Shown here: positions 1-47,453 of the stretch, piece after piece
How positions within the stretch are numbered: the stretch's first letter is position 1
How the letters are laid out: each line of letters begins with the position of its first letter
Source of the DNA: a virus
Lineage: Duplodnaviria > Heunggongvirae > Uroviricota > Caudoviricetes
IMG/VR virus record: IMGVR_UViG_2778261248_000001
Length of the DNA stretch: 47,453 nt
Reading direction: 5' to 3' (one strand)
Notes under the pieces: model-generated
What the model was told of the DNA's origin: nothing
Database searches by the model: none
What the model saw: only the letters and a program-made list of their open reading frames with translations
Translations under genes and position numbers: made by a program

Positions 1-90
1 TTGCCTCCCCCCCGTTGATGGGTAAAATAGCCGCAATTTTTCGTTTTCAACAAGCGCGGCGCGATGCCGCTTACTCAAGAAGAAAGAATT

Positions 91-165
91 ATGACGTTGT
101 CTCCTTATTTGCAAGAGGTGGCGAAGCGCCGCACTTTTGCCATTATTTCTCACCCCAATAATTAA
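91..165 (+). pseudogene. prfC: Truncated 5' fragment of peptide chain release factor 3 gene (host side of prophage junction)
   Basis: ATG at 91; translation [22 protein letters not shown] matches the RF3 N-terminus as I recall it, then diverges into NN-stop (163-165) before the GTP-binding P-loop; sequence to the right is phage-like. Confidence 0.6.
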
Positions 166-317
166 GCCCAAATTAAAGCTCTTTCACTCTTTCAAAATCC
201 TTTCAGTTAATTGAGGTCGAGCTATATAACTCATTTAAATACATTTTGTTATGTGACTTCTTTAATTGAAAATTCTTTCATGTAACTTTAAATCGATAAG
301 GTTGCTTTCATAAAAAA

Positions 318-378
318 TCTGTACATATGCTTGTACATAATGTACAAAGCAGCAGAGGTGTTTTGCGATTTGTACAAG
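318..378. promoter_or_regulatory. Operator-like TGTACA palindromes immediately upstream of int (putative regulated int promoter)
   Basis: ctGTACAt at 319-326, perfect 7-3-7 palindrome TTGTACATAATGTACAA at 331-347, self-complementary TTGTACAA at 369-376; same half-site family as palindromes at 7025-7039 and 7788-7806. Confidence 0.4.
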
Positions 379-385
379 GTGAGTA

Positions 386-1600
386 ATGGCGCTGTCTGAT
401 GCGTGGTTGCGTTCAGTCGTTGGAAAGGAACGTGATAAGGTTTTGGTTAAATCCGATCGCGATGGTCTGTCTGTCAGAGTATCACCGAAAGGTCGCGTAG
501 TGTTCCAATATCGTTATCAATGGGCAGGGAAAGGTGAGCGTCTTGATGTCGGAACTTACCCGGCAACTGGATTAAAAGAGGCCAGAGAAGAAGTTATCCG
601 TCTCCGTGGTGAACTCGAGTCAAACCGTAATCCACGATTGGTCAAGCAGGCTGAAAAACGAAAAGCTACTGAAGCCATGACGGTAGAGTCTGTGATCCGT
701 GCCTGGTATGAAGCATATTGTGTAAAAAATAAAAAAGGTTCTGAACAGATACTCCGCTCGTTTGAGCTGCACCTGTTCTCTAAAATCGGGAATATCCCTC
801 ACGATGCAGCTACATTGCATGATTGGTTAGAAATCCTGGAGCCTCTTAGCACTAAGACTCCAGCAATAGCAGACCGATTGCTAATTAACGCAAAGCAGGC
901 CCATGTCTGGGCGTATAAGAGAAAGCTCATTGAAACTCGCCCGCTGTCGGATATCACGGGTAAAGATCTGGATATCCGTAAAGGTCAGAAGAAACGGTTT
1001 CTGACACATGATGAAATTAAAATCCTTTATGCTGCGATCGATGGTTCTCGAATGGTTCCTAAATACCGGGCCTTCATTAAACTATTGCTACATTTTGGCT
1101 GCCGTAGTTCAGAGCTAATTACCGCTAGGGTGGACGATTTTGATTTCATTAATAAAGTATGGACTGTACCACCAGAACGACATAAGACTGGGGAGATAAC
1201 AGGCGAACCGCTAAAGCGGCCCATTATTGAACCGGTTGAAGAGCTTATAAAGTACGCTATTTCTATGAACAATGGTTCCGATATGCTTTTTACTAAGGAA
1301 GGAAGCAGGGAACCCGTTGGTCGGACATCATTGCAGTCGCTGCCTTACAATTTAATGCAGTATGCATGGCGGCGTTTGGGGTATCAATTCCCTCATTGGT
1401 CTCTTCATGATTTGAGGCGAACAGCACGAACAAACTTTTCTGATCTTACTGCGCCTCATATTGCAGAAATTATGCTAGGTCATAAACTGCCAGGGGTATG
1501 GCAAGTTTATGACAAGAGCGATTATCTAGAAGAACAGCGTAAAGCCTACCAAGCGTGGTGGGAGAGGGTTGAATCGATCGTTACTTGTACTGGTTCATAA
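386..1600 (+). CDS. int: Tyrosine integrase, P4/CP4-57-like family
   Basis: 404-aa ORF with SD-like aaggtgag upstream; N-terminal arm-binding-type region, C-terminal HDLRRTARTNF and VWQVYDKSDY recombinase-type motifs; sits next to host junction. Confidence 0.9.
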   Translation: MALSDAWLRSVVGKERDKVLVKSDRDGLSVRVSPKGRVVFQYRYQWAGKGERLDVGTYPATGLKEAREEVIRLRGELESNRNPRLVKQAEKRKATEAMTVESVIRAWYEAYCVKNKKGSEQILRSFELHLFSKIGNIPHDAATLHDWLEILEPLSTKTPAIADRLLINAKQAHVWAYKRKLIETRPLSDITGKDLDIRKGQKKRFLTHDEIKILYAAIDGSRMVPKYRAFIKLLLHFGCRSSELITARVDDFDFINKVWTVPPERHKTGEITGEPLKRPIIEPVEELIKYAISMNNGSDMLFTKEGSREPVGRTSLQSLPYNLMQYAWRRLGYQFPHWSLHDLRRTARTNFSDLTAPHIAEIMLGHKLPGVWQVYDKSDYLEEQRKAYQAWWERVESIVTCTGS

Positions 1601-1975
1601 TCGAAATGATATTTTGCATATCTAGTACGCAATAAAATATGACAGTCCGCTTTGAGCTGCGGACATTGCTAGCAGCATTTTCTGTGAAGTAACGGGAGGT
1701 TGTTCAATATTGCCTCTGAAAAGGATAACCATTCAATTCTTCATTGAAAAAACTCATCGAAGATTTTATGGAGGGATGCAATTTATTTTGAGCGAATTTA
1801 ATTCATCACTAATGATCCTACATAGTTATTGCCTTGCTCACTAAAAGGTGAGATTTCATTAGCTCACCAACAATAATTAAATAGGATCATTAGCACTTTA
1901 TATCAGGCTATAATTTTAATAAATTACGTTATTTAAAGCCATTTTCTCCATCAAGTAATATCTTCATGCTAATGT

Positions 1976-2992
1976 TCACTTTTGTTTTAGCTTTATAATT
2001 TCTGATATCATAGTTGTTAGCTTTGAATCGGAAAGATTCTGCAGTCTATCTTTCTCAATAGAAACTGTACTTTGTCCCTTTTCTAATATGAAATTTCTTT
2101 CTGTTTTCATTAAAAGCATTGCCAACTCTTTTATCATGTCTTCGTTCTTGAATTCTTGAGCATATTTTAGAGACATGACTTTCATCTCAATATTTGTGAT
2201 TTCATTCTGAAAATATTTGATTTCGTCAAACCCATTTTTATAGAGGCGTAGAAAAAAATAAGCAAACAATTCAACGACTATTACAAATGATAATTTAGGA
2301 AGGTGATGAATAAAAAATCCCACCCCATCCACAATGTCTGGCGCGCTGTAAAGAAAGTAAGCAAGAGATAATATCCCTGTCAACGCAATTATTGTTCCGA
2401 TTGCAAGGTTAAGCCCACCTCGTCGATTGAGTCTGTCTATTTCAGACTCTAATCTTAGAACCATATCAGTATGGAGTTTATGTAAGCTGTAGCTCTTCTT
2501 AAAATCAGATATATCGCTTTTTAGGCTGTTATCTGCCAGAAGTATTGTGTTTCCAATTATTCTCTTTTTTGCATCGGATATTAACTTCTCCCTTTCACTC
2601 TCTGTTATTTCAATGGAAACTCCGGAAGATGTTCTATTTTCAATTTCGCTCAATTTTTTATTTAGCTTAACTATTTCTTTGTGAAAAATATATCTCGTGT
2701 TTTCAATATCTCTACCACCAATTCCTTTGTTTAAATAAGAAGTCATTATTGCGACAAAAGAACCAACAAAAACTAGGGCAGTTGCTGTAAATAAAATAAA
2801 CTCTTTCTTCTCGTTTATTAAATTTACTATTGATGATGATTCCAGTTGAATGTCTGAAAGCGAAGTTTTAAGCACAAAATTCATCACAGGTGAAACCATG
2901 ATTATGGCAACAACTATAATAAATCCATATTTTTTTATAATGTAAATAAGAAGACCAAATAAATCTTTCATTTTATCTTTTACCTGAAACAA
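1976..2992 (-). CDS. Orphan membrane protein with coiled-coil segments (about four predicted TM helices), function unknown
   Basis: 338-aa ORF in a visibly AT-rich island between int and xis; hydrophobic stretches near residues 11-40, 65-87, 195-216, 235-252 separated by Lys/Glu-rich heptad-like regions; no recognisable catalytic motif. Confidence 0.6.
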   Translation of the reverse strand: MFQVKDKMKDLFGLLIYIIKKYGFIIVVAIIMVSPVMNFVLKTSLSDIQLESSSIVNLINEKKEFILFTATALVFVGSFVAIMTSYLNKGIGGRDIENTRYIFHKEIVKLNKKLSEIENRTSSGVSIEITESEREKLISDAKKRIIGNTILLADNSLKSDISDFKKSYSLHKLHTDMVLRLESEIDRLNRRGGLNLAIGTIIALTGILSLAYFLYSAPDIVDGVGFFIHHLPKLSFVIVVELFAYFFLRLYKNGFDEIKYFQNEITNIEMKVMSLKYAQEFKNEDMIKELAMLLMKTERNFILEKGQSTVSIEKDRLQNLSDSKLTTMISEIIKLKQK

Positions 2993-3344
2993 ATTTTTAT
3001 TAAAGTAACTTAAAAAATGATTGATTGCAAGATTTACTATTGCTGTTCATTTTAAATTACTATACCCCCCTATGCATACATATAATCCCATAGGGGAGAA
3101 GTTTATTAGTTAGTTAAGTTGAAGGCTATACCTACAATCTAATTTCCCTCCAACCTAACATGCACAAGCGTCAACCTATCGGTAGTGATAATTTTATGAG
3201 GATACGTATAAACAAGATTCTGAGTTGCTCCTATTCATTAAGACAATACATTTTGTAACTTCTGCTTTTGGCTCAGGGTGGGGTGTGAGATTAGGTTTGG
3301 CTCTGTGCCATAGATGTGTCAGTTCACATCTGAGCTAATACACA

Positions 3345-3539
3345 TTACTCAATCACTCCAGCAAACCTATATATCTTGTGTGACGCCCATTTATTTGGGC
3401 ATGATTTAATATCAGGATCTGGAAAATCAGGCCTGTATTTCTGGCCAGTTCTCCGGTTTACGCTGTTCCAGCGAAGAACTGTCGATACTGAAACGCCACA
3501 GAAGTCGGCGACTTGTTTAGTTGTCATTAAGTCGTTCAT
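3345..3539 (-). CDS. xis: Excisionase / AlpA-type small HTH DNA-binding protein
   Basis: 64 aa, MNDLMTTKQVADFCGVSVSTVLRW helix-turn-helix signature; AGGAGG 7 nt upstream; start overlaps stop of upstream gene (TAATG); position next to int. Confidence 0.6.
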   Translation of the reverse strand: MNDLMTTKQVADFCGVSVSTVLRWNSVNRRTGQKYRPDFPDPDIKSCPNKWASHKIYRFAGVIE

Positions 3540-4159
3540 TACTTCACCTCCTGCGGCGGTTCCGGTAGCGGCATCCAGTGGGTTACTTTCGATGCCGGTT
3601 CTTCCACATCGTCAGTAACTGCCCACCATTTGTTTTTCGACCAATCGTAATACCCTTCGAAGGTATCGCACTCAGTCCAGCCGTAAGACTTCCCCCAACA
3701 CCAAACATACTGTTTATCGTTCGGCATTCGCTCACTACAGCTTATCCAACCATCCGGAGTTACCGGAGAGTTGCCCGACAGCTCGTTCAACTTATAAGTC
3801 TGGCTTACAGGTTCGGCACCATTAAGCATGGAGGCGCGGCAGGCGTTCCAGCCTTCATCAAAGCCGACTATGCCATTATTTAAAGACGGACGAGCATCTG
3901 GCACCATCGGCACTGGCTTGGCTATATATAGCGGCTGAACATACCAGCCCTTTGATAACCAACTGTCAGCAATGTTTTTACTCCTCGTTATTGCCGGAAT
4001 ACCTAAGCCATTTTCTGAATGCAGCCATGCCACCGGCTCCTCTTCTAGCGATGCCAGAGCAATTTCATAAGCACGGCGCTCAATATCGTCTCGAACCTCT
4101 AGGCTGCTGATTCGTTCTTTGATTTCTTTAATCAGTTCTTTATTGGTAAATGTGGTCAT
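3539..4159 (-). CDS. Phage early protein, DUF551-type C-terminus
   Basis: 206 aa; C-terminal VTHWMPLPEPP motif typical of DUF551 phage proteins; translationally coupled in leftward operon. Confidence 0.65.
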   Translation of the reverse strand: MTTFTNKELIKEIKERISSLEVRDDIERRAYEIALASLEEEPVAWLHSENGLGIPAITRSKNIADSWLSKGWYVQPLYIAKPVPMVPDARPSLNNGIVGFDEGWNACRASMLNGAEPVSQTYKLNELSGNSPVTPDGWISCSERMPNDKQYVWCWGKSYGWTECDTFEGYYDWSKNKWWAVTDDVEEPASKVTHWMPLPEPPQEVK

Positions 4160-4521
4160 TATGCTCCAGCCTCCGGCGCTTTTGGCATTACTGCCCAGTG
4201 AGTGATATTGAAGTTTTCAAGGTCCCCGACCTGAAATGTCCACTGCCATTCTCCGGTTTCTTTTTGTCCCCAGGTGTACCAGAGAGAACGCCAGCCAATC
4301 AGCCAGCCTTCTCCGTTAGCATCAAATAACAGAACACTTTCATTTGCTGGTGGCAGTTCAGCTGACACTGGTATTATTTTGTTTTCCAGTGCCGCACATT
4401 TAGCTTCAAGCGCGTCGAATTTACGTACCAGGTACTCAGCATTTGTTTCGTTCACTTTCAGATCTCGCGGTACACATTTCCCGCGAAGAAACCCTTCCAT
4501 TTCGAAAACATTCATGCGCAT
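4159..4521 (-). CDS. Phage early protein (DUF551-like C-terminal motif)
   Basis: 120 aa; C-terminal ITHWAVMPKAPE resembles the DUF551 signature; overlapping start/stop with neighbours. Confidence 0.55.
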   Translation of the reverse strand: MRMNVFEMEGFLRGKCVPRDLKVNETNAEYLVRKFDALEAKCAALENKIIPVSAELPPANESVLLFDANGEGWLIGWRSLWYTWGQKETGEWQWTFQVGDLENFNITHWAVMPKAPEAGA

Positions 4522-5048
4522 TTGCGTAACTCCGATAACTCGTTAAAACGTTCCATAAACATCCCGTAGGCATGGCTAGGTGCCAGTGGAATCACGTTGA
4601 ACATCTCTGTTGCCGGGATGCCTTCCAGTACAGGCCAGAAAGAGCCATCATCAAGCCCGAGATCGCGGCGTTCGGTTGCCAGCATGATAAGATCGGCATA
4701 TTTCACGGGCGTACTCATAACTGGGGGTAACCCGTATTTCTCACGGATTACGGCGTCAATTTTTTCTTCCATCCGTTTATAGTCAGGAAGAAGGCGTTTC
4801 AGTGGAGCGGGAATATCCTGGCAATACGCTTCTGTTGCATCATGCATTAACGCTTCAAAAGCAAATTCCTGCGGCACCAGCTGGCTGCAAAGCACCGCAT
4901 GTTGGGCGACACTGTAGAAGTGAGAAAGATGACCGGCAAAGCGGCAGATATTTGAAAGGGAAACCGCGATATCGTTAATCACGATGTCGTCTTTATTTAT
5001 CTTGTCATAATAAAAATGCTTCCCGGAAAAAGTTTTAATAAATGACAT
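4512..5048 (-). CDS. yfdR: HD-domain phosphohydrolase (YfdR-like 5'-deoxynucleotidase family)
   Basis: ATG at 5048 with GGAG 8 nt upstream gives 178 aa (ORF track used an upstream GTG at 5075); His and HD...E residues (FAGHLSHF, LMHDATEAY) consistent with HD hydrolase; resembles the CPS-53 prophage YfdR as I recall it. Confidence 0.65.
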   Translation of the reverse strand: MSFIKTFSGKHFYYDKINKDDIVINDIAVSLSNICRFAGHLSHFYSVAQHAVLCSQLVPQEFAFEALMHDATEAYCQDIPAPLKRLLPDYKRMEEKIDAVIREKYGLPPVMSTPVKYADLIMLATERRDLGLDDGSFWPVLEGIPATEMFNVIPLAPSHAYGMFMERFNELSELRKCA

Positions 5049-5175
5049 TTTGTTCTCCACGTATATGCGCTGCACCGCGCTGAGTTTGGGTAAAAGGAAG
5101 CCCTCACCATCCGGTGATTATTGAGTTAATTACGTTTCCATAAATGCCCCCGCAGGGGCATTTGCAGTAATGAAA

Positions 5176-6000
5176 TCAGGCGGTGAAAGTACCAATAAAG
5201 GTTTCTACTTTGCTGTCTTTGAATTTCTCAACAAGCAGATCACGAAATTCGTTAGCCATATCTTCCTGCACCGCTTCCAGCTGAATAATGCGCAGAACCA
5301 GTACAGGACGATCGCCAGTGATAATGCTGAGGCGTAATTTAAACGGACGTTCTTTCAGACCTTCAAACGGAACGCATTTAAATTCAAATGCCACTGGCAT
5401 AATGTCTTTGGTCTTCGCTTCGACAGATTCCATCAGGGAGCGTTTGCCGCTGAAGTCATTATCTTCAAAATCAGCGGTCTGGTTTGCTTCAATCGTGATT
5501 TTACGGACTGCCGCAGCCGCTTTTGTTGCCTGAATAGCGTCACCATTAGCATCAAAGCCCACAAGGTAGTCGGCCCAGTCTTCAATCCATTCTGCCAGTG
5601 ACTTCTGGGAGTTACGCTCGCCGTTAACAGACAACAGGGCAGAGAACGGTGCTGTCTTTTTCAGTTTGAGAGTGGCGGTGTTATCTGCGTGACCTGGTTC
5701 ATCAATAGTACCCAGGTTAAGTACACTGACGGCACGCATATTATCAGCATCGATAAAGCAGCGGGTGCCTTCATCTGCAAGATCTTTAGAATAACGGGTA
5801 AAGTCATCGATGCTGGCAGTGGAAAGCGCACCACGGAAACGGAAGCGATTTAAATTAAATTTTTCCAGATCATGAATGCGGAAATTCTCAGGCAATGCCA
5901 CAGCATCGGCACCAATATTACTGATAATTTCATTAACACCCTGAGCAGAAATAAGGGCATGGATTTGATTAATTGTGGTTGCGTCTAAGTTCTGAGACAT
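5176..6000 (-). CDS. yfdQ: YfdQ-like phage protein (DUF2303 family)
   Basis: 274-aa ORF; length and sequence character match my recollection of CPS-53 YfdQ; gene order P-Q-R as in that prophage. Confidence 0.55.
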
Positions 6001-6065
6001 AATAAGTCCTCACTATATAAAGATATTCAGTGATGAGATAAATAATCAGTTAATTAAGAACGATA

Positions 6066-6428
6066 TTAATGACCTGCTGCGCGTAGTTTTCCGTCAGGTT
6101 CACCGGCAAGAGTCAGTAATTGTCCCTGGTCTTCCTGCAGAATAGTCAGGCGACCACCGCGATTGACATACATCGGCGTTTCGGTGGTGTCTTCTTCGGA
6201 AATTTTCCCGCGGTTAGTCGGGCGAACATATGAGAGTTTGTGTTTGATTTTCACACGGTTCTCATCAAATGGTTCGATTTCCAGGTTGAGTGAGACCTTA
6301 CCTTTGGTTTTCGTGTTCATCACACCGGAAGCGACTTCACTGAGAACTGCGCCGATTTTGGTTTCAAATACGCCGCCGTCCAGCTCCCCGATAAATGCCT
6401 GCACATCAGTACTGCGTTCGCTAGCCAT
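6066..6428 (-). CDS. YfdP-like phage early protein
   Basis: ATG at 6428 (MASERSTDVQAF...) with GGAGCA SD; 120 aa; the 197-aa ORF-track extension upstream reads like out-of-frame GC-rich sequence. Confidence 0.5.
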   Translation of the reverse strand: MASERSTDVQAFIGELDGGVFETKIGAVLSEVASGVMNTKTKGKVSLNLEIEPFDENRVKIKHKLSYVRPTNRGKISEEDTTETPMYVNRGGRLTILQEDQGQLLTLAGEPDGKLRAAGH

Positions 6429-6476
6429 TTTGCTGCTCCTCATCATATCGACCCTGCAAGGTCGGTTGGTTTCTCC

Positions 6477-6610
6477 ACAAAACAGAGAAGAACACCTGCG
6501 GTGGCAGCCGCCCGGATGGATTGGGTTATGAGCCTGTCGTCCGGTGATGCTCTTCTCTGTTTTGTAAAAAGAGCGGTACCAGCCGGAAGCAAGTGTACAA
6601 ACTGGTACCG
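6477..6610. repeat. Dyad symmetries in the early-left leader: 15-bp perfect inverted repeat (6477-6491 / 6551-6565) and 9-bp inverted repeat CGGTACCAG / CTGGTACCG (6574-6610) flanking a TGTACAA motif
   Basis: ACAAAACAGAGAAGA and its exact reverse complement TCTTCTCTGTTTTGT 59 bp apart; second stem encloses TGTACAA at 6594-6600. Confidence 0.5.
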
Positions 6611-7024
6611 CCAAAGCAGTGGCTGTTGTGGTGGGGTTGTCACTCAGGCGTATGGTCAACCTGACAATCCGGTGTCCTCAACGGGGAAAGAGTAACCCCG
6701 CCATACTTACCGCCGCGCCATTTCGCGGATTACCACAACGCTGAGAGCACTTAGCCAGTTACGGCACCACACTTTGTCGCGGCTCCATAAATGCCCTCAT
6801 CGTTGCACCCTGGTCTCTTCCCAGGCGTCAAACCGGATCGCCACGCTGGTTAGGCGTCTTATCAGCATCATCATTGACTTGCACATTCCGGCTACCTGGT
6901 TTGTTTGCCCGAGCAAGAAGTGGATTGTCCCCTTTAACGTCCCCAGACCGCTAACGACGCATGTGCCATACGCCGTGTTACAACCAAATTTTGTTTGAAT
7001 CTTGCCTGCCTCATGTTTCTTTTG

Positions 7025-7039
7025 GATACATTATGTATC
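7025..7039. promoter_or_regulatory. Palindromic operator-like site GATACATTATGTATC on the PL side of the repressor gene
   Basis: Perfect 6-3-6 palindrome; same TACAT(T/A)ATGTA core as the int-upstream palindrome at 331-347; lies just beyond the cI terminator where a leftward early promoter is expected. Confidence 0.4.
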
Positions 7040-7057
7040 TTATGGGTACATTGTCAA

Positions 7058-7086
7058 GTATAAAAAAACCTGCCGAAGCAGGTTCA
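7058..7086 (-). terminator. Rho-independent terminator downstream of the repressor gene
   Basis: On minus strand: stem AACCTGC / GCAGGTT with loop TTCG followed by TTTTTTTA. Confidence 0.6.
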
Positions 7087-7096
7087 TAAATATTGA

Positions 7097-7771
7097 TTAG
7101 GCCTTTATTGTGTATCTTCTTGGTTTTCCCGAGAAAATCACTGTACCAATTATAGAGCAATTACCGTTAATCTTAATGTAAGGCTCAGGCCAGTTTGGGT
7201 TTAATGCTTTGAGATAACGCTGTGTTCCATCTTCTATCAATCGCTTGAAGGTGGTTTCGCCTGTATCGTGCATCAATGCAATAACGTCGTCACCGTGGCA
7301 GGCAGGGACTTCGGGATCAACAAAAATCATGTCTCCAGGGCGGTACTCATCAATCATTGAATCACCAATCACCCGCAAGATATAAGTCATTTCGCCACAG
7401 GGTACAGGGCAGGGATACGTTTCTGCTGTGCTCAAATCAACCTCAGAATAGCCAACTTCTTTCCATGCTCCGGCCTGTACCCATGATATGACAGGGACTA
7501 ACGTTATTTGTTTGTTAGTGATTGAAACATCAGGTTTTTTTGTGATGTTCGTTGTCTGGTGTTCTTGATCAAGCCATCCGACAGGCAGGTCGAAACATTT
7601 TTCGATGTGCCGTGCCATGCTGTCACCGATATTTTTAGTAGCGCCATCCCCCATAAACCTGCTGGTTTGGGTTGGCTCGCGATCAATCATGGTGGCAAAG
7701 GATGAATTTCCGCCAACACCATCTCTCAGTTTTCTGGCGTTAGACCGCCGGATGTCATGGATTGTTTTCAT
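7097..7771 (-). CDS. CI-like prophage repressor with C-terminal S24 (LexA-like) autopeptidase domain
   Basis: 224 aa; C-terminal GDSM...K (VIGDSMIDEY ... FKRL) Ser-Lys dyad signature; divergent from cro-like gene across an operator-containing intergenic region. Confidence 0.8.
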   Translation of the reverse strand: MKTIHDIRRSNARKLRDGVGGNSSFATMIDREPTQTSRFMGDGATKNIGDSMARHIEKCFDLPVGWLDQEHQTTNITKKPDVSITNKQITLVPVISWVQAGAWKEVGYSEVDLSTAETYPCPVPCGEMTYILRVIGDSMIDEYRPGDMIFVDPEVPACHGDDVIALMHDTGETTFKRLIEDGTQRYLKALNPNWPEPYIKINGNCSIIGTVIFSGKPRRYTIKA

Positions 7772-7787
7772 AACGAAATTAAAACCT

Positions 7788-7806
7788 TTGTACCGATAAG
7801 GTACAA
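7788..7806. promoter_or_regulatory. OR-type operator: 7-5-7 palindrome TTGTACC-GATAA-GGTACAA between repressor and cro-like genes
   Basis: Perfect inverted repeat in the 66-bp divergent intergenic region; weaker related half-sites at about 7848-7864. Confidence 0.5.
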
Positions 7807-7861
7807 GTATCTTGAAGGTTCATTTTAATCATGTAATATGTATACTGGAGGTACATATTGT

Positions 7862-8062
7862 ATGAAAGCGTATTGGGACTCTTTAACCAAAGAACAGCAG
7901 GGCGAGTTGGCCGGAAAAGTTGGCTCAACACCTGGCTACTTACGGCTGGTTTTCAATGGTTATAAAAAAGCCAGTTTTGTGCTGGCGAAAAAACTTGAGC
8001 AATGCACGTCAGGTGCAATTACGAAATCTGACTTAAGACCGGATATCTATCCGAAAGATTAA
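7862..8062 (+). CDS. Cro-like small DNA-binding protein (YdaS-type)
   Basis: 66 aa from ATG 7862 (GGAGG upstream); divergent from repressor; ends ...SDLRPDIYPKD as in YdaS-family proteins as I recall. Confidence 0.55.
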   Translation: MKAYWDSLTKEQQGELAGKVGSTPGYLRLVFNGYKKASFVLAKKLEQCTSGAITKSDLRPDIYPKD

Positions 8063-8093
8063 CAGAACACCTTCAATTTTTAACCACAGAACG

Positions 8094-8657
8094 ATGAGGC
8101 TAACCGTGGGTAAGTATCACTGGAAAGTAGAAAAACAGCCTGAGTGGTACGTGAAAGCTGTCAGAAAAACTATCGCAGCGTTGCCGGGTGGTTACGCTGA
8201 AGCAGCTGACTGGCTGGATGTAACAGAGAACGCATTATTTAACCGCCTTCGTGCCGATGGCGATCAGATTTTCCCGCTGGGATGGGCAATGGTTTTACAG
8301 CGCGCGGCTGGCACTCACTACATTGCGGATGCTGTCGCACAGTCTGCTGGTGGGGTGTTCGTATCGCTTCCTGAAATTGAGGAAGTAGAGAACGCCGATA
8401 TAAACCAGCGCCTGCTGGAAGTCATCGAACAGATCGGGAATTACTCAAAGCAGATTCGTTCGGCAATCGAAGATGGGGTCGTGGAGCCACACGAGCAGAC
8501 AGCAATTAATGATGAGTTGTATCTGTCAATTTCGAAGCTCCAAGAGCATGCAGCACTGGTCTACAAAATCTTTTGCGCTCCAGAAAAGAGTGACGCCCGC
8601 GAGTGTGCAGCTCCGGGCGTCGTGGCGTTTTGTGTCTGTGGAGAAACTAACGCATGA
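8094..8657 (+). CDS. Early regulatory protein (cII/YdaT-position), function uncertain
   Basis: 187-aa ORF, second gene of the rightward operon; start may be GTG 8106 (GAGG 8 nt upstream). Confidence 0.45.
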   Translation: MRLTVGKYHWKVEKQPEWYVKAVRKTIAALPGGYAEAADWLDVTENALFNRLRADGDQIFPLGWAMVLQRAAGTHYIADAVAQSAGGVFVSLPEIEEVENADINQRLLEVIEQIGNYSKQIRSAIEDGVVEPHEQTAINDELYLSISKLQEHAALVYKIFCAPEKSDARECAAPGVVAFCVCGETNA

Positions 8658-9490
8658 ACAGTTTAACGGCAAATAACCGTTTGTCGCAACAGCTGGTGGT
8701 CAGTGTCGCTGAACACCTGTTGTTACGGCATGAATGCAGATTACCAAATCACCTGGCTGTAAGTAACCACAGAGAACTTTACCTGACTGTGGGGGGCGAG
8801 TTGTGCGGGAACTTAACCGCTGGTTTCGTGACGGAAGAGGGCTTTATGTCCATGTTATTCGTTGGGAACCAGAAACACAGCGCGTTATCTATCTTCGCAA
8901 AGACTACCCGCATGAGTGCTTTAGTCCTTTGTGGAAATTCAGGCGTGATTTTGTTGAGTGTGAAGGACCACCAGCACATTGATTCTGCCATTCCGGGACG
9001 TTACACTGTTCAGGCACCTTATAAAGCGGGTGACGGGATTGGCGTCCTGGAAATGTTATCGGCGATATATGACGCGCCAGCGTCTTTTTTATCGTCTGCG
9101 TCTGTGCACACCCAAATTATGGTGGGCTGGACGGGGGCACCGAAAGGTGCGCCGGTTTCCGATAACGCCGGTTACGCCAACCCCGTTCAGTTCACCACCA
9201 GCGAAATTGGCGTTTCCGGTGGTGAAGGTAATTCACTGTTATCGGAGGCTGCCATCATGGCTACTGTCCCAGCCCTCACTCGTCTGAATGATGAAGACTT
9301 ACATAAACTCAGTTATGTAACAACTGCACTACGTGCTCTGCGCAAGGTAACTCTTTCGGATCCGCAGGCGCATCAGGTTTTGGTAGAAACCCTTCTTAAC
9401 TTGCAGGCTGAACGTATTCGTCTGGCGGATAAGGCTAATTTTCATATTCACCGTCTCCTGAATATCAGCGGAGGGCATCGTCATGCTTAA
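8654..9490 (+). CDS. Hypothetical phage early protein
   Basis: 278-aa ORF, ATGA start/stop overlap with upstream gene; alternative-frame ORFs in the same span look like out-of-frame artefacts. Confidence 0.45.
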   Translation: MNSLTANNRLSQQLVVSVAEHLLLRHECRLPNHLAVSNHRELYLTVGGELCGNLTAGFVTEEGFMSMLFVGNQKHSALSIFAKTTRMSALVLCGNSGVILLSVKDHQHIDSAIPGRYTVQAPYKAGDGIGVLEMLSAIYDAPASFLSSASVHTQIMVGWTGAPKGAPVSDNAGYANPVQFTTSEIGVSGGEGNSLLSEAAIMATVPALTRLNDEDLHKLSYVTTALRALRKVTLSDPQAHQVLVETLLNLQAERIRLADKANFHIHRLLNISGGHRHA

Positions 9491-9719
9491 TCCGTTGATC
9501 CTCAATATTTGCCGTTTGCTTCAGCGTAAAAAAACATCAATTCCTACAGTTGGGCAGTGGTACACCACGCCTGCAGGGCATGTTCTACGTGTTAGCCTGG
9601 TTGACCGTGAATGTCAGAAGGTGATTTGTGAACCGCTGGGCCGTAATTACCGCATCAGTATGCCGCTTATAGCCTTTTGCTCCGGAAAAAACATGAAGCA
9701 TCTCGGAGGTGCAGCATGA
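9483..9719 (+). CDS. Small hypothetical protein (78 aa), translationally coupled
   Basis: Start overlaps the upstream stop and stop overlaps the next start (ATGA); otherwise unsupported. Confidence 0.3.
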   Translation: MLNPLILNICRLLQRKKTSIPTVGQWYTTPAGHVLRVSLVDRECQKVICEPLGRNYRISMPLIAFCSGKNMKHLGGAA

Positions 9720-10546
9720 GTATGGAGCTGATGGTTAAAGCGATGAAAATTCGAGTGGGTAATCCATTGCGAAAACTGGTTCTGATCAAGCTGGCTGATA
9801 ATGCCAGCGATCAGGGTGAGTGCTGGCCCAGCTACCAGCATATTGCTGACCAGTGCGAGATTAGCAAACGTTCTGTGATGAATCATATTGCGGCCCTTTG
9901 TGATTCCGGGCTGGTAAAAAAAGTCACCCGGAAAGGTGAAAAAGGTAACTCAAGTAATATCTATCTCCTTCATCTTGATGGTGCAGGAGATTCACTAGGG
10001 GGTAGTGCAAATAATTCACTATCTGGTGCAGCAAATTCACCAGGTAGTGCAGGAGTTGCACCAGGGGGTGGTGCAGGAGATTCACCCAGAACCAGTCACT
10101 CTTTTGAACCAGTCAAAGAACCAGTCAAAGAACCAGTCAATGAACCAATAGCTGTTGGTGCATCTGCTGATGAGTCTGTGCGAGTTCGTTCAAACCGACC
10201 GGAATACTCTCCGGAGTTTGAGCAGGCATGGCTGGCATACCCCAAACGTGCTGGTGGCAATTCAAAATCTGCAGCCTTCAAAGCCTGGAAAGCCCGTTTG
10301 AATGAGGGGGTAAAACCCGAAACCATGCTGGAAGGTGTGAAACGCTACGCGGGCTGGGTATCTGCGATGGGTAACAGCGGCACACAATTTGTGAAACAGG
10401 CTGTCACGTTCTTTGGTCCGGATCGTCATTTCGAAGAATCCTGGGAAGTTCCTGCGGTATCTGCAGCCAGACGCGAGGACCCGTACTTCAAAGCCAGTTA
10501 CGACAACGTGGACTACAGCCAGATCCCGGCAGGATTCAGGGGGTAA
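9716..10546 (+). CDS. Replication initiation protein (N-terminal HTH domain, low-complexity linker, C-terminal domain; lambda O-like organisation)
   Basis: ATG 9716 after GGAGGTG; N-terminal LVLIKLADNASDQGECWPSYQHIADQCEISKRSVMNHI HTH-like region; Gly/Ser/Ala/Pro linker encoded by repetitive DNA. Confidence 0.6.
   Translation: MSMELMVKAMKIRVGNPLRKLVLIKLADNASDQGECWPSYQHIADQCEISKRSVMNHIAALCDSGLVKKVTRKGEKGNSSNIYLLHLDGAGDSLGGSANNSLSGAANSPGSAGVAPGGGAGDSPRTSHSFEPVKEPVKEPVNEPIAVGASADESVRVRSNRPEYSPEFEQAWLAYPKRAGGNSKSAAFKAWKARLNEGVKPETMLEGVKRYAGWVSAMGNSGTQFVKQAVTFFGPDRHFEESWEVPAVSAARREDPYFKASYDNVDYSQIPAGFRG
9975..10145. repeat. Iteron-like direct repeats inside the replication gene (candidate origin)
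   Basis: About five 21-24-bp units each ending in (A/T)TTCAC or TGCAC (GGTGCAGGAGATTCAC occurs twice), followed by three tandem GAACCAGTCAAA 12-mers. Confidence 0.4.
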
Positions 10547-10548
10547 TC

Positions 10549-11037
10549 ATGAGTCTTTTGAATGAAGTTCAGAAATTCATTGAAGCCCATCCGGGGTGTA
10601 CTTCCGGAGACATTGCAGATGCTTTTGCAGGTTACTCACGGCAGCGCGTTCTGCAGTCAGCAAGCAAGTTACGTCAGAGTGGGCGTGTGGCTCACCGTTG
10701 TGAAGGAGATACACGCAGACATTTCCCGCGCCTGACTGAGAGAGCGCAGGAGCCGGAACCACAACCAGTTCGTGAAACCAGACCTGTGCGCAATTTCTAT
10801 GTCGGCACTAACGATCCCCGGGTAATTTTGTGCCTGACCCGCCAGGCTGAAGAACTGGAGTCCAGGGGCTTATACCGTCGTGCTGCAACCGTGTGGATGG
10901 CGGCATTCCGTGAAAGCCACTCCCAGTCAGAACGAAACAATTTTCTGGCGCGCCGTGAGCGGTGCTTACGGAAAAGCAGCAAGCGCGCTGTATCGGGTGA
11001 TGAGTGGTATCTGTCAGGGAATTACGTGGGGGCTTAA
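10549..11037 (+). CDS. Hypothetical phage protein (162 aa)
   Basis: ORF tightly packed in operon; stop overlaps the next start (TAATG). Confidence 0.45.
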   Translation: MSLLNEVQKFIEAHPGCTSGDIADAFAGYSRQRVLQSASKLRQSGRVAHRCEGDTRRHFPRLTERAQEPEPQPVRETRPVRNFYVGTNDPRVILCLTRQAEELESRGLYRRAATVWMAAFRESHSQSERNNFLARRERCLRKSSKRAVSGDEWYLSGNYVGA

Positions 11038-11690
11038 TGAGTAATAAATATTGCCAGGCGCTGGTGGAACTGCGGAACAAACCAGCCCATGAACTGAAGG
11101 AAGTGGGCGATCAGTGGCGCACGCCGGACAACATTTTCTGGGGAATTAACACCCTGTTTGGCCCGTTTGTTCTGGATCTGTTCACCGACGGTGATAACGC
11201 CAAATGTGCCGCGTATTACACGGCGGAAGACAATGCGCTGGCGCATGACTGGTCAGAACGTCTTGCGGAGCTTAAAGGTGCTGCCTTTGGTAATCCCCCA
11301 TACAGCCGCGCCAGTCAGCATGAGGGGCAATACATCACCGGCATGCGTTACATCATGAAGCATGCCAGTGCCATGCGTGATAAGGGCGGGCGCTATGTTT
11401 TCCTGATCAAAGCTGCCACCAGCGAAGTGTGGTGGCCGGAAGATGCGGACCATATTGCTTTTATTCGCGGGCGTATTGGTTTTGAAGTGCCTGCCTGGTT
11501 TATCCCGAAAGACGAGAAGCAGGTGCCGACAGGCGCTTTCTTCGCTGGTGCTATTGCTGTTTTCGATAAGACCTGGAAGGGACCGGCAATCAGCTACATC
11601 GGGCGCGATGAACTTGAGGCATGTGGTGAGGCGTTTCTGGCGCAGGTTCGCCAGCAGGCAGAACGGCTGGTCAGGGAGATAGTGGCATGA
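11037..11690 (+). CDS. Phage-type DNA N6-adenine methyltransferase
   Basis: ATG 11037 after GGGGGC; catalytic NPPY motif (FGNPPYSRAS) typical of N6-adenine methyltransferases. Confidence 0.7.
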   Translation: MSNKYCQALVELRNKPAHELKEVGDQWRTPDNIFWGINTLFGPFVLDLFTDGDNAKCAAYYTAEDNALAHDWSERLAELKGAAFGNPPYSRASQHEGQYITGMRYIMKHASAMRDKGGRYVFLIKAATSEVWWPEDADHIAFIRGRIGFEVPAWFIPKDEKQVPTGAFFAGAIAVFDKTWKGPAISYIGRDELEACGEAFLAQVRQQAERLVREIVA

Positions 11691-12076
11691 AGCTGATCCT
11701 GCCTTTTCCGCCCAGCGTGAACACGTACTGGCGACACCCCAACAAAGGGGCGTTTGCAGGTAAGAGCCTGATAAGCGCGGCGGGGCGCAAATTCCAGAGC
11801 GCGGCGTGTGCAGCAATAGTTGAGCAGTTACGTCGTCTGCCGAAACCAACGTCGGCACCTGCTTCAGTGGAGATCGTGTTGTTTCCTCCGGATAACCGGA
11901 TCCGCGATCTGGACAACTATAACAAGGCGCTGTTTGACGCCCTGACCCACGCGGGTGTGTGGGAAGACGACAGTCAGGTGAAAAGAATGCTGGTGGAGTG
12001 GGGACCGGTTATCCCGGAAGGGAAGGTCGAGATCACTATCAGTAAGTACGAGAAAACGGCGGGTGCAGCCGCCTGA
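11687..12076 (+). CDS. rusA: RusA-family Holliday junction resolvase
   Basis: 129 aa; ILPFPPSVNTYWRH ... RDLDNYNKALFDALTHAGVWEDDSQV matches RusA family signature. Confidence 0.8.
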   Translation: MKLILPFPPSVNTYWRHPNKGAFAGKSLISAAGRKFQSAACAAIVEQLRRLPKPTSAPASVEIVLFPPDNRIRDLDNYNKALFDALTHAGVWEDDSQVKRMLVEWGPVIPEGKVEITISKYEKTAGAAA

Positions 12077-12095
12077 TCAAGAGGAGAAACGAAGT

Positions 12096-12938
12096 ATGAA
12101 TAATCTGATGGTCATTGATGGTATTGAAGTTCGTCGTGATGCTTATGGGCGTTACAGCCTGAACGATCTGCATCGGGCTGCTGTTGCATCTGGTGCAAAT
12201 GCCAGAACTAAGGAGCCGGGAAAGTTTCTTTCCAGCCAACAGATTACTGAGCTGGTTCAGGAATTGATCGATACCCAAAATTTGGGTGTCGGTTCATTCA
12301 ATGAAACTACCCAAAATTTGGGTAGTAAACCAGTAAGTAAAATAGAAGGGCGGAATGGAGGAACGTATGTCTGCAAGGAACTGGTGTATGCCTATGCAAT
12401 GTGGATCAGCCCGTCATTCCATCTGAAGGTGATCCGTACTTTCGATATGGTAACCAGCACACCGGAAAAATTATCCGGGCAGGCTGCTGACAAGATGCAG
12501 GCTGGCGTGATCCTGCTGGACTTTATGCGCCGGGAATTAAACCTGTCTAACTCATCAGTGCTTGGAGCCTGTCAGAAGCTTCAGGAGGCTGTTGGCTTAC
12601 CGAATCTGGCACCGCGCTATGCCATTGATGCTCCTGCTGACGCGCCTGATGGCTCAAGTCGCCCCACGCTGTCGCTGAGTGCACTGCTGAAACAGTATGG
12701 TATCCGCCTGACGGCTAATCAGGCATATCACCAGATGGTGAAGCTGGGGATCGTTGAACAACGCGAACGATACAGCCGTACCGCGATTAACAACATCAAA
12801 AAATTCTGGTCGCTGACGGCGAAAGGCTGCATGTTCGGCAAGAACATCACCAGTCCTGCAAATCCGCGCGAGACGCAGCCGCATTTCTTCGAATCCCGAT
12901 TCCCTGAGCTGTTAAAGCTGCTCGATACCGTTCATTGA
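12096..12938 (+). CDS. KilA-N domain protein (antirepressor-like)
   Basis: ATG 12096 with GAGGAG upstream; N-terminal NLMVIDGIEVRRDAYGRYSLNDLHRAA ... KVIRTF resembles the KilA-N DNA-binding domain. Confidence 0.65.
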   Translation: MNNLMVIDGIEVRRDAYGRYSLNDLHRAAVASGANARTKEPGKFLSSQQITELVQELIDTQNLGVGSFNETTQNLGSKPVSKIEGRNGGTYVCKELVYAYAMWISPSFHLKVIRTFDMVTSTPEKLSGQAADKMQAGVILLDFMRRELNLSNSSVLGACQKLQEAVGLPNLAPRYAIDAPADAPDGSSRPTLSLSALLKQYGIRLTANQAYHQMVKLGIVEQRERYSRTAINNIKKFWSLTAKGCMFGKNITSPANPRETQPHFFESRFPELLKLLDTVH

Positions 12939-12939
12939 G

Positions 12940-13935
12940 GTGACCGTGAGAGCACTACTGACCCCTGAAATTGCCCCGCGTATGGGGATCGTATTGTTCA
13001 GGCCAGGTTCAGAGCTGATGCCCCTGTTTATGCAGGGGCGTGTCCTGCTGGAGCCTGAGCCGGAACGTTATTCATCTTTCGCCAGTGGTGCCGTTCCGGC
13101 GGCATCACAACCGCTGGCGGATGATCCTGCCGTTCGGGCCGTGTTCCGCAATGAGGCAGTGATCCGTCGTGCTGGTGGCGTGGAATGTCTTGAAAGCTGG
13201 TTACTTCGTGAAAAGGGCTGTCAGTGGCCTCATTCCGACTGGCACAGCGAGAACATGACCACAATGCGACACGCGCCGGGCGCAATCCGTCTGTGTTGGC
13301 ACTGCGATAACCAGTTGCGTGATCAGTTCACGGAACGGCTGGAATCAATGGCAACGGATAACTGTGCCCACTGGGTGTTATCTGTCGTGCGTCGGGATCT
13401 CGGTTTTGATGACAGTCACGTAGTGACAATGCCGGAACTGTGCTGGTGGCTGGTTCGTAATGACCTGGCGGATGCCTTACCGGAAAGTGCAGCCCGTAAG
13501 GCACTGAGATTACCGAAGCCTGTTGTGCCGTCTGTCACCCGGGAAAGTGACCTTGTGCCTTCGGTTCCTGCCACCAGCATCATCCAGGATAAAGCGAAAA
13601 AGGTGCTGGCGCTGAAAGTGGATCCGGAGTCGCCGGAGTCTTTTATGTTACGCCCAAAACGTCGCCGCTGGGTTAATGAAAAGTACACGCGCTGGGTTAA
13701 GACACAGCCGTGTGCATGTTGTGGAAAGCCCGCTGATGATCCCCACCACCTGATAGGCCACGGTCAGGGTGGAATGGGTACAAAAGCGCATGACCTTTTT
13801 GTGTTGCCTTTGTGCAGAAAGCATCACGACGAGCTGCATGCGAATACCGTGGCATTTGAAGAGAATTATGGCTCCCAGCTGGAGCTGATATTTCGTTTTA
13901 TCGATCGTGCGCTGGCAATAGGCGTACTGGCGTAA
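12940..13935 (+). CDS. Phage protein with C-terminal Cys/His cluster (DUF968-like, putative zinc-binding nuclease)
   Basis: 331 aa; C-terminal CACCGKPADDPHHLIGHGQG ... CRKHHDELH motif. Confidence 0.5.
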   Translation: MTVRALLTPEIAPRMGIVLFRPGSELMPLFMQGRVLLEPEPERYSSFASGAVPAASQPLADDPAVRAVFRNEAVIRRAGGVECLESWLLREKGCQWPHSDWHSENMTTMRHAPGAIRLCWHCDNQLRDQFTERLESMATDNCAHWVLSVVRRDLGFDDSHVVTMPELCWWLVRNDLADALPESAARKALRLPKPVVPSVTRESDLVPSVPATSIIQDKAKKVLALKVDPESPESFMLRPKRRRWVNEKYTRWVKTQPCACCGKPADDPHHLIGHGQGGMGTKAHDLFVLPLCRKHHDELHANTVAFEENYGSQLELIFRFIDRALAIGVLA

Positions 13936-13948
13936 GTGGAGAACGAGC

Positions 13949-14701
13949 ATGAACCTTGAAGCTTTACCAAAATATTACTCCCCAAAATCGCCAAAATTGA
14001 GTGATGACGCACCGGCGACAGGCTCGGGTGGTTTAACAATAACAGATGTGATGGCTGCGCAGGGGATGGTGCAGTCGAAAGCTCCGCTTGGTTTTGCCTT
14101 ATTCCTGGCAAAAGTTGGTGTTCAGGATCCTCAGTTTGCGATTGAAGGTCTGCTCAATTACGCGATGGCAATGGATAATCCGACATTGAACAAATTGAGT
14201 GAAGAAATCCGGTTACAGATCATCCCTTACCTTGTGAATTTTGCCTTTGCTGATTATTCCAGGTCTGCGGCAAGTAAGGCTCGCTGTGAGTATTGTGCTG
14301 GTACTGGATTTCATAATGTATTGCGCGAAGTGGTGAAACACTCCAGAAGTGGGGAATCTGTTATCAAGGAAGAGTGGGTGAAGGAACTATGTCAGCATTG
14401 CCATGGTAAGGGAGAAGTCAGCACAGCGTGCAGAGGGTGTAAGGGGAAAGGTATTGTCCTGGATGAAAAAAGAACCCGGCTTCATAGCACGCCTGTTTAT
14501 AAGGTTTGTGGGCGTTGCAATGGAAACCGGTTTAGTCGTTTACCAACGACACTGGCGCGGTGTCATGTCCAGAAGCTGGTACCAGACCTGACGGATTATC
14601 AGTGGTACAAAGGATATGCAGATGTCATTGATAAACTGGTTACAAAGTGCTGGCAGGAAGAAGCATATGCTGAGGTGCAATTAAGAAAAGTGACGAGATA
14701 A
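13949..14701 (+). CDS. Late-gene antiterminator Q-like protein
   Basis: 250 aa, last gene of the rightward operon, immediately upstream of the late/lysis region; Cys-rich zinc-finger-like region (CQHCHGKG...CRGCKGKG...CGRCNG). Confidence 0.65.
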   Translation: MNLEALPKYYSPKSPKLSDDAPATGSGGLTITDVMAAQGMVQSKAPLGFALFLAKVGVQDPQFAIEGLLNYAMAMDNPTLNKLSEEIRLQIIPYLVNFAFADYSRSAASKARCEYCAGTGFHNVLREVVKHSRSGESVIKEEWVKELCQHCHGKGEVSTACRGCKGKGIVLDEKRTRLHSTPVYKVCGRCNGNRFSRLPTTLARCHVQKLVPDLTDYQWYKGYADVIDKLVTKCWQEEAYAEVQLRKVTR

Positions 14702-15462
14702 ATGATTTTCACCGAACGATGGCGACATAACGATTGTATTTTCTAAGGAAACGTGCAAAGAGTTTTCCAATGATGAGCCTTATATGCATACCGGTGGAAA
14801 ATATCAATAAGCCGCGCAGAGTGGTTTTTTTGTGGACATAAACTTTGTGCAGAACGGTAACCATTATGGTTGCCGTGAATGCAGTTTTTTTACATTGCTG
14901 GCTTTTTTAGATTTGTGTTAGTTATTGATATTAACAAGAAGGGGAAAAGACATGCTAAAACGGCAGGATATGAAGGAAACGGTTATGCGTGAATGTTCCA
15001 GTGTGATTAACCATATCATCTGGAGAAGCCATCCTGATGCAGGGAAGAGGTAACAGTAACGCGCATCAATCAGGCTGCAAATAAATGGCTTACGCCGGAA
15101 ATCTGGCTATCGATGTATTACCGGTTTGTTACCCATGAAGAAAATTAAGGTGATAACGAAACTGATTTTATAGGTGTCTTGTCAGAGTGTTGCGATGAAA
15201 CTTGTGTTGGCAGTGCAGGGAAAACAGTAGGATGAAAATTATAAATTGCTTTAAATTAGCTTGATTTTCCTCATGTTATGAGATATTTGTCTTATATTGC
15301 TGGTTAATTATGAAAATTTTTGTAAATCTACAGCAATAAAATCCATATTAATTAAAGCACTAGATGCGTTTCTGATTTGTGCATGAAACATACATATCAT
15401 AATGATTAATTGCATCTATAATTACAGATACAGCATTGTGCTGTTAAAAAACTGGAGTCCCC

Positions 15463-15570
15463 ATGAATACATTATATGTAAGTGATTCAAATGAAAAATC
15501 TCATGACAGGAATAAAAACAATGAGGATAGTAAGGGTAAGGATAATAAAAAAGACAACCGGAAAGAGTAA
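15463..15570 (+). CDS. Small hydrophilic peptide ORF (35 aa), hypothetical
   Basis: ATG with GGAG 6 nt upstream; MNTLYVSDSNEKSHDRNKNNEDSKGKDNKKDNRKE; below ORF-track size cutoff. Confidence 0.25.
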   Translation: MNTLYVSDSNEKSHDRNKNNEDSKGKDNKKDNRKE

Positions 15571-15605
15571 ATAATCTTTCCTGCATAAAAATACTAGGGT
15601 GGAAT

Positions 15606-15725
15606 ATGTCAGAACATCCAGATTTTGATGACCGTAAGCCTGATGATGAGCCCGTTGAGCGTCCTGATGAGGGGCAACCATTGAACCCTTTTTCACCGGA
15701 TGATAAAAGAGATCCTATTATTTAG
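15606..15725 (+). CDS. Small acidic peptide ORF (39 aa), hypothetical
   Basis: ATG preceded by AGGGTGG; MSEHPDFDDRKPDDEPVERPDEGQPLNPFSPDDKRDPII; followed by a terminator at 15780-15804. Confidence 0.25.
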   Translation: MSEHPDFDDRKPDDEPVERPDEGQPLNPFSPDDKRDPII

Positions 15726-15779
15726 ATATAGCAGAATATAGCCGTTTAAAGTAGGTTGTGTTTTGTTGCTATCCTTAAA

Positions 15780-15804
15780 CCACCTCCACAGGAGGTGGTT
15801 TTTT
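15780..15804 (+). terminator. Rho-independent terminator
   Basis: CCACCTCC-ACA-GGAGGTGG stem-loop followed by TTTTTT. Confidence 0.55.
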
Positions 15805-15861
15805 ACTAATGGAACATTAATTGGCAGATGTGATTGTGTACGACTTATGGGAGGCTTAAGA

Positions 15862-16047
15862 TTATTTTCTGCCAATAATAAAACCAAGCGTTAACCCTAT
15901 GCTTAGAGCAACCACCACGCTAGTCAGTGGATAATTTCTAAATTTATCTTTAACGTTTTCTTTGCCTCCCTGCAAAGCATCGTCAGCACATGATGCATAT
16001 TTTTTGACAGTATTAACTATTTCGTTTTCAGATTGATTTGAAGTCAT
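15862..16047 (-). CDS. Small tail-anchored membrane protein (ElaB/YqjD DUF883-like C-terminus)
   Basis: 61 aa from ATG 16047 (AGGA upstream); C-terminal ...RNYPLTSVVVALSIGLTLGFIIGRK hydrophobic anchor. Confidence 0.4.
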   Translation of the reverse strand: MTSNQSENEIVNTVKKYASCADDALQGGKENVKDKFRNYPLTSVVVALSIGLTLGFIIGRK

Positions 16048-16500
16048 GTTTGAAGTCCTGATGTTAAGTGGCTTTTTAATTATAGCAGATATGCTTTCAA
16101 TGATAGGGCGGAGAGTTGTTATTGAGGTGATACTATGACCACTCAATCAACATTACATAAAATGACGTTTACTCCTGTTTGGCACAGTAGCAGAATTTTG
16201 CTTCTGCTACTGAAGTCGCTTTAGCACTAGAATATGCAGATGGATAAAGCAGTTCAGCGTATGTACTGCGTCATGCATATCGGTCTTGCAGATATGACGA
16301 GAAGGGGAGACAAGGTGTGTGTAATGTAGAAGTCTTTAAAGTGCTGTCTGGGATAACTCTATACTGAAGTGCAATTGATAAAAGTAACACGATAAAGGTT
16401 TTTCAATGAAGATGGTAACGTGATGCTTGCATTTTTCAAAAAATATGGATAAAATTTTTTCAACGATGGGCTTTGTATACCCGACGTTAAGAAAAAGTAG

Positions 16501-16524
16501 AAAACCCGCTGATGAGCGGGTTTT
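16501..16524. terminator. Bidirectional rho-independent terminator
   Basis: AAAACCCGC-TGATGA-GCGGGTTTT; T-rich tracts follow on both strands. Confidence 0.5.
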
Positions 16525-16816
16525 GTGCTTTAAATGGGGCAATGGTAATGTTGAATCTCATCCCGGGACTCATGTCTGTTAACTTATTATTTAGCTGGTG
16601 ACTTGGTTATTTGCCTGATGTTTAAAATGTTTTCTTCCAGTACAATGTCCCTAAACACAATGAGTCTGCTTATTATATTATTAGCAGAGCTATTACGGCC
16701 AAAGTACAGCATAAGCTTTTAAAGCCAGTCAACCAGTCATCAAGACAGACGGGGTTATTCATAAAAACTCTCCATGTGTGATCCGATGGGGCCTGAAATT
16801 AAAGCTTTAATATAGC

Positions 16817-17029
16817 TCATGAAAGGTAAACATTGGCAGCTGAAGGGCCACGCAGAGCATTTATCCGGCAAAATTCCACGCGTAATCCGGTGGTAATTTC
16901 TTCTGCATCGCGGAGATTGAGCGCTGAAACATGAAGCTGGACATCGATACGACCATCGGATGGGGTGATAAGACCCTTGCCGCTTTTGCCGTCAAAGGTT
17001 TTGACAATTCCTGTCATTTTACGGGACAA
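16817..17029 (-). CDS. cspF: Cold-shock protein family member (CspF/CspH-like)
   Basis: 70 aa, [27 protein letters not shown] ... cold-shock domain; matches the Qin-prophage CspF pattern as I recall. Confidence 0.8.
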
Positions 17030-17329
17030 AAAAATTCCTTAATACTGATAACTTGGCGCACTATACACACGTTCCTGAAGAAAGCTATAGTTTTTTGATG
17101 GGGTTGAAGATGGCTGGATGTCTAAAATAAACATTGCTTCATATGTTCAACTATGCGTTAATGATTGCGTCGGTTTGAAGAACAGACGATATACGAAGTA
17201 GTTTACTAAAGCAGTTCTCATTTCAGGTGTTATTCACTTATTCCTTCTTTGAGTCTCTCCAATTAAGTACGAAGTCGTTTCTGTTATACAAGCCATTTAT
17301 GCCGAAAGGCTCAAGTTAAGGAATGTAGA

Positions 17330-17545
17330 ATGTCAAATAAAATGACTGGTTTAGTAAAATGGTTTAACGCTGATAAAGGTTTTGGCTTTATTTCTCCTGT
17401 TGATGGTAGTAAAGATGTGTTTGTGCATTTTTCTGCGATTCAGAATGATAATTTTCGAACCTTATTTGAAGGTCAAAAGGTTACCTTCTCTGTAGAGAGT
17501 GGTGCTAAAGGTCCTGCAGCAGCAAATGTCATAATTACTGATTAA
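17330..17545 (+). CDS. cspB: Cold-shock protein CspB-like
   Basis: 71 aa, [38 protein letters not shown] (RNP1/RNP2 motifs); long AT-rich 5' leader. Confidence 0.85.
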
Positions 17546-17826
17546 AATTAATAGTTTGTCTGTATACGATAACGAAGAAGGCTGATGCCTGAGTGGAGAT
17601 ACAGACAGAGTGGTGAATATTGGATCTCTTTAATAAATAGTAAGGAGATCCAATACATGAAACAATGGCCAGCATATTTGGCAATAACTTAATCAGGAAA
17701 AGTATGCTAACCATTGTGGTGAAGTGCAGGTTTGCTGCATGAATAGTTTTACAGCAGAAGCTAACTGCTAGCATAGCAAAACAAAGTGCGTAAGTGGATG
17801 ACTCCCACAAAAAGCACCACAATATT

Positions 17827-17850
17827 AAACCCGCTCAGGCGGGTTTTTTA
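17827..17850 (+). terminator. Rho-independent terminator
   Basis: AAACCCGC-TCAG-GCGGGTTT followed by TTTTA, about 280 nt downstream of cspB-like gene. Confidence 0.6.
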
Positions 17851-17908
17851 TTATCTGCTTTAAATATGTTATTAAAATATAAAAAATACTTGTTACGAAT
17901 AAAATCAA

Positions 17909-18079
17909 TCAAGCTACAGCTTTAAGATTTGTCTGGAATACTTTGTTGCAATGAGGGCAGATCAAAAGAGCACCTTTTTGTACTCTTGAAAAACTGTGTT
18001 CTGACTCTTGGGTGCAGTTTGGGCAGGAACATTTAACGAGATAATTACGGCGTGATTTTGAGTCTTTACGTTCTGACAT
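17909..18079 (-). CDS. Small zinc-ribbon protein (CxCxxC ... CxxC), hypothetical
   Basis: 56 aa from ATG 18079 (AGGAAA upstream); CSCPNC ... CPHC cysteine pairs. Confidence 0.4.
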   Translation of the reverse strand: MSERKDSKSRRNYLVKCSCPNCTQESEHSFSRVQKGALLICPHCNKVFQTNLKAVA

Positions 18080-18297
18080 AGGCTTTTCCTGTATAAATGG
18101 CCGTATACAGTACACTAAATGTGAAAACATATCTCGTATTATTATTTAATATATGATTTTCTTTTAAAATAATTACCCACATTTTTAATGTGTCTGTTTT
18201 TTAGCGCCGTTGAGAACAACGTTTGCTATAAAAACTAACCCATAGACTCCGATCTTTTCAAACATATTGCACCATCTGTGTACATCGGGGTGAGGAT

Positions 18298-18513
18298 ATG
18301 AAATCAATGGATAAGTTAACAACAGGTATCGCCTATGGCACATCGGCGGGTAATGCTGGTTTCTGGGCATTGCAGTTACTCGATAAAGTAACTCCGTCAC
18401 AGTGGGCTGCAATCGGTGTGCTGGGTAGTCTGGTTTTTGGCCTGCTGACATATCTGACAAACCTTTATTTCAAGATTAAAGAAGACAGGCGTAAGGTTGC
18501 GAGAAGAGAGTAA
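18298..18513 (+). CDS. Pinholin, phage 21 S-type (dual-start MKSM)
   Basis: 71 aa, [23 protein letters not shown] ... two TM segments; close to the S21 pinholin sequence as I recall. Confidence 0.85.
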
Positions 18514-18517
18514 TCCA

Positions 18518-19069
18518 ATGACTCAAGACTATGAACTGGTTGTGAAAGGAGTTCGCAATTTTGAGAATAAAGTGGCGGTAACTGTAGCCTTACGGGACAA
18601 AAAACACTTTGACGGTGAAATTTTTGACCTGGACATCTCGCTGGACCGTGTTGAAGGTGCCGCGCTGGAGTTTTATGAGGCAGCAGCCAGAAGGAGCATC
18701 AGACAGGTCTTCCTGGATGTTGCTGCCGGGTTATGTGAAGGGGATGAGCAGTCGCCGGAAAAGCGCCCCATAATTTTAGAGGCGCAGAATGTGTGGATAA
18801 CCTACAAAGGAAAGCTACCGGGAAGAATTACTGGTTCTCTGAAGACGCCACCGACGGCATTGCGGTCAGAAAAAGATGATATTGAATCGCCCATTGAAAA
18901 ACTGGAGGGCAGCGTCGCTGATCTGAATAAAAAATTGTCGGTGCTGATTCCTTCTGAAGATGAAAAAAAACGCCGCGATGAGCAGTTTGCGGCGTTTTAC
19001 GATTATTGCATTGAAGTTACTCGCAGGAATTTTGTGAAGATTTTTGAGGAGGGTAAATCTCTTCAGTAA
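18518..19069 (+). CDS. Hypothetical protein inserted between holin and endolysin
   Basis: 183 aa from ATG 18518 (ORF track used upstream TTG 18497); soluble, charged, no TM segments. Confidence 0.45.
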   Translation: MTQDYELVVKGVRNFENKVAVTVALRDKKHFDGEIFDLDISLDRVEGAALEFYEAAARRSIRQVFLDVAAGLCEGDEQSPEKRPIILEAQNVWITYKGKLPGRITGSLKTPPTALRSEKDDIESPIEKLEGSVADLNKKLSVLIPSEDEKKRRDEQFAAFYDYCIEVTRRNFVKIFEEGKSLQ

Positions 19070-19277
19070 GCTTATTGGCGGACGCTGCAATTAATTCAGG
19101 AAGGTCCGCAAGGTCATCTGTCAGTGGATATGATGAAAAATCGGCGGCAGTTCTGTTAAGAAGCGCTTTAACTAATTCCTTTTCCTTCTCCGGCAACAAG
19201 TTGATTAGAGCTACGACTGCTTGCCTGAGTGCGATTAAATCAGCAAAAGTTTGTTTTGGTAGATTTGTGTAATCCAT
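19017..19277 (-). CDS. Hypothetical 86-aa protein encoded antisense within the lysis cassette
   Basis: ATG 19277 with GAGG 6 nt upstream; plausible helical protein; 3' end overlaps the convergent 183-aa ORF by about 50 nt. Confidence 0.35.
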   Translation of the reverse strand: MDYTNLPKQTFADLIALRQAVVALINLLPEKEKELVKALLNRTAADFSSYPLTDDLADLPELIAASANKLTEEIYPPQKSSQNSCE

Positions 19278-19390
19278 AGTCGCCTCTGTGTTTATCAGAT
19301 TGACATCCTCCTCCCGCCAGTGCCCATCACTGGTGAGGTAAGATTTAACATATCCGGGGATTTGAAGCCGATAAATCCTGATAAATATCC

Positions 19391-20418
<1,028 letters not shown>

Positions 20419-20781
20419 ATTAATATTAAATCGGATTATTTTTAGCGCTGAATGTGAAATTTAAATAAAAAGGACTCTTCCATGAGTCAAAATCCTTGAA
20501 ATCTTAAGGGTAAGATAAAAGGTCATTAGACAGAATGACACGTTTTATTAATAAATAAAGCTATTGTTTCATTCGTGTGTTTTTCTTTACAAAAGTAATC
20601 CTTGCTATGGTTGGTTAATCATGCGTTAATGGTGTTCTGGTTTGTTACAAAATTATCTGAAGCAGTCATTGTTATAATTTTATTATTTGTACCTCTTGAG
20701 ATTTCCTTGTTGGTTTTTCTCTCTGATATTTTTTTTCGGACCATTCTGCCCAAGGGCTAACTTCTTCAAAAGGTAATAATG

Positions 20782-20994
20782 ATGTCTAACAAAATGACTG
20801 GTTTAGTGAAATGGTTTAACCCTGAAAAAGGTTTTGGTTTCATCACGCCGAAAGATGGTAGCAAAGATGTGTTTGTCCATTTCTCAGCTATTCAGAGCAA
20901 CGATTTCAAAACGTTAACTGAGAATCAGGAAGTCGAATTTGGTATTGAGAACGGACCTAAAGGCCCCGCGGCTGTTCATGTTGTGGCACTTTGA
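20782..20994 (+). CDS. cspI: Cold-shock protein CspI-like
   Basis: 70 aa, [45 protein letters not shown]; long AT-rich leader. Confidence 0.85.
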
Positions 20995-21193
20995 GGTAGA
21001 AAATATTACAAACCATATTCACTTTAGATGCCCGTGTTGCCATGGTTCTCAGTATAGAACATCATCTTTTGATGTTTCTGACAGGAATCCTTTCGGGGCA
21101 AAATGTATCTTTTGTAAATCAATGATGATTACATTTGATAATATTTCACAATACTTAAATGTTAGCCGTCTGTCGTTAGATTTAAGAAAGTGA
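20978..21193 (+). CDS. Small zinc-ribbon protein (CPCC ... CIFC), hypothetical; overlaps 3' end of cspI-like gene
   Basis: 71 aa from ATG 20978 (ORF track began at TTG 20939); Cys pattern resembles the 17909-18079 protein; no clear SD. Confidence 0.3.
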
Positions 21194-21198
21194 AAATG

Positions 21199-21222
21199 AA
21201 GGCTCCTTCGGGAGCTTTTTTG
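21199..21222 (+). terminator. Rho-independent terminator
   Basis: AAGGCTCC-TTCG-GGAGCTTT followed by TTTTTGC. Confidence 0.55.
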
Positions 21223-21265
21223 CTTAGTGTCTAGTCGATGGATACTCACATATTACGGTAACATT

Positions 21266-21496
21266 ATGAAAAAAATAATAGTTTTTTTTAACTCTGAACC
21301 AGCAATGGTAGTGCCAGTGATGACCGGAGTTAACACCATCATGCGTGAATATCCAAATGGCGAAACAACACACCTCACTGTAATGGCTGCAGGGTTTCCA
21401 TCTCTGACCGGAGATCATAAAGTCATTTATGTAGCAGCGGATCGACATGTAACTTCAGAAGAAATTCTGGAAGCAGCAATGAGACTCTTGAATTGA
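21266..21496 (+). CDS. Hypothetical small protein (76 aa)
   Basis: ATG 21266; ORF only, no recognisable motif. Confidence 0.35.
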   Translation: MKKIIVFFNSEPAMVVPVMTGVNTIMREYPNGETTHLTVMAAGFPSLTGDHKVIYVAADRHVTSEEILEAAMRLLN

Positions 21497-21668
21497 TTTG
21501 ATTCTAATGCATTGATAATAAATGATAATCATCTTTATCTGTTTGTGTGAAATTTAGACCGTCGTATGTTGATTATTGCGATGTTTCATCTTATCTTTTA
21601 TACGTTTGCTCCATATAATTGACACTACTGTGTACCAGGAAAGTCATAACAGACTAAAAGAGGAAATG

Positions 21669-21842
21669 ATGAACATTGAAGAGTTAAAAACAAAAACAGA
21701 AGCAGATATTTCTGAATATATAACAAAAAAAATCATTGAGCTTAAGAAAAAGACCGGGAAAGAAGTTACCAGTATCCAGTTTACTGCACGGGAAAAAATG
21801 ACTGGTCTTGAAAGCTATGATATCAAGATTGATTTAATCTAG
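21669..21842 (+). CDS. gnsB: GnsA/GnsB-family small protein
   Basis: 57 aa, MNIEELKTKTEADISEYITKKIIELKKKTGKEVTSIQFTAREKMTGLESYDIKIDLI resembles GnsB as I recall; AGAGGA SD. Confidence 0.65.
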   Translation: MNIEELKTKTEADISEYITKKIIELKKKTGKEVTSIQFTAREKMTGLESYDIKIDLI

Positions 21843-22137
21843 TCTGTTTATAGTATTAGCATCAATTTCTTGTCAGATGCTATTCAACAATACAATTTAC
21901 CCATAAACCTCGTTTTTACGGGGTTTTGTTATATTTAAACATTACCGAATAGATATAAATCTCGATAGTCGGTGGTATTGGTTGTGTGACAATACCTAGT
22001 CTTTTCGGTATGCCTGGAGAGAATACAAACGACAGATTATGTAAGGGAAACGCGCTGAAACTTTCACACTTTCATGCTGAGTGATTTGACGTTATATTTT
22101 TAGCCGCAAGTGAAGAGCAAACGCATGGAGCGACAAA

Positions 22138-22344
22138 ATGCATAAAGATCAATACACTGATGACTCATCCCTGGATCAGGTCCGTGTAAAAACTATGCTC
22201 ACTAGCACCATTTCTATGAGTTATCCGGATGTTGTAATTGCATGTATAGAACATCAAGTGTCTCTGGAAGCATTCAGGGCAATTGAGGCAGCGTTGGTGA
22301 AGCACGATAAGAATTCGAAGGATTATTCCCTGGTGGTTGACTGA
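22138..22344 (+). CDS. Conserved lambdoid right-end small protein (68 aa)
   Basis: ORF with ...[30 protein letters not shown]... matching my recollection of a small ORF near the right end of lambda. Confidence 0.5.
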
Positions 22345-22594
22345 TCACCATAACTGCTAACCATTCAAACTATTTCACCTGTGACAGAGTCAATATCGCA
22401 TTCTGTCACTGTCAGGCTAATACAGAACTACAATTCAACTACTGCAATGCCTCGTAATTAGGTGAATTTACAATATCGTCCTGTTCGGATGCCAACTGCA
22501 TTTCTGAGGATAAGGCGTTTATGACTCACATATTTGTCCCACACGCTCGCCAGTCCTGTGCGGGGTGGGAGGGGAGGTAAAGAAACCGGGATGT

Positions 22595-22789
22595 TCATCC
22601 ATCATCACTTTGGATTGATGTATATGCTCTCTTTTCTGACGTTAGTCTCCGACGGCAGGCTTCAATGACCCAGGCTGAGAAATTCCCAGACCCTTTTTGC
22701 TCAAGAGCGATGTTAATTTGTTCAATCATTTGGTTAGGAAAGCGGATGTTGCGGGTTGTTGTTCTGCGGGTTCTGTTCTTCGTTGACAT
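22595..22789 (-). CDS. Small ribbon-helix-helix-type DNA-binding protein (YlcI-like)
   Basis: 64 aa, MSTKNRTRRTTTRNIRFPNQMIEQINIALEQKGSGNFSAWVIEACRRRL; basic N-terminus, RHH-like core; located just left of cos. Confidence 0.55.
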   Translation of the reverse strand: MSTKNRTRRTTTRNIRFPNQMIEQINIALEQKGSGNFSAWVIEACRRRLTSEKRAYTSIQSDDG

Positions 22790-22976
22790 GAGGTTGCCCC
22801 GTATTCAGTGTCGCTGATTTGTATTGTCTGAAGTTGTTTTTACGTTAAGTTGATGCAGATCAATTAATACGATACCTGCGTCATAATTGATTATTTGACG
22901 TGGTTTGATGGCGTAGATGCACGTTGTGACATGTAGATGATAATTATTATCATTTTGCGGGTCCTTTCCGGCGATC

Positions 22977-23000
22977 CGACAGGTTACGGGGCGGCGACCT
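22977..23000. other. cos: Lambda-type cohesive end site (cosN; 12-nt overhang GGGCGGCGACCT at 22989-23000)
   Basis: cgacaggttacg|GGGCGGCGACCTcgcgggttttcgctatttatg matches the lambda right-end/left-end junction as I recall it; Nu1 gene begins about 180 bp downstream. Confidence 0.8.
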
Positions 23001-23177
23001 CGCGGGTTTTCGCTATTTATGAAAATTTTCCGGTTTAAGGCGTTTCCGTTCTTCTTCGTCATAACTTAATGTTTTTATTTAAAATACCCTCTGAAAAGAA
23101 AGGAAACGACAGGTGCTGAAAGCGAGCTTTTTGGCCTCTGTCGTTTCCTTTTTCTGTTTTTGTCCGTGGAATGAACA

Positions 23178-23697
23178 ATGGAAGTCAACAAAAAGCAGCT
23201 GGCTGACATTTTCGGTGCGAGTATCCGTACCATTCAGAACTGGCAGGAACAGGGAATGCCCGTTCTGCGAGGCGGTGGCAAGGGTAATGAGGTGCTTTAT
23301 GACTCTGCCGCCGTCATAAAATGGTATGCCGAAAGGGATGCTGAAATTGAGAACGAAAAGCTGCGCCGGGAAGTTGAAGAACTGCGGCAGGCCAGCGAGA
23401 CAGATCTCCAGCCAGGGACTATTGAGTACGAACGCCATCGACTTACGCGTGCGCAGGCCGACGCACAGGAGCTGAAAAATGCCAGAGACTCCGCTGAAGT
23501 GGTGGAAACCGCATTCTGTACTTTCGTGCTGTCGCGGATCGCAGGTGAAATTGCCAGTATTCTCGACGGGATCCCCCTGTCGGTGCAGCGGCGTTTTCCG
23601 GAACTGGAAAACCGACATGTTGATTTCCTGAAACGGGATATCATCAAAGCCATGAACAAAGCAGCCGCGCTGGATGAACTGATACCGGGGTTGCTGA

Positions 23698-23723
<26 letters not shown>
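23178..23723 (+). CDS. nu1: Terminase small subunit Nu1
   Basis: 181 aa, MEVNKKQLADIFGASIRTIQNWQEQGMPV... essentially the lambda Nu1 sequence as I recall it. Confidence 0.95.
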
Positions 23724-27404
<3,681 letters not shown>

Positions 27405-27424
<20 letters not shown>

Positions 27425-28724
27425 TCTCCCGCATATTGCCAGCATGGCCTTTAATGAGCCGCTGATGCTTGAACCCGCCTATGCGCGGGTTTTCTTTTGT
27501 GCGCTTGCAGGCCAGCTTGGGATCAGCCGCCTGACGGATGCGGTGTCCGGCGACAGCCTGACTGCCCAGGAGGCACTCGCGACGCTGGCATTATCCGGTG
27601 ATGATGACGGACCACGACAGGCCCGCAGTTATCAGGTCATGAACGGCATCGCCGTGCTGCCGGTGTCCGGCACGCTGGTCAGCCGGACGCGGGCGCTGCA
27701 GCCGTACTCGGGGATGACCGGTTACAACGGCATTATCGCCCGTCTGCAACAGGCTGCCAGCGATCCGATGGTGGACGGCATTCTGCTCGATATGGACACG
27801 CCCGGCGGGATGGTGGCGGGGGCATTTGACTGCGCTGACATCATCGCCCGTGTGCGTGACATAAAACCGGTATGGGCGCTTGCCAACGACATGAACTGCA
27901 GTGCAGGTCAGTTGCTTGCCAGTGCCGCCTCCCGGCGTCTGGTCACGCAGACCGCCCGGACAGGCTCCATCGGCGTCATGATGGCTCACAGTAATTACGG
28001 TGCTGCGCTGGAGAAACAGGGTGTGGAAATCACGCTGATTTACAGCGGCAGCCATAAGGTGGATGGCAACCCCTACAGCCATCTTCCGGATGACGTCCGG
28101 GAAACACTGCAGTCCCGGATGGACGCAACCCGCCAGATGTTTGCGCAGAAGGTGTCGGCATATACCGGCCTGTCCGTGCAGGCTGTGCTGGATACCGAGG
28201 CTGCAGTGTACAGCGGTCAGGAGGCCATTGATGCCGGACTGGCTGATGAACTTGTTAACAGTACCGATGCGATCACCGTCATGCGTGATGCACTGGATGC
28301 ACGTAAATCCCGTCTCTCAGGAGGGCGAATGACCAAAGAGACTCAATCAACAACTGTTTCAGCCACTGCTTCGCAGGCTGACGTTACTGGCGTGGTGCAA
28401 GCGACGGAGGGCGAGAACGCCAGCGCTGCGCAGCCGGACGTGAACGCGCAGATCACCGCAGCGGTTGCGGCAGAAAACAGTCGCATTATGGGGATCCTCA
28501 ACTGTGAGGAGGCTCACGGACGCGAAGAACAGGCACGCGTGCTGGCCGAAACCCCCGGTATGACCGTGGAAACGGCCCGCCGCATTCTGGCCGCAGCACC
28601 ACAGAGTGCACAGGCGCGCAGTGACACTGCGCTGGATCGTCTGATGCAGGGGGCACCGGCACCGCTGGCTGCAGGTAACCCGGCATCTGATGCCGTTAAC
28701 GATTTGCTGAACACACCAGTGTAA
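27405..28724 (+). CDS. C: Head maturation protease / minor capsid protein C
   Basis: GTG start 27405 after AGAGGAGGAGGAG, overlapping the end of B; translation VTAELRNLPHIASMAFNEPLM... as lambda C; ORF-track TTG start at 27291 is an upstream extension. Confidence 0.9.
28119..28724 (+). CDS. nu3: Scaffolding protein Nu3 (in-frame internal start within C)
   Basis: In-frame ATG at 28119, at the position where lambda Nu3 starts by collinearity; shares C stop. Confidence 0.55.
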   Translation: MDATRQMFAQKVSAYTGLSVQAVLDTEAAVYSGQEAIDAGLADELVNSTDAITVMRDALDARKSRLSGGRMTKETQSTTVSATASQADVTGVVQATEGENASAAQPDVNAQITAAVAAENSRIMGILNCEEAHGREEQARVLAETPGMTVETARRILAAAPQSAQARSDTALDRLMQGAPAPLAAGNPASDAVNDLLNTPV

Positions 28725-28733
28725 GGGATGTTT

Positions 28734-29066
28734 ATGACGAGCAAAGAAACCTTTACCCATTACCAGCCGCTGGGCAACAGTGACCCGGCACATACGGCAA
28801 CCGCGCCCGGCGGATTGAGTGCGAAAGCGCCTGCAATGACCCCGCTGATGCCGGATACCGCCACCCGTAAGCTGGTTGCGTGGGATGGCACCACCGACGG
28901 TGCTGCCGTTGGCATTCTGGCGGTTGATGCTGACCAGACCAGCACCACGCTGACGTTCTACAAGTCCGGCACGTTCCGTTATGAGGATGTGCTCTGGCCG
29001 GAGGCTGCCAGCGACGAGACGAAAAAACGGACCGCGTTTGCCGGAACGGCAATCAGCATCGTTTAA
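28734..29066 (+). CDS. D: Head decoration protein D
   Basis: 110 aa from ATG 28734, [27 protein letters not shown]... as lambda gpD. Confidence 0.9.
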
Positions 29067-29121
29067 CTTTACCCTTCATCACTAAAGGCCGCCTGTGCGG
29101 CTTTTTTTACGGGATTTTTTT

Positions 29122-30147
29122 ATGTCGATGTACACAACCGCCCAGCTGCTGGCGGCAAATGAGCAGAAATTTAAGTTTGATCCGCTGTTTCTGCGTCTCT
29201 TTTTCCGTGAGAGCTATCCCTTCACTACGGAGAAAGTCTATCTCTCACAAATTCCGGGACTGGTAAACATGGCGCTGTACGTTTCGCCGATTGTTTCCGG
29301 TGAGGTTATCCGTTCCCGTGGCGGCTCCACCTCTGAATTTACGCCGGGATATGTCAAACCCAAGCATGAAGTGAATCCGCAGATGACCCTGCGTCGCCTG
29401 CCGGATGAAGATCCGCAGAATCTGGCGGACCCGGCTTACCGCCGCCGTCGCATCATCCTGCAGAACATGCGTGACGAAGAGCTGGCCATTGCTCAGGTCG
29501 AAGAGATGCAGGCAGTTTCTGCCGTGCTCAAGGGCAAATACACCATGACCGGTGAAGCCTTCGATCCGGTTGAGGTGGATATGGGCCGCAGTGCGGCGAA
29601 CAACATCACGCAGTCCGGCGGCACGGAGTGGAGCAAGCGTGACAAGTCCACGTATGACCCGACCGACGATATCGAAGCCTACGCGCTGAACGCCAGCGGC
29701 GTGGTGAATATCATCGTGTTTGATCCGAAAGGCTGGGCGCTGTTCCGTTCCTTCAAAGCCGTCAGGGAGAAGCTGGATACCCGTCGCGGCTCTCATTCCG
29801 AGCTGGAGACAGCGGTGAAAGACCTGGGTAAAGCGGTGTCCTATAAGGGGATGTATGGCGATGTGGCCATCGTCGTGTATTCCGGACAGTACGTGGAAAA
29901 CGGCGTCAAAAAGAACTTCCTGCCGGACAACACGATGGTACTGGGGAACACTCAGGCACGCGGTCTGCGCACCTATGGCTGCATTCAGGATGCGGACGCA
30001 CAGCGCGAAGGCATTAACGCCTCTGCCCGTTACCCGAAAAACTGGGTGACCACCGGCGATCCGGCGCGTGAGTTCACCATGATTCAGTCAGCACCGCTGA
30101 TGCTGCTGGCTGACCCTGATGAGTTCGTTTCCGTACAACTGGCGTAA
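29122..30147 (+). CDS. E: Major capsid protein E
   Basis: 341 aa from ATG 29122, MSMYTTAQLLAANEQKFKFDPLFLRLF... as lambda gpE. Confidence 0.95.
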   Translation: MSMYTTAQLLAANEQKFKFDPLFLRLFFRESYPFTTEKVYLSQIPGLVNMALYVSPIVSGEVIRSRGGSTSEFTPGYVKPKHEVNPQMTLRRLPDEDPQNLADPAYRRRRIILQNMRDEELAIAQVEEMQAVSAVLKGKYTMTGEAFDPVEVDMGRSAANNITQSGGTEWSKRDKSTYDPTDDIEAYALNASGVVNIIVFDPKGWALFRSFKAVREKLDTRRGSHSELETAVKDLGKAVSYKGMYGDVAIVVYSGQYVENGVKKNFLPDNTMVLGNTQARGLRTYGCIQDADAQREGINASARYPKNWVTTGDPAREFTMIQSAPLMLLADPDEFVSVQLA

Positions 30148-30188
30148 TCGTGGCCCTTCGGGGCCATTTTCTCTCTGTGGAGGAGTTC

Positions 30189-30584
30189 ATGACGAAAGAT
30201 GAACTGATTGCCCGTCTTCAGGAGCTGGGTGAGCAACTGAACCGCGATGTCAGTTTGACGGGAACGAAAGAAGAACTGGCGCTCCGTGTGGCAGAGCTGG
30301 AAGAGGAGCTTGATGACACGGATGACACTGCCGATCAGGATACCCCTATCAGCCCGGAAAATGCGCTGACCGGACATGAAAATGAGGTTGTATCAGCGCA
30401 GCCGGATACCGTAACTGATACGGCTGATCTGGTCACGGTTGTGGCACTGGTGACGCTGCATACTGATGCACTTCACGCCACGCGGGATGAACCTGTGGCA
30501 TTTGTGCTTCCGGGAACGGCGTTCCGTGTCTCTGCCGGTGTGACAGCCGAAATGACAGAACGTGGCCTGGCCAGAATGCAATAA
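30189..30584 (+). CDS. FI: DNA packaging protein FI
   Basis: ATG 30189 after GGAGGA; MTKDELIARLQELGEQLNRDVSLTGTKEELALRVAELEEEL as lambda FI. Confidence 0.85.
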   Translation: MTKDELIARLQELGEQLNRDVSLTGTKEELALRVAELEEELDDTDDTADQDTPISPENALTGHENEVVSAQPDTVTDTADLVTVVALVTLHTDALHATRDEPVAFVLPGTAFRVSAGVTAEMTERGLARMQ

Positions 30585-30595
30585 CGGGAGGCGCT

Positions 30596-30949
30596 GTGGC
30601 TGATTTCGATAACCTGTTCGATGCTGCCATTGCCCGCGCCGATGAAACGATACGCGGGTACATGGGAACGTCAGCCACCATGACATCCGGTGAGCAGTCC
30701 GGCGCAGTAATACGTGGTGTTTTTGATGACCCTGAAAATATCAGCTATGCCGGACAGGGCGTGCGCGTTGAAGGCTCCAGCCCGTCCCTGTTTGTCCGGA
30801 CTGATGATGTGCGGCAGCTGCGGCGTGGAGACACGCTGACCATCGGTGAGGAAAACTTCTGGATAGACCGGGTTTCGCCGGATGATGGTGGAAGCTGTCA
30901 TCTCTGGCTTGGGCGGGGCGTACCGCCTGCCGTTAACCGTCGCCGCTGA
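30596..30949 (+). CDS. FII: Head completion protein FII
   Basis: 117 aa, GTG start; MADFDNLFDAAIARADETIRGYMG... as lambda FII. Confidence 0.85.
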   Translation: MADFDNLFDAAIARADETIRGYMGTSATMTSGEQSGAVIRGVFDDPENISYAGQGVRVEGSSPSLFVRTDDVRQLRRGDTLTIGEENFWIDRVSPDDGGSCHLWLGRGVPPAVNRRR

Positions 30950-30960
30950 AAGGGGGATGT

Positions 30961-31539
30961 ATGGCCATAAAAGGTCTTGAGCAGGCCGTTGAAAACCTCA
31001 GCCGTATCAGCAAAACGGCGGTGCCTGGTGCCGCCGCAATGGCCATTAACCGCGTTGCTTCATCCGCGATATCGCAGTCGGCGTCACAGGTTGCCCGTGA
31101 GACAAAGGTACGCCGGAAACTGGTAAAGGAAAGGGCCAGGCTGAAAAGGGCCACGGTCAAAAATCCGCAGGCCAGAATCAAAGTTAACCGGGGGGATTTG
31201 CCCGTAATCAGGCTGGGTAATGCGCGGGTTGTCCTTTCGCGCCGCAGGCGTCGTAAAAAGGGGCAGCGTTCATCCCTGAAAGGTGGCGGCAGCGTGCTTG
31301 TGGTGGGTAACCGTCGTATTCCCGGCGCGTTTATTCAGCAACTGAAAAATGGCCGGTGGCATGTCATGCAGCGTGTGGCCGGGAAAAACCGTTACCCCAT
31401 TGATGTGGTGAAAATCCCGATGGCGGTGCCGCTGACCACGGCGTTTAAACAAAATATTGAGCGGATACGGCGTGAACGTCTTCCGAAAGAGCTGGGCTAT
31501 GCGCTGCAGCATCAACTGAGGATGATAATAAAGCGATGA
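30961..31539 (+). CDS. Z: Tail completion protein Z
   Basis: 192 aa, lambda gpZ position and size. Confidence 0.85.
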   Translation: MAIKGLEQAVENLSRISKTAVPGAAAMAINRVASSAISQSASQVARETKVRRKLVKERARLKRATVKNPQARIKVNRGDLPVIRLGNARVVLSRRRRRKKGQRSSLKGGGSVLVVGNRRIPGAFIQQLKNGRWHVMQRVAGKNRYPIDVVKIPMAVPLTTAFKQNIERIRRERLPKELGYALQHQLRMIIKR

Positions 31540-31931
31540 AACATACTGAACTCCGTGCAGCCGTACTGGATGCACTGGAGAAGCATGACACCGGGGCGAC
31601 GTTTTTTGATGGTCGCCCCGCTGTTTTTGATGAGGCGGATTTTCCGGCAGTTGCCGTTTATCTCACCGGCGCTGAATACACGGGCGAAGAGCTGGACAGC
31701 GATACCTGGCAGGCGGAGCTGCATATCGAAGTTTTCCTGCCTGCTCAGGTGCCGGATTCAGAGCTGGATGCGTGGATGGAGTCCCGGATTTATCCGGTGA
31801 TGAGCGATATCCCGGCACTGTCAGATTTGATCACCAGTATGGTGGCCAGCGGCTATGACTACCGGCGCGACGATGATGCGGGCCTGTGGAGTTCAGCCGA
31901 TCTGACTTATGTCATTACCTATGAAATGTGA
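31536..31931 (+). CDS. U: Tail terminator protein U
   Basis: 131 aa, ATGA overlap with Z; lambda gpU size. Confidence 0.85.
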
Positions 31932-31938
31932 GGACGCT

Positions 31939-32679
31939 ATGCCTGTACCAAATCCTACAATGCCGGTGAAAGGTGCCGGGACCACCCTGTGGGTTTATAA
32001 GGGGAGCGGTGACCCTTATGCGAATCCGCTTTCAGACGTTGACTGGTCGCGTCTGGCAAAAGTTAAAGACCTGACGCCCGGCGAACTGACCGCTGAGTCC
32101 TATGACGACAGCTATCTCGATGATGAAGATGCAGACTGGACTGCGACCGGGCAGGGGCAGAAATCTGCCGGAGATACCAGCTTCACGCTGGCGTGGATGC
32201 CCGGAGAGCAGGGGCAGCAGGCGCTGCTGGCGTGGTTTAATGAAGGCGATACCCGTGCCTATAAAATCCGCTTCCCGAACGGCACGGTCGATGTGTTCCG
32301 TGGCTGGGTCAGCAGTATCGGTAAGGCGGTGACGGCGAAGGAAGTGATCACCCGCACGGTGAAAGTCACCAATGTGGGACGTCCGTCGATGGCAGAAGAT
32401 CGCAGCACGGTAACAGCGGCAACCGGCATGACCGTGACGCCTGCCAGCACCTCGGTGGTGAAAGGGCAGAGCACCACGCTGACCGTGGCCTTCCAGCCGG
32501 AGGGCGTAACCGACAAGAGCTTTCGTGCGGTGTCTGCGGATAAAACAAAAGCCACCGTGTCGGTCAGTGGTATGACCATCACCGTGAACGGCGTTGCTGC
32601 AGGCAAGGTCAACATTCCGGTTGTATCCGGTAATGGTGAGTTTGCTGCGGTTGCAGAAATTACCGTCACCGCCAGTTAA
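31939..32679 (+). CDS. V: Major tail protein V
   Basis: 246 aa from ATG 31939, [31 protein letters not shown]... as lambda gpV. Confidence 0.9.
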
Positions 32680-32694
32680 TCCGGAGAGTCAGCG

Positions 32695-33117
32695 ATGTTC
32701 CTGAAAACCGAATCATTTGAACATAACGGTGTGACCGTCACGCTTTCTGAACTGTCAGCCCTGCAGCGCATTGAGCATCTCGCCCTGATGAAACGGCAGG
32801 CAGAACAGGCGGAGTCAGACAGCAACCGGAAGTTTACTGTGGAAGACGCCATCAGAACCGGCGCGTTTCTGGTGGCGATGTCCCTGTGGCATAACCATCC
32901 GCAGAAGACGCAGATGCCGTCCATGAATGAAGCCGTTAAACAGATTGAGCAGGAAGTGCTTACCACCTGGCCCACGGAGGCAATTTCTCATGCTGAAAAC
33001 GTGGTGTACCGGCTGTCCGGTATGTATGAGTTTGTGGTGAATAATGCCCCTGAACAGACAGAGGACGCCGGGCCCGCAGAGCCTGTTTCTGCGGGAAAGT
33101 GTTCGACGGTGAGCTGA
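32695..33117 (+). CDS. G: Tail assembly chaperone G
   Basis: 140 aa; ends with slippery heptamer G GGA AAG at 33093-33099 just before the stop. Confidence 0.85.
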   Translation: MFLKTESFEHNGVTVTLSELSALQRIEHLALMKRQAEQAESDSNRKFTVEDAIRTGAFLVAMSLWHNHPQKTQMPSMNEAVKQIEQEVLTTWPTEAISHAENVVYRLSGMYEFVVNNAPEQTEDAGPAEPVSAGKCSTVS

Positions 33118-33533
33118 GTTTTGCCCTGAAACTGGCGCGTGAGATGGGGCGACCCGACTGGCGTGCCATGCTTGCCGGGATGTCATCCACGGAGTATGCC
33201 GACTGGCACCGCTTTTACAGTACCCATTATTTTCATGATGTTCTGCTGGATATGCACTTTTCCGGGCTGACGTACACCGTGCTCAGCCTGTTTTTCAGCG
33301 ATCCGGATATGCATCCGCTGGATTTCAGTCTGCTGAACCGGCGCGAGGCTGACGAAGAGCCTGAAGATGATGTGCTGATGCAGAAAGCGGCAGGGCTTGC
33401 CGGAGGTGTCCGCTTTGGCCCGGACGGGAATGAAGTTATCCCCGCTTCCCCGGATGTGGCGGACATGACGGAGGATGACGTAATGCTGATGACAGTATCA
33501 GAAGGGATCGCAGGAGGAGTCCGGTATGGCTGA
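32695..33533 (+). CDS. T: Tail assembly chaperone G-T fusion made by programmed -1 frameshift at 33093-33099
   Basis: T reading frame (33099-33533) is in the -1 frame with no independent initiation signal; GGGAAAG slip site as in lambda. Confidence 0.75.
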
Positions 33534-36087
33534 ACCGGTAGGCGATCTGGTCGTTGATTTGAGTCTGGATGCGGCCAGATTTGACGAGCAGATGGCCAGA
33601 GTCAGGCGTCATTTTTCCGGTACGGAAAGTGATGCGAAAAAAACAGCGGCAGTCGTTGAACAGTCAATGAACCGGCAGGCGCTGGCTGCACAGAAAGCGG
33701 GGATTTCCGTCGGACAGTATAAAGCCGCCATGCGTATGCTGCCTGCACAGTTCACCGACGTGGCCACGCAGCTTGCAGGCGGGCAAAGTCCGTGGCTGAT
33801 CCTGCTGCAACAGGGGGGGCAGGTGAAGGACTCCTTCGGCGGGATGATCCCCATGTTCAGGGGGCTTGCCGGTGCGATCACCCTGCCGATGGTGGGGGCC
33901 ACCTCGCTGGCGGTGGCAACCGGTGCGCTGGCGTATGCCTGGTATCAGGGCAACTCAACCCTGTCCGATTTCAACAAAACGCTGGTCCTTTCCGGCAATC
34001 AGGCGGGACTGACGGCAGATCGTATGCTGGTCCTGTCCAGAGCCGGGCAGGAGGCAGGGCTGACGTTTAACCAGACCAGCGAGTCACTCAGCGCACTGGT
34101 TAAGGCGGGGGTAAGCGGTGAGGCTCAGATTGCGTCCATCAGCCAGAGTGTGGCGCGTTTCTCCTCTGCATCCGGCGTGGAGGTGGACAAGGTCGCTGAA
34201 GCCTTCGGGAAGCTGACCACAGACCCGACGTCGGGGCTGACGGCGATGGCACGCCAGTTCCATAACGTGACGGCGGAGCAGATTGCGTATGTTGCTCAGT
34301 TGCAGCGTTCCGGCGATGAAGCCGGGGCATTGCAGGCGGCGAACGAGGCCGCAACGAAAGGGTTTGATGACCAGACCCGCCGCCTGAAAGAGAACATGGG
34401 CACGCTGGAGACCTGGGCAGACAGGACTGCGCGGGCATTCAAATCCATGTGGGATGCGGTGCTGGATATTGGTCGTCCTGATACCGCGCAGGAGATGCTG
34501 ATTAAGGCAGAGGCTGCGTTTAAGAAAGCAGACGACATCTGGAATCTGCGCAAGGATGATTATTTTGTTAACGATGAAGCGCGGGCGCGTTACTGGGATG
34601 ACCGTGAAAAGGCCCGTCTTGCGCTTGAAGCCGCCCGAAAGAAGGCTGAGCAGCAGACTCAACAGGACAAAAATGCGCAGCAGCAGAGCGATACCGAAGC
34701 GTCACGGCTGAAATATACCGAAGAGGCGCAGAAGGCTTACGAACGGCTGCAGACGCCGCTGGAGAAATATACCGCCCGTCAGGAAGAACTGAACAAGGCA
34801 CTGAAAGACGGGAAAATCCTGCAGGCGGATTACAACACGCTGATGGCGGCGGCGAAAAAGGATTATGAAGCGACGCTGAAAAAGCCGAAACAGTCCGGCG
34901 TGAAGGTGTCTGCGGGCGATCGTCAGGAAGACAGTGCTCATGCTGCCCTGCTGACGCTTCAGGCAGAACTCCGGACGCTGGAGAAGCATGCCGGAGCAAA
35001 TGAGAAAATCAGCCAGCAGCGCCGGGATTTGTGGAAGGCGGAGAGTCAGTTCGCGGTACTGGAGGAGGCGGCGCAACGTCGCCAGCTGTCTGCACAGGAG
35101 AAATCCCTGCTGGCGCATAAAGATGAGACGCTGGAGTACAAACGCCAACTGGCTGCACTTGGCGACAAGGTTACGTATCAGGAGCGCCTGAACGCGCTGG
35201 CACAGCAGGCGGATAAATTCGCACAGCAGCAACGGGCAAAACGGGCCGCCATTGATGCGAAAAGCCGGGGGCTGACTGACCGGCAGGCAGCGCGGGAAGC
35301 CACGGAACAGCGCCTGAAGGAACAGTATGGCGATAATCCGCTGGCGCTGAATAACGTCATGTCAGAGCAGAAAAAGACCTGGGCGGCTGAAGACCAGCTT
35401 CGCGGGAGCTGGATGGCTGGCCTGAAGTCCGGCTGGAGTGAGTGGGAAGAGAGCGCCACGGACAGTATGTCGCAGGTAAAAAGTGCAGCCACGCAGACCT
35501 TTGATGGTATTGCACAGAATATGGCGGCGATGCTGACCGGCAGTGAGCAGAACTGGCGCAGCTTCACCCGTTCCGTGCTGTCCATGATGACAGAAATTCT
35601 GCTTAAGCAGGCAATGGTGGGGATTGTCGGGAGTATCGGCAGCGCCATTGGTGGTGCTGCCAGTGGTGGAGCATCCGCGTCAGGCGGTACAGCCATTCAG
35701 GCCGCTGCGGCGAAATTCCATTTTGCGACCGGGGGATTTACGGGAACCGGCGGCAAATATGAGCCAGCGGGGATTGTTCACCGTGGTGAATTTGTCTTCA
35801 CGAAGGAGGCAACCAGCCGGATTGGCGTGGGGAATCTTTACCGGCTGATGCGCGGCTATGCCACCGGCGGTTATGTCGGTACACCGGGCAGCATGGCGGA
35901 CAGTCGGTCGCAGGCGTCCGGGACGTTTGAGCAGAATAACCATGTGGTGATTAACAACGACGGCACGAACGGTCAGATAGGGCCACAGGCGCTGAAGGCT
36001 GTTTATGACGTAGCCCGTAAGGCGGCAATGGATGTTGTGACCGGGCAGATGCGTGATGGTGGTCTGTTCTCCGGAGGTGGACGATGA
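33526..36087 (+). CDS. H: Tail tape measure protein H
   Basis: 853 aa, same length as lambda gpH; Ala/Gln-rich coiled-coil composition. Confidence 0.95.
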   Translation: MAEPVGDLVVDLSLDAARFDEQMARVRRHFSGTESDAKKTAAVVEQSMNRQALAAQKAGISVGQYKAAMRMLPAQFTDVATQLAGGQSPWLILLQQGGQVKDSFGGMIPMFRGLAGAITLPMVGATSLAVATGALAYAWYQGNSTLSDFNKTLVLSGNQAGLTADRMLVLSRAGQEAGLTFNQTSESLSALVKAGVSGEAQIASISQSVARFSSASGVEVDKVAEAFGKLTTDPTSGLTAMARQFHNVTAEQIAYVAQLQRSGDEAGALQAANEAATKGFDDQTRRLKENMGTLETWADRTARAFKSMWDAVLDIGRPDTAQEMLIKAEAAFKKADDIWNLRKDDYFVNDEARARYWDDREKARLALEAARKKAEQQTQQDKNAQQQSDTEASRLKYTEEAQKAYERLQTPLEKYTARQEELNKALKDGKILQADYNTLMAAAKKDYEATLKKPKQSGVKVSAGDRQEDSAHAALLTLQAELRTLEKHAGANEKISQQRRDLWKAESQFAVLEEAAQRRQLSAQEKSLLAHKDETLEYKRQLAALGDKVTYQERLNALAQQADKFAQQQRAKRAAIDAKSRGLTDRQAAREATEQRLKEQYGDNPLALNNVMSEQKKTWAAEDQLRGSWMAGLKSGWSEWEESATDSMSQVKSAATQTFDGIAQNMAAMLTGSEQNWRSFTRSVLSMMTEILLKQAMVGIVGSIGSAIGGAASGGASASGGTAIQAAAAKFHFATGGFTGTGGKYEPAGIVHRGEFVFTKEATSRIGVGNLYRLMRGYATGGYVGTPGSMADSRSQASGTFEQNNHVVINNDGTNGQIGPQALKAVYDVARKAAMDVVTGQMRDGGLFSGGGR

Positions 36088-36413
36088 AAACCTTCCGCTG
36101 GAAAGTGAAACCCGGTATGGATGTGGCTTCGGCCCCTTCTGTAAGAAAGGTGCGCTTTGGTGATGGCTATTCCCAGCGAGCGCCTGCCGGGCTGAATGCC
36201 AACCTGAAAACGTACAGCGTGACGCTTTCTGTCCCCCGTGAGGAGACCACGGTACTGGAGTCGTTTCTGGAAGAGCACGGGGGCTGGAAAGCCTTTCTGT
36301 GGACGCCGCCTTATGAGTGGCGGCAGATAAAGGTGACCTGCGCAAAATGGTCGTCGCGGGTCAGTATGCTGCGTGTTGAGTTCAGCGCAGAGTTTGAACA
36401 GGTGGTGAACTGA
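36084..36413 (+). CDS. M: Tail tip protein M
   Basis: 109 aa; lambda gpM position and size. Confidence 0.9.
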   Translation: MKTFRWKVKPGMDVASAPSVRKVRFGDGYSQRAPAGLNANLKTYSVTLSVPREETTVLESFLEEHGGWKAFLWTPPYEWRQIKVTCAKWSSRVSMLRVEFSAEFEQVVN

Positions 36414-37111
36414 TGCAGGATATCTGGCAGGAAACACTGAATGAATGCACCCGTGCGGAGCAGTCGGCCAGCGTGGTGCTCTGGGAAATCGACCTGACAG
36501 AGGTCGGTGGAGAACGTTATTTTTTCTGTAATGAGCAGAACGAAAAAGGTGAGCCGGTCACCTGGCAGGGGCGACAGTATCAGCCGTATCCCATTCAGGG
36601 GAGTGGTTTTGAACTGAATGGCAAAGGCACCAGTACGCGCCCCACGCTGACGGTTTCTAACCTGTACGGTATGGTCACCGGGATGGCGGAAGACCTGCAG
36701 AGTCTGGTCGGCGGAACGGTGGTCAGGCGTAAGGTTTATGCCCGTTTTCTGGATGCGGTGAACTTCGTCAACGGAAACAGCGACGCCGATCCGGAGCAGG
36801 AGGTGATCAGCCGCTGGCGCATCGAGCAGTGCAGCGAACTGAGCGCGGTCAGTGCCTCTTTTGTACTGTCCACGCCGACGGAAACGGATGGTGCCGTTTT
36901 TCCGGGGCGCATCATGCTGGCCAACACCTGCACCTGGACCTATCGCGGTGACGAGTGCGGTTATAGCGGTCCGGCTGTCGCGGATGAATATGACCAGCCG
37001 ACGTCCGATATCACGAAGGATAAATGCAGCAAATGCCTGAGTGGCTGTAAGTTTCGCAATAACGTCGGCAACTTTGGCGGCTTCCTTTCCATTAACAAAC
37101 TTTCGCAGTAA
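36413..37111 (+). CDS. L: Tail tip protein L
   Basis: 232 aa; lambda gpL position and size; C-terminal Cys cluster. Confidence 0.9.
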   Translation: MQDIWQETLNECTRAEQSASVVLWEIDLTEVGGERYFFCNEQNEKGEPVTWQGRQYQPYPIQGSGFELNGKGTSTRPTLTVSNLYGMVTGMAEDLQSLVGGTVVRRKVYARFLDAVNFVNGNSDADPEQEVISRWRIEQCSELSAVSASFVLSTPTETDGAVFPGRIMLANTCTWTYRGDECGYSGPAVADEYDQPTSDITKDKCSKCLSGCKFRNNVGNFGGFLSINKLSQ

Positions 37112-37115
37112 TCCC

Positions 37116-37859
37116 ATGACAGAGACAGAATCAGCGATTCTGGCGCACGCCCGGCGATGTGCGCCAGCGGAGTCGTGCGGCTTCGTGGTGAGAACGCCGG
37201 AGGGGGAAAGATATTTTCCCTGCGTGAATATTTCCGGTGAGCCGGAGGATTATTTCCGGATGGCTCCGGAGGACTGGCTGCAGGCAGAAATGCAGGGTGA
37301 GATTGTGGCGCTGGTCCACAGCCACCCCGGTGGTCTGCCCTGGCTGAGTGAGGCTGACCGGCGGCTGCAGGTGCAGAGTGATTTGCCGTGGTTGCTGGTC
37401 TGCCGGGGGGCGATTCACAAGTTCCGCTGTGTGCCGCATCTCACCGGGCGGCGCTTTGAGCACGGGGTGACGGACTGTTACACGCTGTTCCGGGACGCTT
37501 ACCATCTGGCGGGGATTGAGATGCCGGATTTTACGCGGGAGGATGACTGGTGGCGTCACGGTCAGAATCTCTATCTGGATAATCTGGAGGCAACGGGGCT
37601 GTATCAGGTGCCGTTGTCAGCGGCGCAGCCGGGCGATGTGCTGCTGTGCTGCTTTGGTTCATCGGTGCCGAATCATGCCGCTATTTACTGTGGTGACGGC
37701 GAGCTGCTGCACCATATTCCTGAACAACTGAGCAAACGAGAGAGGTATACCGACAAATGGCAGCGACGCACACACTCCCTCTGGCGTCACCGGGCATGGC
37801 ACGCATCTGCCTTTACGGGGATTTGCAACGATTTGGCCGCCGCATCGACCTTCGTGTGA
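37116..37859 (+). CDS. K: Tail tip assembly protein K (JAMM/MPN motif and NlpC/P60-like region)
   Basis: JAMM motif HSHPGGLPWLSEAD; ORF opens at ATG 37116 (an internal ATG at 37260 corresponds to the traditionally annotated lambda K start). Confidence 0.85.
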   Translation: MTETESAILAHARRCAPAESCGFVVRTPEGERYFPCVNISGEPEDYFRMAPEDWLQAEMQGEIVALVHSHPGGLPWLSEADRRLQVQSDLPWLLVCRGAIHKFRCVPHLTGRRFEHGVTDCYTLFRDAYHLAGIEMPDFTREDDWWRHGQNLYLDNLEATGLYQVPLSAAQPGDVLLCCFGSSVPNHAAIYCGDGELLHHIPEQLSKRERYTDKWQRRTHSLWRHRAWHASAFTGICNDLAAASTFV

Positions 37860-38398
37860 AAACGGGAGCCGAAGCCATCCGGGCGCTGACCACGCAGCTA
37901 CCGTCGTTTCGCCAGAAACTGAATGAGGGCTGGTATCAGGTGCGCATTGCCGGGCGTGATGCAGGCGAAACCGAATTATCTGCCCGTCTTAATGAGCCGC
38001 TGGCAAATGGTGCCGTGATCCACATTGTGCCGCGTCTGGCGGGAGCTAAAAGTGGCGGTGTTTTTCAGGCAGTGCTGGGTGCGGCGCTAATTGCTACGGC
38101 AATCTGGATGCCAGGAATCAGTATCGCTTTCAGTAACATTCTCTTTTCTATGGGGGCAGCGATGACGCTTGGTGGTATCGCACAGATGCTGGCCCCTAAA
38201 CCCAAAACTCCACGTACACAGACAACGGATAACGGCAAACAGAACACCTATTTCTCCTCACTGGATAACATGGTTGCCCAGGGCAATGTCCTGCCTGTTC
38301 TGTACGGTGAAATGCGCGTGGGGTCACGTGTGGCATCTCAGGAGATCAGCACGGCAGATGAAGGGGATGGTGGTCAGGTTGTGGTAATTGGGCGGTAA
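37757..38398 (+). CDS. I: Tail tip assembly protein I
   Basis: 213 aa, MAATHTLPLASPGMARICLYGDLQRFGRRIDLRVKTGAEAIR... as lambda gpI; central region diverges from lambda. Confidence 0.85.
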   Translation: MAATHTLPLASPGMARICLYGDLQRFGRRIDLRVKTGAEAIRALTTQLPSFRQKLNEGWYQVRIAGRDAGETELSARLNEPLANGAVIHIVPRLAGAKSGGVFQAVLGAALIATAIWMPGISIAFSNILFSMGAAMTLGGIAQMLAPKPKTPRTQTTDNGKQNTYFSSLDNMVAQGNVLPVLYGEMRVGSRVASQEISTADEGDGGQVVVIGR

Positions 38399-38470
38399 TA
38401 TTATTTACTCATGTTCTAACTGATTTAATATTTATATCGAACACTGATAATTATTCTGTTGGTTAGCTAT

Positions 38471-38809
38471 ATGAACAAAACGATTTTATTCTGCACGATT
38501 ATTGCCTTAACAGGATGTAAATCTTTGGATTACGTAAAATCCGGAAAACCTGTAATGGAAGGTAATTCATTAAAAAATATTGATGAATTGTCAGGCTGCA
38601 TATCCAGACAATGGGCTGGTAATGGAACACCTATAACATCCCTTCCTATTGAGAATGGGGTAAGCCTTTTAGTTCCACAGGCTATGGGTGGGTATGATGT
38701 TGTGCTTGATATCAAAAAAGCAGGAAATGGCAGTAGTTTTACTCTTTATGAACGCGTACCAGCATTAACGCCAAAAATTTTTGCTGATAGTGTTAATGCA
38801 TGTAAATAA
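38471..38809 (+). CDS. Lipoprotein encoded by an AT-rich insertion between tail genes I and J, function unknown
   Basis: 112 aa from ATG 38471; signal peptide with lipobox LTGC (MNKTILFCTIIALTGC); no gene occupies this position in lambda as I recall. Confidence 0.6.
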   Translation: MNKTILFCTIIALTGCKSLDYVKSGKPVMEGNSLKNIDELSGCISRQWAGNGTPITSLPIENGVSLLVPQAMGGYDVVLDIKKAGNGSSFTLYERVPALTPKIFADSVNACK

Positions 38810-38833
38810 TAGTTAATCCTACCGTAACTCATG

Positions 38834-38861
38834 AGCCGCCTTTTGGGCGGCTTTGTCGTTT
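38834..38861 (+). terminator. Stem-loop with T-run upstream of J (terminator-like; a similar hairpin precedes J in lambda)
   Basis: AGCCGCC-TTTTG-GGCGGCT followed by TTGTCGTTT. Confidence 0.5.
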
Positions 38862-38875
38862 ATGGAGTGTGAGGA

Positions 38876-41800
38876 ATGGGTAAAGGAAGCAGTAAGGGGC
38901 ATACCCCGCGCGAAGCAAAGGACAACCTGAAGTCCACGCAGTTGCTGAGTGTGATCGATGCCATCAGCGAAGGGCCGATAGAAGGTCCGGTGGATGGATT
39001 AAAAAGCGTGCTGCTGAACAGTACACCGGTGCTGGACAGTGAGGGGAATACCAATATCTCCGGCGTCACGGTGGTGTTCCGTGCAGGTGAGCAGGAGCAG
39101 ACACCGCCGGAGGGATTTGAATCCTCCGGCTCCGAGACTGTGCTGGGTACGGAAGTGAAATATGACACGCCGATCACCCGGACCATCACGTCGGCAAACA
39201 TCGACCGTCTGCGCTTTACCTTCGGTGTGCAGGCACTGGTGGAAACCACCTCAAAGGGGGACCGGAATCCGTCGGAAGTCCGCCTGCTGGTTCAGATACA
39301 GCGTAACGGTGGCTGGGTGACGGAAAAAGACATCACCATTAAGGGCAAAACCACCTCGCAGTATCTGGCCTCGGTGGTGGTGGATAACCTGCCGCCGCGC
39401 CCGTTTAATATCCGGATGCGCAGGATGACGCCGGACAGCACCACAGACCAGCTGCAGAACAAAACGCTCTGGTCGTCATACACCGAAATCATCGATGTGA
39501 AACAGAGCTACCCGAACACGGCACTGGTCGGCGTGCAGGTGGATTCGGAGCAGTTCGGCAGCCAGCAGGTGAGCCGTAATTATCATCTGCGCGGGCGTAT
39601 TCTGCAGGTGCCGTCGAATTATAACCCGCAGACGCGGCAATACAGCGGTATCTGGGACGGAACGTTTAAACCGGCATACAGCAACAACCCGGCCTGGTGT
39701 CTGTGGGATATGCTGACCCATCCGCGCTACGGCATGGGAAAACGTCTTGGTGCGGCGGATGTGGACAAATGGGCGTTGTATGTCATCGGCCAGTACTGCG
39801 ACCAGTCAGTGCCGGACGGCTCTGGCGGCACGGAGCCGCGCATCACCTGTAATGCGTACCTGAGCACACAGCGCAAGGCGTGGGATGTGCTCAGTGATTT
39901 CTGCTCGGCGATGCGCTGTATGCCGGTATGGAACGGGCAGACGCTGACGTTCGTGCAGGACCGACCATCAGATAAGGTGTGGACCTATAACCGCAGTAAT
40001 GTGGTGATGCCGGATGATGGCGCGCCGTTCCGCTACAGCTTCAGCGCCCTGAAGGACCGCCATAATGCCGTTGAGGTGAACTGGATTGACCCGAACAACG
40101 GCTGGGAGACGGCGACAGAGCTTGTTGAAGATACGCAGGCCATTGCCCGTTACGGTCGTAATGTCACGAAGATGGATGCCTTTGGCTGTACCAGCCGGGG
40201 GCAGGCACACCGCGCCGGGCTGTGGCTGATTAAAACGGAACTGCTGGAGACGCAGACCGTGGATTTCAGCGTGGGTGCTGAAGGGCTTCGCCATGTACCG
40301 GGCGATGTCATTGAAATCTGCGATGATGACTATGCCGGTATCAGCATCGGCGGGCGCGTGCTGGCGGTGAACAGCCAGACGCGGACACTGACGCTCGACC
40401 GTGAAATCACGCTGCCATCCTCCGGTACCACGCTGATAAGCCTGGTTGACGGAAGTGGCAATCCGGTCAGCGTGGAGGTCCAGTCCGTCACCGACGGCGT
40501 GAAGGTAAAAGTGAGTCGTGTTCCTGACGGCGTTGCCGGATACAGCGTGTGGGGGCTGAAGCTGCCGACGCTGCGCCAGCGCCTGTTCCGCTGCGTGAGT
40601 ATCCGTGAGAACGACGACGGCACGTATGCCATCACCGCCGTGCAGCATGTACCGGAAAAAGAAGCCATCGTGGATAACGGGGCGCACTTTGACGGCGACC
40701 AGAGCGGCACGGTGAATGGTGTCACGCCGCCAGCAGTGCAGCACCTGACTGCCGAAGTCACCGCAGACAGCGGGGAATATCAGGTGCTGGCGCGCTGGGA
40801 CACGCCGAAGGTGGTGAAGGGGGTGAGCTTTATGCTTCGCCTGACCGTGGCAGCGGACGACGGCAGTGAGCGGCTGGTCAGCACGGCCAGGACGACGGAA
40901 AACACATACCGCTTCAGGCAGCTGGCGCTGGGGAACTACAGGCTGACAGTCCGGGCGGCAAATGCGTGGGGACAGCAGGGCGATCCGGCATCGGTATCGT
41001 TCCGGATTGCCGCACCGGCAGCACCGTCGCGGATTGAGCTGACGCCGGGCTATTTTCAGATAACCGCCACGCCGCATCTTGCCGTTTATGACCCGACGGT
41101 ACAGTTTGAGTTCTGGTTCTCGGAAAAGCGGGTTGCTGATATCAGACAGGTTGAAACCACAGCCCGCTATCTTGGCACGGCGCTGTACTGGATAGCCGCC
41201 AGTACCAATATCAAACCGGGCCGTGATTATTACTTTTATATCCGCAGTGTGAACACCGTCGGCAAATCGGCATTCGTGGAGGCTGTTGGTCGGGCGAGCG
41301 ATGATGCGGAAGGTTACCTGGATTTTTTCAAAGGCCAGATAACCGAATCCCATCTCGGCAAGGAGCTGCTGGAAAAAGTCGAGCTGACGGAGGATAACGC
41401 CAGCAAACTGGAGGAGTTTTCGAAAGAGTGGAAAGACGCCAACGATAAATGGAATGCCATGTGGGGCGTCAAAATTGAGCAGACCGAAGACGGCAGGCAT
41501 TATGTCGCGGGGCTTGGCCTCAGCATGGAGGATACGGAGGAAGGCAAACTGAGCCAGTTCCTGGTTGCCGCTAACCGTATCGCGTTTATTGAACCGTCTA
41601 ATGGCAACACAAGACCAATGTTTGTTGGGCAGGGCGATCAGATATACATGAATGAAGTGTTCCTGAAATATCTGACGGCTCCCACCATTACCAGCGGCGG
41701 TAATCCTCCGGCATTTTCCCTGACACCGGACGGGCGGCTGACGGCGAAAAATGCCGATATCAGCGGTAGCGTGAATGCGAACTCCGGGACGCTCAACAAC

Positions 41801-42271
41801 GTCACGATTAACGAGAACTGTCGGGTTCTGGGAAAACTGTCCGCGAACCAGATTGAAGGCGATCTCGTTAAAACAGTGGGCAAAGCTTTCCCCCGGGACT
41901 CCCGTGCACCGGAGCGGTGGCCATCAGGGACCATTACCGTCAGGGTTTATGACGATCAGCCGTTTGACCGGCAAATTGTTATTCCAGCGGTGGCTTTCTG
42001 CGGTGCCAGACATGAGCGGGAGAATAGCGATACTTATTCGTCATGCCGCCTGATAGTGAAGAAAAACGGGGCTGAAATTTATAACCGAACGGCTCTGGAT
42101 AATACTCTGATTTACACGGGTGTTATTGATATGCCAGCAGGCAGTGGCGTAATGACACTGGAGTTTTCTGTATCAGCATGGTGGGTAAATGGTTGGTATC
42201 CCACAGCAAGTATCAGCGATTTGCTGGTTGTTGTGATGAAGAAAGCCACTGCAGGCATCACGATTAGCTGA
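38876..42271 (+). CDS. J: Tail tip / central tail fibre protein J
   Basis: 1131 aa; lambda gpJ size and position. Confidence 0.95.
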
Positions 42272-42290
42272 ATTTTAAAACCCAAATTCG

Positions 42291-42318
42291 GGCACCAGAA
42301 ATGGTGCCTTTTTTATTT
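42291..42318 (+). terminator. Rho-independent terminator between J and stf
   Basis: GGCACC-AGAAAT-GGTGCC followed by TTTTTTATTT. Confidence 0.6.
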
Positions 42319-42323
42319 GTGGA

Positions 42324-44726
42324 GTGAATATGGCAGTACAGATTTCAGGTGTGCTGAAAGACGGTGCAGGAAAACCGATACAGAACTGCACCATTCAGCT
42401 CAAAGCAAAACGTAACAGCACCACGGTTGTGGTAAACACGGTGGCCTCAGAAAATCCGGATGAAGCCGGGCGTTACAGTATGGATGTTGAGTATGGCCAG
42501 TACAGCGTTATCCTGCTGGTTGAAGGTTTTCCGCCTTCACATGCCGGGACCATCACCGTGTATGAAGATTCTAAGCCGGGGACGCTGAATGATTTTCTCG
42601 GTGCCATGACGGAAGATGATGTCATGCCGGAGGCATTGCGTCGTTTTGAGGAAATGGTGGAAGAAGCGGCACGCAACGCTGAAGCCGCCTCTCAGAGCGC
42701 AGCGGCGGCAAAGAAATCCGAAACTGCAGCGGCATCATCGAAGAACGCGGCGAAAACCTCAGAAACGAATGCAGCTAATAGTGCACAGGCGGCAGCGACC
42801 TCAAAGACTGCATCGGCAAACTCCGCGACAGCAGCCAAAAAATCAGAAACCAACGCGAAAAATAGCGAGACAGCCGCAAAGACGAGCGAAACCAACGCAA
42901 AGTCCAGCCAGACGGCAGCGAAAACCAGCGAAACGAATGCCAAAGCCAGTGAAACTGCGGCAAAAAACAGCCAGGTTGCAGCAGCCCAAAGCGAGAGCGC
43001 GGCAGCCGGTTCTGCGACTTCAGCAGCTGGATCAGCAACTGCTGCGGCTAACAGCCAGAAAGCTGCGAAGACGAGTGAAACTAACGCAAAGTCCAGCCAG
43101 ACGGCAGCGAAGACCAGCGAAACGAATGCCAAAGCCAGCGAAACTGCGGCGAAAAACAGTCAGGATGCAGCAGCCCAAAGCGAGAGTGCTGCAGCTGGTT
43201 CTGCAAGCGCGGCGGCTGCTTCTGCCACTGCATCAGCCAACAGTCAAAAAGCAGCAAAAACCAGTGAAACCAATGCAAAGACAAGCGAGACTGCAGCGGC
43301 GAACTCGGCGAAAGCATCGGCAGCAAGCCAGACAGCAGCTAAAGCAAGTGAAGACGCAGCCAGAGAGTATGCAAGTCAGGCAGCAGAGCCGTATAAATAT
43401 GTCTTACAGCCACTGCCTGATGTGTGGATACCGTTTAACGATTCACTGGATATGATTACGGGCTTTTCGCCGTCATATAAAAAAATTGTTATTGGTGATG
43501 ATGAAATAACGATGCCTGGCGACAAGGTTGTTAAGTTTAAACGCGCATCAACTGCCACATATATCAATAAATCAGGCGTATTTAGTGTTGCTAAAATTGA
43601 TGAGCCACGATTTGAAAAAGAAGGTTTATTGATTGAAGGACAGCGCACTAACTATTTTGTTAAATCCAATACTCCCGCTGAATGGACGAGTACCAGCAAT
43701 ATCGATAAAACTAATAATGGTGTTGATGAATTTGGTTTTTCATATGCCAAAATGCGAACAAAAGATAATATGACAGGACAATCATCTGCACTTAGTCTGC
43801 ATACATGCAGTGCATCCCGGGGGATTGATGTTAGTGGCGATAATAAGTATTGCACTGTTTCATGCAGGGTTAAAGCTCCTGATGGTCTTCGTTGTCGTTT
43901 GCGTTTTGAAAAATACGATGGGTCGGTTTATACATTTTTAGGAGATGCTTATTTAACTTTCGGAACTCTGATAATAGAAAAAACTGGCGGAGCAGCCAAT
44001 AGAATAGCAGCTACTGCAACTAAAGATCCGGTTACAGGGTGGATTTTCTATGAGGCAACTATAGAAGCTGTTGAAGGTGAAACCTTAATTGGCGCAATGA
44101 TTCAGTATGCGCCGAAAAAAGGTGGTATAACTGAAGCGGGAGATTATATTTACCTTGCAACACCACAATTTGAAAACGGCGGATGTGCTTCATCTTTTGT
44201 TATTACGACAACTGCACCCGCAACCCGCTCCAGTGATATGGTGACGATCCCAACTGAAAATAATATCTATAATAGACCGCTTACGTGTCTTGTCGAGGTT
44301 AATAGAAATTGGGGCGATATTCCTCCTAATGTAGCACCGCGTATTTTTGATTTTTCTGGTGTGCCACCTATTGAGTCAATTACATACGCTTTTAACACAA
44401 CTGAGAAATATTACGGTCAGCTTTATATGCAAACTTATAAAGCGTCGACAAGTACTTACGTTTCTAGTGTGTTTGCTGGTCGAACTGATGTTCGAAAATT
44501 CATTGGTGGTTTTAATATTTATTCTGATGGTACTAAACGAGTAGTTTCTAACGGTGAGGCTACTAAAACTATGAAAACGGAGTGGACGGGCGTAAAAACA
44601 CGGACCTTTATTCGAATTGGAGGTCAAGCCACATCGGGAACTCGTCATCTATTCGGCCATTTGAGAAATCTTCGTCTCTGGCATAAAGAATTAACTGATG
44701 CGCAAATGGGGGGGAGTATTAAATGA
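42324..44726 (+). CDS. stf: Side tail fibre protein: lambda Stf-like N-terminus and repeats, divergent AT-rich distal domain
   Basis: 800 aa; N-terminus MAVQISGVLKDGAGKPIQNCTIQLKAKRNSTTVVVNTV... lambda Stf-like; Ser/Ala/Thr-rich repeats; composition shifts to AT-rich from about 43380. Confidence 0.8.
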   Translation: MNMAVQISGVLKDGAGKPIQNCTIQLKAKRNSTTVVVNTVASENPDEAGRYSMDVEYGQYSVILLVEGFPPSHAGTITVYEDSKPGTLNDFLGAMTEDDVMPEALRRFEEMVEEAARNAEAASQSAAAAKKSETAAASSKNAAKTSETNAANSAQAAATSKTASANSATAAKKSETNAKNSETAAKTSETNAKSSQTAAKTSETNAKASETAAKNSQVAAAQSESAAAGSATSAAGSATAAANSQKAAKTSETNAKSSQTAAKTSETNAKASETAAKNSQDAAAQSESAAAGSASAAAASATASANSQKAAKTSETNAKTSETAAANSAKASAASQTAAKASEDAAREYASQAAEPYKYVLQPLPDVWIPFNDSLDMITGFSPSYKKIVIGDDEITMPGDKVVKFKRASTATYINKSGVFSVAKIDEPRFEKEGLLIEGQRTNYFVKSNTPAEWTSTSNIDKTNNGVDEFGFSYAKMRTKDNMTGQSSALSLHTCSASRGIDVSGDNKYCTVSCRVKAPDGLRCRLRFEKYDGSVYTFLGDAYLTFGTLIIEKTGGAANRIAATATKDPVTGWIFYEATIEAVEGETLIGAMIQYAPKKGGITEAGDYIYLATPQFENGGCASSFVITTTAPATRSSDMVTIPTENNIYNRPLTCLVEVNRNWGDIPPNVAPRIFDFSGVPPIESITYAFNTTEKYYGQLYMQTYKASTSTYVSSVFAGRTDVRKFIGGFNIYSDGTKRVVSNGEATKTMKTEWTGVKTRTFIRIGGQATSGTRHLFGHLRNLRLWHKELTDAQMGGSIK
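42875..43270 (+). repeat. 180-bp tandem duplication inside stf (60-aa repeat), plus partial third copy
   Basis: 42875-43054 and 43055-43234 are near-identical (protein AKTSETNAKSSQTAAKTSETNAKASETAAKNSQ...). Confidence 0.6.
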
Positions 44727-45004
44727 AAGATTTAACACTCAAATTTGCAGACAGGGCCGACTTTTCGGCCTTTATGGAGAGCATTGGCTATTATGATGAC
44801 GAGTCGATGCAGGATGATATTCTTATTGACGTGATAGGTAATGTGTACAAAGAAACCGGAGAACTTACTGAAGATGGCGAGCCGGTATGTGTTAAGGAGG
44901 ACGGATATTTTGTAAATGTGCGCATCATTAATGATTCGCAAATATCGTCATTATTCGATGAACACGCGGTTGCTGTTGAGCATCAACTCCGTAGCTGGAT
45001 GTGA
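44723..45004 (+). CDS. Small acidic hypothetical protein (93 aa) downstream of stf
   Basis: ATGA overlap with stf stop; AT-rich; no recognisable motif. Confidence 0.4.
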   Translation: MKDLTLKFADRADFSAFMESIGYYDDESMQDDILIDVIGNVYKETGELTEDGEPVCVKEDGYFVNVRIINDSQISSLFDEHAVAVEHQLRSWM

Positions 45005-45013
45005 GGAAGAAAA

Positions 45014-45718
45014 ATGGCTACATCGACAGTAATTCCTGATGACATCAAAACGCTAAAGGGAGATGTCAGTAAGGCAAAGGAAGATATTTCCTCAATTAAC
45101 GTAAAAGTATCAACGCTTCAGACTGATATGGACAGTGCAAAGCAGGATATCAGTACCAGATACACAAAAACAGAAGTGGATAATAAGCTGAAAAACAAAG
45201 TGGAAGTGAACGATCTGGAAAGTGGTCGTTATGGCGGAGATTTTTACCCGCTGACTGGCCGTGAAGCGTTTTATTTATGGGGATTGGGCACAACTACAGC
45301 GGCGGCAAATCTTTATCTTAATCCTGACCCTGCAATTTCGTCTGTGCTGCGGTCAACATCGTCTATCCGCTATAAACATTCAGTAGAGACGATAGATTCA
45401 GAGCACGCCGATCTCATTTTCAGGATGCGCCCTGTGTGGTACAGGTCGCAATGCGAAAATGACAGGCGTGACTGGGGATTCTATGGATTGATTGCCGAGG
45501 AAGTAGGAGAAATTGCCCCTCAGTTTGTTCACTGGCGACCAGCCAACGAAGATGATGCACCGGAAACCATTTCCAGCAATGGCCTTGTTGCCGAAGGTGT
45601 AATGTACGAACGTCTGGTTGTTCCACTGATTCACCATATCCAGAAACTGACTGAAAGAGTTGATGAACTTGAGTCAGAATTGAAGTTGTTATCAACTTCC
45701 CAAAGCGATATCGGATAA
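45014..45718 (+). CDS. Short tail-fibre-like protein with C-terminal intramolecular chaperone (endosialidase-chaperone / peptidase S74-like) domain
   Basis: 234 aa; N-terminal coiled coil; C-terminal SSIRYKHS...RPVWYRSQ...WGFYGLIAEEVGEIAPQFV...LVVPLIHHIQKL resembles the autoproteolytic chaperone domain of phage fibres. Confidence 0.5.
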   Translation: MATSTVIPDDIKTLKGDVSKAKEDISSINVKVSTLQTDMDSAKQDISTRYTKTEVDNKLKNKVEVNDLESGRYGGDFYPLTGREAFYLWGLGTTTAAANLYLNPDPAISSVLRSTSSIRYKHSVETIDSEHADLIFRMRPVWYRSQCENDRRDWGFYGLIAEEVGEIAPQFVHWRPANEDDAPETISSNGLVAEGVMYERLVVPLIHHIQKLTERVDELESELKLLSTSQSDIG

Positions 45719-45728
45719 AGGAGGAGTA

Positions 45729-46022
45729 ATGGATATAACACCTTTTCTTCATGCGCTTTGTGCTGTGGCTGCGCAGGTAATGATTGGTCTTTTTACCGGA
45801 AACTGGGTTTACGGGGCGATAGCCGGTTGTACGTTCTTCATTGCGCGTGAACACACCCAGGCAGAATATCGCTGGATTGAAATGTTCGGGCATGGCAAGC
45901 GGATTAACATGCCGTGGTGGGGCGGTTTTGATCCGCGTGTTTGGGATGTGGCAAGCCTGATAGATTTTGCTGTGCCGGTGGTGGCGTGTCTGCTGGTCTG
46001 GCTGTTGGTTAATCGTGGGTGA
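45729..46022 (+). CDS. Small membrane protein (about three TM segments), hypothetical
   Basis: 97 aa, hydrophobic stretches at N-terminus, middle and C-terminus; AGGAG SD upstream. Confidence 0.4.
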   Translation: MDITPFLHALCAVAAQVMIGLFTGNWVYGAIAGCTFFIAREHTQAEYRWIEMFGHGKRINMPWWGGFDPRVWDVASLIDFAVPVVACLLVWLLVNRG

Positions 46023-46032
46023 AAAAAGGTGA

Positions 46033-46152
46033 GCTGTATATGCAACGGAGGAAGAAACCCCGTTGCTGGAAGCCTGGAAAAAGTATCGGGTGTTGCTGAA
46101 CCGTGTTGATACGTCAACTGCACAGGATATTGAATGGCCAGCACGGCCGTAG
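46033..46152 (+). pseudogene. tfa: 3'-terminal remnant of a tail fibre assembly (Tfa) gene
   Basis: Open frame without start encodes ...[34 protein letters not shown]-stop, the conserved Tfa C-terminal motif; the N-terminal majority of the gene is missing. Confidence 0.6.
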
Positions 46153-46249
46153 GGTAAAACATATAAATTCTATAATTAGATGTATCTTTCCATTTACGGC
46201 AAGGAAGGGGGCTTGGAAGACGTAAAGCATCTCACACCGAGATTATTTT

Positions 46250-46840
46250 TTATATGTCAGGTGTCTGAAGTTTTGCTTTGGCTCTTAAAATGGTTTGCCG
46301 CGAGGTTTTGAATTCCCGGGCAATGGCACTTATACTTACACCTGACTTAATTCGTTCGAATACCACCTGTTTCTGTTCTTCATTTAACACAGGTGGTCGA
46401 CCAAAACGTTTCCCTGCGCCCCGGGCTCTTACTATCCCGGAATGAGTGCGTTCAAGTAAAAGGTCTCGTTCAAATTCAGCGACTGCTGAAATTACTTGCA
46501 TCATCATTTTTCCTGTTGGACTGGTCAGGTCAATGCCCCCCAATGCTAAGCAATGCACTCTGATACCTGTTTCGGTCAGTTGTTCCACTGTTTTCCTGAT
46601 ATCCATTGCATTACAACCAAGGCGATCCAGTTTTGTCACAATCAATTGATCACCACATTTCAGGCGAGCAAGCAACCGGTTAAAACCAGGACGCTCACTG
46701 GTTGCTGCTGAGCCGCTAATGTGTTCTTCGATTATTTGCTGAGGTTTGATTTTAAAACCTGCACTTTCGATTTCCCGGCGTTGATTTTCGGTGGTCTGAT
46801 CCAGAGTTGATATCCGACAGTAAGCAAAAATTCGAGACAT
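46250..46840 (-). CDS. pin: Serine recombinase, Pin/Gin/Hin-type DNA invertase
   Basis: 196 aa; N-terminal catalytic [15 protein letters not shown] (active-site Ser), C-terminal HTH; same family as prophage Pin invertases. Confidence 0.85.
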
Positions 46841-46928
46841 AGTGAGACTCTATACGAAATTGGTGTACATATCATAATGCATATCCAAAAATTATTTCGC
46901 TTATTATTGCACATATTTGTATGTATAC

Positions 46929-47027
46929 GTTCGAAAATAAACAAATTCGGATGCAGTCCCGTAATTTTGGTGTAACCCAAAATCGATTTTTTGAAAAATG
47001 GCTTTAACTCGGTTTGTTTTTCGAACT
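46929..47027. repeat. Imperfect inverted repeats upstream of pin (TTCGAAAATAAACAAA / TTTGTTTTTCGAA)
   Basis: 46929-46952 and reverse complement of 47006-47027 share TTCGAAAA..AAACAAA; contains AAACCGAG resembling gix/hix half-site sequence. Confidence 0.3.
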
Positions 47028-47219
47028 CCGGGCGGACTCGAGAAAGACGAATAATAGTGTTGTATGTTGTTTTAGCCAGATTTCAATTTGTTTGGTCTTG
47101 GAAAAGTGGAGCAAAAAGTTGTTAAAGTGGAAAAATGGTAAAAAAGTAGGTTGTTGCGGCATAACGTAGTTGTTGATATTTTTTAATGCATTGAAAAATT
47201 ATTTTTCAGGGGGTGTTTA

Positions 47220-47453
47220 TTACACTTTACCATTTAAATTTTGGTTGTCTTTAAGAACTGATATCGCTGTTTGTAATAATTCTTTGTTATCCAGCCATGA
47301 CTTTTTCTTTATGTTTCCTTCAATGTAATCAAGCAATGTTCTGGTATTGATAGGTCTTCCCTGTTTTGCCACTTCCACGACAGCATCTCCCAGGATAATT
47401 CTGACTTCAGGAAGCTGCGCGGGGAACCACTTTAGGGTGTCTTTTGATTTCAT
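47220..47453 (-). CDS. ydfK: YdfK/YnaE-like small prophage protein
   Basis: 77 aa, MKSKDTLKWFPAQLPEVRIILGDAVVEVAKQGRPINTRTLLDY...; start codon is the last three bases of the window. Confidence 0.7.
   Translation of the reverse strand: MKSKDTLKWFPAQLPEVRIILGDAVVEVAKQGRPINTRTLLDYIEGNIKKKSWLDNKELLQTAISVLKDNQNLNGKV

Follow-up and report, generated by a model that had tools for sequence, protein, structure and literature searches.

Our analysis of a stretch of 47,453 nucleotides (hereafter, the window) indicates that, very probably, a lambdoid prophage has integrated site-specifically in the 5′ region of prfC, the gene for release factor 3 (RF3), and brings with it a surrogate start that rebuilds an intact RF3 open reading frame (ORF). 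The reading frame of prfC is rebuilt, not destroyed, and receives an altered N-terminus. In the mechanism that we favour, the lambdoid prophage, ~48.8 kb in length, was inserted near the start of the prfC coding sequence by a tyrosine recombinase, with the crossover in a 14-bp core whose codons, I-I-S-H-P, come just ahead of the RF3 P-loop. On the other arm, beside the core, attP carries a surrogate prfC 5′ end consisting of an initiation region similar to the native one, an ATG and 21 codons. Integration detaches the native promoter and the first 22 codons, leaving a 24-codon remnant that points into int, and at attR the surrogate start joins the rest of prfC in frame, yielding an RF3 changed at residues 3–8 and one residue shorter. 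The features of the window that bear on this scheme are collected in Table 1.

Table 1. Features of the attachment region and of the recombination genes in the window.
Feature	Position	Strand	Basis
Host yjjG-prfC intergenic region	1..90	+	K-12 identity; yjjG end just before base 1 in A32
Native prfC promoter-like site, TTGCCT-16-TAAAAT	1-28	+	promoter scan, 12.6 bits, ~95th percentile of shuffles
Purine-rich native translation-initiation region	77-88	+	
Remnant ORF (24 codons): prfC codons 1-22 at 91-156, two phage Asn codons, TAA at 163-165	91..165	+	
attL copy of the 14-bp identity core ATTATTTCTCACCC (I-I-S-H-P)	142..155	+	sole stretch common to attB, attL, attR and attP
P′ arm of the phage attachment site	156..385	+	contiguous with the P arm in 2H10, cdtI and Ayreon
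Tyrosine integrase, 404 aa, DUF4102/Arm-DNA-bind_3 (IntSXT/P4-like) subgroup, prfC 5′-end specific	386..1600	+	Pfam; context of relatives
Excisionase, 64 aa, MerR/HTH_17-like	3345..3539	-	phrog_1553 'excisionase', E = 6e-36

At the left end, window bases 1–155 are identical, base for base, to the yjjG-prfC spacer and prfC codons 1–22 at the uninterrupted locus of Escherichia coli K-12 MG1655. The two sequences diverge at base 156 (C in the window, G in K-12), and from here on the sequence is that of the phage; this base, the last of codon 22 in the remnant, is phage-derived and synonymous. The whole window is 100% identical to the genomes of E. coli A32 and A22, and in A32 the end of yjjG directly abuts window base 1, with yjjG, rimI and holD immediately upstream. 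The identity to K-12 and the adjacent yjjG show this fragment to be the native start of prfC, which the PGAP annotation of A32 lists as a pseudogene ('incomplete, missing C-terminus'). An earlier note on this DNA had placed a prophage inside the prfC 5′ coding region, with 22 prfC codons running into two Asn codons and a stop, an attachment core within the N-terminal coding sequence upstream of the GTPase P-loop, and a P4-type integrase about 220 bp further on. The alignment and the translation of the remnant bear out this picture: the core encodes I-I-S-H-P, the integrase ORF starts 220 bp past the remnant stop, and 'P4-type' is right in the broad sense (Pfam Arm-DNA-bind_3, Phage_int_M and Phage_integrase). 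The native start is likewise present, but its ATG is at 91–93, one base later than the note had implied (90). An Rfam search of window 1–385 found no RNA family.

The right junction had been expected beyond the right edge of the window, as a repeat of the core followed by the rest of prfC, and this is where we found it. No second core copy or direct repeat was detected in the window, in a search that allowed up to 3 mismatches, because attR lies outside, ~1.5 kb past the window end; attR and the fusion were read beyond the window edge in the 100%-identical source genome A32. Alignment of attB, attL and attR places the attR core copy at 3336–3349 of the A32 locus L002, with host DNA on the left of the core in attL and on its right in attR. 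The core is the only stretch shared by K-12 attB, window attL and A32 attR, and lies directly before the DAGKT P-loop; judging from this alignment, the 14-bp core is the crossover region of the site-specific recombination.

On the phage side of attR, three minus-strand genes (ydfK-like, YnaM/YnfT-like and DinI-family) precede the right end of the A32 prophage, which then supplies to prfC a purine-rich RBS-like stretch, an ATG at L002 3288 and 21 codons, fused in frame at the core. The sequence here reads ...CAATTATGACAAGCCTTTTGGCCGCAGAGGTAGCGAAAAGAAGAACCTTTGCAATTATTTCTCACCC|GGACGCCGGTAAG..., and the surroundings of the start codon (AATTATGAC), together with the purine-rich stretch upstream, resemble the native ones. 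The A32 prfC is annotated as intact, with 528 aa, residues 3–8 changed and one residue fewer, and scores 1089.6 bits against the TIGR00503 prfC equivalog (cutoff 467). From residue 8 onward, the hybrid RF3 is identical to K-12 RF3 at 521 of 521 positions, and the 37 nucleotide differences between the host-derived part of A32 prfC and K-12 are all synonymous (0 non-synonymous). The target ORF is not interrupted in the integrated state, an intact hybrid ORF being present at attR in A32. Of the two outcomes that the earlier note had offered, a disrupted prfC or an N-terminally altered product, the altered N-terminus fits, and disruption does not, at the ORF level.

The phage attachment site itself includes the surrogate 5′ end. 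We reconstructed attP (530 nt) by joining the left part of attR to the right part of attL and searched for it in phage genomes. It is contiguous in full in Escherichia phage 2H10 (98.3% identity) and phage cdtI (96.0%), and phage Ayreon matches at 96.5% identity over 97% of the reconstruction, so that the surrogate start, the core and the P′ arm are found in one piece in free phages. In the alignment of these 3 phages, attP is conserved from ~215 bp left of the core through to int. The accessions are AB285204 (cdtI) and LR595862 (2H10).

Surrogate codons 8–21, aligned to host codons 9–22, show 8 nucleotide differences, all synonymous, namely, GTG/GTA, AAG/AAA, CGC/AGA twice, ACT/ACC and GCC/GCA. 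When 8 substitutions were placed at random, the peptide remained unchanged in 0 of 200,000 trials. This pattern indicates that the surrogate codons evolve under purifying selection at the protein level, and 8 synonymous differences out of 8 therefore imply that RF3 translation runs through these codons.

The base left of the core (equivalent to window position 141) is the host-type C (GCC ATT) in the attP of Ayreon (locus L084) and A (GCA ATT) in 2H10, cdtI and A32 attR; possibly, host sequence was exchanged in Ayreon during an earlier cycle of integration and excision. When viral contigs were scanned for diverse attP sequences, the matches were all E. coli prophage copies with 98–99% identity, many of them starting at int, and no new surrogate N-termini emerged.

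Both arms of attP contain repeats of the motif TGTACA, of which there are 8 within 418 bp, four to the left of the core and four to its right, where ~1 would be expected in 3.5 kb. In the P′ arm they occupy window positions 320–325, 332–337, 341–346 and 371–376. A 22-nt element, TGTACATATG(A/C)TTGTACATAAT, occurs once per arm, the window copy being TGTACATATGCTTGTACATAAT at 320–341. The TGTACA repeats are probably arm-type sites bound by the Arm-DNA-bind_3 domain of the integrase. Two such putative sites lie 16–37 bp upstream of the new prfC ATG.

How the hybrid gene would be expressed is less apparent from the phage sequence. The earlier note had suggested looking upstream of attR for a promoter and an in-frame start; the in-frame ATG is there, but neither of two scans produced an above-chance sigma-70 promoter match. 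Over the 219 bp that separate the phage-borne ATG from the divergent dinI-like gene, a consensus scan found no sigma-70 site on the plus strand, and the best weight-matrix score was 9.0 bits, compared to a shuffle median of 9.5 and to 12.6 for the native promoter. From the tail-fibre genes up to attR, every annotated phage gene in A32 lies on the opposite strand. At this right prophage end, two LexA-box-like palindromes (CTGT-N8-ACAG; A32 L002 3081–3133) overlap a promoter match, TTGACA-18-AAAAAT, for the minus-strand DinI-family gene, and this gene is divergent from the phage-borne prfC start, ~160–200 bp away. Overall, expression of a functional hybrid RF3 appears likely to us on the strength of the sequence.

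At the other end of the prophage, the strong native promoter-like site now points through the 24-codon remnant to int, and no terminator-like site was detected between this site (1–28) and int (386). The integrase could, then, be transcribed from the host prfC promoter in the lysogen. A more far-reaching reading, which we regard as doubtful, is that integration swaps regulatory inputs, so that RF3 would be expressed from a weak or unconventional promoter in the P arm, the strong native promoter would read into int, and the choice of target would track the DNA that precedes the P-loop. If so, lysogeny would alter RF3 dosage and provide constitutive, host-driven expression of the integrase.

Could the prophage instead inactivate prfC by insertion, with lysogens living without a dispensable RF3? 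Some 48.8 kb do indeed separate the gene from its native promoter, RBS and first 22 codons, and no convincing promoter was found upstream of the phage-borne start in the two scans. Furthermore, prfC has been listed among the genes 'disrupted' by phage integration (Bobay et al. 2013, PMC3603311), and for the lysogen of an Stx1 phage the expression of prfC was stated to be unknown and RF3 not to be essential (Ogura et al. 2007, PMC2323221). However, attR holds a complete, in-frame ORF, the host part of A32 prfC has diverged from K-12 by synonymous changes only, and it is difficult to see why 21 phage codons should preserve a 14-residue RF3 sequence through 8 synonymous changes if they were not translated as a piece of RF3. 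Besides, a promoter for prfC has been reported for the analogous SXT element (PMC8409611). Loss of prfC by insertion is thus improbable, and the term 'disrupted' (Bobay et al. 2013, PMC3603311) does not fit prfC in the module described here, at the ORF level.

Active lysogeny, in which prfC would be switched off while the prophage is integrated and restored by precise excision, is in our view very improbable: prfC is already reconstituted in the integrated state, and selection on the surrogate codons favours use of the hybrid gene, even though precise excision would regenerate native attB and prfC, and both an integrase and an excisionase are present. Least probable of all, to the point of being negligible, is that the prfC-like stretch at the window start is carried by the phage and that the true chromosomal junction lies elsewhere. 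A mimic of the prfC 5′ end does exist on the phage, but this real phage copy is located at the opposite end and differs (MTSLLAAE..., with 8 synonymous differences), whereas window 1–155 matches K-12 including the 90-bp spacer after yjjG, and yjjG, rimI and holD lie directly upstream in A32; on these grounds, a phage-carried copy at the window start was rejected. We thus favour site-specific integration with reconstitution of the RF3 ORF from the phage-borne start.

The recombination genes are in keeping with this reading. The integrase matches PF13356 (E = 3e-16), PF22022 (E = 3e-07) and PF00589 (E = 1e-17), and is identical to the integrase of phage cdtI at 396 of 404 positions (98%); the att-int region as a whole shares 98.3% DNA identity with phage 2H10. 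R240, R344, H366 and Y375 are invariant and H341 nearly invariant in an alignment of 16 sequences, and these five are likely to be the catalytic residues (R, H-x-x-R, H, Y). With its Arm-DNA-bind_3 (DUF4102) domain, a catalytic domain and conserved candidate catalytic residues, the protein falls into the IntSXT subgroup. This subgroup, defined by the DUF4102 arm-binding domain, includes the integrases of P4, Sf6 and SXT. The 64-aa excisionase, for which Pfam HTH_17/MerR matches are below threshold, is probably the directionality factor of this integrase.

The arrangement is already known: publications describe it for SXT from 1999 and for phages from 2007 onward. At prfC, it was reportedly described for SXT by Hochhut and Waldor in 1999. 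Among phages, an Stx1 phage was found in prfC of an O103 strain, which alters the N-terminus and removes the native RBS and promoter (Ogura et al. 2007, PMC2323221); phages carrying Stx1a or Stx2c are common at prfC in clonal complex 119 (PMC10132054); and the integrase of the cdt1 phage groups with IntSXT in an 'SXT cluster', all members of which insert at prfC (Smyshlyaev et al. 2021, PMC8138268). The lambdoid phages cdtI, 2H10, Ayreon, Stx1-O103 and those of CC119 all use the same target as the prophage studied here, and cdtI, 2H10 and Ayreon also have the same attP, with the surrogate prfC start and the TGTACA arm repeats. What differs is the cargo, given that the prophage has neither stx nor cdt genes in its annotation; otherwise, the module is the same. 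Indeed, the identity of the integrase, the junction at the shared core, the attP with its surrogate start and the in-frame prfC all place the prophage in the prfC-specific lambdoid module.

At the att site, the element works like the SXT/R391 integrative and conjugative elements, a likeness that is drawn from published descriptions. Unlike these conjugative elements, it is a tailed phage without annotated transfer genes, and a promoter for the hybrid prfC is not evident. Membership in SXT/R391 was rejected, considering that the element encodes lambdoid head, tail and lysis genes and, in its annotation, no transfer genes. The integrases and islands specific for dusA (Farrugia et al. 2015; IMEVchUSA3, PMC8409611) follow an analogous logic only, with another target gene and another integrase lineage.

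A related solution is found at icd, where phage 21 and e14 carry a diverged duplicate of the displaced gene end, so that the ORF stays intact. There, it is the 3′ end that is replaced, so that, unlike at prfC, no start codon or promoter is needed. Integration of phage 21 and e14 in icd is also mentioned in PMC3603311. At prfC, the phage uses a conserved housekeeping gene as a landing pad and leaves its reading frame unbroken, which corrects the classing of prfC as 'disrupted' in lysogens, be it in surveys or by automated means. Whether, and how strongly, the hybrid prfC is expressed matters for much of the species, since 699 of 5426 complete E. coli genomes (12.9%) have the attL/int junction and the same number have the phage-type junction at attR. 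The carriers include ExPEC UTI89, S88 and APEC O1, and also NU14 and F11; in the six full-junction genomes listed, the matched feature is named prfC in 6 of 6.

The family of integrases extends well beyond E. coli. A profile scan of one genome per species recovered 80 relatives, 17 of which (46–99% identity) lie 196–234 bp downstream of a prfC remnant ending ...FAIISHP, the frame of the remnant mostly stopping within 0–9 codons (loci L004–L016, L029, L044, L045 and L059). They come from Escherichia, Pantoea, Serratia, three Pseudomonas, Marinobacterium, Methylomonas, Methylibium, Variovorax, Halomonas, Microbulbifer and others. Given that prfC is cut at the same codon in all 17, specificity for its 5′ end is therefore old in this integrase clade, spanning gamma- and beta-proteobacteria. 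The junction DNA among the relatives reads ATYATYTCNCAYCC, followed by an AT-rich motif on the element side, often NAATAAT. The N-terminal stretch of RF3 varies in both sequence and length, as in MSNPFLEEVARRR (Pantoea), MTNQAAEVAKRR (Pseudomonas) and MSDLATEVRRRR (a Burkholderiaceae genome). Residues 3–8, which are replaced in the hybrid, fall within this naturally variable segment, whereas a 10-residue stretch is invariant in all of these genomes. In a Rhodoferax metagenome-assembled genome, an integrase fragment (residues 217–378 only; L078 2043–2528) lies ~1.9 kb upstream of an intact prfC (4425 onward) and probably represents a decayed member of this family that has remained at its target.

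Away from prfC, relatives at 45–51% identity (Xenorhabdus, Photorhabdus, Morganella and Acinetobacter) lack both a prfC remnant and a tRNA in their vicinity; scans around the relatives located away from prfC revealed no tRNA genes, and only two of these have an assigned target, lepA. These two (44–45% identity) lie 215–226 bp downstream of a truncated 5′ end of lepA (EF4) that stops at ...KNIRNFSIIAH, one in a Piscirickettsiaceae metagenome-assembled genome (L034 2700–3000) and the other in Acinetobacter johnsonii CIP 64.6 (L038 2700–3000). The lepA junction DNA is similar to that of prfC, namely, ATYATTGCNCAC, followed by aataat in L034, and the cut is at the paralogous position, in the strand before the P-loop of another translational GTPase. 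Comparison of the two sites suggests a target switch between the paralogous genes prfC and lepA; in the doubtful reading given above, target choice would follow the DNA for the conserved pre-P-loop strand of translational GTPases.

The prophage itself is lambdoid, with head, tail, lysis and Q/antitermination genes; its nearest relatives are Escherichia phages PhiR63_1 and 2H10, with which it shares much of its genome. Between int and xis, an AT-rich ORF of 338 aa (window 1976–2992, minus strand) matches phrog_5157 (function unknown); it has no Pfam match and a very weak PADLOC match to a 2TM effector (E = 0.007). Lying in the usual int-proximal slot, it is possibly a gene for cargo or defence. 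Rfam places an isrK Hfq-binding RNA and a C4 antisense RNA next to each other near the immunity region (window 9014–9202, plus strand). Finally, cspA thermoregulator leaders precede the cold-shock genes of the prophage at 17169–17608 and 20624–21040, both on the plus strand.

Follow-up and report, generated by a model that had tools for sequence, protein, structure and literature searches.

Several phage-encoded inner-membrane proteins, among them lambda RexB, P22 SieB and T4 Imm, protect against other phages. RexB has four transmembrane (TM) helices and requires RexA. The 2TM/SLATT effectors of CBASS, Pycsar and retron systems consist of a TM hairpin followed by helical segments; they are thought to kill via the membrane and are paired with a cyclase, SMODS or a retron reverse transcriptase. 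In proteins of the MotA/TolQ/ExbB type and in ZorA, TM segments flank a long cytoplasmic helical insert. AbiZ from Lactococcus lactis (DUF6161/PF19658) is a membrane-anchored protein of ~320 aa encoded by a single gene, and it brings on early lysis, probably in cooperation with the holin of the phage (PMC13064643). With regard to genomic setting, the P2/P4 hotspots have conserved phage flanks and, beside int, mutually exclusive low-GC cassettes that mostly encode defence (Rousset et al. 2022, PMC9122126). Here we describe a membrane-protein gene between int and a xis-like gene of a prophage in prfC, in a setting that resembles these hotspots and follows the same genetic logic as the hotspots of E. 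coli mobile genetic elements (Hochhauser et al. 2023, PMC10121019). The prfC int-xis slot is not named in PMC9122126 or PMC10121019, and the text of the latter contains neither 'prfC' nor 'yjjG'.

The window, that is, the whole stretch of 47,453 nucleotides that was analysed, is a lambdoid prophage in prfC of E. coli, with a 100% identical counterpart in strain A32. The same cassette is present in UTI89 and S88. The initial annotation had described a lone reverse-strand gene in an AT-rich island between int and a xis-like gene, and both parts of this description were confirmed. The GC content is 0.27-0.35 over positions 1650-3300 compared with 0.42-0.51 in the flanks, and the open reading frame at 1976-2992 on the minus strand is the sole gene between int and the xis-like gene. 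In blastn alignments, homology to sister prophages with other cargo ends at ~1586-1657 and restarts at ~3288-3297. The island is a discrete swappable cassette between conserved phage flanks, in which no second ORF with gene evidence was found besides the membrane-protein gene. The principal features are as follows.

386-1600, plus strand: tyrosine integrase (int) of the prfC-integrating prophage, left conserved flank of the slot
~1658-3287, no strand assigned: exchangeable cargo cassette of the int-xis slot, delimited by blastn breakpoints against ten sister prophages
1976-2971, minus strand: coding sequence of a 331-aa membrane protein with four TM segments and coiled parts (WP_021539736.1, member of phrog_5157)
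3345-3539, minus strand: 64-aa HTH protein, putative excisionase, right conserved flank of the slot

The integrase matches the Pfam families Phage_integrase, Arm-DNA-bind_3 and Phage_int_M. For the 64-aa ORF the HTH_17/MerR-type matches are weak and lie under the Pfam cut-offs, so 'xis' is a putative, if plausible, label; its counterparts in sister prophages are annotated as HTH proteins. The length of 338 aa given to the membrane protein in the initial annotation had to be revised. Translation probably starts at the ATG at 2971, for a product of 331 aa, because RefSeq chose this start (WP_021539736.1 is labeled 'hypothetical protein' there), because residues 8-338 of the 338-aa ORF align to positions 1-331 of the 331 in the phrog_5157 profile, and because three diverged alleles all keep this ATG, whereas the TTG at 2992 varies among them.

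Among 5426 complete E. coli genomes, 700 carry the integrase of the window prophage. The contents of the slot were compared in 10 sister prophages, evenly spaced down the ranking of the 700 integrase-carrying genomes. Six of the 10 carried identifiable cargo, namely Dsr1 (two prophages), an anti-phage dCTP deaminase, a dGTPase (PADLOC match 8e-105) and Borvo BovA (two prophages; PADLOC 4e-241, and 1e-174 for a split copy). The remaining four variants consist of genes of no known function, so exclusivity of the slot to defence is not established. Every alternative cargo that could be identified in this sample is a defence system, and the int-xis slot of prfC lambdoid prophages is a defence hotspot with interchangeable cargo. 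Because the slot in related prophages usually holds known anti-phage genes, the membrane-protein gene is probably defence cargo as well.

Hydropathy analysis of the protein yielded four TM segments (~aa 14-38, 56-80, 185-210 and 223-241), in the order TM1, TM2, coiled segment, TM3, TM4 and helical tail. The AlphaFold2 model (pLDDT 83, pTM 0.66) is all-helical, with long helices between and after the TM segments. Both results agree with the earlier prediction of a TM pair, a coil and a second TM pair. The four TM helices are predicted to leave both the N and the C terminus on the inside. A relationship of TM1-TM2 to TM3-TM4 by internal duplication was considered after a BLASTP match with an E value of 0.034, but is unsupported because the two halves, aligned to each other with hhalign, scored only 0.7%. 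Two regions were delimited by conservation.

2717-2971, minus strand: codons 1-85, hypervariable TM1, ~20-aa periplasmic loop and TM2 (column conservation)
2051-2461, minus strand: codons 171-307, conserved core (invariant columns in alignments A1 and A2)

In codons 1-85 column conservation is 0.13-0.24, and identity between E. coli alleles drops to 59% and 35%, compared with 94-97% in the core. This segment is wholly lost from blastn alignments of diverged alleles. Its dN/dS value is 0.55, compared with 0.06 in the conserved core; since this is raised yet <1, the segment may be under relaxed constraint instead of diversifying selection. We propose TM1-loop-TM2 as the specificity or sensor part of the protein. 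Purifying selection on the TM3-TM4 core is strong, and regional conservation there is 0.57-0.83. The core comprises the motif RLxxExxxLxRRG in the helix preceding TM3, TM3 itself, the TM4 motif P(K/R)LS..IExFAYFFLRLYK with an invariant P225 and a membrane-embedded E234, and the juxtamembrane helix EIKYFQNExTNxE followed by the motif TERNFxLxKGQ(S/T)T.

In the homology searches, phrog_5157, a family whose function is not described, was matched over the full length with an E value of 8.8e-226 and was the only family matched. No Pfam, NCBIfam or PADLOC family was assigned to the window protein in the HMM scans, in which the PADLOC '2TM effector' model PDLC00707 gave a weak match (E 0.007). A profile search of all PDB sequences returned nothing relevant, and comparisons at the HMM, profile-profile and fold levels revealed no homologue among validated defence proteins. 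Family-wide Pfam and PADLOC scans, performed with 124 diverse members, gave scattered weak matches only, touching 22 PADLOC families. DUF2207_C was matched by 24 of the 124 members (best E 7e-6), which we read as TM composition and not as family membership; the unrelated AbiZ-like family matches the same model. One member showed an isolated ZorB match (1.6e-4).

The resemblance to SLATT/2TM effectors, RexB, SieB and holins raised in the initial annotation found no HMM or fold support. SLATT_1 (E 9e-4), PDLC00707 and PycTM were each matched by 1 of the 124 members, with no family-wide signal. Whereas the 2TM/SLATT effectors have their partner genes, the window gene is alone in its cassette. RexB, SieB and Imm differ from the window protein in size and in the conserved cytoplasmic motifs, and RexB depends on a partner where the window gene has none. 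No HMM match to RexB, SieB or Imm was obtained for the window protein in PADLOC or PHROGs, and no ZorA, KwaA or RexB model is among the 22 PADLOC families matched by the 124 members.

The comparison with AbiZ has a precedent: in published HHblits searches AbiZ was the nearest known defence protein to a member of this family, at a probability of 68% with 10% coverage, which is not significant (PMC13092281). The AbiZ-like E. coli protein WP_000377448.1 is among the DefensePredictor hit proteins of the same study (PMC13092281). In gross layout AbiZ and the window protein look alike, in that a coiled part of variable sequence on the N-terminal side precedes a TM hairpin and the juxtamembrane segment at the C-terminal end is conserved. 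The C-terminal half of the window protein shows the AbiZ-type layout, to which an extra N-terminal TM hairpin is added, but layout alone is not family-defining. AbiZ has two TM helices, whereas the window protein has four, with different conserved motifs. When a 35-sequence profile of AbiZ-like E. coli proteins was used in place of bona fide L. lactis AbiZ, hhalign gave a probability of 3.6%, and values against single AbiZ-like sequences were <1%; kinship was rejected. Neither PADLOC AbiZ nor Pfam DUF6161 is among the families matched by the 124 members. An Edwardsiella AbiZ-like fragment with the look-alike motif 'IELxFxYFFxRL' was also set aside, as a protein search seeded with it gave a single match.

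The phrog_5157-type family comprises ~2,800 clusters at 50% identity and extends across many phyla, from Enterobacterales to Bacteroidota, Planctomycetota and Acidobacteriota. In E. coli its distribution is patchy, with the gene in 71 of 5426 genomes. None of the 50,697 deposited phage genomes carries it, and distant relatives are found on 7 plasmids. The window allele is common in ExPEC lineages, for example UTI89, S88, NU14 and APEC O1. Split or pseudogenised family copies occur occasionally. A full-text literature search did not find the accession WP_021539736.1. However, the E. coli protein WP_001080914.1, which shares 45% identity with the window protein across 289 aa, was classified by the independent machine-learning tool DefensePredictor (Science 2026) as a predicted novel defense gene with a mean log-odds score of 10.2 at a threshold of 4 (PMC13092281, Table S10). 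The term 'undescribed' used in the initial annotation therefore needs a qualifier: it holds in that no function has been described for the family, and it does not hold in that a member already stands in a published list of predicted defence genes. The validated proteins in the 'hit_proteins' table of PMC13092281 do not contain the motif strings of the family.

The E. coli paralogues occupy other prophage-end cargo slots. In an e14-like prophage, intE and a CBASS operon (CD-NTase + Cap15) flank the paralogue; the CBASS operon is distinct from it and complete, Cap15 being its effector. Another adjoins a HEPN protein and IS1 at a tRNA-Pro element, and a third a pin-like recombinase. Among distant members, one directly follows KwaA-KwaB (Kiwa), one adjoins AbiJ in a Citrobacter prophage moron region, and one is located in a small integrative element with ParE. 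A purely descriptive survey of the nearest two ORFs on each side in ~50 species found as neighbours DRT reverse transcriptases, LmuB, AriA, type II methyltransferases and PDC-S09/S20/S35, together with Schlafen/AlbA_2, KAP NTPase, Pycsar-type TIR and WYL proteins, integrases and transposases. Many neighbours in other phyla are housekeeping genes (NadA, Cpn60, LepA, AhpC). An all-against-all BLAST of 699 neighbouring ORFs from 84 loci revealed no recurring neighbour family, which points to a self-sufficient single gene.

The slot cargo, the neighbours of the paralogues and the DefensePredictor score provide strong circumstantial support for the core of the initial annotation, a putative single-gene defence or exclusion cargo, while the family resemblances proposed along with it did not hold. 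The earlier interpretation is thus partly supported overall, and the observation on which it was built is confirmed. The proteins probably make up a new family of membrane proteins that act as single-gene defence or exclusion systems. As to the mode of action, the chances that the cassette encodes a stand-alone, prophage-borne membrane anti-phage protein acting via permeabilisation or early lysis appear evenly balanced to us. The mobile unit in this swappable defence-cargo slot would be a single gene that brings along a conserved promoter region and a terminator, and its inner-membrane product would act alone as an anti-phage immunity factor. The hypervariable TM1-loop-TM2 would serve as the specificity or sensing module; this TM hairpin may sense ejection or tape-measure proteins, holins, or membrane perturbation by incoming or replicating phage. 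TM3, TM4 with its buried invariant Glu and Pro, the amphipathic juxtamembrane helix and the TERNF motif would form the effector, which would probably oligomerise to give a leaky membrane or premature lysis. The infected cell would then yield no phage, an abortive-infection or AbiZ-like outcome. The analysis establishes the anatomy, the family, the cassette in its hotspot, the association with other defence genes and the selection pattern; the defence function, the division of labour between the two halves and membrane permeabilisation are predictions, and a pore or permeabilisation mechanism is suggested by the architecture alone. The wider idea that the protein is the founding E. coli example of a huge cross-phylum class of stand-alone 4-TM sensor-effector immunity proteins, with a fold unrelated to known effectors, holins or stators, is tentative, and we are inclined to doubt it.

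Protection might also be achieved without killing. In superinfection exclusion of the kind exerted by P22 SieA, T4 Imm and HK97 gp15, genome entry would be blocked, and the variable TM1-loop-TM2 would disturb the ejection or tape-measure machinery of specific incoming phages. The inner-membrane location, the prophage cargo slot beside int and the lack of a partner gene are consistent with this, as is the fact that the hypervariable part is the part exposed to the periplasm or membrane. However, the most conserved parts of the protein (the juxtamembrane helix and TERNF motif, with the dN/dS value of 0.06) face the cytoplasm and are not obviously needed by a passive blocker. The family moreover spans phyla with very different envelopes and phages and has no similarity to known Sie/Imm families in PHROGs or PADLOC, and we consider exclusion unlikely. 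The other alternative of some weight, though in our view an improbable one, is a non-defence moron in a permissive slot, acting in prophage biology (lysis timing, lysogeny maintenance, membrane-stress tolerance) or conferring a host fitness or virulence trait. The four slot variants of no known function, the many housekeeping neighbours in other phyla and the frequency of the allele in ExPEC lineages can be cited for it. They are opposed by the repeated adjacency to CBASS, AbiJ, Kiwa, HEPN, DRT, Lamassu and PARIS components in unrelated elements, by the defence nature of all identifiable alternative slot cargo and by the high DefensePredictor score of a family member. Nothing ties the membrane-protein gene to lysis cassettes; in the window prophage the holin and lysozyme genes are ~16 kb from the cassette.

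Two further readings are highly improbable. The order TM1-TM2, ~100-aa cytoplasmic helical insert, TM3-TM4 and cytoplasmic tail is MotA-like, one family member is labelled 'MotA/TolQ/ExbB proton channel domain-containing' in UniRef, and TolQ is among the weak Foldseek matches (TMt 0.42, E 1.5). A divergent, ZorA-like stator subunit of the MotA/TolQ/ExbB type could couple ion flow to some output. But the window protein has no PF01618 match at E<=1, and only 2 of the 124 members have one (best E 0.004). In the PDB-wide profile search no MotA, ExbB, TolQ, PomA or ZorA chain appeared at E<=10, and no significant fold match to a solved stator was obtained. A B-subunit partner like MotB, ExbD, TolR or ZorB is missing here and among the 699 ORFs of the 84 loci, and the MotA/TolQ/ExbB identity was rejected. 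A self-standing membrane toxin or addiction module, which would stabilise the prophage by post-segregational killing and provide defence at most as a side effect, seems to us similarly far-fetched. Prophages commonly carry small membrane-active toxins, some loci have ParE and GnsB-type toxin genes close by, and the occasional split or pseudogenised copies would fit such a module. Against it, no antitoxin gene is apparent as a recurring neighbour and no antisense RNA was detected, since Rfam found no non-coding RNA in the window at 1500-3600; a protein of 331 aa with a conserved cytoplasmic domain is also unlike type I toxins.

If the membrane protein is protective, one 1-kb gene would represent a family of ~2,800 clusters without a database name. 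If the partner-free sensor-effector reading is true, it would add a membrane-resident example to the known single-gene systems. The split into a variable and a conserved module is suited to domain-swap work on phage recognition at the membrane, and the prfC int-xis slot offers a practical hunting ground, with four more cargo types of no known function in ten prophages. Because the allele is present in well-studied ExPEC strains, knock-outs and the relevance for phage therapy are directly testable.

The cassette also carries non-coding features, which are listed below.

2972-3287, minus strand: upstream non-coding region that travels with the gene, 75-87% identical between alleles
3030-3002, minus strand: putative promoter, with -35 TTGCAA at 3030-3025, a 17-nt spacer and -10 TACTTT at 3007-3002, conserved between alleles
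1808-1894, minus strand: 87-nt hairpin enclosing the terminator, with 23-nt inverted-repeat arms at 1809-1831 and 1871-1893
1843-1868, minus strand: intrinsic-terminator-like hairpin GGUGAG/CUCACC followed by UUUU, ~105 nt past the stop codon
1645-1664, minus strand: second hairpin with a U-run, GUCCGC-loop-GCGGAC, at the left cassette edge just past the int stop

The gene has its own upstream region, as had been stated before, and one allele that shares this region sits in a different prophage and at a different insertion site. The promoter at 3030-3002 was assigned by eye from allele conservation and is putative; a scan for the sigma-70 consensus upstream of the gene gave no site with >=9/12 matches. 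The hairpin noted earlier at about 1841-1870 is real, with its stem at 1847-1868 and the UUUU at 1843-1846 (minus strand). Taken alone it is weak (z -1.1), but it forms the tip of the 87-nt hairpin, for which a dG of -33.5 kcal/mol and a z of -5.1 were calculated, with 0 of 200 shuffles as good. Two diverged alleles retain the 87-nt hairpin, with a compensatory change at one pair (CG->GC). A further allele (L100, from AR_0128) has a different stem, GGGAG..CTCCC followed by TTTT, at the terminator position. The 87-nt hairpin is present in a single copy and was found together with the gene in 54 genomes. For the second hairpin at 1645-1664, a dG of -12.9 and a z of -1.6 were obtained.

A complete lambdoid prophage, integrated in prfC of Escherichia coli, makes up the window. 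Strain A32 (NZ_CP028743.1) matches region 1601-3344 with 100% identity, and another 51 complete genomes match it with at least 99.8% identity, UTI89, S88, NU14 and APEC O1 among them. The following features surround the orphan gene; the head, tail and lysis genes come after the early-left genes.

Left end: prfC 5' fragment and attL
386-1600, plus strand: integrase gene
1847-1868, minus strand: terminator-like stem GGUGAG/CUCACC, then UUUU
1976-2971, minus strand: orphan gene, encoding WP_021539736.1
3030-3002, minus strand: promoter-like site (-35 TTGCAA, 17-nt spacer, -10 TA(C/T)TTT), by our own reading, conserved between alleles
3345-3539, minus strand: xis-like HTH ORF of 64 aa, all Pfam matches below the gathering cut-offs
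Minus strand, leftward: early-left genes yfdP, yfdQ, yfdR, a DUF551 gene and the 64-aa HTH ORF

The HTH ORF is without annotation in the RefSeq record of A32 and is annotated as an HTH protein in sister prophages. A stretch of about 1.1 kb following the antiterminator gene (15065-16224) carries no annotated gene.

The window was compared by blastn with ten sister prophages that have the same integrase and other cargo. Homology stopped at about 1586-1657 and restarted at about 3288-3297, and the variable unit is therefore approximately 1658-3287. The integrase was found in 700 of 5,426 complete E. coli genomes. Ten genomes sampled evenly down the ranking of these carriers held the following cargo between the integrase and the HTH ORF (L numbers in this list denote sister-prophage loci):

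Dsr1: 2 of 10 genomes
Anti-phage dCTP deaminase: 1 of 10
dGTPase: 1 of 10 (PADLOC 8e-105)
Borvo BovA: 2 of 10, one intact (4e-241) and one split
Four different unknown gene sets: 4 of 10; a 413-aa protein (WP_052993680; L009 6409-7650), a pair of 150 and 160 aa (L010 6325-7301), a 239-aa protein (WP_000040219; L015 6010-6729) and a pair of 137 and 248 aa (L018 5812-6968)

None of the last four sets had a PADLOC match at E ≤ 1e-5, and they are further putative defence candidates. The split BovA (L012 6352-8483, strain 2014C-3599) consists of ORFs of 260 and 396 aa that jointly span the 720-position profile; it is probably a defence gene that has become a pseudogene. The cassette is bracketed by a perfect inverted repeat of 12 nt (GAACAGCGTAAA / TTTACGCTGTTC), at 1532-1543 in the 3' end of int and at 3457-3468 inside the xis-like gene. 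Chance alone would give about 0.1 such pairs in 2.1 kb. The repeat may be a coincidence or may be linked to cassette exchange.

The AT-rich island described in the initial annotation was recovered, with a GC fraction of 0.27-0.35 across approximately 1650-3300 versus 0.42-0.51 outside. The ORF at 1976-2992 (minus strand), read there as a 338-aa protein, was also present, but its length had to be revised. Translation almost certainly begins at the ATG at 2971, for a protein of 331 aa. RefSeq uses this codon and the PHROG profile begins there; three diverged alleles all keep the ATG, and the TTG at 2992 varies among them; and the promoter-like site would put the transcript start at about 2995. 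In a consensus promoter scan that site did not reach the threshold. Two E. coli loci with diverged alleles, L099 (E21845/O/A, same site) and L100 (AR_0128, different site, adjoining tRNA-Pro), shared 75-87% identity over about 300 nt upstream of the gene and 70-81% over about 160 nt downstream, hairpin included. Judged from these alignments, both flanks travel with the gene. The upstream DNA was more conserved between alleles than the first 85 codons, and conservation at 2972-3287 suggests more than a simple promoter, namely a regulatory leader or an operator. Conserved blocks in this region include CCTCATAAAATTATCACTGCCGAT and GTGCCAAAAGCAGAAGTTGCAAAATGTATTGTCTTAATGA. An inverted repeat, CCCCTATG...CATAGGGG (3064-3094, minus strand; dG -17.4, z -1.95), is only partly conserved in the two other alleles. 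No Rfam family matched in 1500-3600.

A hairpin had been placed at 1841-1870. It exists, but as a modest stem at the tip of a larger 87-nt hairpin (1808-1894, minus strand) with 23-nt inverted-repeat arms, which was highly significant (dG -33.5 kcal/mol, z -5.1). This hairpin is single copy, is a constant companion of the orphan gene and encloses its terminator. In two diverged alleles it is kept with a compensatory CG to GC pair and with a different stem and T-run at the same tip. The long stem around the terminator could act in transcript stabilisation, as a protein-binding site or as a cassette-exchange site.

The protein matched phrog_5157 (unknown function) over its full length. Scans of Pfam, NCBIfam and PADLOC gave nothing except a weak PADLOC "2TM effector" match (E 0.007). 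A word-indexed search found 1,079 relatives. When 1.84 billion representatives were searched exhaustively with a HMMER profile, 2,803 clusters reached E ≤ 1e-3 and 1,543 reached E ≤ 1e-30; nearly all have a length of 300-370 aa. In a scan of one genome per species, relatives occurred in Gamma-, Beta-, Alpha- and Epsilonproteobacteria, Bacteroidota, Planctomycetota, Acidobacteriota, Nitrospirota, Verrucomicrobiota, Desulfobacterota and Binatia. As first described, the protein has four hydrophobic segments (aa ~14-38, 56-80, 185-210 and 223-241 in the 331-aa numbering) with long helices between and after them. In an alignment of 124 diverse members, conservation was poor across the N-terminal third and sharp in a core. 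The core contains RLxxExxxLxRRG(N/G)xNLxxG followed by TM3, the TM4 motif P(K/R)LSxVxxIExFAYFFLRLYK with invariant P225 and membrane-embedded E234, EIKYFQNExTNxE, and TERNFxLxKGQ(S/T)T. AlphaFold2 with this alignment predicted an all-helical protein (pLDDT 83, pTM 0.66), with low confidence only in the loop that holds the TERNF motif. The positive-inside rule would place the two coiled regions and the C terminus in the cytoplasm.

Remote homology to SLATT/2TM, RexB and similar families had been suggested as a check; HMM, profile and fold comparisons with known families were all negative. Searching the PDB sequences with the profile gave nothing relevant at E ≤ 10, and the best Foldseek E value for both models was 0.3-0.4. 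SLATT_1 matched 1 of the 124 members, and the PADLOC models for ZorA, KwaA, RexB and AbiZ were absent from the matches of all 124. The DefensePredictor supplement (PMC13092281) gives an HHblits probability of 68% to AbiZ/DUF6161 over 10% of a family member. A profile was built of the AbiZ-like E. coli family around WP_000377448.1, one of the hit proteins listed by DefensePredictor; hhalign against the orphan-gene family gave 3.6%, and homology to AbiZ was not demonstrable. The C-terminal half does have an AbiZ-like layout of coil, TM hairpin and conserved juxtamembrane helix. A BLASTP hint of internal duplication (E 0.034) found no support in profile comparison (0.7%).

Divergence was distributed unevenly along the protein when the window allele was compared with the two other E. 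coli alleles.

Identity and dN/dS of the window allele against L099 / L100
aa 1-85 (TM1-loop-TM2): identity 59% / 35%; dN/dS 0.55 / 0.55
aa 86-170 (first coil): identity 86% / 74%; dN/dS 0.20 / 0.16
aa 171-265 (TM3-TM4 core): identity 97% / 94%; dN/dS 0.06 / 0.06
aa 266-331 (C-terminal part): identity 92% / 91%; dN/dS 0.12 / 0.07

The first ~75 codons were wholly lost from blastn alignments of more distant alleles. A specificity domain fused to an effector would be expected to show this combination of a fast-evolving and a frozen module. A dN/dS below 1 is no proof of positive selection.

Genomic context is the main evidence for function. In an e14-like prophage, an E. coli paralogue of 45% identity sits between intE and a CBASS operon. 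Another adjoins a pin-like recombinase, at the opposite end of an e14-like prophage, and a third, 73% identical, has IS1 and a HEPN protein beside it at a tRNA-Pro element. In K-12, lit, a classical abortive-infection gene, occupies the int-proximal slot of e14. Elsewhere, a Vreelandella member lies directly 3' of KwaA-KwaB, a Citrobacter member adjoins AbiJ in a prophage moron region, a Kosakonia member sits at a prophage end and an Ectopseudomonas member is carried by a small integrative element with ParE. Among the nearest two ORFs per side in about 50 species, in a plain listing uncorrected for background, were DRT reverse transcriptases, LmuB, AriA, type II methyltransferases, PDC-S09/S20/S35, Schlafen/AlbA_2, KAP NTPase, Pycsar-type TIR, WYL, integrases and transposases, and also ordinary housekeeping genes. 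No neighbour family recurred among 699 ORFs of 84 loci, which argues that the gene is a self-contained unit. In Ectopseudomonas khazarica (L007 9138-10827), inside the ParE-bearing element, the family member is followed after 34 nt by two further genes on the same strand (251 and 309 aa, neither with a Pfam match); this may be a lineage-specific operon, absent from the other loci examined.

We consider a defence function probable. The product would be a single-gene immunity protein that resides in the inner membrane and is made from the gene's own promoter. Sensing of a phage-dependent membrane event would fall to its variable TM1-loop-TM2 hairpin, and the response to the conserved module of TM3-TM4, juxtamembrane helix and TERNF motif, most plausibly through oligomerisation and membrane permeabilisation or through earlier lysis. 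The outcome would be abortive infection, AbiZ-like in function. If the defence role holds, this pairing of sensing hairpin and permeabilising core is roughly an even call. Anatomy, hotspot, defence and mechanism taken together are likewise held at even confidence, because the first two are demonstrated.

That the protein blocks phage entry without killing the cell, like SieA, Imm or gp15, is considered unlikely. To the same degree we doubt a moron without a defence role. A MotA/ExbB-type stator is very improbable. PF01618 (MotA_ExbB) matched 2 of 124 members (E 0.004). TolQ appeared in Foldseek at E 1.5 (TMt 0.42). A membrane toxin or addiction module is equally remote.

WP_021539736.1 was not found in a full-text literature search. 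Table S10 of DefensePredictor (DeWeirdt, Mahoney and Laub, Science 2026, PMC13092281) lists WP_001080914.1 as a "predicted novel defense gene" (mean log-odds 10.2, cut-off 4). This protein is a family member (45% identity over 289 aa, E 8e-83), and its prior listing tempers the surprise. Family motif strings did not occur in the available supplement text, including the complete table of validated hit proteins. As far as can be seen from the literature searched, the family was flagged by the predictor and not tested, and an experimental test elsewhere is possible. Cargo of prophage hotspots is a known kind, as are membrane Abi or Sie proteins encoded by one gene; the protein family, its fold-level isolation, the four-TM design of variable plus conserved hairpin, and its breadth were not described before.

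At the right end of the window, a pin-like small serine recombinase gene (46623-47213, minus strand) adjoins the tail-fibre genes; such recombinases were recently proposed as defence-gene markers (PMC13552941).

Follow-up and report, generated by a model that had tools for sequence, protein, structure and literature searches.

We found that four structured RNA modules, co-transcribed on the minus strand, make up the untranslated leader of the early-left operon of a lambdoid prophage, and that all four modules carry compensatory base changes. The DNA analysed, hereafter the window, is a stretch of 47,453 nucleotides (IMG/VR virus record IMGVR_UViG_2778261248_000001), which as a whole corresponds to a lambdoid prophage of the cdtI / 2H10 / Ayreon / Stx2c-phage type. 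The leader is about 594 nt long (7022-6429, minus strand) and contains, in the order of transcription, a large pseudoknotted RNA (module A), a tRNA-like cloverleaf (module B), an intrinsic terminator hairpin in the position of the small RNA DicF, and a long hairpin (module D). A preliminary description of this DNA, made from its sequence, had proposed that a long structured untranslated region stands here where lambda has N and the nut site, and that it could hold a structured regulatory RNA. The observation as such holds, and the second statement is strongly supported by the covariation observed in the four modules.

The gene order around the leader is as follows (all features on the minus strand). 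The gene of a LexA-type repressor (7771-7097; Peptidase_S24) precedes the cI terminator (7085-7066), which lies directly upstream of the PL promoter (7057-7030; TTGACA, a 16-nt spacer and CATAAT, with 11/12 consensus matches); both elements fit the earlier placing of the cI terminator and the PL side at about 7025-7086. PL overlaps GTAYC..GRTAC operator-like repeats (repeat family D1), and its transcript is predicted to start at about 7022. At its other end the leader carries a small hairpin (6466-6447), followed by the Shine-Dalgarno sequence AGGAG and by the first early-left gene, which indeed starts at 6428 as previously described, and which is yfdP (6428-6066; RefSeq name yfdP; phrog_204 match). 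Then come yfdQ (DUF2303), yfdR (phosphatase), two ORFs without assigned function (4521-3539) and xis (3539-3345). A second hairpin is found in the yfdQ-yfdR spacer, where a terminator is annotated in phage Ayreon.

The leader was rightly said to be GC-rich relative to its surroundings (0.51-0.56 across 6300-6999 versus 0.36-0.48 in the flanks), and the two inverted repeats reported in it are real. The perfect 15-bp repeat (6477-6491 / 6551-6565), for which we estimate a chance expectation of about 4e-4 in 900 nt, extends to 25 nt with 84% complementarity (arms 6477-6501 / 6541-6565). The repeat given as 9 bp long (6574-6610) is in fact a perfect 10-bp repeat (6573-6582 / 6602-6611), which forms a 13-bp stem in the RNA. 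RNA secondary-structure prediction and covariance-model searches had both been suggested for this region. The former showed that the whole 594-nt leader folds at z = −4.3 as compared to shuffles, and the latter, performed with Rfam at the gathering score and at E ≤10, returned no family match in the leader. As put, the antiterminator RNA discussed below, is absent from Rfam, this silence is uninformative for put. In BLAST searches against phage genomes, the leader behaved as a mosaic, the sub-segments of which match different phages: 6429-6633 is common to SfV and SfII, 6617-6739 to PPompW-type phages, and 6733-7004 to TL-2011b-type Uetakeviruses, with a core that occurs also in P1, P7, D6 and SJ46.

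The core of module A, as defined by our alignment A3 and covariance model R2, spans 6984-6803 (minus strand), and the module measures about 180-240 nt when the clamp helix down to 6743 is included. On the minus strand it comprises helix P1 (6975-6971 / 6959-6955; loop UAUGGCACAUG), helix P2 (6951-6943 / 6899-6891), a near-invariant 19-mer (GGUAGCCGGAAUGUGCAAG; 6896-6878), a variable hairpin P3, helix P4 (6857-6854 / 6846-6843), the pseudoknot PK2 (6851-6848 / 6834-6831) and helix P5 (6825-6821 / 6813-6809; loop GAAGAGA). The clamp helix P6 (6798-6792 / 6749-6743, minus strand), which was read from the sequence, surrounds a variable insert and ends module A directly against module B. By inspection, its two strands co-vary in other loci (GAGAGCA/UGCUCUC is replaced by GAGCGCAC/GUGCGCUC), and inserts of about 40-190 nt are tolerated. 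The preliminary description was centred on the two hairpins of the 3′ end of the leader; it missed the element that is both the most conserved and the most novel, which is found in the 5′ half (6984-6743).

The proposed structure of module A (helices P1, P2, P4 and P5, and the pseudoknots PK1 and PK2) was tested on alignment A3, which contains 34 representatives sharing less than 95% identity. Pairing occurs in 96.2% of the cells, versus 27-45% with slid partners, and 13 pairs change on both sides; none of 500 shuffles reached the observed values. PK2 is supported by covariation at one pair (A-U in four sequences, C-G in 30). PK1 is a second, candidate pseudoknot that shows no covariation inside the family: its two strands hardly vary, and the single variants that occur disrupt or weaken the pairing. 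Because only such uncompensated single variants were found when the family was re-sampled with a seed located outside PK1, the case for PK1 comes from invariance and from a cross-family comparison with put. The family was gathered with exact sequence seeds, so that the apparent conservation of module A is inflated. Model R2 scores 146.6 bits at the site in the window, where it finds a single copy of module A, and it recognises an independent, divergent copy in Klebsiella phage Kp4866-6 (120 bits). No Rfam family matches module A.

Module A is widespread. An exact search with the 19-nt invariant block retrieved at least 120 viral contigs, representing at least 99 distinct cores, and megablast found module A in 1331 of the 5426 complete E. 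coli genomes. A pattern scan of genome contigs was swamped by chance matches and the covariance model was used for confirmation, yielding R2-confirmed copies in two species of Kosakonia, in Phytobacter and in Escherichia whittamii. R2 detected no module A in HK022, HK639, Qin, CPS-53, SfV or ST64B. The location of module A varies. It stands just after PL in the window (starting about 47 nt past the predicted PL start), in mEp460 and in the HK022-like phage mEp390. In Uetakeviruses, it follows a TTGACA promoter and heads a short unit, which lies between the terminase and portal genes and is transcribed against the late genes. In phage P1, it lies in the ban operon between tRNA-Ile and ban.

The neighbourhood of module A also follows a small number of patterns. 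Among the 121 instances in the matches listed, a tRNA-Arg follows at +160 in 25 and module B at the same offset in 22, while 16 are of the phage P1 type, with a tRNA bearing a CAT anticodon in front of module A; in most of the other instances listed, the unit that comes after module A has a GUGG...CCAC closing stem. Within 200 nt on the upstream side of module A, promoter-like sites (at least 10/12 matches) show an enrichment of about 10-fold, as they occur in 14.9% of the distinct upstream regions versus 1.4% of the control windows. A crude test of the strand of neighbouring ORFs gave 54 versus 52 downstream and was uninformative there. The downstream genes are unrelated (yfdP, ban, small moron ORFs), so that a generic role in transcription fits better than metabolite sensing. 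ROOL and GOLLD are large phage-associated structured RNAs located next to tRNA genes. Module A is similar to them in being a prophage-borne, highly structured, tRNA-adjacent RNA; it differs from them in the lack of sequence or Rfam similarity, in its Enterobacteriaceae host range and in its much smaller size.

Module B (6739-6625, minus strand) is a tRNA-like cloverleaf with a pseudoknot. Its 7-bp closing stem (GUUGUGG / CCACAAC) encloses the helices H1 (6728-6724 / 6717-6713), H2 (6700-6696 / 6686-6682) and H3 (6670-6662 / 6642-6634), and the pseudoknot pairs 6706-6701 with 6655-6650, all on the minus strand. In 61 distinct sequences, pairing occurs in 95% of the cells versus 35-59% with slid partners, and compensatory changes are found in the closing stem, in H3 and in the pseudoknot. 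Module B is 89% identical to the untranslated region located between ydfC and dicF in the Qin prophage of K-12, of which it is a homologue as judged by sequence comparison, and it is present also after Pban of phage P1. Its offset from module A (+158) is close to that of tRNA-Arg in other phages (+160). We considered and rejected the possibility that module B is a tRNA: ARAGORN detected no tRNA in the window, no Rfam tRNA match was obtained, and the resemblance is limited to the position, to the closing stem of 7 bp and to the four-way shape. In ST64B, the unit that occupies the position of module B matches the small RNA STnc100 (RF02076; 35 bits, E = 5e-5, below the gathering score); this unit, a related cloverleaf, has the position of module B and a GUGG...CCAC closing stem like it, whereas a similar unit in mEp460-type leaders does not match STnc100. 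The STnc100 model found no match in the window, where module B is the Qin-type variant.

Downstream of module B, the hairpin at 6612-6566 (minus strand) has the form of a strong intrinsic terminator, with a 13-bp stem (6612-6600 / 6584-6572) followed by CUUUUU. The transcript reaches it after about 455 nt, before yfdP, and it folds at −21.2 kcal/mol (z = −4.1). A simple terminator scan overlooks it because its loop is 19 nt long. A three-way alignment with Qin and phage P1, together with the family alignment, places this hairpin on Qin dicF, and UUUGGCGGUACCAGUUUGUAC corresponds to DicF nt 13-32 at 18/20 positions; by these alignments, it is a positional homologue of the small RNA DicF. The similarities are that the hairpin takes the place of DicF after a conserved untranslated element, that its 3′ end is an intrinsic terminator, that UUUGGCGGUAYCAGUUU is common to both, and that each belongs to an early operon under repressor control, in which genes follow the terminator. 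The differences are that the first 12 nt of DicF are missing from the window (a 23-nt gap at the DicF 5′ end), that the ftsZ-pairing loop is replaced by other sequence and that the stem is longer. The Rfam DicF model (RF00039) gave no hit at E ≤10 in searches of 901 nt and 221 nt. As nt 1-12 are missing, the loop differs and the model is negative, we name the hairpin DicF-derived rather than DicF, and its targets, if any, are probably unlike those of DicF, given the different loop and the negative model. The TGTACAA motif, previously taken as operator-type, is the loop of this terminator and varies among homologues, and hence it is not an operator. That this hairpin, one of the two at the 3′ end, is a terminator in the position of DicF had been missed in the preliminary description. 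A putative rho-independent terminator is annotated in the leader of SfV, outside the stretch that matches the window.

The last module, module D (6565-6477, minus strand), is a long hairpin (−49.3 kcal/mol, z = −7.8), the base of which is the 15-bp repeat. It bears the conserved apical motif GACRGGCUCAUWACCCAAUCCAYCCGG, which recurs elsewhere with another helix closing it. Salmonella phage ST64B and Klebsiella phage Kp4866-6 both keep module D, the arms of which show several compensatory changes.

Module A was compared with put, the RNA antiterminator of HK022 and HK639. Our put model R1, built on 17 sequences (HK022 putL and putR, HK639 putL and 14 viral-contig homologues), recognised its positive controls (HK022 putL, 97 bits; HK639 putL, 86; HK022 putR, 53). 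R1 found nothing on this leader at E ≤10 with the filters off, and no match on the leaders of mEp460, mEp390, ST64B and Kp4866-6; R2 gave no score on HK022 and HK639. Because the put covariance model is negative, we do not file module A as a member of put. The two families have nevertheless three collinear sequence blocks in common, namely ACGGCG, CAUGCGUCG and YGGAAUGU, and the following similarities were noted. First, the lower stem I of put (A9-G14 / C30-G35) corresponds to helix P1 in all five pairs, the G-U wobble included (ACGGCG / GCGUCG). Second, the CAUG that precedes the 3′ strand is kept in module A, with its uridine at 6961 in the window; this tetranucleotide corresponds to the C26-G29 bulge of put with U28, which enters a pocket of the beta-prime zinc-binding domain (PMC9378689). 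Third, the first stem is directly succeeded in both RNAs by another, irregular one that contains tandem G-A and G-U pairs, although the irregular region in P2 of module A differs (G-A, G-U, U-G). Fourth, AACUGGAAUGU occurs 4 nt after stem II in 17/73 put instances, and P2 is succeeded by this 11-mer in the Klebsiella module A and by CCGGAAUGU in the window; the YGGAAUGU block takes the forms AACUGGAAUGUUUUG in 17/73 put instances, AACUGGAAUGUGCAAG in the Klebsiella module A and CCGGAAUGUGCAAG in the window. Fifth, in our own reading of the sequences, the put tail is complementary to the loop of stem I (AUGUUUU to UAAACCAU), and the tail in the window, GGAAUGUGC, to the loop of P1 (AUGUGC to GCACAU). 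This complementarity between tail and loop in both families would be the only covariation, an indirect one, for PK1. By our rough estimate, blocks 1 and 2 alone are expected by chance about 3e-4 times (a BLAST E of 0.12 for a 13/15 match multiplied by about 0.002 for the placed hexamer), to which block 3 adds an 11-mer.

Put and module A are also alike in their genomic settings. Each is encoded a short distance past an early promoter, in lambdoid phages in which no N-type antiterminator was detected (HK022 has Nun instead of N). HK639 has a single annotated left-operon copy of put, and the window a single copy of module A. The two RNAs did not co-occur in the loci sampled (0/62 and 0/98), and the position after PL is taken by module A in mEp460 and in the HK022-like mEp390, two phages in which the put model gave no match. 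The differences are substantial. The window has no putR-like partner of module A for the PR operon. Put is about 74 nt long, versus 180-240 nt for module A. The upper stem I (A3-G7 / C15-U19) and the triple helix of put, as well as the internal loop of its stem II (GGCGGG / CGGCAAU), are absent from module A in alignment A3. The essential G35 of put is not conserved, the equivalent column being mostly C, otherwise U or A. The loop of stem I has 15 nt versus 11 nt in helix P1, and helices P3-P6 and the second pseudoknot of module A have no counterpart in put. We also observed that some put loci then carry similar cloverleaf and DicF-like units.

As no N-type protein was found among the nine early-left ORFs scanned, module A is proposed here as a put-related RNA. 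With a little less than even confidence, and from sequence comparison, we propose that the leader is an sRNA-producing, terminator-gated region in which module A acts as a put-related antiterminator bound to RNA polymerase. Upon loss of the repressor, the PL transcripts would fold module A first, and most of them would stop at the terminator in the DicF position. The stopped transcripts might be cut at the tRNA-like module, as RNase E cuts DicF in Qin, a cleavage that would release a small RNA of the DicF/STnc100 type. The expression of yfdP, yfdQ, yfdR, xis and beyond would need read-through of both the leader terminator and the hairpin of the yfdQ-yfdR spacer. Module A would stay on the transcribing RNA polymerase and confer resistance to terminators, with helix P1 and the CAUG bulge presumably docked onto the beta-prime zinc-binding domain. 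The P3-P6 region of module A, which forms a larger 3′ domain, and its second pseudoknot may be additions beyond put. The earlier suggestion of an anti-termination element is plausible: the lack of an N gene among the frames scanned, the internal terminator and the three put blocks speak for it, whereas the put covariance model is negative. The differences from put listed above and the lack of a putR-like partner also stand against the antiterminator reading. In addition, module A of phage P1 is located mid-operon, after a tRNA, and is not promoter-proximal; and in Qin, where module B and DicF occur but module A does not, dicB is nevertheless placed beyond the terminator.

The chief rival to the antiterminator reading is a pure RNA-producing unit, which we consider possible but rather unlikely. 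The leader would then be a non-coding RNA operon, in which module A is a trans-acting RNA without effect on the polymerase, module B a processing handle and the DicF-like hairpin an Hfq-type sRNA, the expression of yfdP resulting from a leak through the terminator. This view accords with the recurring grammar of module A, followed by a tRNA, tRNA-like or STnc100-like unit and by a DicF-like terminator, as well as with the Uetakevirus copy, which is a self-contained unit with its own promoter, placed between terminase and portal and antisense to them. Both DicF and STnc100 are established sRNAs of prophages (PMC5069750; bioRxiv 10.64898/2026.05.13.724894), the DicF terminator of Qin is read through without any module A, and the highly conserved unpaired segments fit the binding of a conserved cellular partner. 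However, this explanation leaves three points unaccounted for: the collinear put blocks, which include the polymerase-contacting stem; the constant position of module A on the 5′ side of terminator-containing units; and the replacement of put and module A by each other after PL in related phages. In addition, no target or partner can be named.

We regard as improbable a role of module A as a sensor, i.e., a riboswitch or a tRNA- or protein-binding switch that would act on the terminator, or on the processing of the tRNA unit, according to the state of the host. The pseudoknotted multi-helix fold, the near-invariant junctions, the position in a 5′ leader upstream of a terminator and the consistently adjoining tRNA or tRNA-like module are all compatible with such a role. 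Against it, the terminator lies about 200 nt and one whole module away, so that the sensor would have no overlapping expression platform; no alternative, mutually exclusive pairing is evident; there is no Rfam riboswitch match; and the downstream genes are functionally unrelated.

The leader shares its genomic place with lambda N and nut, and the same need, as the early-left operon contains terminators. Of the ten largest early-left ORFs (at least 55 aa), nine were scanned for protein families, and none of the nine matches an antitermination family; they match integrase, excisionase, phosphatase or unknown-function families only. LLS and ST64B, which have a similar early-left operon, are reported to be devoid of N (PMC12315714). 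According to this 2025 survey, LLS, whose early-left operon is like that of ST64B and that of phiNP, has no N homologue and "may have" a mechanism of the put type, and among late antiterminators its Q is nearest to the one of 2H10. A nut site of the canonical lambda type (boxA, boxB), or else a canonical put site like that of HK022, is most improbable in the leader. The sequence blocks common to put and module A could be cited for it, as could the string CGCUCUU (6576-6570), which agrees with 7/8 positions of the lambda boxA. But this boxA-like string consists of the 3′ arm of the terminator and its U-tract, and it is not conserved in the homologues; no N gene was found in the scanned ORFs; no boxB is evident; and the put model is silent on the leader, a result that by itself largely refutes this reading.

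Finally, we turn to the reading frames. The claim that no frame of 60 codons or more is plausible on the transcribed strand holds only in part: two such ORFs exist mechanically on this minus strand, namely a 66-aa ORF starting with GTG (6443-6643) and an in-frame TTG extension of yfdP from 6659 (at least 60 codons), but the 66-aa one is not conserved. There are also a 39-aa ORF (6797-6916, minus strand) and two plus-strand ORFs of 64 aa and 74 aa. The 66-aa ORF is broken by stop codons in Klebsiella phage Kp4866-6, where the overlapping hairpin is kept by compensatory changes, and the 39-aa ORF is destroyed in homologues by indels that are not multiples of three. Thus, the alignment of relatives reveals broken minus-strand ORFs and preserved helices at this position instead of an intact gene. 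The 66-aa ORF matches phrog_33599, a match that we rejected as evidence of coding since it is explained by ORFs mis-called over the hairpin. A Pfam scan returned no family for any of the leader ORFs included in it. No RefSeq/PGAP annotation lies beneath the match in the 12 records listed, of the 1427 matching records in 1331 genomes, and module A is bare of annotation in all 12. The idea, raised in the preliminary description, that the leader is a decayed protein-coding gene (e.g., a lost N or a lost moron) is rejected, in spite of this phrog_33599 match and of the short ORFs auto-called here in Ayreon, mEp460 and cdtI, because the compensatory changes that keep the helices alter amino acids on both arms, the frames are broken by stops or frame-shifting indels in homologues, neither Pfam nor PGAP (in those 12 records) indicates a gene, and the same modules are found in non-homologous gene contexts.

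As regards novelty, DicF, STnc100 and put are already known, whereas modules A and B are neither in Rfam nor annotated in RefSeq. A full-text literature search with conserved strings of modules A and B retrieved no paper (its coverage did not extend to King et al. 2011, J Bacteriol 193:5784, on HK639 put). Papers on the sRNAs Pas, AgvB and AsxR were set aside as prior descriptions, as they concern the late region and not the early-left leader.

To our knowledge, put is the one small family in which RNA alone brings about processive antitermination, and its cryo-EM structure reveals the way in which 74 nt of RNA reprogramme the polymerase. A bolder view, which we hold to be speculative but clearly worth entertaining, is that module A represents another, far larger class of antiterminator RNAs riding on the polymerase, a descendant or an ancestor of put, or, more radically, a ribozyme or sensor class acting on the adjoining tRNA or tRNA-like unit. 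In the former case, its users would be the prophages of a quarter of the E. coli strains, phage P1 and the Uetakeviruses; in the latter, the put-like stem would merely be a common docking motif. Regardless of its function, module A is a covariation-supported RNA family present in about 25% of the complete E. coli genomes and currently unannotated in the records listed. Some PHROG families, and possibly also Pfam families, seem to derive from ORFs that were wrongly called over these RNAs. The dicF locus becomes one instance of a widespread grammar that combines a large RNA, a tRNA-like unit and an sRNA-terminator. If the antiterminator reading is true, a relative three times the size of put, which keeps only its docking stem, pocket uridine and tail, would define the minimal polymerase-docking core of put. 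It would also explain early gene expression in lambdoid prophages that seem to lack N, including the Stx2c- and cdt-converting phages.

The two upstream RNA elements of the early-left leader, module A (the put-related candidate RNA, put being the HK022-type antiterminator RNA) and module B (the tRNA-like cloverleaf), are both present, and both unannotated, in the ban operon of phage P1. Module A occurs between trnI and ban (2501-2685 of the P1 record) and module B after Pban (4863-4956), where it overlaps the annotated 'dicF-like region'. The phage HK639 record has annotations for one putL-like RNA and for an 'M3-like RNA', the latter located in the right operon, downstream of cII (37910-37969). 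In Salmonella phage ST64B, the leader of which is 815 nt long, a stretch of that leader at about 1290-1420, minus strand (ACACGGAGCCGUUUAACCCACGGCGUCGG ... CCUGUAGCCAGUGCAAG), looks put-like. It gave no score with the put model and none with the module A model, and it may represent an intermediate or a third family.

Within the early-left operon, a GC-rich hairpin in the yfdQ-yfdR spacer (AAAUGCCCCUGCGGGGGCAUUU; about 5132-5153, minus strand) is likely a second terminator, and a terminator is annotated in the yfdQ-yfdR spacer of phage Ayreon. The string CGCUCUU, followed by U (6570-6576, minus strand), matches 7 of the 8 positions of the lambda boxA consensus. This likeness is probably a coincidence, because the string constitutes the 3' arm of the leader's own terminator with its U-tract, and it lacks conservation in the homologous leaders.

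As to the protein families matched over RNA elements, a 66-aa ORF (6443-6643, minus strand) matches phrog_33599 (59 bits). In Klebsiella phage Kp4866-6 this ORF is broken by stops and the hairpin beneath it is retained. From these sequence comparisons, phrog_33599 was probably assembled from ORFs mis-called over an RNA hairpin. On the plus strand, a 278-aa ORF (8654-9490) matches Pfam Phage_ASH at amino acids 117-210, a segment coinciding exactly with the Rfam matches to isrK (55 bits) and C4 antisense RNA (83 bits) at 9014-9202 (plus strand). Either a real gene is overlapped there by RNA genes, or the protein family is founded in part on translated RNA genes.

The cspA thermoregulator is matched over its full length at two places (17169-17608 and 20624-21040, plus strand; 159 and 110 bits), which indicates that the prophage has two cold-shock-protein genes, each with a regulatory 5' leader.

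The apical motif of hairpin D, the long hairpin of the leader, was found again (GACGGGCNCAUAACCCAAUCCA) in two viral contigs, inside the insert of module A that the clamp helix P6 encloses. Both its position and its closing helix differ from those in hairpin D. This distribution suggests that the motif is a small mobile RNA motif with a function of its own.

Follow-up and report, generated by a model that had tools for sequence, protein, structure and literature searches.

The DNA from about position 9979 to 10149 probably constitutes the core of a prophage replication origin and is situated in the linker-coding part of the initiator gene; on sequence comparison we put the probability of this reading at roughly 0.78. 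Positions refer to the window, i.e., the whole stretch of DNA that was analysed (47,453 nt). The region contains an array of repeats, the putative binding sites of the prophage's own initiator, as we infer from the comparisons below. The best reading is that of a lambda-like origin within the gene of its initiator, a protein whose family shows no recognisable sequence similarity to lambda O. A preliminary description had already suggested lambda-like iterons within this gene, and each part of that suggestion which can be tested on the sequence was supported by the comparison. No report of initiator binding or origin activity was found in the literature searched for any member of the family. 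A literature text search for the motif strings returned only unrelated papers, and neither the Eru papers nor the 24B genome paper mention an origin.

The repeat array

About five repeat units of 21–24 bp had been noted in the linker part of the replication gene, and these are indeed present at 9979–10087. They are made up of five dyad-symmetric 19-bp units with the consensus T-R-GTGCA-N5-T-K-CAC-Y-A, spaced 24, 21, 21, and 24 bp from unit to unit. Pattern search located iteron 1 (TGGTGCAGGAGATTCACTA, 9979–9997), iteron 2 (TAGTGCAAATAATTCACTA, 10003–10021), and iteron 3 (TGGTGCAGCAAATTCACCA, 10024–10042). Iteron 4 (TAGTGCAGGAGTTGCACCA, 10045–10063) has the best dyad among the five units, and iteron 5 (TGGTGCAGGAGATTCACCC, 10069–10087) overlaps by 2 bp with the start of a conserved 37-bp box. 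Dyad symmetry holds at five to six of the seven arm positions in each unit. Within the 831-nt initiator gene the array occupies nt 264–372; all repeats are in frame here and encode (G/S)A-xx-(S/A)(L/P) and EPVK repeats.

The repeat array is real and non-random. The motif GTGCA-N5-TKCAC has six matches in the 47.4-kb window with 0.36 expected by chance, and this number was reached in none of 100 shuffles of the window. The matches comprise five + strand sites, one of which is also matched on the – strand, and all of them fall within 9981–10085. Likewise, GGTGCAGGAGATTCACC was found four times when up to three mismatches were allowed (0.08 expected).

The initiator gene and its product

The gene comprising the array (9716–10546, + strand) codes for a protein of 276 amino acids and corresponds to a RefSeq CDS taken from a 100% identical E. 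coli chromosome. Its assignment as a replication initiator, made previously from the sequence, is supported by a match to Pfam HTH_36 (PF13730; E 2.9e-11, 43.4 bits against a cut-off of 25 bits), by a match of residues 3–275 to phrog_270 'replication initiation protein' (E 1.7e-88), and by the genes directly downstream of its homologs, which are DnaC/IstB-like, lambda P, or DnaB genes in 43 of 76 loci (28, 13, and 2 loci).

AlphaFold2 predicts a winged-helix N-domain of H-H-H-H-E-E topology (aa 1–89, 9716–9982, + strand; pLDDT 78–92), with the recognition helix at about aa 51–64 (EISKRSVMNHIAAL). In Foldseek this domain matched winged-helix structures including DnaD-N (2v79, E 0.04), all with weak E-values of 0.02–0.06; the DnaD_N profile (PF21984) scored 23.1 bits, the cut-off being 27 bits. 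Residues 91–161, into which the repeats fall, are predicted to be disordered (pLDDT about 30). The C-terminal domain (aa 165–276, 10208–10546, + strand) belongs to separate PHROG families, among them 'DnaD-like helicase loader' and 'primosomal protein', and is presumed to be a putative module for the recruitment of the helicase or its loader. The same C-domain is found in PhiR49_2, phiP27, and Stx1_14040 with DnaC-like and DnaB genes downstream. Foldseek returned only generic winged-helix matches with weak E-values and none that identified the C-domain, for which the AlphaFold2 model is mediocre. In the model a disordered segment connects the confidently predicted winged helix of the N-terminus with a helical C-domain, which supports the proposal that the repeats are located in the inter-domain linker.

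Phage_rep_O (PF04492) gave no match at E ≤ 0.01, and an hhalign comparison of the N-domain profile with lambda O yielded a probability of 3.8% over 9 columns. PDB sequence searches gave no match with the single protein and no useful one with the profile. NCBIfam models did not match the initiator protein above their cut-offs.

The conserved box downstream of the array

Tandem Repeats Finder confirmed the three tandem 12-mers that had been reported 3' of the units (10106–10147; period 12, 3.5 copies, 96% matches, score 77). The tract consists of two copies of GAACCAGTCAAA, one of GAACCAGTCAAT, and a shortened GAACCAAT (10142–10149), altogether spanning 10106–10149; a further copy of GAACCAGTCA is found at 10089–10098. 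Although the 12-mers exist as described, they did not hold up as a separate element. Judged from the relatives, they are a polymorphic, copy-number-variable expansion of the second repeat in a family-wide 37-bp box. Close relatives possess one, two, three, or four 12-mers, two being the commonest number, with gene lengths of 807, 819, 831, and 843 nt.

The box itself (CCAGAACCAGTCACTCTTTTGAACCAGTCAAAGAACC, 10086–10122) contains GAACCAGTCA twice as a direct repeat with a spacing of 17 bp and encodes the peptide RTSHSFEPVKEP. In most of 88 homologs it shows 0–5 mismatches, with the GC content of the genes ranging from 0.36 to 0.62, and it is near-identical across phages ranging from those of Pseudomonas (62% GC) to those of Gilliamella (36% GC), Vibrio prophages included. 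Its codons do not vary: arginine is always encoded by AGA (37/37) and serine always by AGT (39/39) or TCT (37/37), whereas at conserved residues of the N-domain the majority codon is used in only ~50%. Judged by this codon usage, the box is under selection at the nucleotide level. It occurs once per phage genome and was located in the HTH_36 initiator gene family in 113 of 113 cases.

Several explanations for the conservation of the box were rejected. A structured RNA was dismissed because the box folds worse than shuffled sequence, and a translational pause at rare codons because the common codons ACC, GAA, and CAC are equally invariant. The box is also not tied to the C-domain, as Stx1_14040 O has the same C-domain together with a different N-domain and lacks the box. 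Inspection by eye for a resemblance to IHF, CRP, or boxA sequences found no good fit.

The box alone could also be a recombination linker which joins the module of N-domain and iterons to varied C-domain and loader modules and has no role in initiation. This would suit the abrupt drop of conservation right after position +37, exactly where the unrelated C-domains start, and the many C-domain types that the box accompanies. However, the near identity between Pseudomonas and Gilliamella would then imply that gene flow was confined to these 37 bp or that the sequence itself was selected. Furthermore, the linker explanation does not account for the internal direct repeats, for the spacing of 17 bp and the distance to the last iteron, both of which are fixed across homologs, or for the C-to-T changes, which are often shared by both repeat copies. 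We therefore consider a mere linker function unlikely.

Gene neighbourhood and flanking DNA

The element harbouring the array is an E. coli prophage of the SfV/CPS-53/"Eru6" type. In this prophage the initiator gene is followed by PerC and Dam, then by RusA, and not by a helicase or loader gene. SfV likewise has PerC and Dam after the initiator gene and no helicase or loader gene, and orf39 is the sole annotated replication gene in the complete genome of this viable phage. Operators and terminators are annotated in the SfV record but no origin. Homologs were also found upstream of primase-helicase genes. Going by these neighbourhoods, the gene is the occupant of the initiator slot in replication modules.

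The preliminary description had drawn an analogy to lambda. The geometry of the array agrees with it, the annotated iterons inside lambda O being 20, 24, and 23 bp apart, but no strongly AT-rich tract like that of lambda was found beside the array. The box and the 12-mer tract have a GC content of 42–46% and range only at the 20th–33rd percentile of duplex stability in the window; within its own gene the box lies at a median 7th percentile over 83 genes. According to a nearest-neighbour stability profile the least stable 30-bp duplex of the region (30% GC) is found at 9938–9967, and this left flank of the array is an alternative candidate for the unwinding site. The DnaA box TTWTNCACA occurs three times in the whole window and not within 7 kb of the array. 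A scan for sigma-70 promoters gave no match at the array, and an Rfam match to mir-875 is due to chance (22 bits compared to a gathering score of 84 bits).

These data bear on a second alternative, namely that the winged-helix protein binds the repeats for regulation, as an autorepression roadblock or for control of the downstream early genes, and that the origin is situated elsewhere. Binding inside the transcription unit is expected to hinder transcription of the initiator, PerC, Dam, and RusA genes, and neither an AT-rich tract nor a DnaA box was found close by, nor is a helicase loader encoded by the prophage. On the other hand, the genes that immediately follow the homologs code for DnaC-like proteins, lambda P, DnaB, or a primase-helicase, which places the homologs in the slot of an initiator, and SfV manages without another replication gene. 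The array and the box are present once per phage genome, and the geometry of the array equals that of the lambda ori. Autoregulation would moreover be compatible with origin function. A purely regulatory role appears improbable, slightly more so than the linker function of the box.

Comparison of homologous genes

About 90 homologous genes were compared, 83 of which entered the analysis of spacings. A first scan of viral contigs yielded only near-identical relatives and is informative on copy-number polymorphism, not on diversity. The number of repeat units in relatives is 2, 5, 8, or 9; such copy-number variation is typical of iterons. Across the ~90 homologs 3–7 repeats with a period of 21–24 bp are found at the same position of the gene. 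The array architecture is present in SfV, ST64B, PhiR49_2, two Vibrio phages, and 24B as well as in ZF40, RAH1, S137, and mEp013; among the named phages only Salmonella phage SF6 deviates, with a single repeat copy. In addition, the array was found in 80 prophage loci of Pseudomonas, Xenorhabdus, Shewanella, Aeromonas, Marinomonas, Gilliamella, and others.

As the five units of the window are all in frame, the argument that the repeats are independent of the reading frame rests on the homologs. Spacings of 21 bp (83 times) and 24 bp (74 times) are accompanied by spacings of 22 bp (37 times) and 23 bp (36 times), and 39 of the 83 genes have at least one repeat spacing that is not divisible by 3. 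The Pseudomonas homologs share 75–81% of the amino acids of the N-domain and only 25–49% of the third positions. Synonymous sites are thus saturated between these genes and the gene of the window, yet five TRGTGCA-N5-TKCACYA sites are retained at matching places in the gene, with the second site read in a different frame. The conserved arms include wobble positions, whereas the N5 spacer varies freely and thereby alters the peptide; the iteron logo is partly circular because the copies were selected by their arms.

Across these genes the iteron arms co-vary with the recognition helix. The identities of helix and arms are correlated with a Spearman coefficient of 0.505, which was reached in 0 of 2000 permutations of a Mantel test that controls only partly for shared ancestry; with the first 45 amino acids as a control the coefficient was 0.137. 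Distinct recognition helices are paired with distinct iterons, for example GGGGCAGGAGCTGCCC, GTGACAcagaGTCAC, and GTGTAGGCC..AGCAC. Comparison of the homologs shows, at the level of sequence, that the repeats act as DNA and not as peptide.

That the repeats are a functionless by-product of slippage in a low-complexity Gly/Ala/Ser/Pro linker, with selection, if any, acting on the peptide, is consequently very improbable: in the window the units keep to the reading frame and their G/A/S/P-rich peptide product is predicted to be disordered, and the 12-mers vary in number between close relatives like a simple variable-number tandem repeat, but this explanation is at odds with out-of-frame units that keep the same DNA arms, with arms retained at wobble positions despite synonymous saturation, with their co-variation with the recognition helix, with a spacer that is free to vary at the expense of the peptide, and with the invariant codons of the box.

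A possible initiation mechanism

If the array is the origin, initiation could proceed as follows. Dimers of the N-terminal winged-helix domain would bind the five dyad-symmetric 19-bp iterons. Since the iterons are about two helical turns apart, the bound dimers would occupy the same face of the helix and could form a complex resembling the lambda O-some. For the subsequent steps we infer both the unwinding site and the recruitment of the helicase. The complex may destabilise the flanking DNA, most likely the adjoining tract of GAAYCAGTCA box and 12-mers; this tract begins at a constant distance from the last iteron, has no single-strand structure, and is of lowish duplex stability. The C-terminal domain would then recruit the replicative helicase. 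As neither this prophage nor SfV encodes a helicase or a loader, the DnaB-DnaC of the host would have to be used.

A more far-reaching idea, possible but still on the doubtful side, is that the array and the 37-bp GAAYCAGTCA box define a distinct and very widespread class of gammaproteobacterial prophage origins, with the box as a sequence-specific element for unwinding or helicase loading. This class would include the SfV-like phages and the Stx2a/Stx2c 'Eru6' phages. The box could be read as single-stranded DNA by the invariant HTH_36 part of the initiator or else by a common host factor. In that case 'solo' initiators would capture the host DnaB-DnaC without a phage loader, and the copy number of the 12-mers could tune the strength of the origin.

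Comparison with known replication systems

The lambda origin is situated in gene O and consists of four iterons of 18/19 bp, which are bound by the N-domain of O, and an adjacent AT-rich region; the C-domain of O recruits P-DnaB. The array described here shares with lambda the ~19-bp dyad repeats inside the initiator gene, between a predicted DNA-binding N-domain and a presumably recruiting C-domain, the spacing of about two helical turns (here 24/21/21/24 bp), and the location after cII in the early rightward operon. The N-domain is, in addition, paired with a lambda P gene in 13 of 76 homologous loci. In contrast to lambda there is no detectable homology to O, and the iteron sequence is different, which bears out the earlier remark that the repeat sequences differ. 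Furthermore, this prophage has no P or other loader gene and no tract of 80% AT but instead a sequence-specific box of 37 bp apparently under nucleotide-level selection.

Iteron plasmids (RK2 TrfA, F RepE, pSC101 RepA, R6K pi) possess 13-mer repeats in an unwinding element that is melted and then bound sequence-specifically by Rep as single-stranded DNA. Their iterons are located outside the rep gene, Rep has two winged-helix domains, and DnaA boxes are usual. Common to both systems are a winged-helix initiator, direct iterons ~22 bp apart, and an adjoining element of short direct repeats, and on the model of the plasmid Rep proteins the GAAYCAGTCA box might be melted and bound by the initiator as single-stranded DNA. 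Unlike in the plasmids, the iterons lie inside the gene, only one winged-helix domain is modelled, and there is no TTWTNCACA within 7 kb.

In temperate phages of lactococci and other Gram-positive hosts (e.g., TP901-1 ORF13) the origin lies inside the rep gene, which codes for a DnaD-like initiator and contains essential repeats. The present initiator, whose DnaD_N profile score is below the cut-off, may be similar in having a DnaD-N-like winged helix, and it has repeats in its own gene; hosts and repeats are different.

Gene 18 of P22 and gene 18 of phage L code for ori-binding proteins and contain type-specific origin repeats (PMC8022706). As in these genes, the intragenic repeats here differ between related initiators (PMC8022706), and their co-variation with the protein was measured in this study. 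The ori-binding proteins of P22 and L are described as relatives of lambda O, with a gene for a DnaB-type helicase downstream of theirs (PMC8022706), unlike the initiator of the window, which is of the HTH_36 family and stands alone.

In Eru6 Shiga-toxin phages one of the first two genes beside cI encodes an HTH_36 protein, next to a Rha/Ash protein (PMC8951638). By comparison with our region this 'Eru6' replication region (PMC8951638) is the same module. The description of Eru6 is limited to proteins and mentions no origin, iterons, or conserved box (PMC8951638).

Distribution and significance

Descriptions of these "non-lambdoid" replication regions have so far been catalogues of their proteins only (PMC8951638). 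The candidate origin offers concrete putative binding sites that can be mutated, and plasmids carrying the ori could be used to study how a phage that lacks genes for a helicase and a loader gains control of the host replisome. The co-varying pairs of recognition helices and iterons may represent a natural code for DNA recognition by winged-helix proteins. The 37-bp box appears to be a clear case of nucleotide-level selection hidden in a coding region, and could serve as a one-per-genome marker of this class of prophages.

The replication module is common, and phage replication drives the dosage of Shiga-toxin genes after induction. Of 5426 complete E. coli genomes, 2722 have a match to a region of 1.3 kb comprising the module, and in 879 the match covers 80% or more of this region. 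Converting phages of the Stx2c and Stx2a types also carry the region, as does the serotype-converting Shigella phage SfV, and the Eru6 reference phage Stx2a_WGPS2 is 97.5% identical to it.

The iteron array

The repeat array within the initiator gene (9716–10546, plus strand) is real. Five GTGCA-N5-TKCAC units are situated at 9981–10085 and none elsewhere in the 47 kb (6 matches, 0.36 expected by chance). As 19-mers the units read T-R-GTGCA-N5-T-K-CAC-Y-A, with the arms symmetric at 5–6 of 7 positions and the unit centres 24, 21, 21, and 24 bp apart. All repeats of the window are in frame; the encoded peptide is rich in Gly, Ala, Ser, and Pro and continues into EPVK repeats. AlphaFold2 predicted a confident winged helix for residues 1–89 (pLDDT 78–92) and a helical C-domain of moderate confidence; since residues 91–161 in between have a pLDDT of only about 30, the repeats are placed in a predicted disordered linker. 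The preliminary description had proposed about five units in the linker-coding part followed by three tandem 12-mers, and both were found, the 12-mers at 10106–10141.

We compared the homologous genes of annotated phages and of 80 prophage loci from bacterial genomes sampled at one genome per species, with hosts including Pseudomonas, Rahnella, Xenorhabdus, Photorhabdus, Shewanella, Aeromonas, Marinomonas, Gilliamella, and Avibacterium and a gene GC content of 0.36–0.62. Essentially every homolog contains three to seven repeats at the same site, about nt 260–380, directly after the winged-helix domain; an exception is Salmonella phage SF6, which has one copy only. The repeats are spaced by 21 bp (83 times), 24 bp (74), 22 bp (37) or 23 bp (36). 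At least one spacing is not divisible by three in 39 of 83 genes, typically in series such as 23, 22, 21, 24, and the identical DNA motif is then read in a second frame in one of its copies. The spacings in mEp013 are 23, 22, 23. The Pseudomonas homologs share the recognition helix of the window's protein (EISKRSVMNHIAALCDSGL in locus L102). Their N-domains are 75–81% identical in amino acid sequence, with only 25–49% identity at the third positions of identical residues, and despite this synonymous saturation five TRGTGCA-N5-TKCACYA sites are retained at nt 269–377. In a logo of copies picked by their arms, the wobble bases of the arms are conserved and the central N5 is freely variable.

The iteron sequence varies together with the recognition helix. 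The helix S(K/R)RSV is found with GTG(C/A)A...T(G/T)CAC, RSTVK...HIRELEKAG with GGGC(A/G)G...CCC (phage 24B having the perfect dyad GGGGCAGGAGCTGCCC), DRSTVRKHIKQL with GTGTAGGCC...AGCAC, CSKSAV with TGTGCC...GGCAC, and SKRSVMRHI with GTGACAcagaGTCAC. In pairwise comparisons, iteron-arm identity is correlated with identity over the 23 residues that begin at the recognition helix (Spearman 0.505; none of 2000 Mantel permutations as high), whereas the first 45 residues, used as control, gave a Spearman coefficient of only 0.137.

The five iterons hardly vary in 74 near-identical relatives; 70 match the pattern at every unit, and in each of the remaining four a single unit has a point change. Relatives close to the window's protein carry 2, 5, 8 or 9 units, corresponding to 250, 272/276, 294, and 302 aa, a variation which looks like unequal recombination inside the array. 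In the set of proteins P0001, P0010, P0030, and P0036, initiator relatives have nine, eight or two units instead of five, and one 247-aa variant has lost the fifth iteron, the conserved box described below and the 12-mers.

The 37-bp box and the tandem 12-mers

The last iteron is abutted by a box, CCAGAAyCAGTCACTCTTTTGAAyCAGTCAAwGAACC (10086–10122). Its first repeat is the GAACCAGTCA copy at 10089, and its second is the first of the three tandem 12-mers, which are followed by a truncated unit ending at 10149. The box has 0–5 mismatches in most of 88 genes regardless of host or GC content (36% to 62%). Beyond position +37 conservation falls at once to background, and unrelated C-domains start there.

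For codon usage 41 non-redundant genes were compared, with 47 conserved N-domain columns of two to six codons each as reference. At conserved N-domain residues the commonest codon is used just 50% of the time. In the box, Arg is AGA in 37/37, Ser AGT in 39/39 and, at another position, TCT in 37/37, Thr ACC in 32/32, Pro CCC in 32/32, His CAC in 39/39, and Glu GAA in 41/41 genes. The box tolerates nonsynonymous C-to-T exchanges (Pro to Ser, Thr to Ile), which often affect its two repeats at once. Invariant codons together with tolerated amino acid exchanges show that the box is under selection on its nucleotides. In mEp013 AACCAGTCA is present and read in another frame.

The box occurs once in each of 139 phage records and 120 viral contigs, and wherever its setting could be analysed (113 of 113 cases) it is preceded by an HTH_36 N-domain in the same frame. 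The tandem 12-mer GAACCAGTCAAw is present in one, two, three or four units among the 74 near-identical relatives, two being the norm and three the number in the window. The 'O' gene of the Stx1a phage Stx1_14040 (L175, 1348–2256) encodes the C-domain of the window's protein behind an unrelated N-domain and is without the box; its linker has its own GGGAAACC-type repeats and then tandem 12-mers (ACAGAGAATACT, 3–4 copies). Arrays of short tandem 12-mers behind the binding repeats may thus recur in origins of this kind.

The initiator protein

The protein has 276 aa and hits both Pfam HTH_36 (E 2.9e-11) and PHROG 270, annotated "replication initiation protein" (E 1.7e-88). Its halves also have PHROGs of their own, "replication initiation O-like" for the N-terminal and "DnaD-like helicase loader" and "primosomal protein" for the C-terminal half. 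Foldseek returned only generic winged-helix matches with weak E-values, including DnaD-N and a Cdc6/Orc1 winged helix.

Of 76 prophage loci, 28 have a DnaC/IstB-like gene directly 3' of the initiator gene, 13 have lambda P there, and two have DnaB. In annotated phages this position is occupied by DnaC-like and DnaB genes (PhiR49_2, phiP27), DnaB (ZF40), a primase-helicase (24B, SF6, S137) or lambda P (RAH1). In the window and in SfV no helicase, loader or primase-helicase gene follows the initiator. SfV is a viable phage, and orf39, 97% identical to the window gene, is the sole annotated replication gene of its complete genome; the record has no annotated origin.

The last 30–40 residues of the C-domain (10460–10546 in the window, compared with loci L004 and L006) differ with the downstream gene. 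The window, SfV, and ST64B, with no helicase genes behind the initiator gene, have the tail ...REDPYFKASYDNVDYSQIPAGFRG; PhiR49_2 and phiP27, with DnaC-like and DnaB genes behind it, have ...GGGRQRQVDVL(A/S)GLGAMSDKFGKSS(N/D)KLTF, and the tail of Stx1_14040 is a close variant of the latter. The choice of helicase system may depend on this tail.

A proposed lambda-like origin

A lambda-like origin is the best-supported model for the array and the box, as far as can be judged from sequence, and the preliminary description had read the region likewise. Winged-helix dimers would bind the five phased dyads and assemble into a nucleoprotein complex, which would open the flanking DNA. The C-domain would then recruit the helicase, in this prophage necessarily that of the host.

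The likeliest place for opening would be the box/12-mer tract, because the tract is fixed in geometry, contains direct repeats and is unusually poor in single-strand structure (z = +1.63; folding equally good or better in 196 of 200 shuffles). The duplex stability of the tract is lowish (median 7th percentile within the gene for 83 genes, 20th–33rd percentile in the window), and the least stable segment falls on the box in 30 of the 83 genes. In 30 of the 83 it lies 100–200 bp 5' of the box, around or shortly before the array start. The least stable 30-mer of the region in the window, 9938–9967 (30% GC), is situated just left of iteron 1, on the array flank opposite the box, and is an alternative candidate unwinding site. 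Opening at the box/12-mer tract would resemble that of iteron plasmids, which have sequence-specific 13-mer elements. No DnaA box, promoter or Rfam family was found at the site.

The functional counterpart would be the lambda origin, whose annotated iterons are 20, 24, and 23 bp apart inside O. The repeats had been said to differ from those of lambda, and by sequence the initiator itself is no member of the lambda O family; the region also differs in having no strongly AT-rich tract of the lambda kind, and this prophage has no loader gene. Since initiator genes with internal iterons are textbook knowledge, the array by itself is of modest interest. Added interest comes from the breadth of the family, the clean co-variation of helix and iteron, the "solo" initiator without a helicase loader, and the nucleotide-invariant box. 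The array also resembles the gene 18 origins of P22 and phage L (PMC8022706). In the Stx-phage literature the module is classed as Eru6 and the HTH_36 protein is named, with no mention of an origin (PMC8951638). No paper printing these motifs was found in the open-access literature; an earlier description in subscription journals is possible.

Genomic context and relatives

The gene lies in an early rightward operon with the order cro-like, CII-like (CP76), Ash-family, 78-aa ORF, initiator, PerC/YfdN, Dam, RusA. The 78-aa ORF (9483–9719) overlaps the initiator gene start and matches phrog_1153 (function not assigned; E 6e-42); small ORFs occupy the same upstream position at many homologs.

Located on the minus strand are yfdR and a yfdQ-family gene (about 4424–4960 and 5088–5912, mapped from locus L001). 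As reported in PMC4776307, YfdR of CPS-53 binds DnaA, and over-expression of yfdQ-yfdR-yfdS-yfdT inhibits chromosomal initiation. Such effects could suit a phage that has to borrow the host helicase.

The window is a prophage of E. coli. The 1.3 kb around the array are 100% identical to E. coli strain CEA212U, where the element adjoins yjjG, and 97–99% identical to phages 2H10, Ayreon, and SfV, to Stx2c phages and to the Stx2a "Eru6" reference Stx2a_WGPS2. The replication module is also shared by phage-sized circular records deposited as plasmids (34–54 kb). One of them, the 44.6-kb circular "plasmid" NZ_CP148393.1 (L297) from a finished E. coli assembly, was examined and has no plasmid replicon type in PLSDB; it is compatible with episomal replication, though not proof of it. 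Such records are probably episomal or induced phage genomes.

Follow-up and report, generated by a model that had tools for sequence, protein, structure and literature searches.

A probable moron encoding a small lipoprotein of the phrog_914 / phiKO2 gp19 family at the junction of tail genes I and J

The window analysed here, a whole stretch of 47,453 nucleotides (IMG/VR record IMGVR_UViG_2778261248_000001), carries between tail genes I and J of an E. coli prophage an insertion that is very probably an accessory gene of the moron kind, acquired horizontally and encoding a small, predicted outer-membrane lipoprotein of the phrog_914 / phiKO2 gp19 family. The element is a member of an already catalogued family of moron lipoproteins and not a new kind of element. 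As to its function, our best guess, held tentatively and with rather less than even confidence, is phage exclusion at the level of the cell envelope.

Results

An AT-rich insertion separates I from J

The stop codon of I is a TAA at 38396–38398 and the ATG of J lies at 38876, leaving an interval of 477 nt with a single open reading frame that runs from an ATG at 38471 to a TAA at 38809 (Table 1). An in-frame TTG at 38459, 5' of this ATG, gained no support as a start codon from alignments of the homologues. In the lambda-type phages Lambda_2E9, PhiR49_1_star and Ayreon the I–J spacer is 60 bp, and alignment with these three placed the beginning of the extra DNA immediately after the I stop codon and its end at about position 38830. 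This bears out the first-pass annotation in describing an AT-rich insertion 5' of a conserved hairpin, although the size was then put at about 410 bp and measures 432 bp. The hairpin has a 9-bp stem (38833–38853) with six GC pairs and is followed by a T-run, and its counterpart in phage Ayreon carries a terminator annotation; since the hairpin is already present in the lambda spacer, it was not imported with the insert.

Table 1. Features of the K–J region of the window
Feature	Position	Strand	Remarks
Tail gene K	37116–37859		3' end overlaps 5' end of I
Tail gene I	37757–38398	+	Tail-tip plug / insertion protein gpI; from the ORF list and Lambda_tail_I-type tblastn and profile matches
AT-rich insertion, 432 bp	38399–38830	.	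Missing from lambda-type I–J spacers; from alignment and GC content
Leader, 72 nt	38399–38470	+	5' of the lipoprotein gene; GC 0.236
Lipoprotein precursor gene, 112 aa + stop	38471–38809	+	phrog_914 member, WP_001332187-type
Signal peptide with lipobox LTGC	38471–38518	+	Lipidation predicted at Cys16, Lys17 at +2; from sequence
GC-rich hairpin and T-run, terminator-like	38833–38863	+	Common to the lambda I–J spacer
Tail gene J, 1131 aa	38876–42271	+	Central fibre / host specificity

GC content is 0.345 in the insert as a whole (coding sequence 0.366, leader 0.236, third codon positions 0.25) and 0.561, 0.569 and 0.599 in the flanking I, J and K respectively; the product of I carries the RefSeq name 'tail assembly protein' in strain A22. 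The lipoprotein gene was richer in AT than the adjoining tail gene in each of the eight contexts checked, the window included. Features expected of a moron are found here: an extra gene at a junction that is empty in close relatives with otherwise collinear genomes; a GC content unlike that of the flanks, as is also the case for all seven homologues checked in other phages; and a factor-independent terminator downstream, in the form of the hairpin and T-run. No convincing Shine–Dalgarno sequence or clear ribosome-binding site could be read in the 72-nt leader, and a consensus scan, of a kind that cannot exclude a promoter, found no plus-strand promoter site there; the best sigma-70 score in the leader was 9, which was equalled by 46% of shuffles.

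Comparison of the I–J interval across the E. coli records sampled, as the first-pass annotation had proposed, gave two states only, a spacer of about 60 bp or the insert. The expectation that lambda and its relatives would lack the insertion also held, with the gene in none of 110 isolated lambda-like phages as against 334 of 5426 complete E. coli genomes (~6%), and the exact protein on at least 1000 contigs. Nucleotide diversity (pi) among the E. coli copies is 0.012 in the insert, 0.069 in I, 0.055 in K and 0.031 at the 5' end of J; the insert is a single young allele that has spread by recombination across diverged lambdoid prophages of E. coli. The frequency of this AT-rich, prophage-carried gene in bacterial genomes favours lysogenic conversion, in which a prophage-expressed lipoprotein would alter the outer membrane for the bacterium (serum or complement resistance of the Bor/Iss or TraT kind, stress tolerance, adhesion) with no role between phages. 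We nevertheless regard lysogenic conversion as rather unlikely, given that no promoter was found, that the gene is tightly packed inside the late tail operon in most lineages, and further points that are raised below.

The lipoprotein belongs to a catalogued family

The encoded protein had been described as having no recognisable homology, which proved incorrect: it matches PHROG family phrog_914 at full length (residues 1–112 against profile positions 1–118 of 118, E 7.3e-33), and this was the sole PHROG match at E <= 10. An exhaustive profile search returned 125 clusters of lipoproteins of about 110 aa, and a scan of genome contigs returned one locus. Relatives include phiKO2 gp19, a protein of Fraca (VUF53278), and proteins of LMessi, Serratia phage OS31 (p54), Pseudomonas phage phiAH14a (p33) and many prophages; reciprocal tblastn connects those of Fraca, phiKO2 and OS31, and phiAH14a p33 matches the family profile at E 7e-19. 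phiKO2 gp19 was reportedly labelled a 'putative moron' in 2004. Members of the phiKO2 gp19 group are like the present one in length, lipobox, two conserved cysteines and AT-richness, and their genes also lie in the tail-tip cluster beside I with a terminator-like hairpin afterwards. They differ in that the phiKO2, Fraca, OS31 and phiAH14a genes stand between K and I and the present gene between I and J, and the phiKO2, Fraca and OS31 subfamily shares only 20–25% identity with the present lipoprotein.

Searches of Pfam, NCBIfam and PADLOC with the protein, and of Pfam with 25 family members, gave lipobox or signal-peptide matches only, and no family among the PADLOC-DB defence models matched the lipoprotein at E <= 10. 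At the sequence level neither the protein nor the family profile gave a meaningful match in the PDB, viral scans queried with P0030 and P0036 gave no matches, and in the literature no paper naming WP_001332187 or phrog_914 was found. Carriers within the phage collection were temperate phages only, with no virulent phage among them.

The predicted protein and its conservation

The lipoprotein precursor with an LTGC lipobox that was first annotated here was confirmed from the sequence. Its N-terminus reads MNKTILFCTIIALTGC followed by KSLDY..., with a lysine in the n-region, a hydrophobic core and the L-T-G-C motif, of which the Cys16 codon lies at 38516–38518. In E. coli, Asp at position +2 is the inner-membrane retention signal of the Lol sorting rule. 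Outer-membrane localisation is predicted for the present protein because its +2 residue is Lys and not Asp (with Ser at +3), and in other members the +2 residue is A, S, T, G or V; the predicted site is the inner leaflet. Cys16 is invariant among 25 family members, 4 of which match the LPAM_1 Pfam motif. Across the family C16, K35, C43, G63 and C111 are invariant among homologues that are 22–62% identical, and the alignment of diverse members is too variable for pattern scans. Values of dN/dS are 0.06–0.20 (with dS close to saturation), and the family is, as judged from these codon comparisons, under purifying selection.

An AF2 model of the lipoprotein has a pLDDT of 83.7, and the mature protein of about 96 aa is a single compact alpha/beta helix-grip domain on a short tether, with two cysteines that are invariant. 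A fold search, one of the checks first suggested for this protein, gave no tie to Cor or Bor and identified the fold as a generic helix-grip lipoprotein fold. The nearest match was Flpp3, a virulence-associated lipoprotein of Francisella, which would add to the case for lysogenic conversion; however, the likeness to Flpp3 / DUF3568 and to the N-terminal domain of BamC is one of fold only, at 6–12% identity, and because many unrelated helix-grip, KA1 and DUF302 domains score equally, the match yields no functional inference.

Some copies of the gene are frameshifted or interrupted (L064–L066, P0002, P0018, and an IS1 insertion in strain c1-17), which together with the lack of a clear ribosome-binding site is what a non-functional sequence, either a chance open reading frame or a decaying remnant in AT-rich DNA, might show. 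We give this reading almost no credence: the frame is whole in the great majority of about 60 copies sampled, conservation extends across genera with invariant residues, dN/dS is low as given above, and the structure is predicted with confidence. Moreover, at the composition of the insert about 7% of codons are expected to be stops (an estimate from base frequencies), so that 112 open codons are unlikely to have arisen by chance.

Position of the family and exchange as a cassette

The usual home of the family is the tail-tip cluster of lambda-, HK97- and N15-like siphophages, directly 5' of I. The gene occupies this position in phiKO2, OS31, Fraca, LMessi and Klebsiella and Kluyvera prophages, in the P0021, P0022 and P0027 lineages, and in the P0028 lineage, with its fusion of I to J. 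Among subfamily-B viral loci, 58 of 59 have I 50–102 bp downstream of the lipoprotein gene, the exception (L161) being a sequence that stops just past the lipoprotein gene so that I is not visible; in the P0022-type locus L168 the distance is 67 bp. On the other side, the gap from K to the lipoprotein gene ranges from 33 to 4478 bp. K and I overlap in lambda-type modules, so that there is no gap between them, and the gene here lies directly downstream of I.

In most lineages the lipoprotein gene is packed 30–50 bp behind K, and in lineage L090 there is a 4-nt overlap with the stop codon of K; the protein may for this reason be made only late in infection and not by the prophage. It could then be a late lytic helper, co-transcribed with the tail genes and acting in productive growth only, either by altering the outer membrane so that released virions escape triggering by, or loss on, debris and vesicles, or by tuning lysis. 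The gene runs in the direction of the late tail genes, the spacers are very short, no promoter of its own was found, and there is a precedent in T5 Llp, which guards progeny against active receptor in debris. A helper of this kind is nonetheless unlikely, since the gene is dispensable (close relatives with the same tail genes lack it) and was not found in virulent phages, and since the terminator-like hairpin after the gene and its AT-richness are typical of independently expressed morons; the mechanism also overlaps that of exclusion and is hard to separate from it.

Family members are also found at rarer sites: as an isolated pair of lipoprotein gene and I away from the tail module in Pseudomonas phiAH14a, in the HK97 gp15 slot by the tape-measure gene in lineage L074, between yidB and ecotin on a Shimwellia chromosome, on a contig that is plasmid-like, and in phage regions other than the tail. 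In Pseudomonas phages the same spot is filled by phrog_890, a lipoprotein family that is unrelated. For the Shimwellia, plasmid-like and non-tail sites a general envelope function fits as well as exclusion, and the members outside any phage, in a bacterial chromosome and on the plasmid-like contig, again favour lysogenic conversion; a host-fitness gene would, however, not be expected to stay beside I across Escherichia, Klebsiella, Serratia and Pseudomonas.

In Mantel tests on 12 lineages, lipoprotein divergence was uncorrelated with the divergence of I, K, L or the N-terminus of J (r 0.01–0.23), and these tail genes correlated among themselves at r 0.78–0.89; the lipoprotein showed no correlation with either half of I in the same lineages. 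Fraca and a Kluyvera prophage match at 92% in K and 87% in the J N-terminus but at only 22% in the lipoprotein. The gene is, to judge from these comparisons, exchanged as a cassette, and recombination in conserved flanks, replacing one allele by another, could be enough to account for its fixed site beside I.

Comparison with known lipoproteins and exclusion systems

It had been noted by eye that the protein resembles none of the Cor, Llp and Bor types. For Cor and Bor this stands by sequence and by family, and for Llp no match was found: it was absent from the PDB sequence matches and from the best 50–60 fold matches, the libraries for which may hold no Llp chain. BLASTP of the lipoprotein against Fraca Cor aligned only the signal peptide (E 0.19), and Fraca Cor matches phrog_1119 at 7e-34. 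At E <= 10 the lipoprotein matched neither Lambda_Bor nor TraT in Pfam, and none of 25 family members did so, which counts against lysogenic conversion. Lambda Bor with Iss, and TraT, are also outer-membrane lipoproteins on prophages or plasmids and acquired as accessory genes, Bor being encoded near the lysis genes under its own promoter.

The genes for the Cor and Llp lipoproteins adjoin tail or receptor-binding genes. Cor (phi80, N15, T1 and HK022; phrog_1119) is likewise a small phage outer-membrane lipoprotein of the siphophage tail or host-range region, but it has about 77 aa and is encoded downstream of J and the fibre genes, whereas the present protein has 112 aa and is encoded beside I. 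Llp of T5 is likewise a lipoprotein of the inner leaflet of the outer membrane (a placement that is predicted for the present protein) and the model for receptor inactivation from the periplasmic side with protection of progeny, although it has about 60 aa in mature form, is an early product of a virulent phage and has its gene next to that for the receptor-binding protein. Cor and Llp occur in virulent phages too, and the phrog_914 family, within the phage collection, in temperate phages only. Cor may serve as a working analogy for exclusion.

A closer equivalence, in which the lipoprotein would be a blocker of the Cor or Llp type matched to its own phage, binding and inactivating from the periplasm the receptor used by the adjacent J, we consider very unlikely. 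It is favoured by the encoding of a small outer-membrane lipoprotein beside the host-specificity gene and by the suggestion made in 2020 that Serratia OS31 p54 is a Cor analogue (PMC7556043); with that proposal in print, the exclusion factor that the first-pass annotation thought might be new was not a new idea. Cor, however, is matched to FhuA-using phages, and the present gene is uncoupled from the receptor-binding end of J, 3 kb away from it and adjoining I. Copies of the lipoprotein that are 98–100% identical stand beside at least 10 clusters of J C-termini (250 aa, clustered at 95% identity), and these C-termini fall into four or five deep types, some only 55–60% identical or unalignable; that of the window is 59.6% identical to lambda J over 250 aa. 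The same J end also occurs without the gene (for example in PhiR47_1, at 95% identity), relatives of about 52% identity stand beside giant J proteins of 3100–3370 aa in Klebsiella, and Fraca, which has a member of the phrog_914 family, has a separate genuine cor gene. The co-inheritance with the receptor-binding domain that is expected of Cor- and Llp-type blockers was thus not found, and because the identical lipoprotein occurs with no fewer than four or five different J ends, it is very probably not a blocker of that type matched to its own J.

Other exclusion systems act after adsorption. The HK97 gp15 moron, encoded within the tail module, prevents the entry of DNA, and the target of the Ltp lipoprotein is the tape-measure protein. 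HK97 gp15 and TP-J34 Ltp both come from accessory genes of temperate siphophages and bring about exclusion after adsorption by acting on the tape-measure protein, and the gp15 gene, between the chaperone genes and the tape-measure gene, is in the slot taken by the L074 member. HK97 gp15 is, however, an inner-membrane protein and Ltp a lipoprotein of a Gram-positive host, and neither is homologous to the present lipoprotein, for which we infer that it may block entry.

Three further candidates were considered. The Tai 'tail assembly interference' systems are not relevant, as their genes precede the packaging module and do not encode lipoproteins. An o-spanin role was set aside, as a lysis cassette with an apparent Rz-type gene is present elsewhere in the window and the lipoprotein does not resemble Rz1. 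Immunity against the NlpC/P60 peptidase domain of K was judged unlikely because K is without an export signal and was undetected in virions by mass spectrometry (PMC10721106).

Discussion

Since the lipoprotein is predicted to be exported, it would have no part in cytoplasmic tail assembly. Under envelope-level exclusion, the reading that we tentatively prefer, it would act at the periplasmic face of the outer membrane, in the lysogen or the infected cell, and would there exclude incoming phages and/or save progeny from loss on cell debris, the blocked step being independent of the receptor-binding end of the adjacent J. One option is that, like Llp with FhuA, it binds an outer-membrane protein from the periplasmic side; another is that it hinders penetration of the outer membrane by the tail-tip plug gpI together with the tape-measure protein. 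Recent cryo-EM studies show gpI as the plug of the virion at the tail tip, and its hydrophobic helices have been proposed to enter the host outer membrane (PMC11101478, PMC12617516, PMC10721106).

The second option can be put in a more general form, which we offer as an improbable speculation. The lipoproteins encoded beside I, namely phrog_914, the unrelated phrog_890 and perhaps phrog_3152, may constitute a receptor-independent class of exclusion or immunity proteins that intercept gpI or the gpI-bound C-terminus of the tape-measure protein. Interception would take place from the periplasmic face, at the moment when gpI goes into the membrane of a cell that is already occupied, and would keep lambda-like siphophages from forming a channel and delivering their DNA, whichever receptor J had used; it would possibly also prevent killing by F-type tailocins. 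It would explain why these genes stay 50–100 bp from I, including the isolated pair of lipoprotein gene and I and a satellite phage, and would likewise explain the uncoupling from the receptor-binding end of J and the swapping of cassettes. The lipoprotein and I do not covary, so that specific recognition of gpI by the lipoprotein gains no support from covariation and gpI is kept as a speculative target.

The gene is common in E. coli, the family is under apparent purifying selection, and both this family and an unrelated lipoprotein family are kept beside I across phages of Escherichia, Klebsiella, Serratia and Pseudomonas. A periplasm-facing lipoprotein of the outer membrane would be well placed to act on the membrane insertion of gpI, and exclusion after adsorption at the outer membrane, if true, could provide a handle on how lambda-like tails cross it. 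Even without exclusion, the family would still be a surface component that prophages frequently bring to E. coli and Klebsiella.

An acquired lipoprotein gene between tail genes I and J

The window is a complete lambdoid prophage, which is also found in E. coli A22 between yjjG and prfC. In the three lambda-type phages aligned with it the I-J spacer is only 60 bp; the window carries a further 432 bp directly 3' of the I stop codon and 5' of a GC-rich hairpin and T-run that is also present in lambda. The first-pass annotation had described about 410 bp of AT-rich DNA here, and base composition bears out the AT-richness (GC 0.345 for the insert; 0.56-0.60 for I, J and K). The hairpin itself is GAGCCGCC-TTTT-GGGCGGCTT in the window versus AAACCGCC-TCCG-GGCGGTTT in lambda, with changes at the stem base and loop and the pairing retained. 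The sole ORF between I and J (112 amino acids; GC3 0.25) has the N-terminus MNKTILFCTIIALTGC followed by KSLDY; as that annotation had proposed, this is a signal peptide typical of lipoproteins, marked by the lipobox LTGC, by Cys16 and by a Lys, not an Asp, in position +2.

Coordinates of features in the window and in the loci compared
Sequence	Feature	Coordinates	Remarks
Window	K/I overlap (~100 nt)	37757-37859	lambda, 14773-14875
Window	I, end	38398	
Window	AT-rich insert	38399-38830	
Window	Lipoprotein ORF	38471-38809	+ strand
Window	Hairpin	38833-38853	with T-run, 38833-38863
Window	J, start	38876	
Window	Region downstream of J	42324-46840	
Window	Recombinase-family gene	46250-46840	reverse strand
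L067	phrog_3152 gene	10406-10855	
L084	phrog_914 gene	8001-8339	S. blattae, CP001560
L088	Insert in K-I junction	2420-6939	
L089	Insert in K-I junction	3197-6939	
L090	P0028-lineage locus	2271-4969	JGI Ga0500618_003892
L093	Tandem paralogues	904-1740	Logan SRR29257533
L103	phiAH14a p33-p32 pair	13998-15036	KU708004, reverse strand
L104	phrog_890 gene	3239-3661	
L105	phrog_890 gene	2640-3062	
L170	phrog_890 gene	2459-2872	
L171	phrog_890 gene	2950-3372	
L172	phrog_890 gene	3001-3363	vB_Pae_CF183a

The gene is missing from lambda-type relatives, as had been supposed: a megablast search of 50,697 phage records with the insert gave no match, and all 110 lambda-like phages matching the flanks do so in two pieces with the insert absent. 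It is present in 334 of 5426 complete E. coli genomes, and the exact protein, annotated in E. coli as a hypothetical protein (WP_001332187.1), occurs on at least 1000 contigs. Intact junctions in 60 records, spaced evenly down the ranking of E. coli records holding the I-J junction, were of two states only, with either the short spacer or the same insert. Nucleotide diversity among about 53 IMG/VR copies was 0.012 for the insert, 0.069 for I, 0.055 for K and 0.031-0.041 for J. The low diversity of the insert, the two junction states and its distribution point to a single young acquisition that spread by recombination into diverged tail modules.

Inactivated copies were also observed. In E. coli c1-17 (matches H7 and H8) an IS1 lies within the matched stretch of I end, insert and J start, and frameshifted alleles occur among L064-L066, P0002 and P0018. 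The host can thus do without the gene. Downstream of J there is no lom-like gene; J is followed by a long tail-fibre gene, by small ORFs, by a gene for tail-fibre assembly that is truncated, and by a gene of the recombinase family which, judged from its position only, may encode an invertase for a tail-fibre segment.

The 72-nt leader has no conspicuous sigma-70-like promoter; its best match was equalled by 46% of shuffles. In most lineages the gene lies 30-50 bp behind K, a packing from which at least co-transcription with the late tail genes is predicted. That the protein assists the lytic cycle and is produced only late is an unlikely reading.

The protein belongs to a widespread family

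Searches of Pfam, NCBIfam, PADLOC and PDB sequences with the protein returned nothing beyond the signal peptide. The first-pass description, largely accurate as to the insertion and its lipoprotein gene, went too far in finding no recognisable homology: the protein aligns from end to end with phrog_914 (E 7e-33), a family listed under 'unknown function', and word-indexed and exhaustive profile searches collected 125 clusters, almost all of them lipoproteins of 105-125 amino acids. Relatives at 48-62% identity are found in Klebsiella, Kluyvera, Enterobacter and Jejubacter, and the isolated phages that have members are Fraca and LMessi (E. coli), phiKO2, Serratia OS31 and Pseudomonas phiAH14a. 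Residues C16, K35, C43, G63 and C111 do not vary among 25 aligned members, and dN/dS is 0.06-0.20 with dS near saturation; that the ORF is non-functional is hardly credible. The structure prediction that had been proposed as a check gave a confident AF2 model (pLDDT 83.7) of one alpha/beta domain, comprising a short helix, a strand, a long helix with C43, a four-stranded sheet and a C-terminal helix with C111. In every context checked the gene is AT-richer than the adjoining tail gene. The phiKO2 member, gp19, is annotated as a 'putative moron gene product'. The suggestion of a new exclusion factor had been anticipated for OS31 p54, which 'might be an analog of Cor proteins' (PMC7556043); our literature search found no experimental study of any phrog_914 member.

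Association with tail gene I

The E. coli allele lies between I and J in all cases, and the gene is directly 5' of I in the Klebsiella, Kluyvera, phiKO2, OS31, Fraca, LMessi, P0021, P0022 and P0027 lineages. Lambda-type modules have overlapping K and I, unlike HK97- and N15-type modules, which have a gap there; the gene may follow I in lambda-type modules because the overlap leaves no such gap. Among 59 viral loci of subfamily B, I was 50-102 bp downstream of the lipoprotein gene in 58, as it was in the P0022-type locus L168; in the one other locus, L161, the sequence stops directly behind the lipoprotein gene, with I beyond view. The distance from K in these loci was 33, ~390, ~517 or 4478 bp. 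The K-I junction of L088 and L089 contains some 4.5 kb of inserted DNA, 5' of the lipoprotein gene and I, that looks immI-like, with Arc-like repressors and Bro-N, KilA-N/ANT or pRha antirepressor-like genes.

In a metagenomic phage contig of the P0028 lineage (L090), the lipoprotein gene has a 4-nt overlap with the K stop codon, and the ORF behind it, matched by the I and the J profile alike, appears to be an I-J fusion; in the P0030 lineage the gene is just after K and the contig stops before I could be seen. In phiAH14a the member is p33, whose annotated start is incorrect (the true reading frame opens with MRIAALGLAVALLSGC); it is directly 5' of a second, isolated copy of I (p32) at 14 kb, the two forming a pair remote from the tail module. 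Other members (L069, L072-L074) lie between the tail chaperone and tape-measure genes, the slot used by the HK97 moron gp15. Further positions are in a phage early region; beside an AAA_15/AAA_21 ATPase gene; in the Shimwellia blattae chromosome (38% identity), flanked by a yidB-like gene and ecotin, with copC/copD/yebY close by and no phage genes in the vicinity; and on a plasmid-like contig, where two tandem paralogues accompany ParA, KfrA, resolvase and YafO/antitoxin genes, with a Rep3 gene called just upstream on an overlapping contig (L094).

Other lipoproteins are also found beside I. Members of phrog_890 (among them AH14a_p83, AH14b_p21, HK639_16 and SSU5_122) are encoded directly 5' of I in phiAH14a and, unannotated, in P. 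aeruginosa vB_Pae_CF183a. The satellite phiAH14b has its member directly 3' of I, in HK639 the gene follows that for the tape measure, and in SSU5 it is not among the tail genes. At least 12 more P. aeruginosa phage records have the same match at a similar coordinate, a comparison of coordinates only. In profile-profile comparison phrog_914 and phrog_890 align only over the signal peptide and ~15 tether residues; by sequence the two are unrelated, yet their placements are similar. In L067 the gene for a third lipoprotein, phrog_3152 (MKKLAIIGFAALVLSGC...), separates the phrog_914 gene from I; the K-I gap there also contains ~4 kb of other genes, one repressor-like.

Tests of coupling to the receptor-binding end of J and to gpI

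A blocker matched to the receptor of its own phage would be inherited with one receptor-binding domain. Thirty-eight loci combine a near-identical lipoprotein with a complete J; in these, clustering of the C-terminal 250 amino acids of J at 95% identity gave at least 10 clusters, forming 4-5 deep types (some 55-60% identical, some not alignable), none of them lambda-like. The J end of the window has 59.6% identity to that of lambda and 95% to that of PhiR47_1, which is without the insert. Klebsiella relatives adjoin J proteins of 3100-3370 amino acids, and Fraca also has a genuine cor gene (phrog_1119). A near-identical lipoprotein with many J ends, and the same J end without the gene, rule against co-inheritance with a particular receptor-binding domain, to which Cor and Llp, by contrast, are tied; such a blocker is very unlikely.

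Across 12 lineages, divergence of the lipoprotein showed no correlation with the divergence of I, whether whole (r 0.07) or taken as either half, nor with that of K, L or the N-terminus of J, whereas these tail genes correlated among themselves (r 0.78-0.89). The comparison thus gave no support for specific recognition between the lipoprotein and gpI. Nearly identical tail modules (Fraca and a Kluyvera prophage; phiKO2 and a Klebsiella prophage) carry lipoproteins only 22-26% identical. By these sequence comparisons the gene is replaced as a cassette, which fits accessory or conflict genes.

Possible function

The gene in the window is thus an acquired, conserved gene beside I, uncoupled from the receptor end of J, for a lipoprotein that is predicted to be exported and whose phage family is catalogued but uncharacterised. 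From the predicted export we infer action in the envelope and no role in tail assembly. The likeliest role, proposed tentatively, would be envelope-level phage exclusion or protection of progeny, given the tail-tip position, the cassette-like turnover and the precedents of Cor, Llp, HK97 gp15 and Ltp. A conversion factor serving host fitness is a somewhat unlikely alternative. In recent structures gpI is the tail-tip plug, and its hydrophobic helices are proposed to enter the host outer membrane after receptor binding (PMC11101478, PMC12617516, PMC10721106). A periplasm-facing outer-membrane lipoprotein could interfere with precisely this insertion; that the present one does so is speculative and improbable. 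The feature adds one member, placed in a new slot, to an already known kind of element, and the part worth following is the conserved pairing of outer-membrane lipoprotein genes with I.

Follow-up and report, generated by a model that had tools for sequence, protein, structure and literature searches.

The window analysed here is a stretch of 47,453 nucleotides (virus record IMGVR_UViG_2778261248_000001), and the region described is part of a lambda-like E. coli prophage with a swapped-in side-tail-fibre module. Downstream of the side tail fibre gene stf, three intact and closely spaced genes lie within 44723-46022; they code for proteins of 93, 234 and 97 aa, are called orf93, orf234 and orf97, and are followed by the last 36 codons of a tfa gene (46042-46152). 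A sequence-only reading had already described these three open reading frames and the tfa remnant, and the coordinates in Table 1 agree with it. The three genes are under purifying selection as judged by dN/dS and have hundreds of homologues each; they are therefore real genes and not chance open reading frames.

Table 1. Features of the side-tail-fibre region (positions in the window; aa, residues of the protein).
Feature	Position	Strand	Description
stf, side tail fibre	42324..44726	+	800 aa from GTG; PGAP start at 42330
orf93	44723..45004	+	93-aa acidic alpha/beta protein, small conserved partner of this fibre type
orf234, minimal distal fibre	45014..45718	+	234 aa; docking motif, coiled coil, tip, S74 domain, C-terminal helix
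orf234 N-terminal docking motif (putative)	aa 1-16, 45014-45061
orf234 coiled coil	aa 11-46		five heptads
orf234 tip			about 45 aa, between coiled coil and cleavage site
orf234 Peptidase_S74 domain	aa 116-172, 45359-45529		intramolecular chaperone domain
orf234 predicted catalytic pair	Ser116 at 45359-45361, Lys121 at 45374-45376
orf97	45729..46022	+	97-aa three-helix membrane protein, phrog_1443
tfa 3' remnant	46033..46152	+	homology 46042-46149 (36 codons), stop 46150-46152
pin-type serine invertase	46250..46840	-	196 aa; Pfam Resolvase + HTH_7; neighbour, outside module

The replaced block

The phage 2H10 has complete stf and tfa genes, and its alignment to the window is confined to 42313-42679 and 46041-47453. 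The replaced block is ~3.4 kb (about 42680-46040) and takes in the Stf shaft and receptor-binding end. The part of stf from about 42680 on belongs to the swapped-in module, of which 44723-46152 is the downstream two-thirds. Since stf-tfa phages such as 2H10 align only on the two sides of the block, an ancestral tfa has been displaced, as the sequence-only reading proposed. Its view of the three genes as one cassette in the place of lambda tfa is at variance with a block that starts inside stf, and also with the behaviour of the genes: orf93 is tied to the Stf C-terminal module, orf234 sits in an exchangeable slot and orf97 is independent of both. The lambda-type Stf-Tfa system (2H10, Ur-lambda) has the same Stf N-terminal attachment domain and the same position after J, and its last 36 tfa codons are kept here; what differs is the shaft and receptor-binding end of Stf, which have been exchanged here, and the Tfa chaperone, which is no longer present.

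The tfa fragment is genuine. It agrees with the 2H10 Tfa (191 aa; residues 156-191) in 33 of 36 residues and matches positions 95-130 of the 131 in Pfam Caudo_TAP (E=3e-16). ATG is absent from its frame, in which just TTG and GTG codons occur. E. coli A22 has the identical stretch, which PGAP calls a tfa pseudogene with the remark "missing N-terminus", and a PGAP tfa pseudogene is also annotated in E. coli 7/2. The remnant, at which DNA identity to 2H10 resumes, is the scar left by recombination at the right-hand limit of the block. By recombination the module would have come to replace codons 1-155 of tfa together with the 3' portion of a stf gene of the lambda type. If such fibres fold without Tfa the loss of tfa would be cost-free, and its conserved 3' end could persist as a recombination joint.

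Other phages share the region to different extents. PhiR49_1 is 99% identical throughout, and PhiR63_1 differs from the window only in the Stf receptor-binding region and at 45058-45727; the segment in common is 45717-46098 with phage 21 and no more than 45729-45971 with the P22-like JEP4. Of 5426 complete E. coli genomes, 721 carry 80% or more of the interval; such an arrangement is frequent in this species and for the most part ordinary.

A Pin-family invertase gene lies just downstream of the fibre genes, as with Gin, Cin and Pin at the invertible fibre segments Mu G, P1 C and e14 P. No hix/gix-like crossover site was found in the window, and 42000-47453 holds no long inverted repeat and no inverted duplicate of fibre or tfa ends. 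The enzyme looks like an orphan; pinQ and pinR are orphan invertases.

A three-gene fibre arrangement

Stf consists of an N-terminal tail-attachment domain (residues 3-133, Pfam phage_tail_N, E=9e-70), a shaft of Ala/Ser/Lys repeats and a C-terminal module of ~445 aa which contains a GTA-head-spike/galectin-like domain (residues 436-636, NCBIfam GTA_spike_fiber, E=1.6e-15; in the PDB, a weak match to the RcGTA head spike fibre 6tb9). The C-terminal half is 44-49% identical to the KarlJaspers lateral fibre, phage 21 Stf and IrisVonRoten Gp22.

The ATG of orf93 overlaps the stf stop codon (ATGA), and orf93 is translationally coupled to stf. The protein is indeed acidic, as had been read from the sequence (pI 4.1; 21 D+E against 7 K+R), with a dN/dS of 0.11-0.37. 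In six phage groups it goes with the C-terminal module of Stf, also where a mini-fibre does not follow, as in phage 21. Probably made in step with Stf, it could be a dedicated assembly factor or a docking adaptor for this fibre; it is not solely a docking adaptor, because phage 21 and ~5 of 80 IMG/VR loci keep orf93 in the absence of a distal fibre.

The orf234 gene has its own ATG preceded by a Shine-Dalgarno-like sequence. An N-terminal coiled coil and a C-terminal chaperone domain with a cleavage serine had been proposed for its product, and both were borne out. The a/d positions 11, 14, 18, 21, 25, 28, 32, 35, 39, 42 and 46, read directly, are I, L, V, A, I, I, V, L, M, A and I, and weak Pfam matches to coiled-coil families agree with this heptad reading. 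Residues 116-172 match Pfam Peptidase_S74 (PF13884) with 27.3 bits, above the cut-off of 22 bits (E=4.6e-6), and the protein matches the solved C-terminus of DT57C LtfA (8hqz_d, E=5e-7). Alignment to MYRF and LtfA places Ser116 and Lys121 within the sequence SSIRYK, which is retained in all 28 distinct orf234-type proteins from the IMG/VR loci. Endosialidases, T5 pb1 and DT57C LtfA have the same Pfam domain, Ser-x4-Lys pair and C-terminal helix; there the S74 domain ends fibres or spikes of ~1000 aa or longer, whereas in the 234-aa protein it accounts for half of the length. The protein also aligns to the C-terminus of phrog_3299 (1147-1384 of 1385, E=5e-139), is 55-60% identical to proteins of ~45 T1-like phages and has a dN/dS of 0.19-0.23.

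The Stf C-terminal module, orf93 and orf234 are a lambdoid version of a known three-gene fibre arrangement. In this arrangement a proximal fibre with a galectin/GTA-spike-like domain at its C-terminal end is followed by a coupled acidic protein of ~92 aa and then by a distal fibre with the N-terminal sequence M[AV]T.T.IP.DI..LK and a C-terminal Peptidase_S74 intramolecular chaperone. It is found in T5-like, T1-like, Dhillonvirus (KarlBarth) and Queuovirinae phages and in a looser form in rV5-like phages (CarlMeissner). In the Queuovirinae JenP1/JenP2, KurtStettler and VogelGryff the orf93 homologue overlaps the tail-fibre gene, a placement taken from hit-table annotation only. The T5-like JLBYU40 and IrisVonRoten have fibres of 790 and 796 aa, a 92-aa protein and S74 fibres of 589 and 574 aa, respectively. 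IrisVonRoten (Bas32) Gp22-Gp23-Gp24 show the gene order and spacing seen here: Gp22 is 45% identical to the Stf C-terminal half over 745 columns, Gp23 is of the orf93 family, and Gp24 resembles orf234 in its N-terminal motif and in having an S74 chaperone at the C-terminus. Gp24 has been modelled as a distal fibre on the proximal fibre Gp22, which bears a C-terminal galectin-like domain (BASEL-2, PMC11990801). The two systems differ in that Gp24 is 574 aa long with two receptor-binding domains, whereas orf234 has ~45 residues from coiled coil to cleavage site; also, IrisVonRoten is virulent and has neither orf97 nor a tfa scar. The closest relatives of orf234 are found in the T1-like Drexlerviridae. 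KarlJaspers (bas06_0037/0036/0035) has a lateral fibre 44% identical in its C-terminal half, a 92-aa counterpart of orf93 (54% identical) and a 225-aa S74 protein; such ~225-aa proteins are 55-60% identical to orf234 over residues 1-217. These phages are virulent and carry a sugar-binding protein gene instead of orf97, and their fibre N-terminus is unlike that of Stf because it is attached to a different tail.

The shortest of the distal fibres seen, orf234 has an N-terminal motif, MATSTVIPDDIKTLK, common to longer ones and present in the JLBYU40, IrisVonRoten Gp24, KarlBarth and PhiR63_1 fibres; the distal-fibre motif is kept in 43 of 44 distinct proteins from the 80 IMG/VR loci. The gene occupies an exchangeable "distal fibre" slot: in PhiR63_1 a 346-aa S74 protein replaces it between 45058 and 45727, in phage 21 the slot is empty, and among the 80 loci orf93 and Stf alleles go together, whereas distal fibres of 234 and 346 aa are interchanged. 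It is also dispensable, since phage 21 and the ~5 loci with an empty slot have the same Stf type and orf93. The protein would trimerise via its S74 domain and then cut itself at Ser116, and the remaining 115 residues (docking peptide, coiled coil and small tip) would form a short extension or cap at the distal end of Stf. Gene order and N-terminal motif, both shared, suggest attachment to Stf, as does the AlphaFold-Multimer model published for a remote relative. The earlier idea of a second fibre is thus reasonable, but we prefer a distal extension of Stf to a separate fibre. It should be noted that the mature part is far shorter than the characterised distal fibres and is without T-shaped receptor-binding domains of the Gp24 type; orf234 may therefore not bind any receptor.

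The membrane protein orf97

The product of orf97 is hydrophobic at about 1-39 and 73-97, and AlphaFold (pLDDT 89.8) models it with helices at 4-23, 26-52 and 74-96, which bears out the earlier description of a three-helix membrane protein. A near-invariant loop reads AREHTQAEYRWI..G.GKR.NMPWWGGFDPRVWD. There are 564 clusters of homologues (337 representatives at 50% identity), and dN/dS is 0.16-0.42. No match was found in Pfam, NCBIfam, PADLOC or the PDB, and none to a known exclusion or defence family among PHROG annotations and PADLOC models. A strong Shine-Dalgarno sequence precedes the gene; no promoter of its own was predicted.

This gene is a separate, strongly conserved module which moves independently of the fibre genes. 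It stands directly downstream of receptor-binding genes in lambdoid, P2-like and P22-like prophages: after P2-like S74 fibres in Aeromonas and Leclercia, after a pectate-lyase-type Stf in Citrobacter, after a P22-like tailspike, and after a giant gpJ and a 72-aa gene in Comamonas, with identities of 58-95% across these hosts. Distant homologues in Aeromonas phages have no recognisable receptor-binding genes adjoining, and one copy in Aeromonas is chromosomal with no prophage nearby. The association with fibres may come from nothing more than a preferred site of insertion.

Unlike the lipoproteins Cor and Llp, which match a specific receptor, orf97 is an integral membrane protein that stays conserved next to receptor-binding proteins of unrelated kinds. 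Like cor (T1/phi80/N15), llp (T5), HK97 gp15 and P2 Z/fun it is a small gene after receptor-binding genes, where such accessory or exclusion genes lie, but it resembles none of them in sequence or fold. The cor locus is directly downstream of tail fibre genes (PMC13164509), and the P2 tail genes contain a hotspot for accessory and defence genes (PMC13586616). The gene orf97 would be expressed from the late operon, and its product may act on a conserved host envelope target, which would not be the receptor of the fibre; its likeliest role would be exclusion of incoming phage or another envelope change beneficial to the phage.

Weighing the explanations

The explanation we consider best, and on balance probable, is a stf-tfa replacement module in which orf234 is a distal extension of Stf, orf93 a Stf partner and orf97 a separate envelope gene. 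Known S74 domains, such as those of endosialidase and T5 pb1, work in cis on their own chain and are then cut off. This and the match to LtfA speak against orf234 being a trans-acting chaperone which helps Stf trimerise through its S74 domain and stays out of the virion, although the gene is located where tfa would be, its mature part of 115 aa is very short, and the T1-like homologue bas06_0035 is annotated "putative lateral tail fiber chaperone" (BASEL). That label apparently comes from the Pfam family name and not from experiment; the N-terminal motif is common to distal fibres of 574-589 aa modelled as structural (PMC11990801), and the same Stf type does without orf234 in phage 21. We regard such a chaperone as unlikely. 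It is very improbable that orf234 is the degenerating 3' end of a formerly longer fibre gene, as functionless as the tfa scrap. The whole protein does align to the last 240 residues of the 1385-aa fibre family phrog_3299, and such fibres exist as a single polypeptide or as two or more separate proteins (BASEL-1), which would allow this. However, the reading frame is intact (227-241 aa) in the 28 variants with SSIRYK, dN/dS is about 0.2, the gene has its own translation signals, a separate gene of ~225 aa is conserved across the ~45 virulent T1-like genomes, and its N-terminus corresponds to a start motif found in other fibres, not to sequence from inside a fibre.

A joint exclusion or immunity module of all three genes, unrelated to fibre assembly, is brought to mind by a small membrane protein right after receptor-binding genes, as with cor, llp and HK97 gp15, and by the P2 hotspot. 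It is scarcely credible: the three genes assort independently, homologues of orf93 and orf234 sit in fibre loci of strictly virulent T1- and T5-like phages, and none of the three matches PADLOC models or superinfection-exclusion PHROGs. The exclusion/immunity idea can apply to orf97 only. For that gene there is also the doubtful alternative of a role in the phage's own late functions (timing or completion of lysis, or handling of envelope glycans for progeny escape). With its translation signal and lack of a promoter orf97 is tightly coupled to the late operon, in JEP4 it overlaps the tailspike stop codon, it is always alongside fibres or spikes without a Tfa-type chaperone, and its sequence is conserved whatever the type of receptor-binding domain. 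Against this, searches of Pfam, PHROGs and NCBIfam gave no resemblance to a holin, a spanin or a glycan-modifying protein, and the stand-alone chromosomal copy in Aeromonas fits better with a gene beneficial to the host.

The replaced block and its joints

The window belongs to a lambdoid prophage of E. coli. Its fibre region is 100% identical to that of a prophage located beside prfC in E. coli strain A22 and 99% identical to that of the induced phage PhiR49_1 (PV340568). Of 5426 complete E. coli genomes, 721 (13%) contain at least 80% of the interval, so it is common; in existing annotation its genes are called nothing more specific than hypothetical or "tail fiber domain-containing". Three of these genes, here called orf93, orf234 and orf97 after the length of their products, lie between stf and a remnant of tfa. 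Literature searches found no study of any of the three. Their pairwise dN/dS values of 0.1–0.4 indicate that all are selected genes.

Features of the fibre region (window positions)
Feature	Position	Strand	Remarks
gpJ	38876-42271		
stf	42324-44726		
orf93	44723-45004		
orf234	45014-45718		
orf97	45729-46022		
tfa reading-frame fragment	46033-46152		
pin-type serine invertase	46250-46840	minus	196 aa; Resolvase + HTH_7

The genes from stf to orf97 are packed as in an operon: the ATG of orf93 overlaps the stop codon of stf, and Shine-Dalgarno-like sequences are found upstream of both orf234 and orf97. On the plus strand, 44700-46250 showed no site resembling a promoter or terminator that would set orf97 apart as a unit, and the nearest promoter-like site on this strand is at 46308-46336, past the tfa scar. 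The gap between gpJ and stf (42272-42323) is only 52 nt long and contains a terminator-like hairpin (42290-42309) and no lom gene, which is present at this position in the close relatives PhiR49_1, IdasGreatGrand and PhiR55_1.

The extent of the exchange can be seen by comparison with phage 2H10, which has a normal Stf of 1117 aa and a Tfa of 191 aa followed by the same invertase as in the window. 2H10 aligns to two parts of the window only, 42313-42679 and the stretch between 46041 and the window end, and the replaced block is thus about 3.4 kb. The sequence-only reading had proposed a cassette in the place of tfa; this has to be modified, because the left end of the block is not at the stf stop but inside stf, just past the N-terminal attachment domain (Pfam phage_tail_N, residues 3-133). 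Other phages have their joints elsewhere. PhiR63_1 matches all but the receptor-binding region of Stf and 45058-45727, the match to PhiR55_1 covers 45058-46007, that to phage 21 only 45717-46098, and that to the P22-like phage JEP4 only 45729-45971. These joints show that each gene is separately exchangeable and that the junctions are conserved. Taken as a whole, the locus is an ordinary case of tail-fibre mosaicism; its interest is in two conserved uncharacterised families and in exchange joints that can be mapped clearly. Lambdoid phages make first contact with their hosts through side tail fibres, and engineered lambda particles depend on side-tail-fibre swaps; with the joints defined it can be seen which pieces to move together when host range is redesigned.

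The tfa fragment is a pseudogene, and PGAP already labels it as such. It equals the last 36 residues of the 191-aa Tfa, in agreement with the earlier description of a 3' fragment, and it retains the conserved C-terminal region of Tfa (Caudo_TAP, PF02413; E=3e-16, profile positions 95-130 of 131). A complete Tfa gene, with a start codon and a frame of some 190 aa, is absent: there are 36 homologous codons, an in-frame stop at 46030-46032 and no ATG. The scar persists in 40 of the 59 IMG/VR loci which have enough downstream sequence. We suggest that the conserved Tfa C-terminal coding sequence was the right-hand recombination joint, and that fibres of the galectin/GTA-spike type would have no need of Tfa, which would explain why incoming recombination could delete most of the gene.

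A serine invertase adjoins the fibre genes, a trait of the Gin, Cin and Pin systems. An invertible fibre segment driven by the Pin invertase was considered and rejected, since no hix/gix-type core with up to 2 mismatches is present in the window and no inverted repeat in 42000-47453 is longer than 23 nt. The Mu G and e14 P switches have inverted crossover sites and alternative fibre/tfa ends; neither is present here, and the locus is therefore not a switch of that type. The Pin-family invertase is intact and apparently an orphan, as are pinQ and pinR of K-12. The pin-ydfK-ynfT neighbourhood recurs at the Qin-type site of E. coli strain 7/2. A 77-aa ORF on the minus strand (47220-47453) ends exactly on the last base of the window, and is the cold-shock protein YdfK according to the annotation of the identical region in E. 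coli A22.

The proposed two-part fibre

The C-terminal module of Stf comprises about 445 residues, from PLPDVWIPFNDSL through RHLFGH.RN.R.WHK. This part of the protein contains the NCBIfam GTA head spike fibre domain (GTA_spike_fiber), with a weak match to RcGTA Rcc01080, and is 44-49% identical to the lateral fibre of the T1-like phage KarlJaspers, the Stf of phage 21 and Gp22 of the T5-like phage IrisVonRoten. In IrisVonRoten the lateral fibre is encoded by three genes (Gp22-23-24) for a proximal fibre, a small partner and a distal fibre, and the conserved C-terminal module of this type of proximal fibre is thus present in Stf. The acidic gene of about 92 aa overlapping the fibre stop, another trait of this type, is present as orf93 (alignments A2 and A3), whose product was correctly called acidic from the sequence alone (pI 4.1). 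The orf93 homologue is the next gene, overlapping the fibre stop, in phage 21, KarlJaspers and IrisVonRoten, and likewise in JLBYU40 (T5-like), KarlBarth (Dhillonvirus) and CarlMeissner (rV5-like); hit-table annotation places it after an overlapping fibre gene in JenP1 and JenP2 also.

The gene which follows the orf93 homologue usually encodes a second fibre protein starting with M[AV]T.T.IP.DI..LK and ending in an intramolecular chaperone domain (Peptidase_S74, here S74). Both the N-terminal motif and the C-terminal S74 domain are found in orf234. The length of the second fibre protein is 234 aa in this window, 225 aa in KarlJaspers, 346 aa in PhiR63_1, 589 aa in JLBYU40 and 574 aa in IrisVonRoten (Gp24). 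In the model of the BASEL-2 paper, Gp24 forms a T-shaped distal fibre joined to Gp22, a proximal fibre the C-terminus of which carries a galectin-like domain; the paper is silent on the small gene between the two (PMC11990801).

We conclude that the two-part lateral fibre kind, which has been described for T5-like phages and in T1-like phages is present in annotation, has a new lambdoid member here, in a minimal form. This member differs from IrisVonRoten in that orf234 does not have the large dual T-shaped receptor-binding domains of Gp24: the two proteins align at residues 1-28 and 86-226 only, and a middle region of about 400 residues is without counterpart. A common type of E. coli prophage fibre would then be a Tfa-independent kit of several parts, which virulent T1- and T5-like phages also have.

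The match of orf234 to S74 (PF13884) is 27.3 bits over residues 116-172, corresponding to profile positions 1-57 of 58, where the curated gathering cut-off is 22 bits. The protein also matches the solved C-terminus of DT57C LtfA, and the endosialidase-type chaperone postulated earlier is therefore borne out. The HMM search which had been proposed for S74 and its cleavage serine found both: Ser116, at the start of the domain, and Lys121, five residues downstream (SSIRYK), align with the catalytic positions of the LtfA and MYRF motifs, and SSIRYK is invariant in all 28 distinct orf234-type proteins. S74 makes up the C-terminal half of orf234 and is followed by a helix matching LtfA 1050-1070, as is expected at the C-terminus of a trimeric fibre or spike. 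The proposed N-terminal coiled coil is likewise supported, by hydrophobic residues at an unbroken 3-4 spacing over residues 11-46, i.e. a heptad pattern. The N-terminal chain (1-115) also contains the peptide MATSTVIPDDIKTLK, a putative docking element for which a conserved segment of Stf (aa 361-444) and orf93 are the candidate partners. Endosialidases and T5 pb1 trimerise through the S74 domain, and orf234 would do so in the same manner and then cut at Ser116. The remaining 115 residues would consist of the docking peptide, a coiled coil of five heptads and a tip of about 45 residues, and may form a short extension or cap at the distal end of Stf.

Among the lambdoid phages of the phage collection only four have orf234. 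Our locus survey covered 80 IMG/VR E. coli prophage loci holding orf97. Stf and orf93 are accompanied by an orf234-type gene in about 45 of them and by the 346-aa type of distal fibre in about 27, and about 5 are without any distal fibre. The two S74 distal fibres (234 and 346 aa) swap among these loci independently of the orf93 alleles, while orf93 alleles are kept with Stf alleles or particular Stf lengths; the N-terminal motif is kept in 43 of the 44 distinct distal-fibre proteins.

The orf93 family has members in 179 phage records. The predicted fold is an alpha/beta sandwich for which no informative structural relative was found, and neither a profile search against PDB sequences nor NCBIfam gave a match. 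Translational coupling to Stf would suit an assembly factor dedicated to the C-terminal module of Stf. That orf93 is a mere adaptor between the fibre parts is less likely, because it is coupled to Stf, co-varies with Stf and is present even where there is no distal fibre; beside its more likely role as a dedicated Stf assembly factor it may also be a docking platform.

The shaft of Stf has a 189-nt tandem duplication (42822-43010 and 43011-43199, 83% identical), and 42694-43315 is rich in periodic repeats of 21 and 42 nt, which encode "SETNAK" units rich in Ala, Ser and Lys. Such repeats could permit variation in shaft length through slippage or recombination.

The orf97 family

The product of orf97 was first read as a membrane protein with three transmembrane segments, and this agrees with the fold, predicted with high confidence, of three helices with hydrophobic stretches at both ends. 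A loop, AREHTQAEYRWI..G.GKR.NMPWWGGFDPRVWD, is near-invariant; R40, E41, H42 and E46 are invariant residues, and the protein has a WWGGFD motif. The family comprises roughly 560 clusters. The gene is found in seventy records of the phage collection, among them phage 21 and numerous wild lambda isolates. Close homologues (58-80% identical) lie directly after a P22-like tailspike, after fibres with an S74 domain in P2-like prophages of Aeromonas and Leclercia, after a Stf of the pectate-lyase type in Citrobacter and, in Comamonas, after a giant gpJ plus a 72-aa gene. More distant homologues in Aeromonas phages have other contexts. The relatives, about 50-146 aa long, all stand alone, and among 1.84 billion representatives no fusion of orf97 to a known domain was found. 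A receptor-binding domain shared by Stf and the JEP4 tailspike, which would tie orf97 to a receptor type, was considered and rejected, as none is shared.

Profile searches of orf97 against PDB sequences and NCBIfam gave no match, the PADLOC defence models match none of orf93, orf234 and orf97, and orf97 has no sequence or fold similarity to a described superinfection-exclusion or defence family. Its sequence stays the same next to receptor-binding domains that are unrelated to one another, so it cannot work by masking one particular receptor; to judge from this constancy the target is more likely a conserved envelope component. By analogy we favour an exclusion-type or envelope-modifying role, since cor, llp, HK97 gp15 and P2 Z/fun occupy similar positions (PMC13164509; PMC13586616). 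That orf97 instead serves late functions of the phage itself is a live alternative, because the gene is apparently read from the late operon. The exclusion-type role can be joined with that proposed for orf93 into one broader reading, which we regard as tentative and rather unlikely: orf97 would be an undescribed three-helix inner-membrane family giving a new superinfection exclusion or envelope remodelling via a conserved target, and orf93 a new class of fibre assembly factor replacing Tfa for galectin/GTA-spike-type fibres in at least six phage groups. If true, it would place such an orf97 gene directly after the receptor-binding gene in temperate phages (sipho-, myo- and podoviruses) whose hosts are Enterobacteriaceae, Aeromonas and Comamonas. 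The orf93 and orf97 families are in any case widespread, well conserved and uncharacterised neighbours of receptor-binding genes, and they are straightforward to test since the culturable PhiR49_1 is 99% identical across the region.

The P2-like myovirus prophages of Aeromonas media and Leclercia have a fibre gene of 939-964 aa (Phage_tail_fib + Peptidase_S74), after which the orf97 homologue stands where a P2 G-type tfa would otherwise be; three further genes come next, one of them HP1_ORF34-like. The family is not confined to prophages: in the chromosome of Aeromonas rivipollensis (CP149130; positions 6001-6309 of locus L011) a homologue with 58% identity stands alone between pirin and RIO1/lipid A acyltransferase genes, with no phage genes within 6 kb. 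In phage 21 (OL657228; positions 4886-8335 of locus L004) the sitABCD operon for an iron/manganese transporter, which runs on the opposite strand, comes directly after orf97 and the tfa scar; the position after orf97 is therefore a cargo insertion site.
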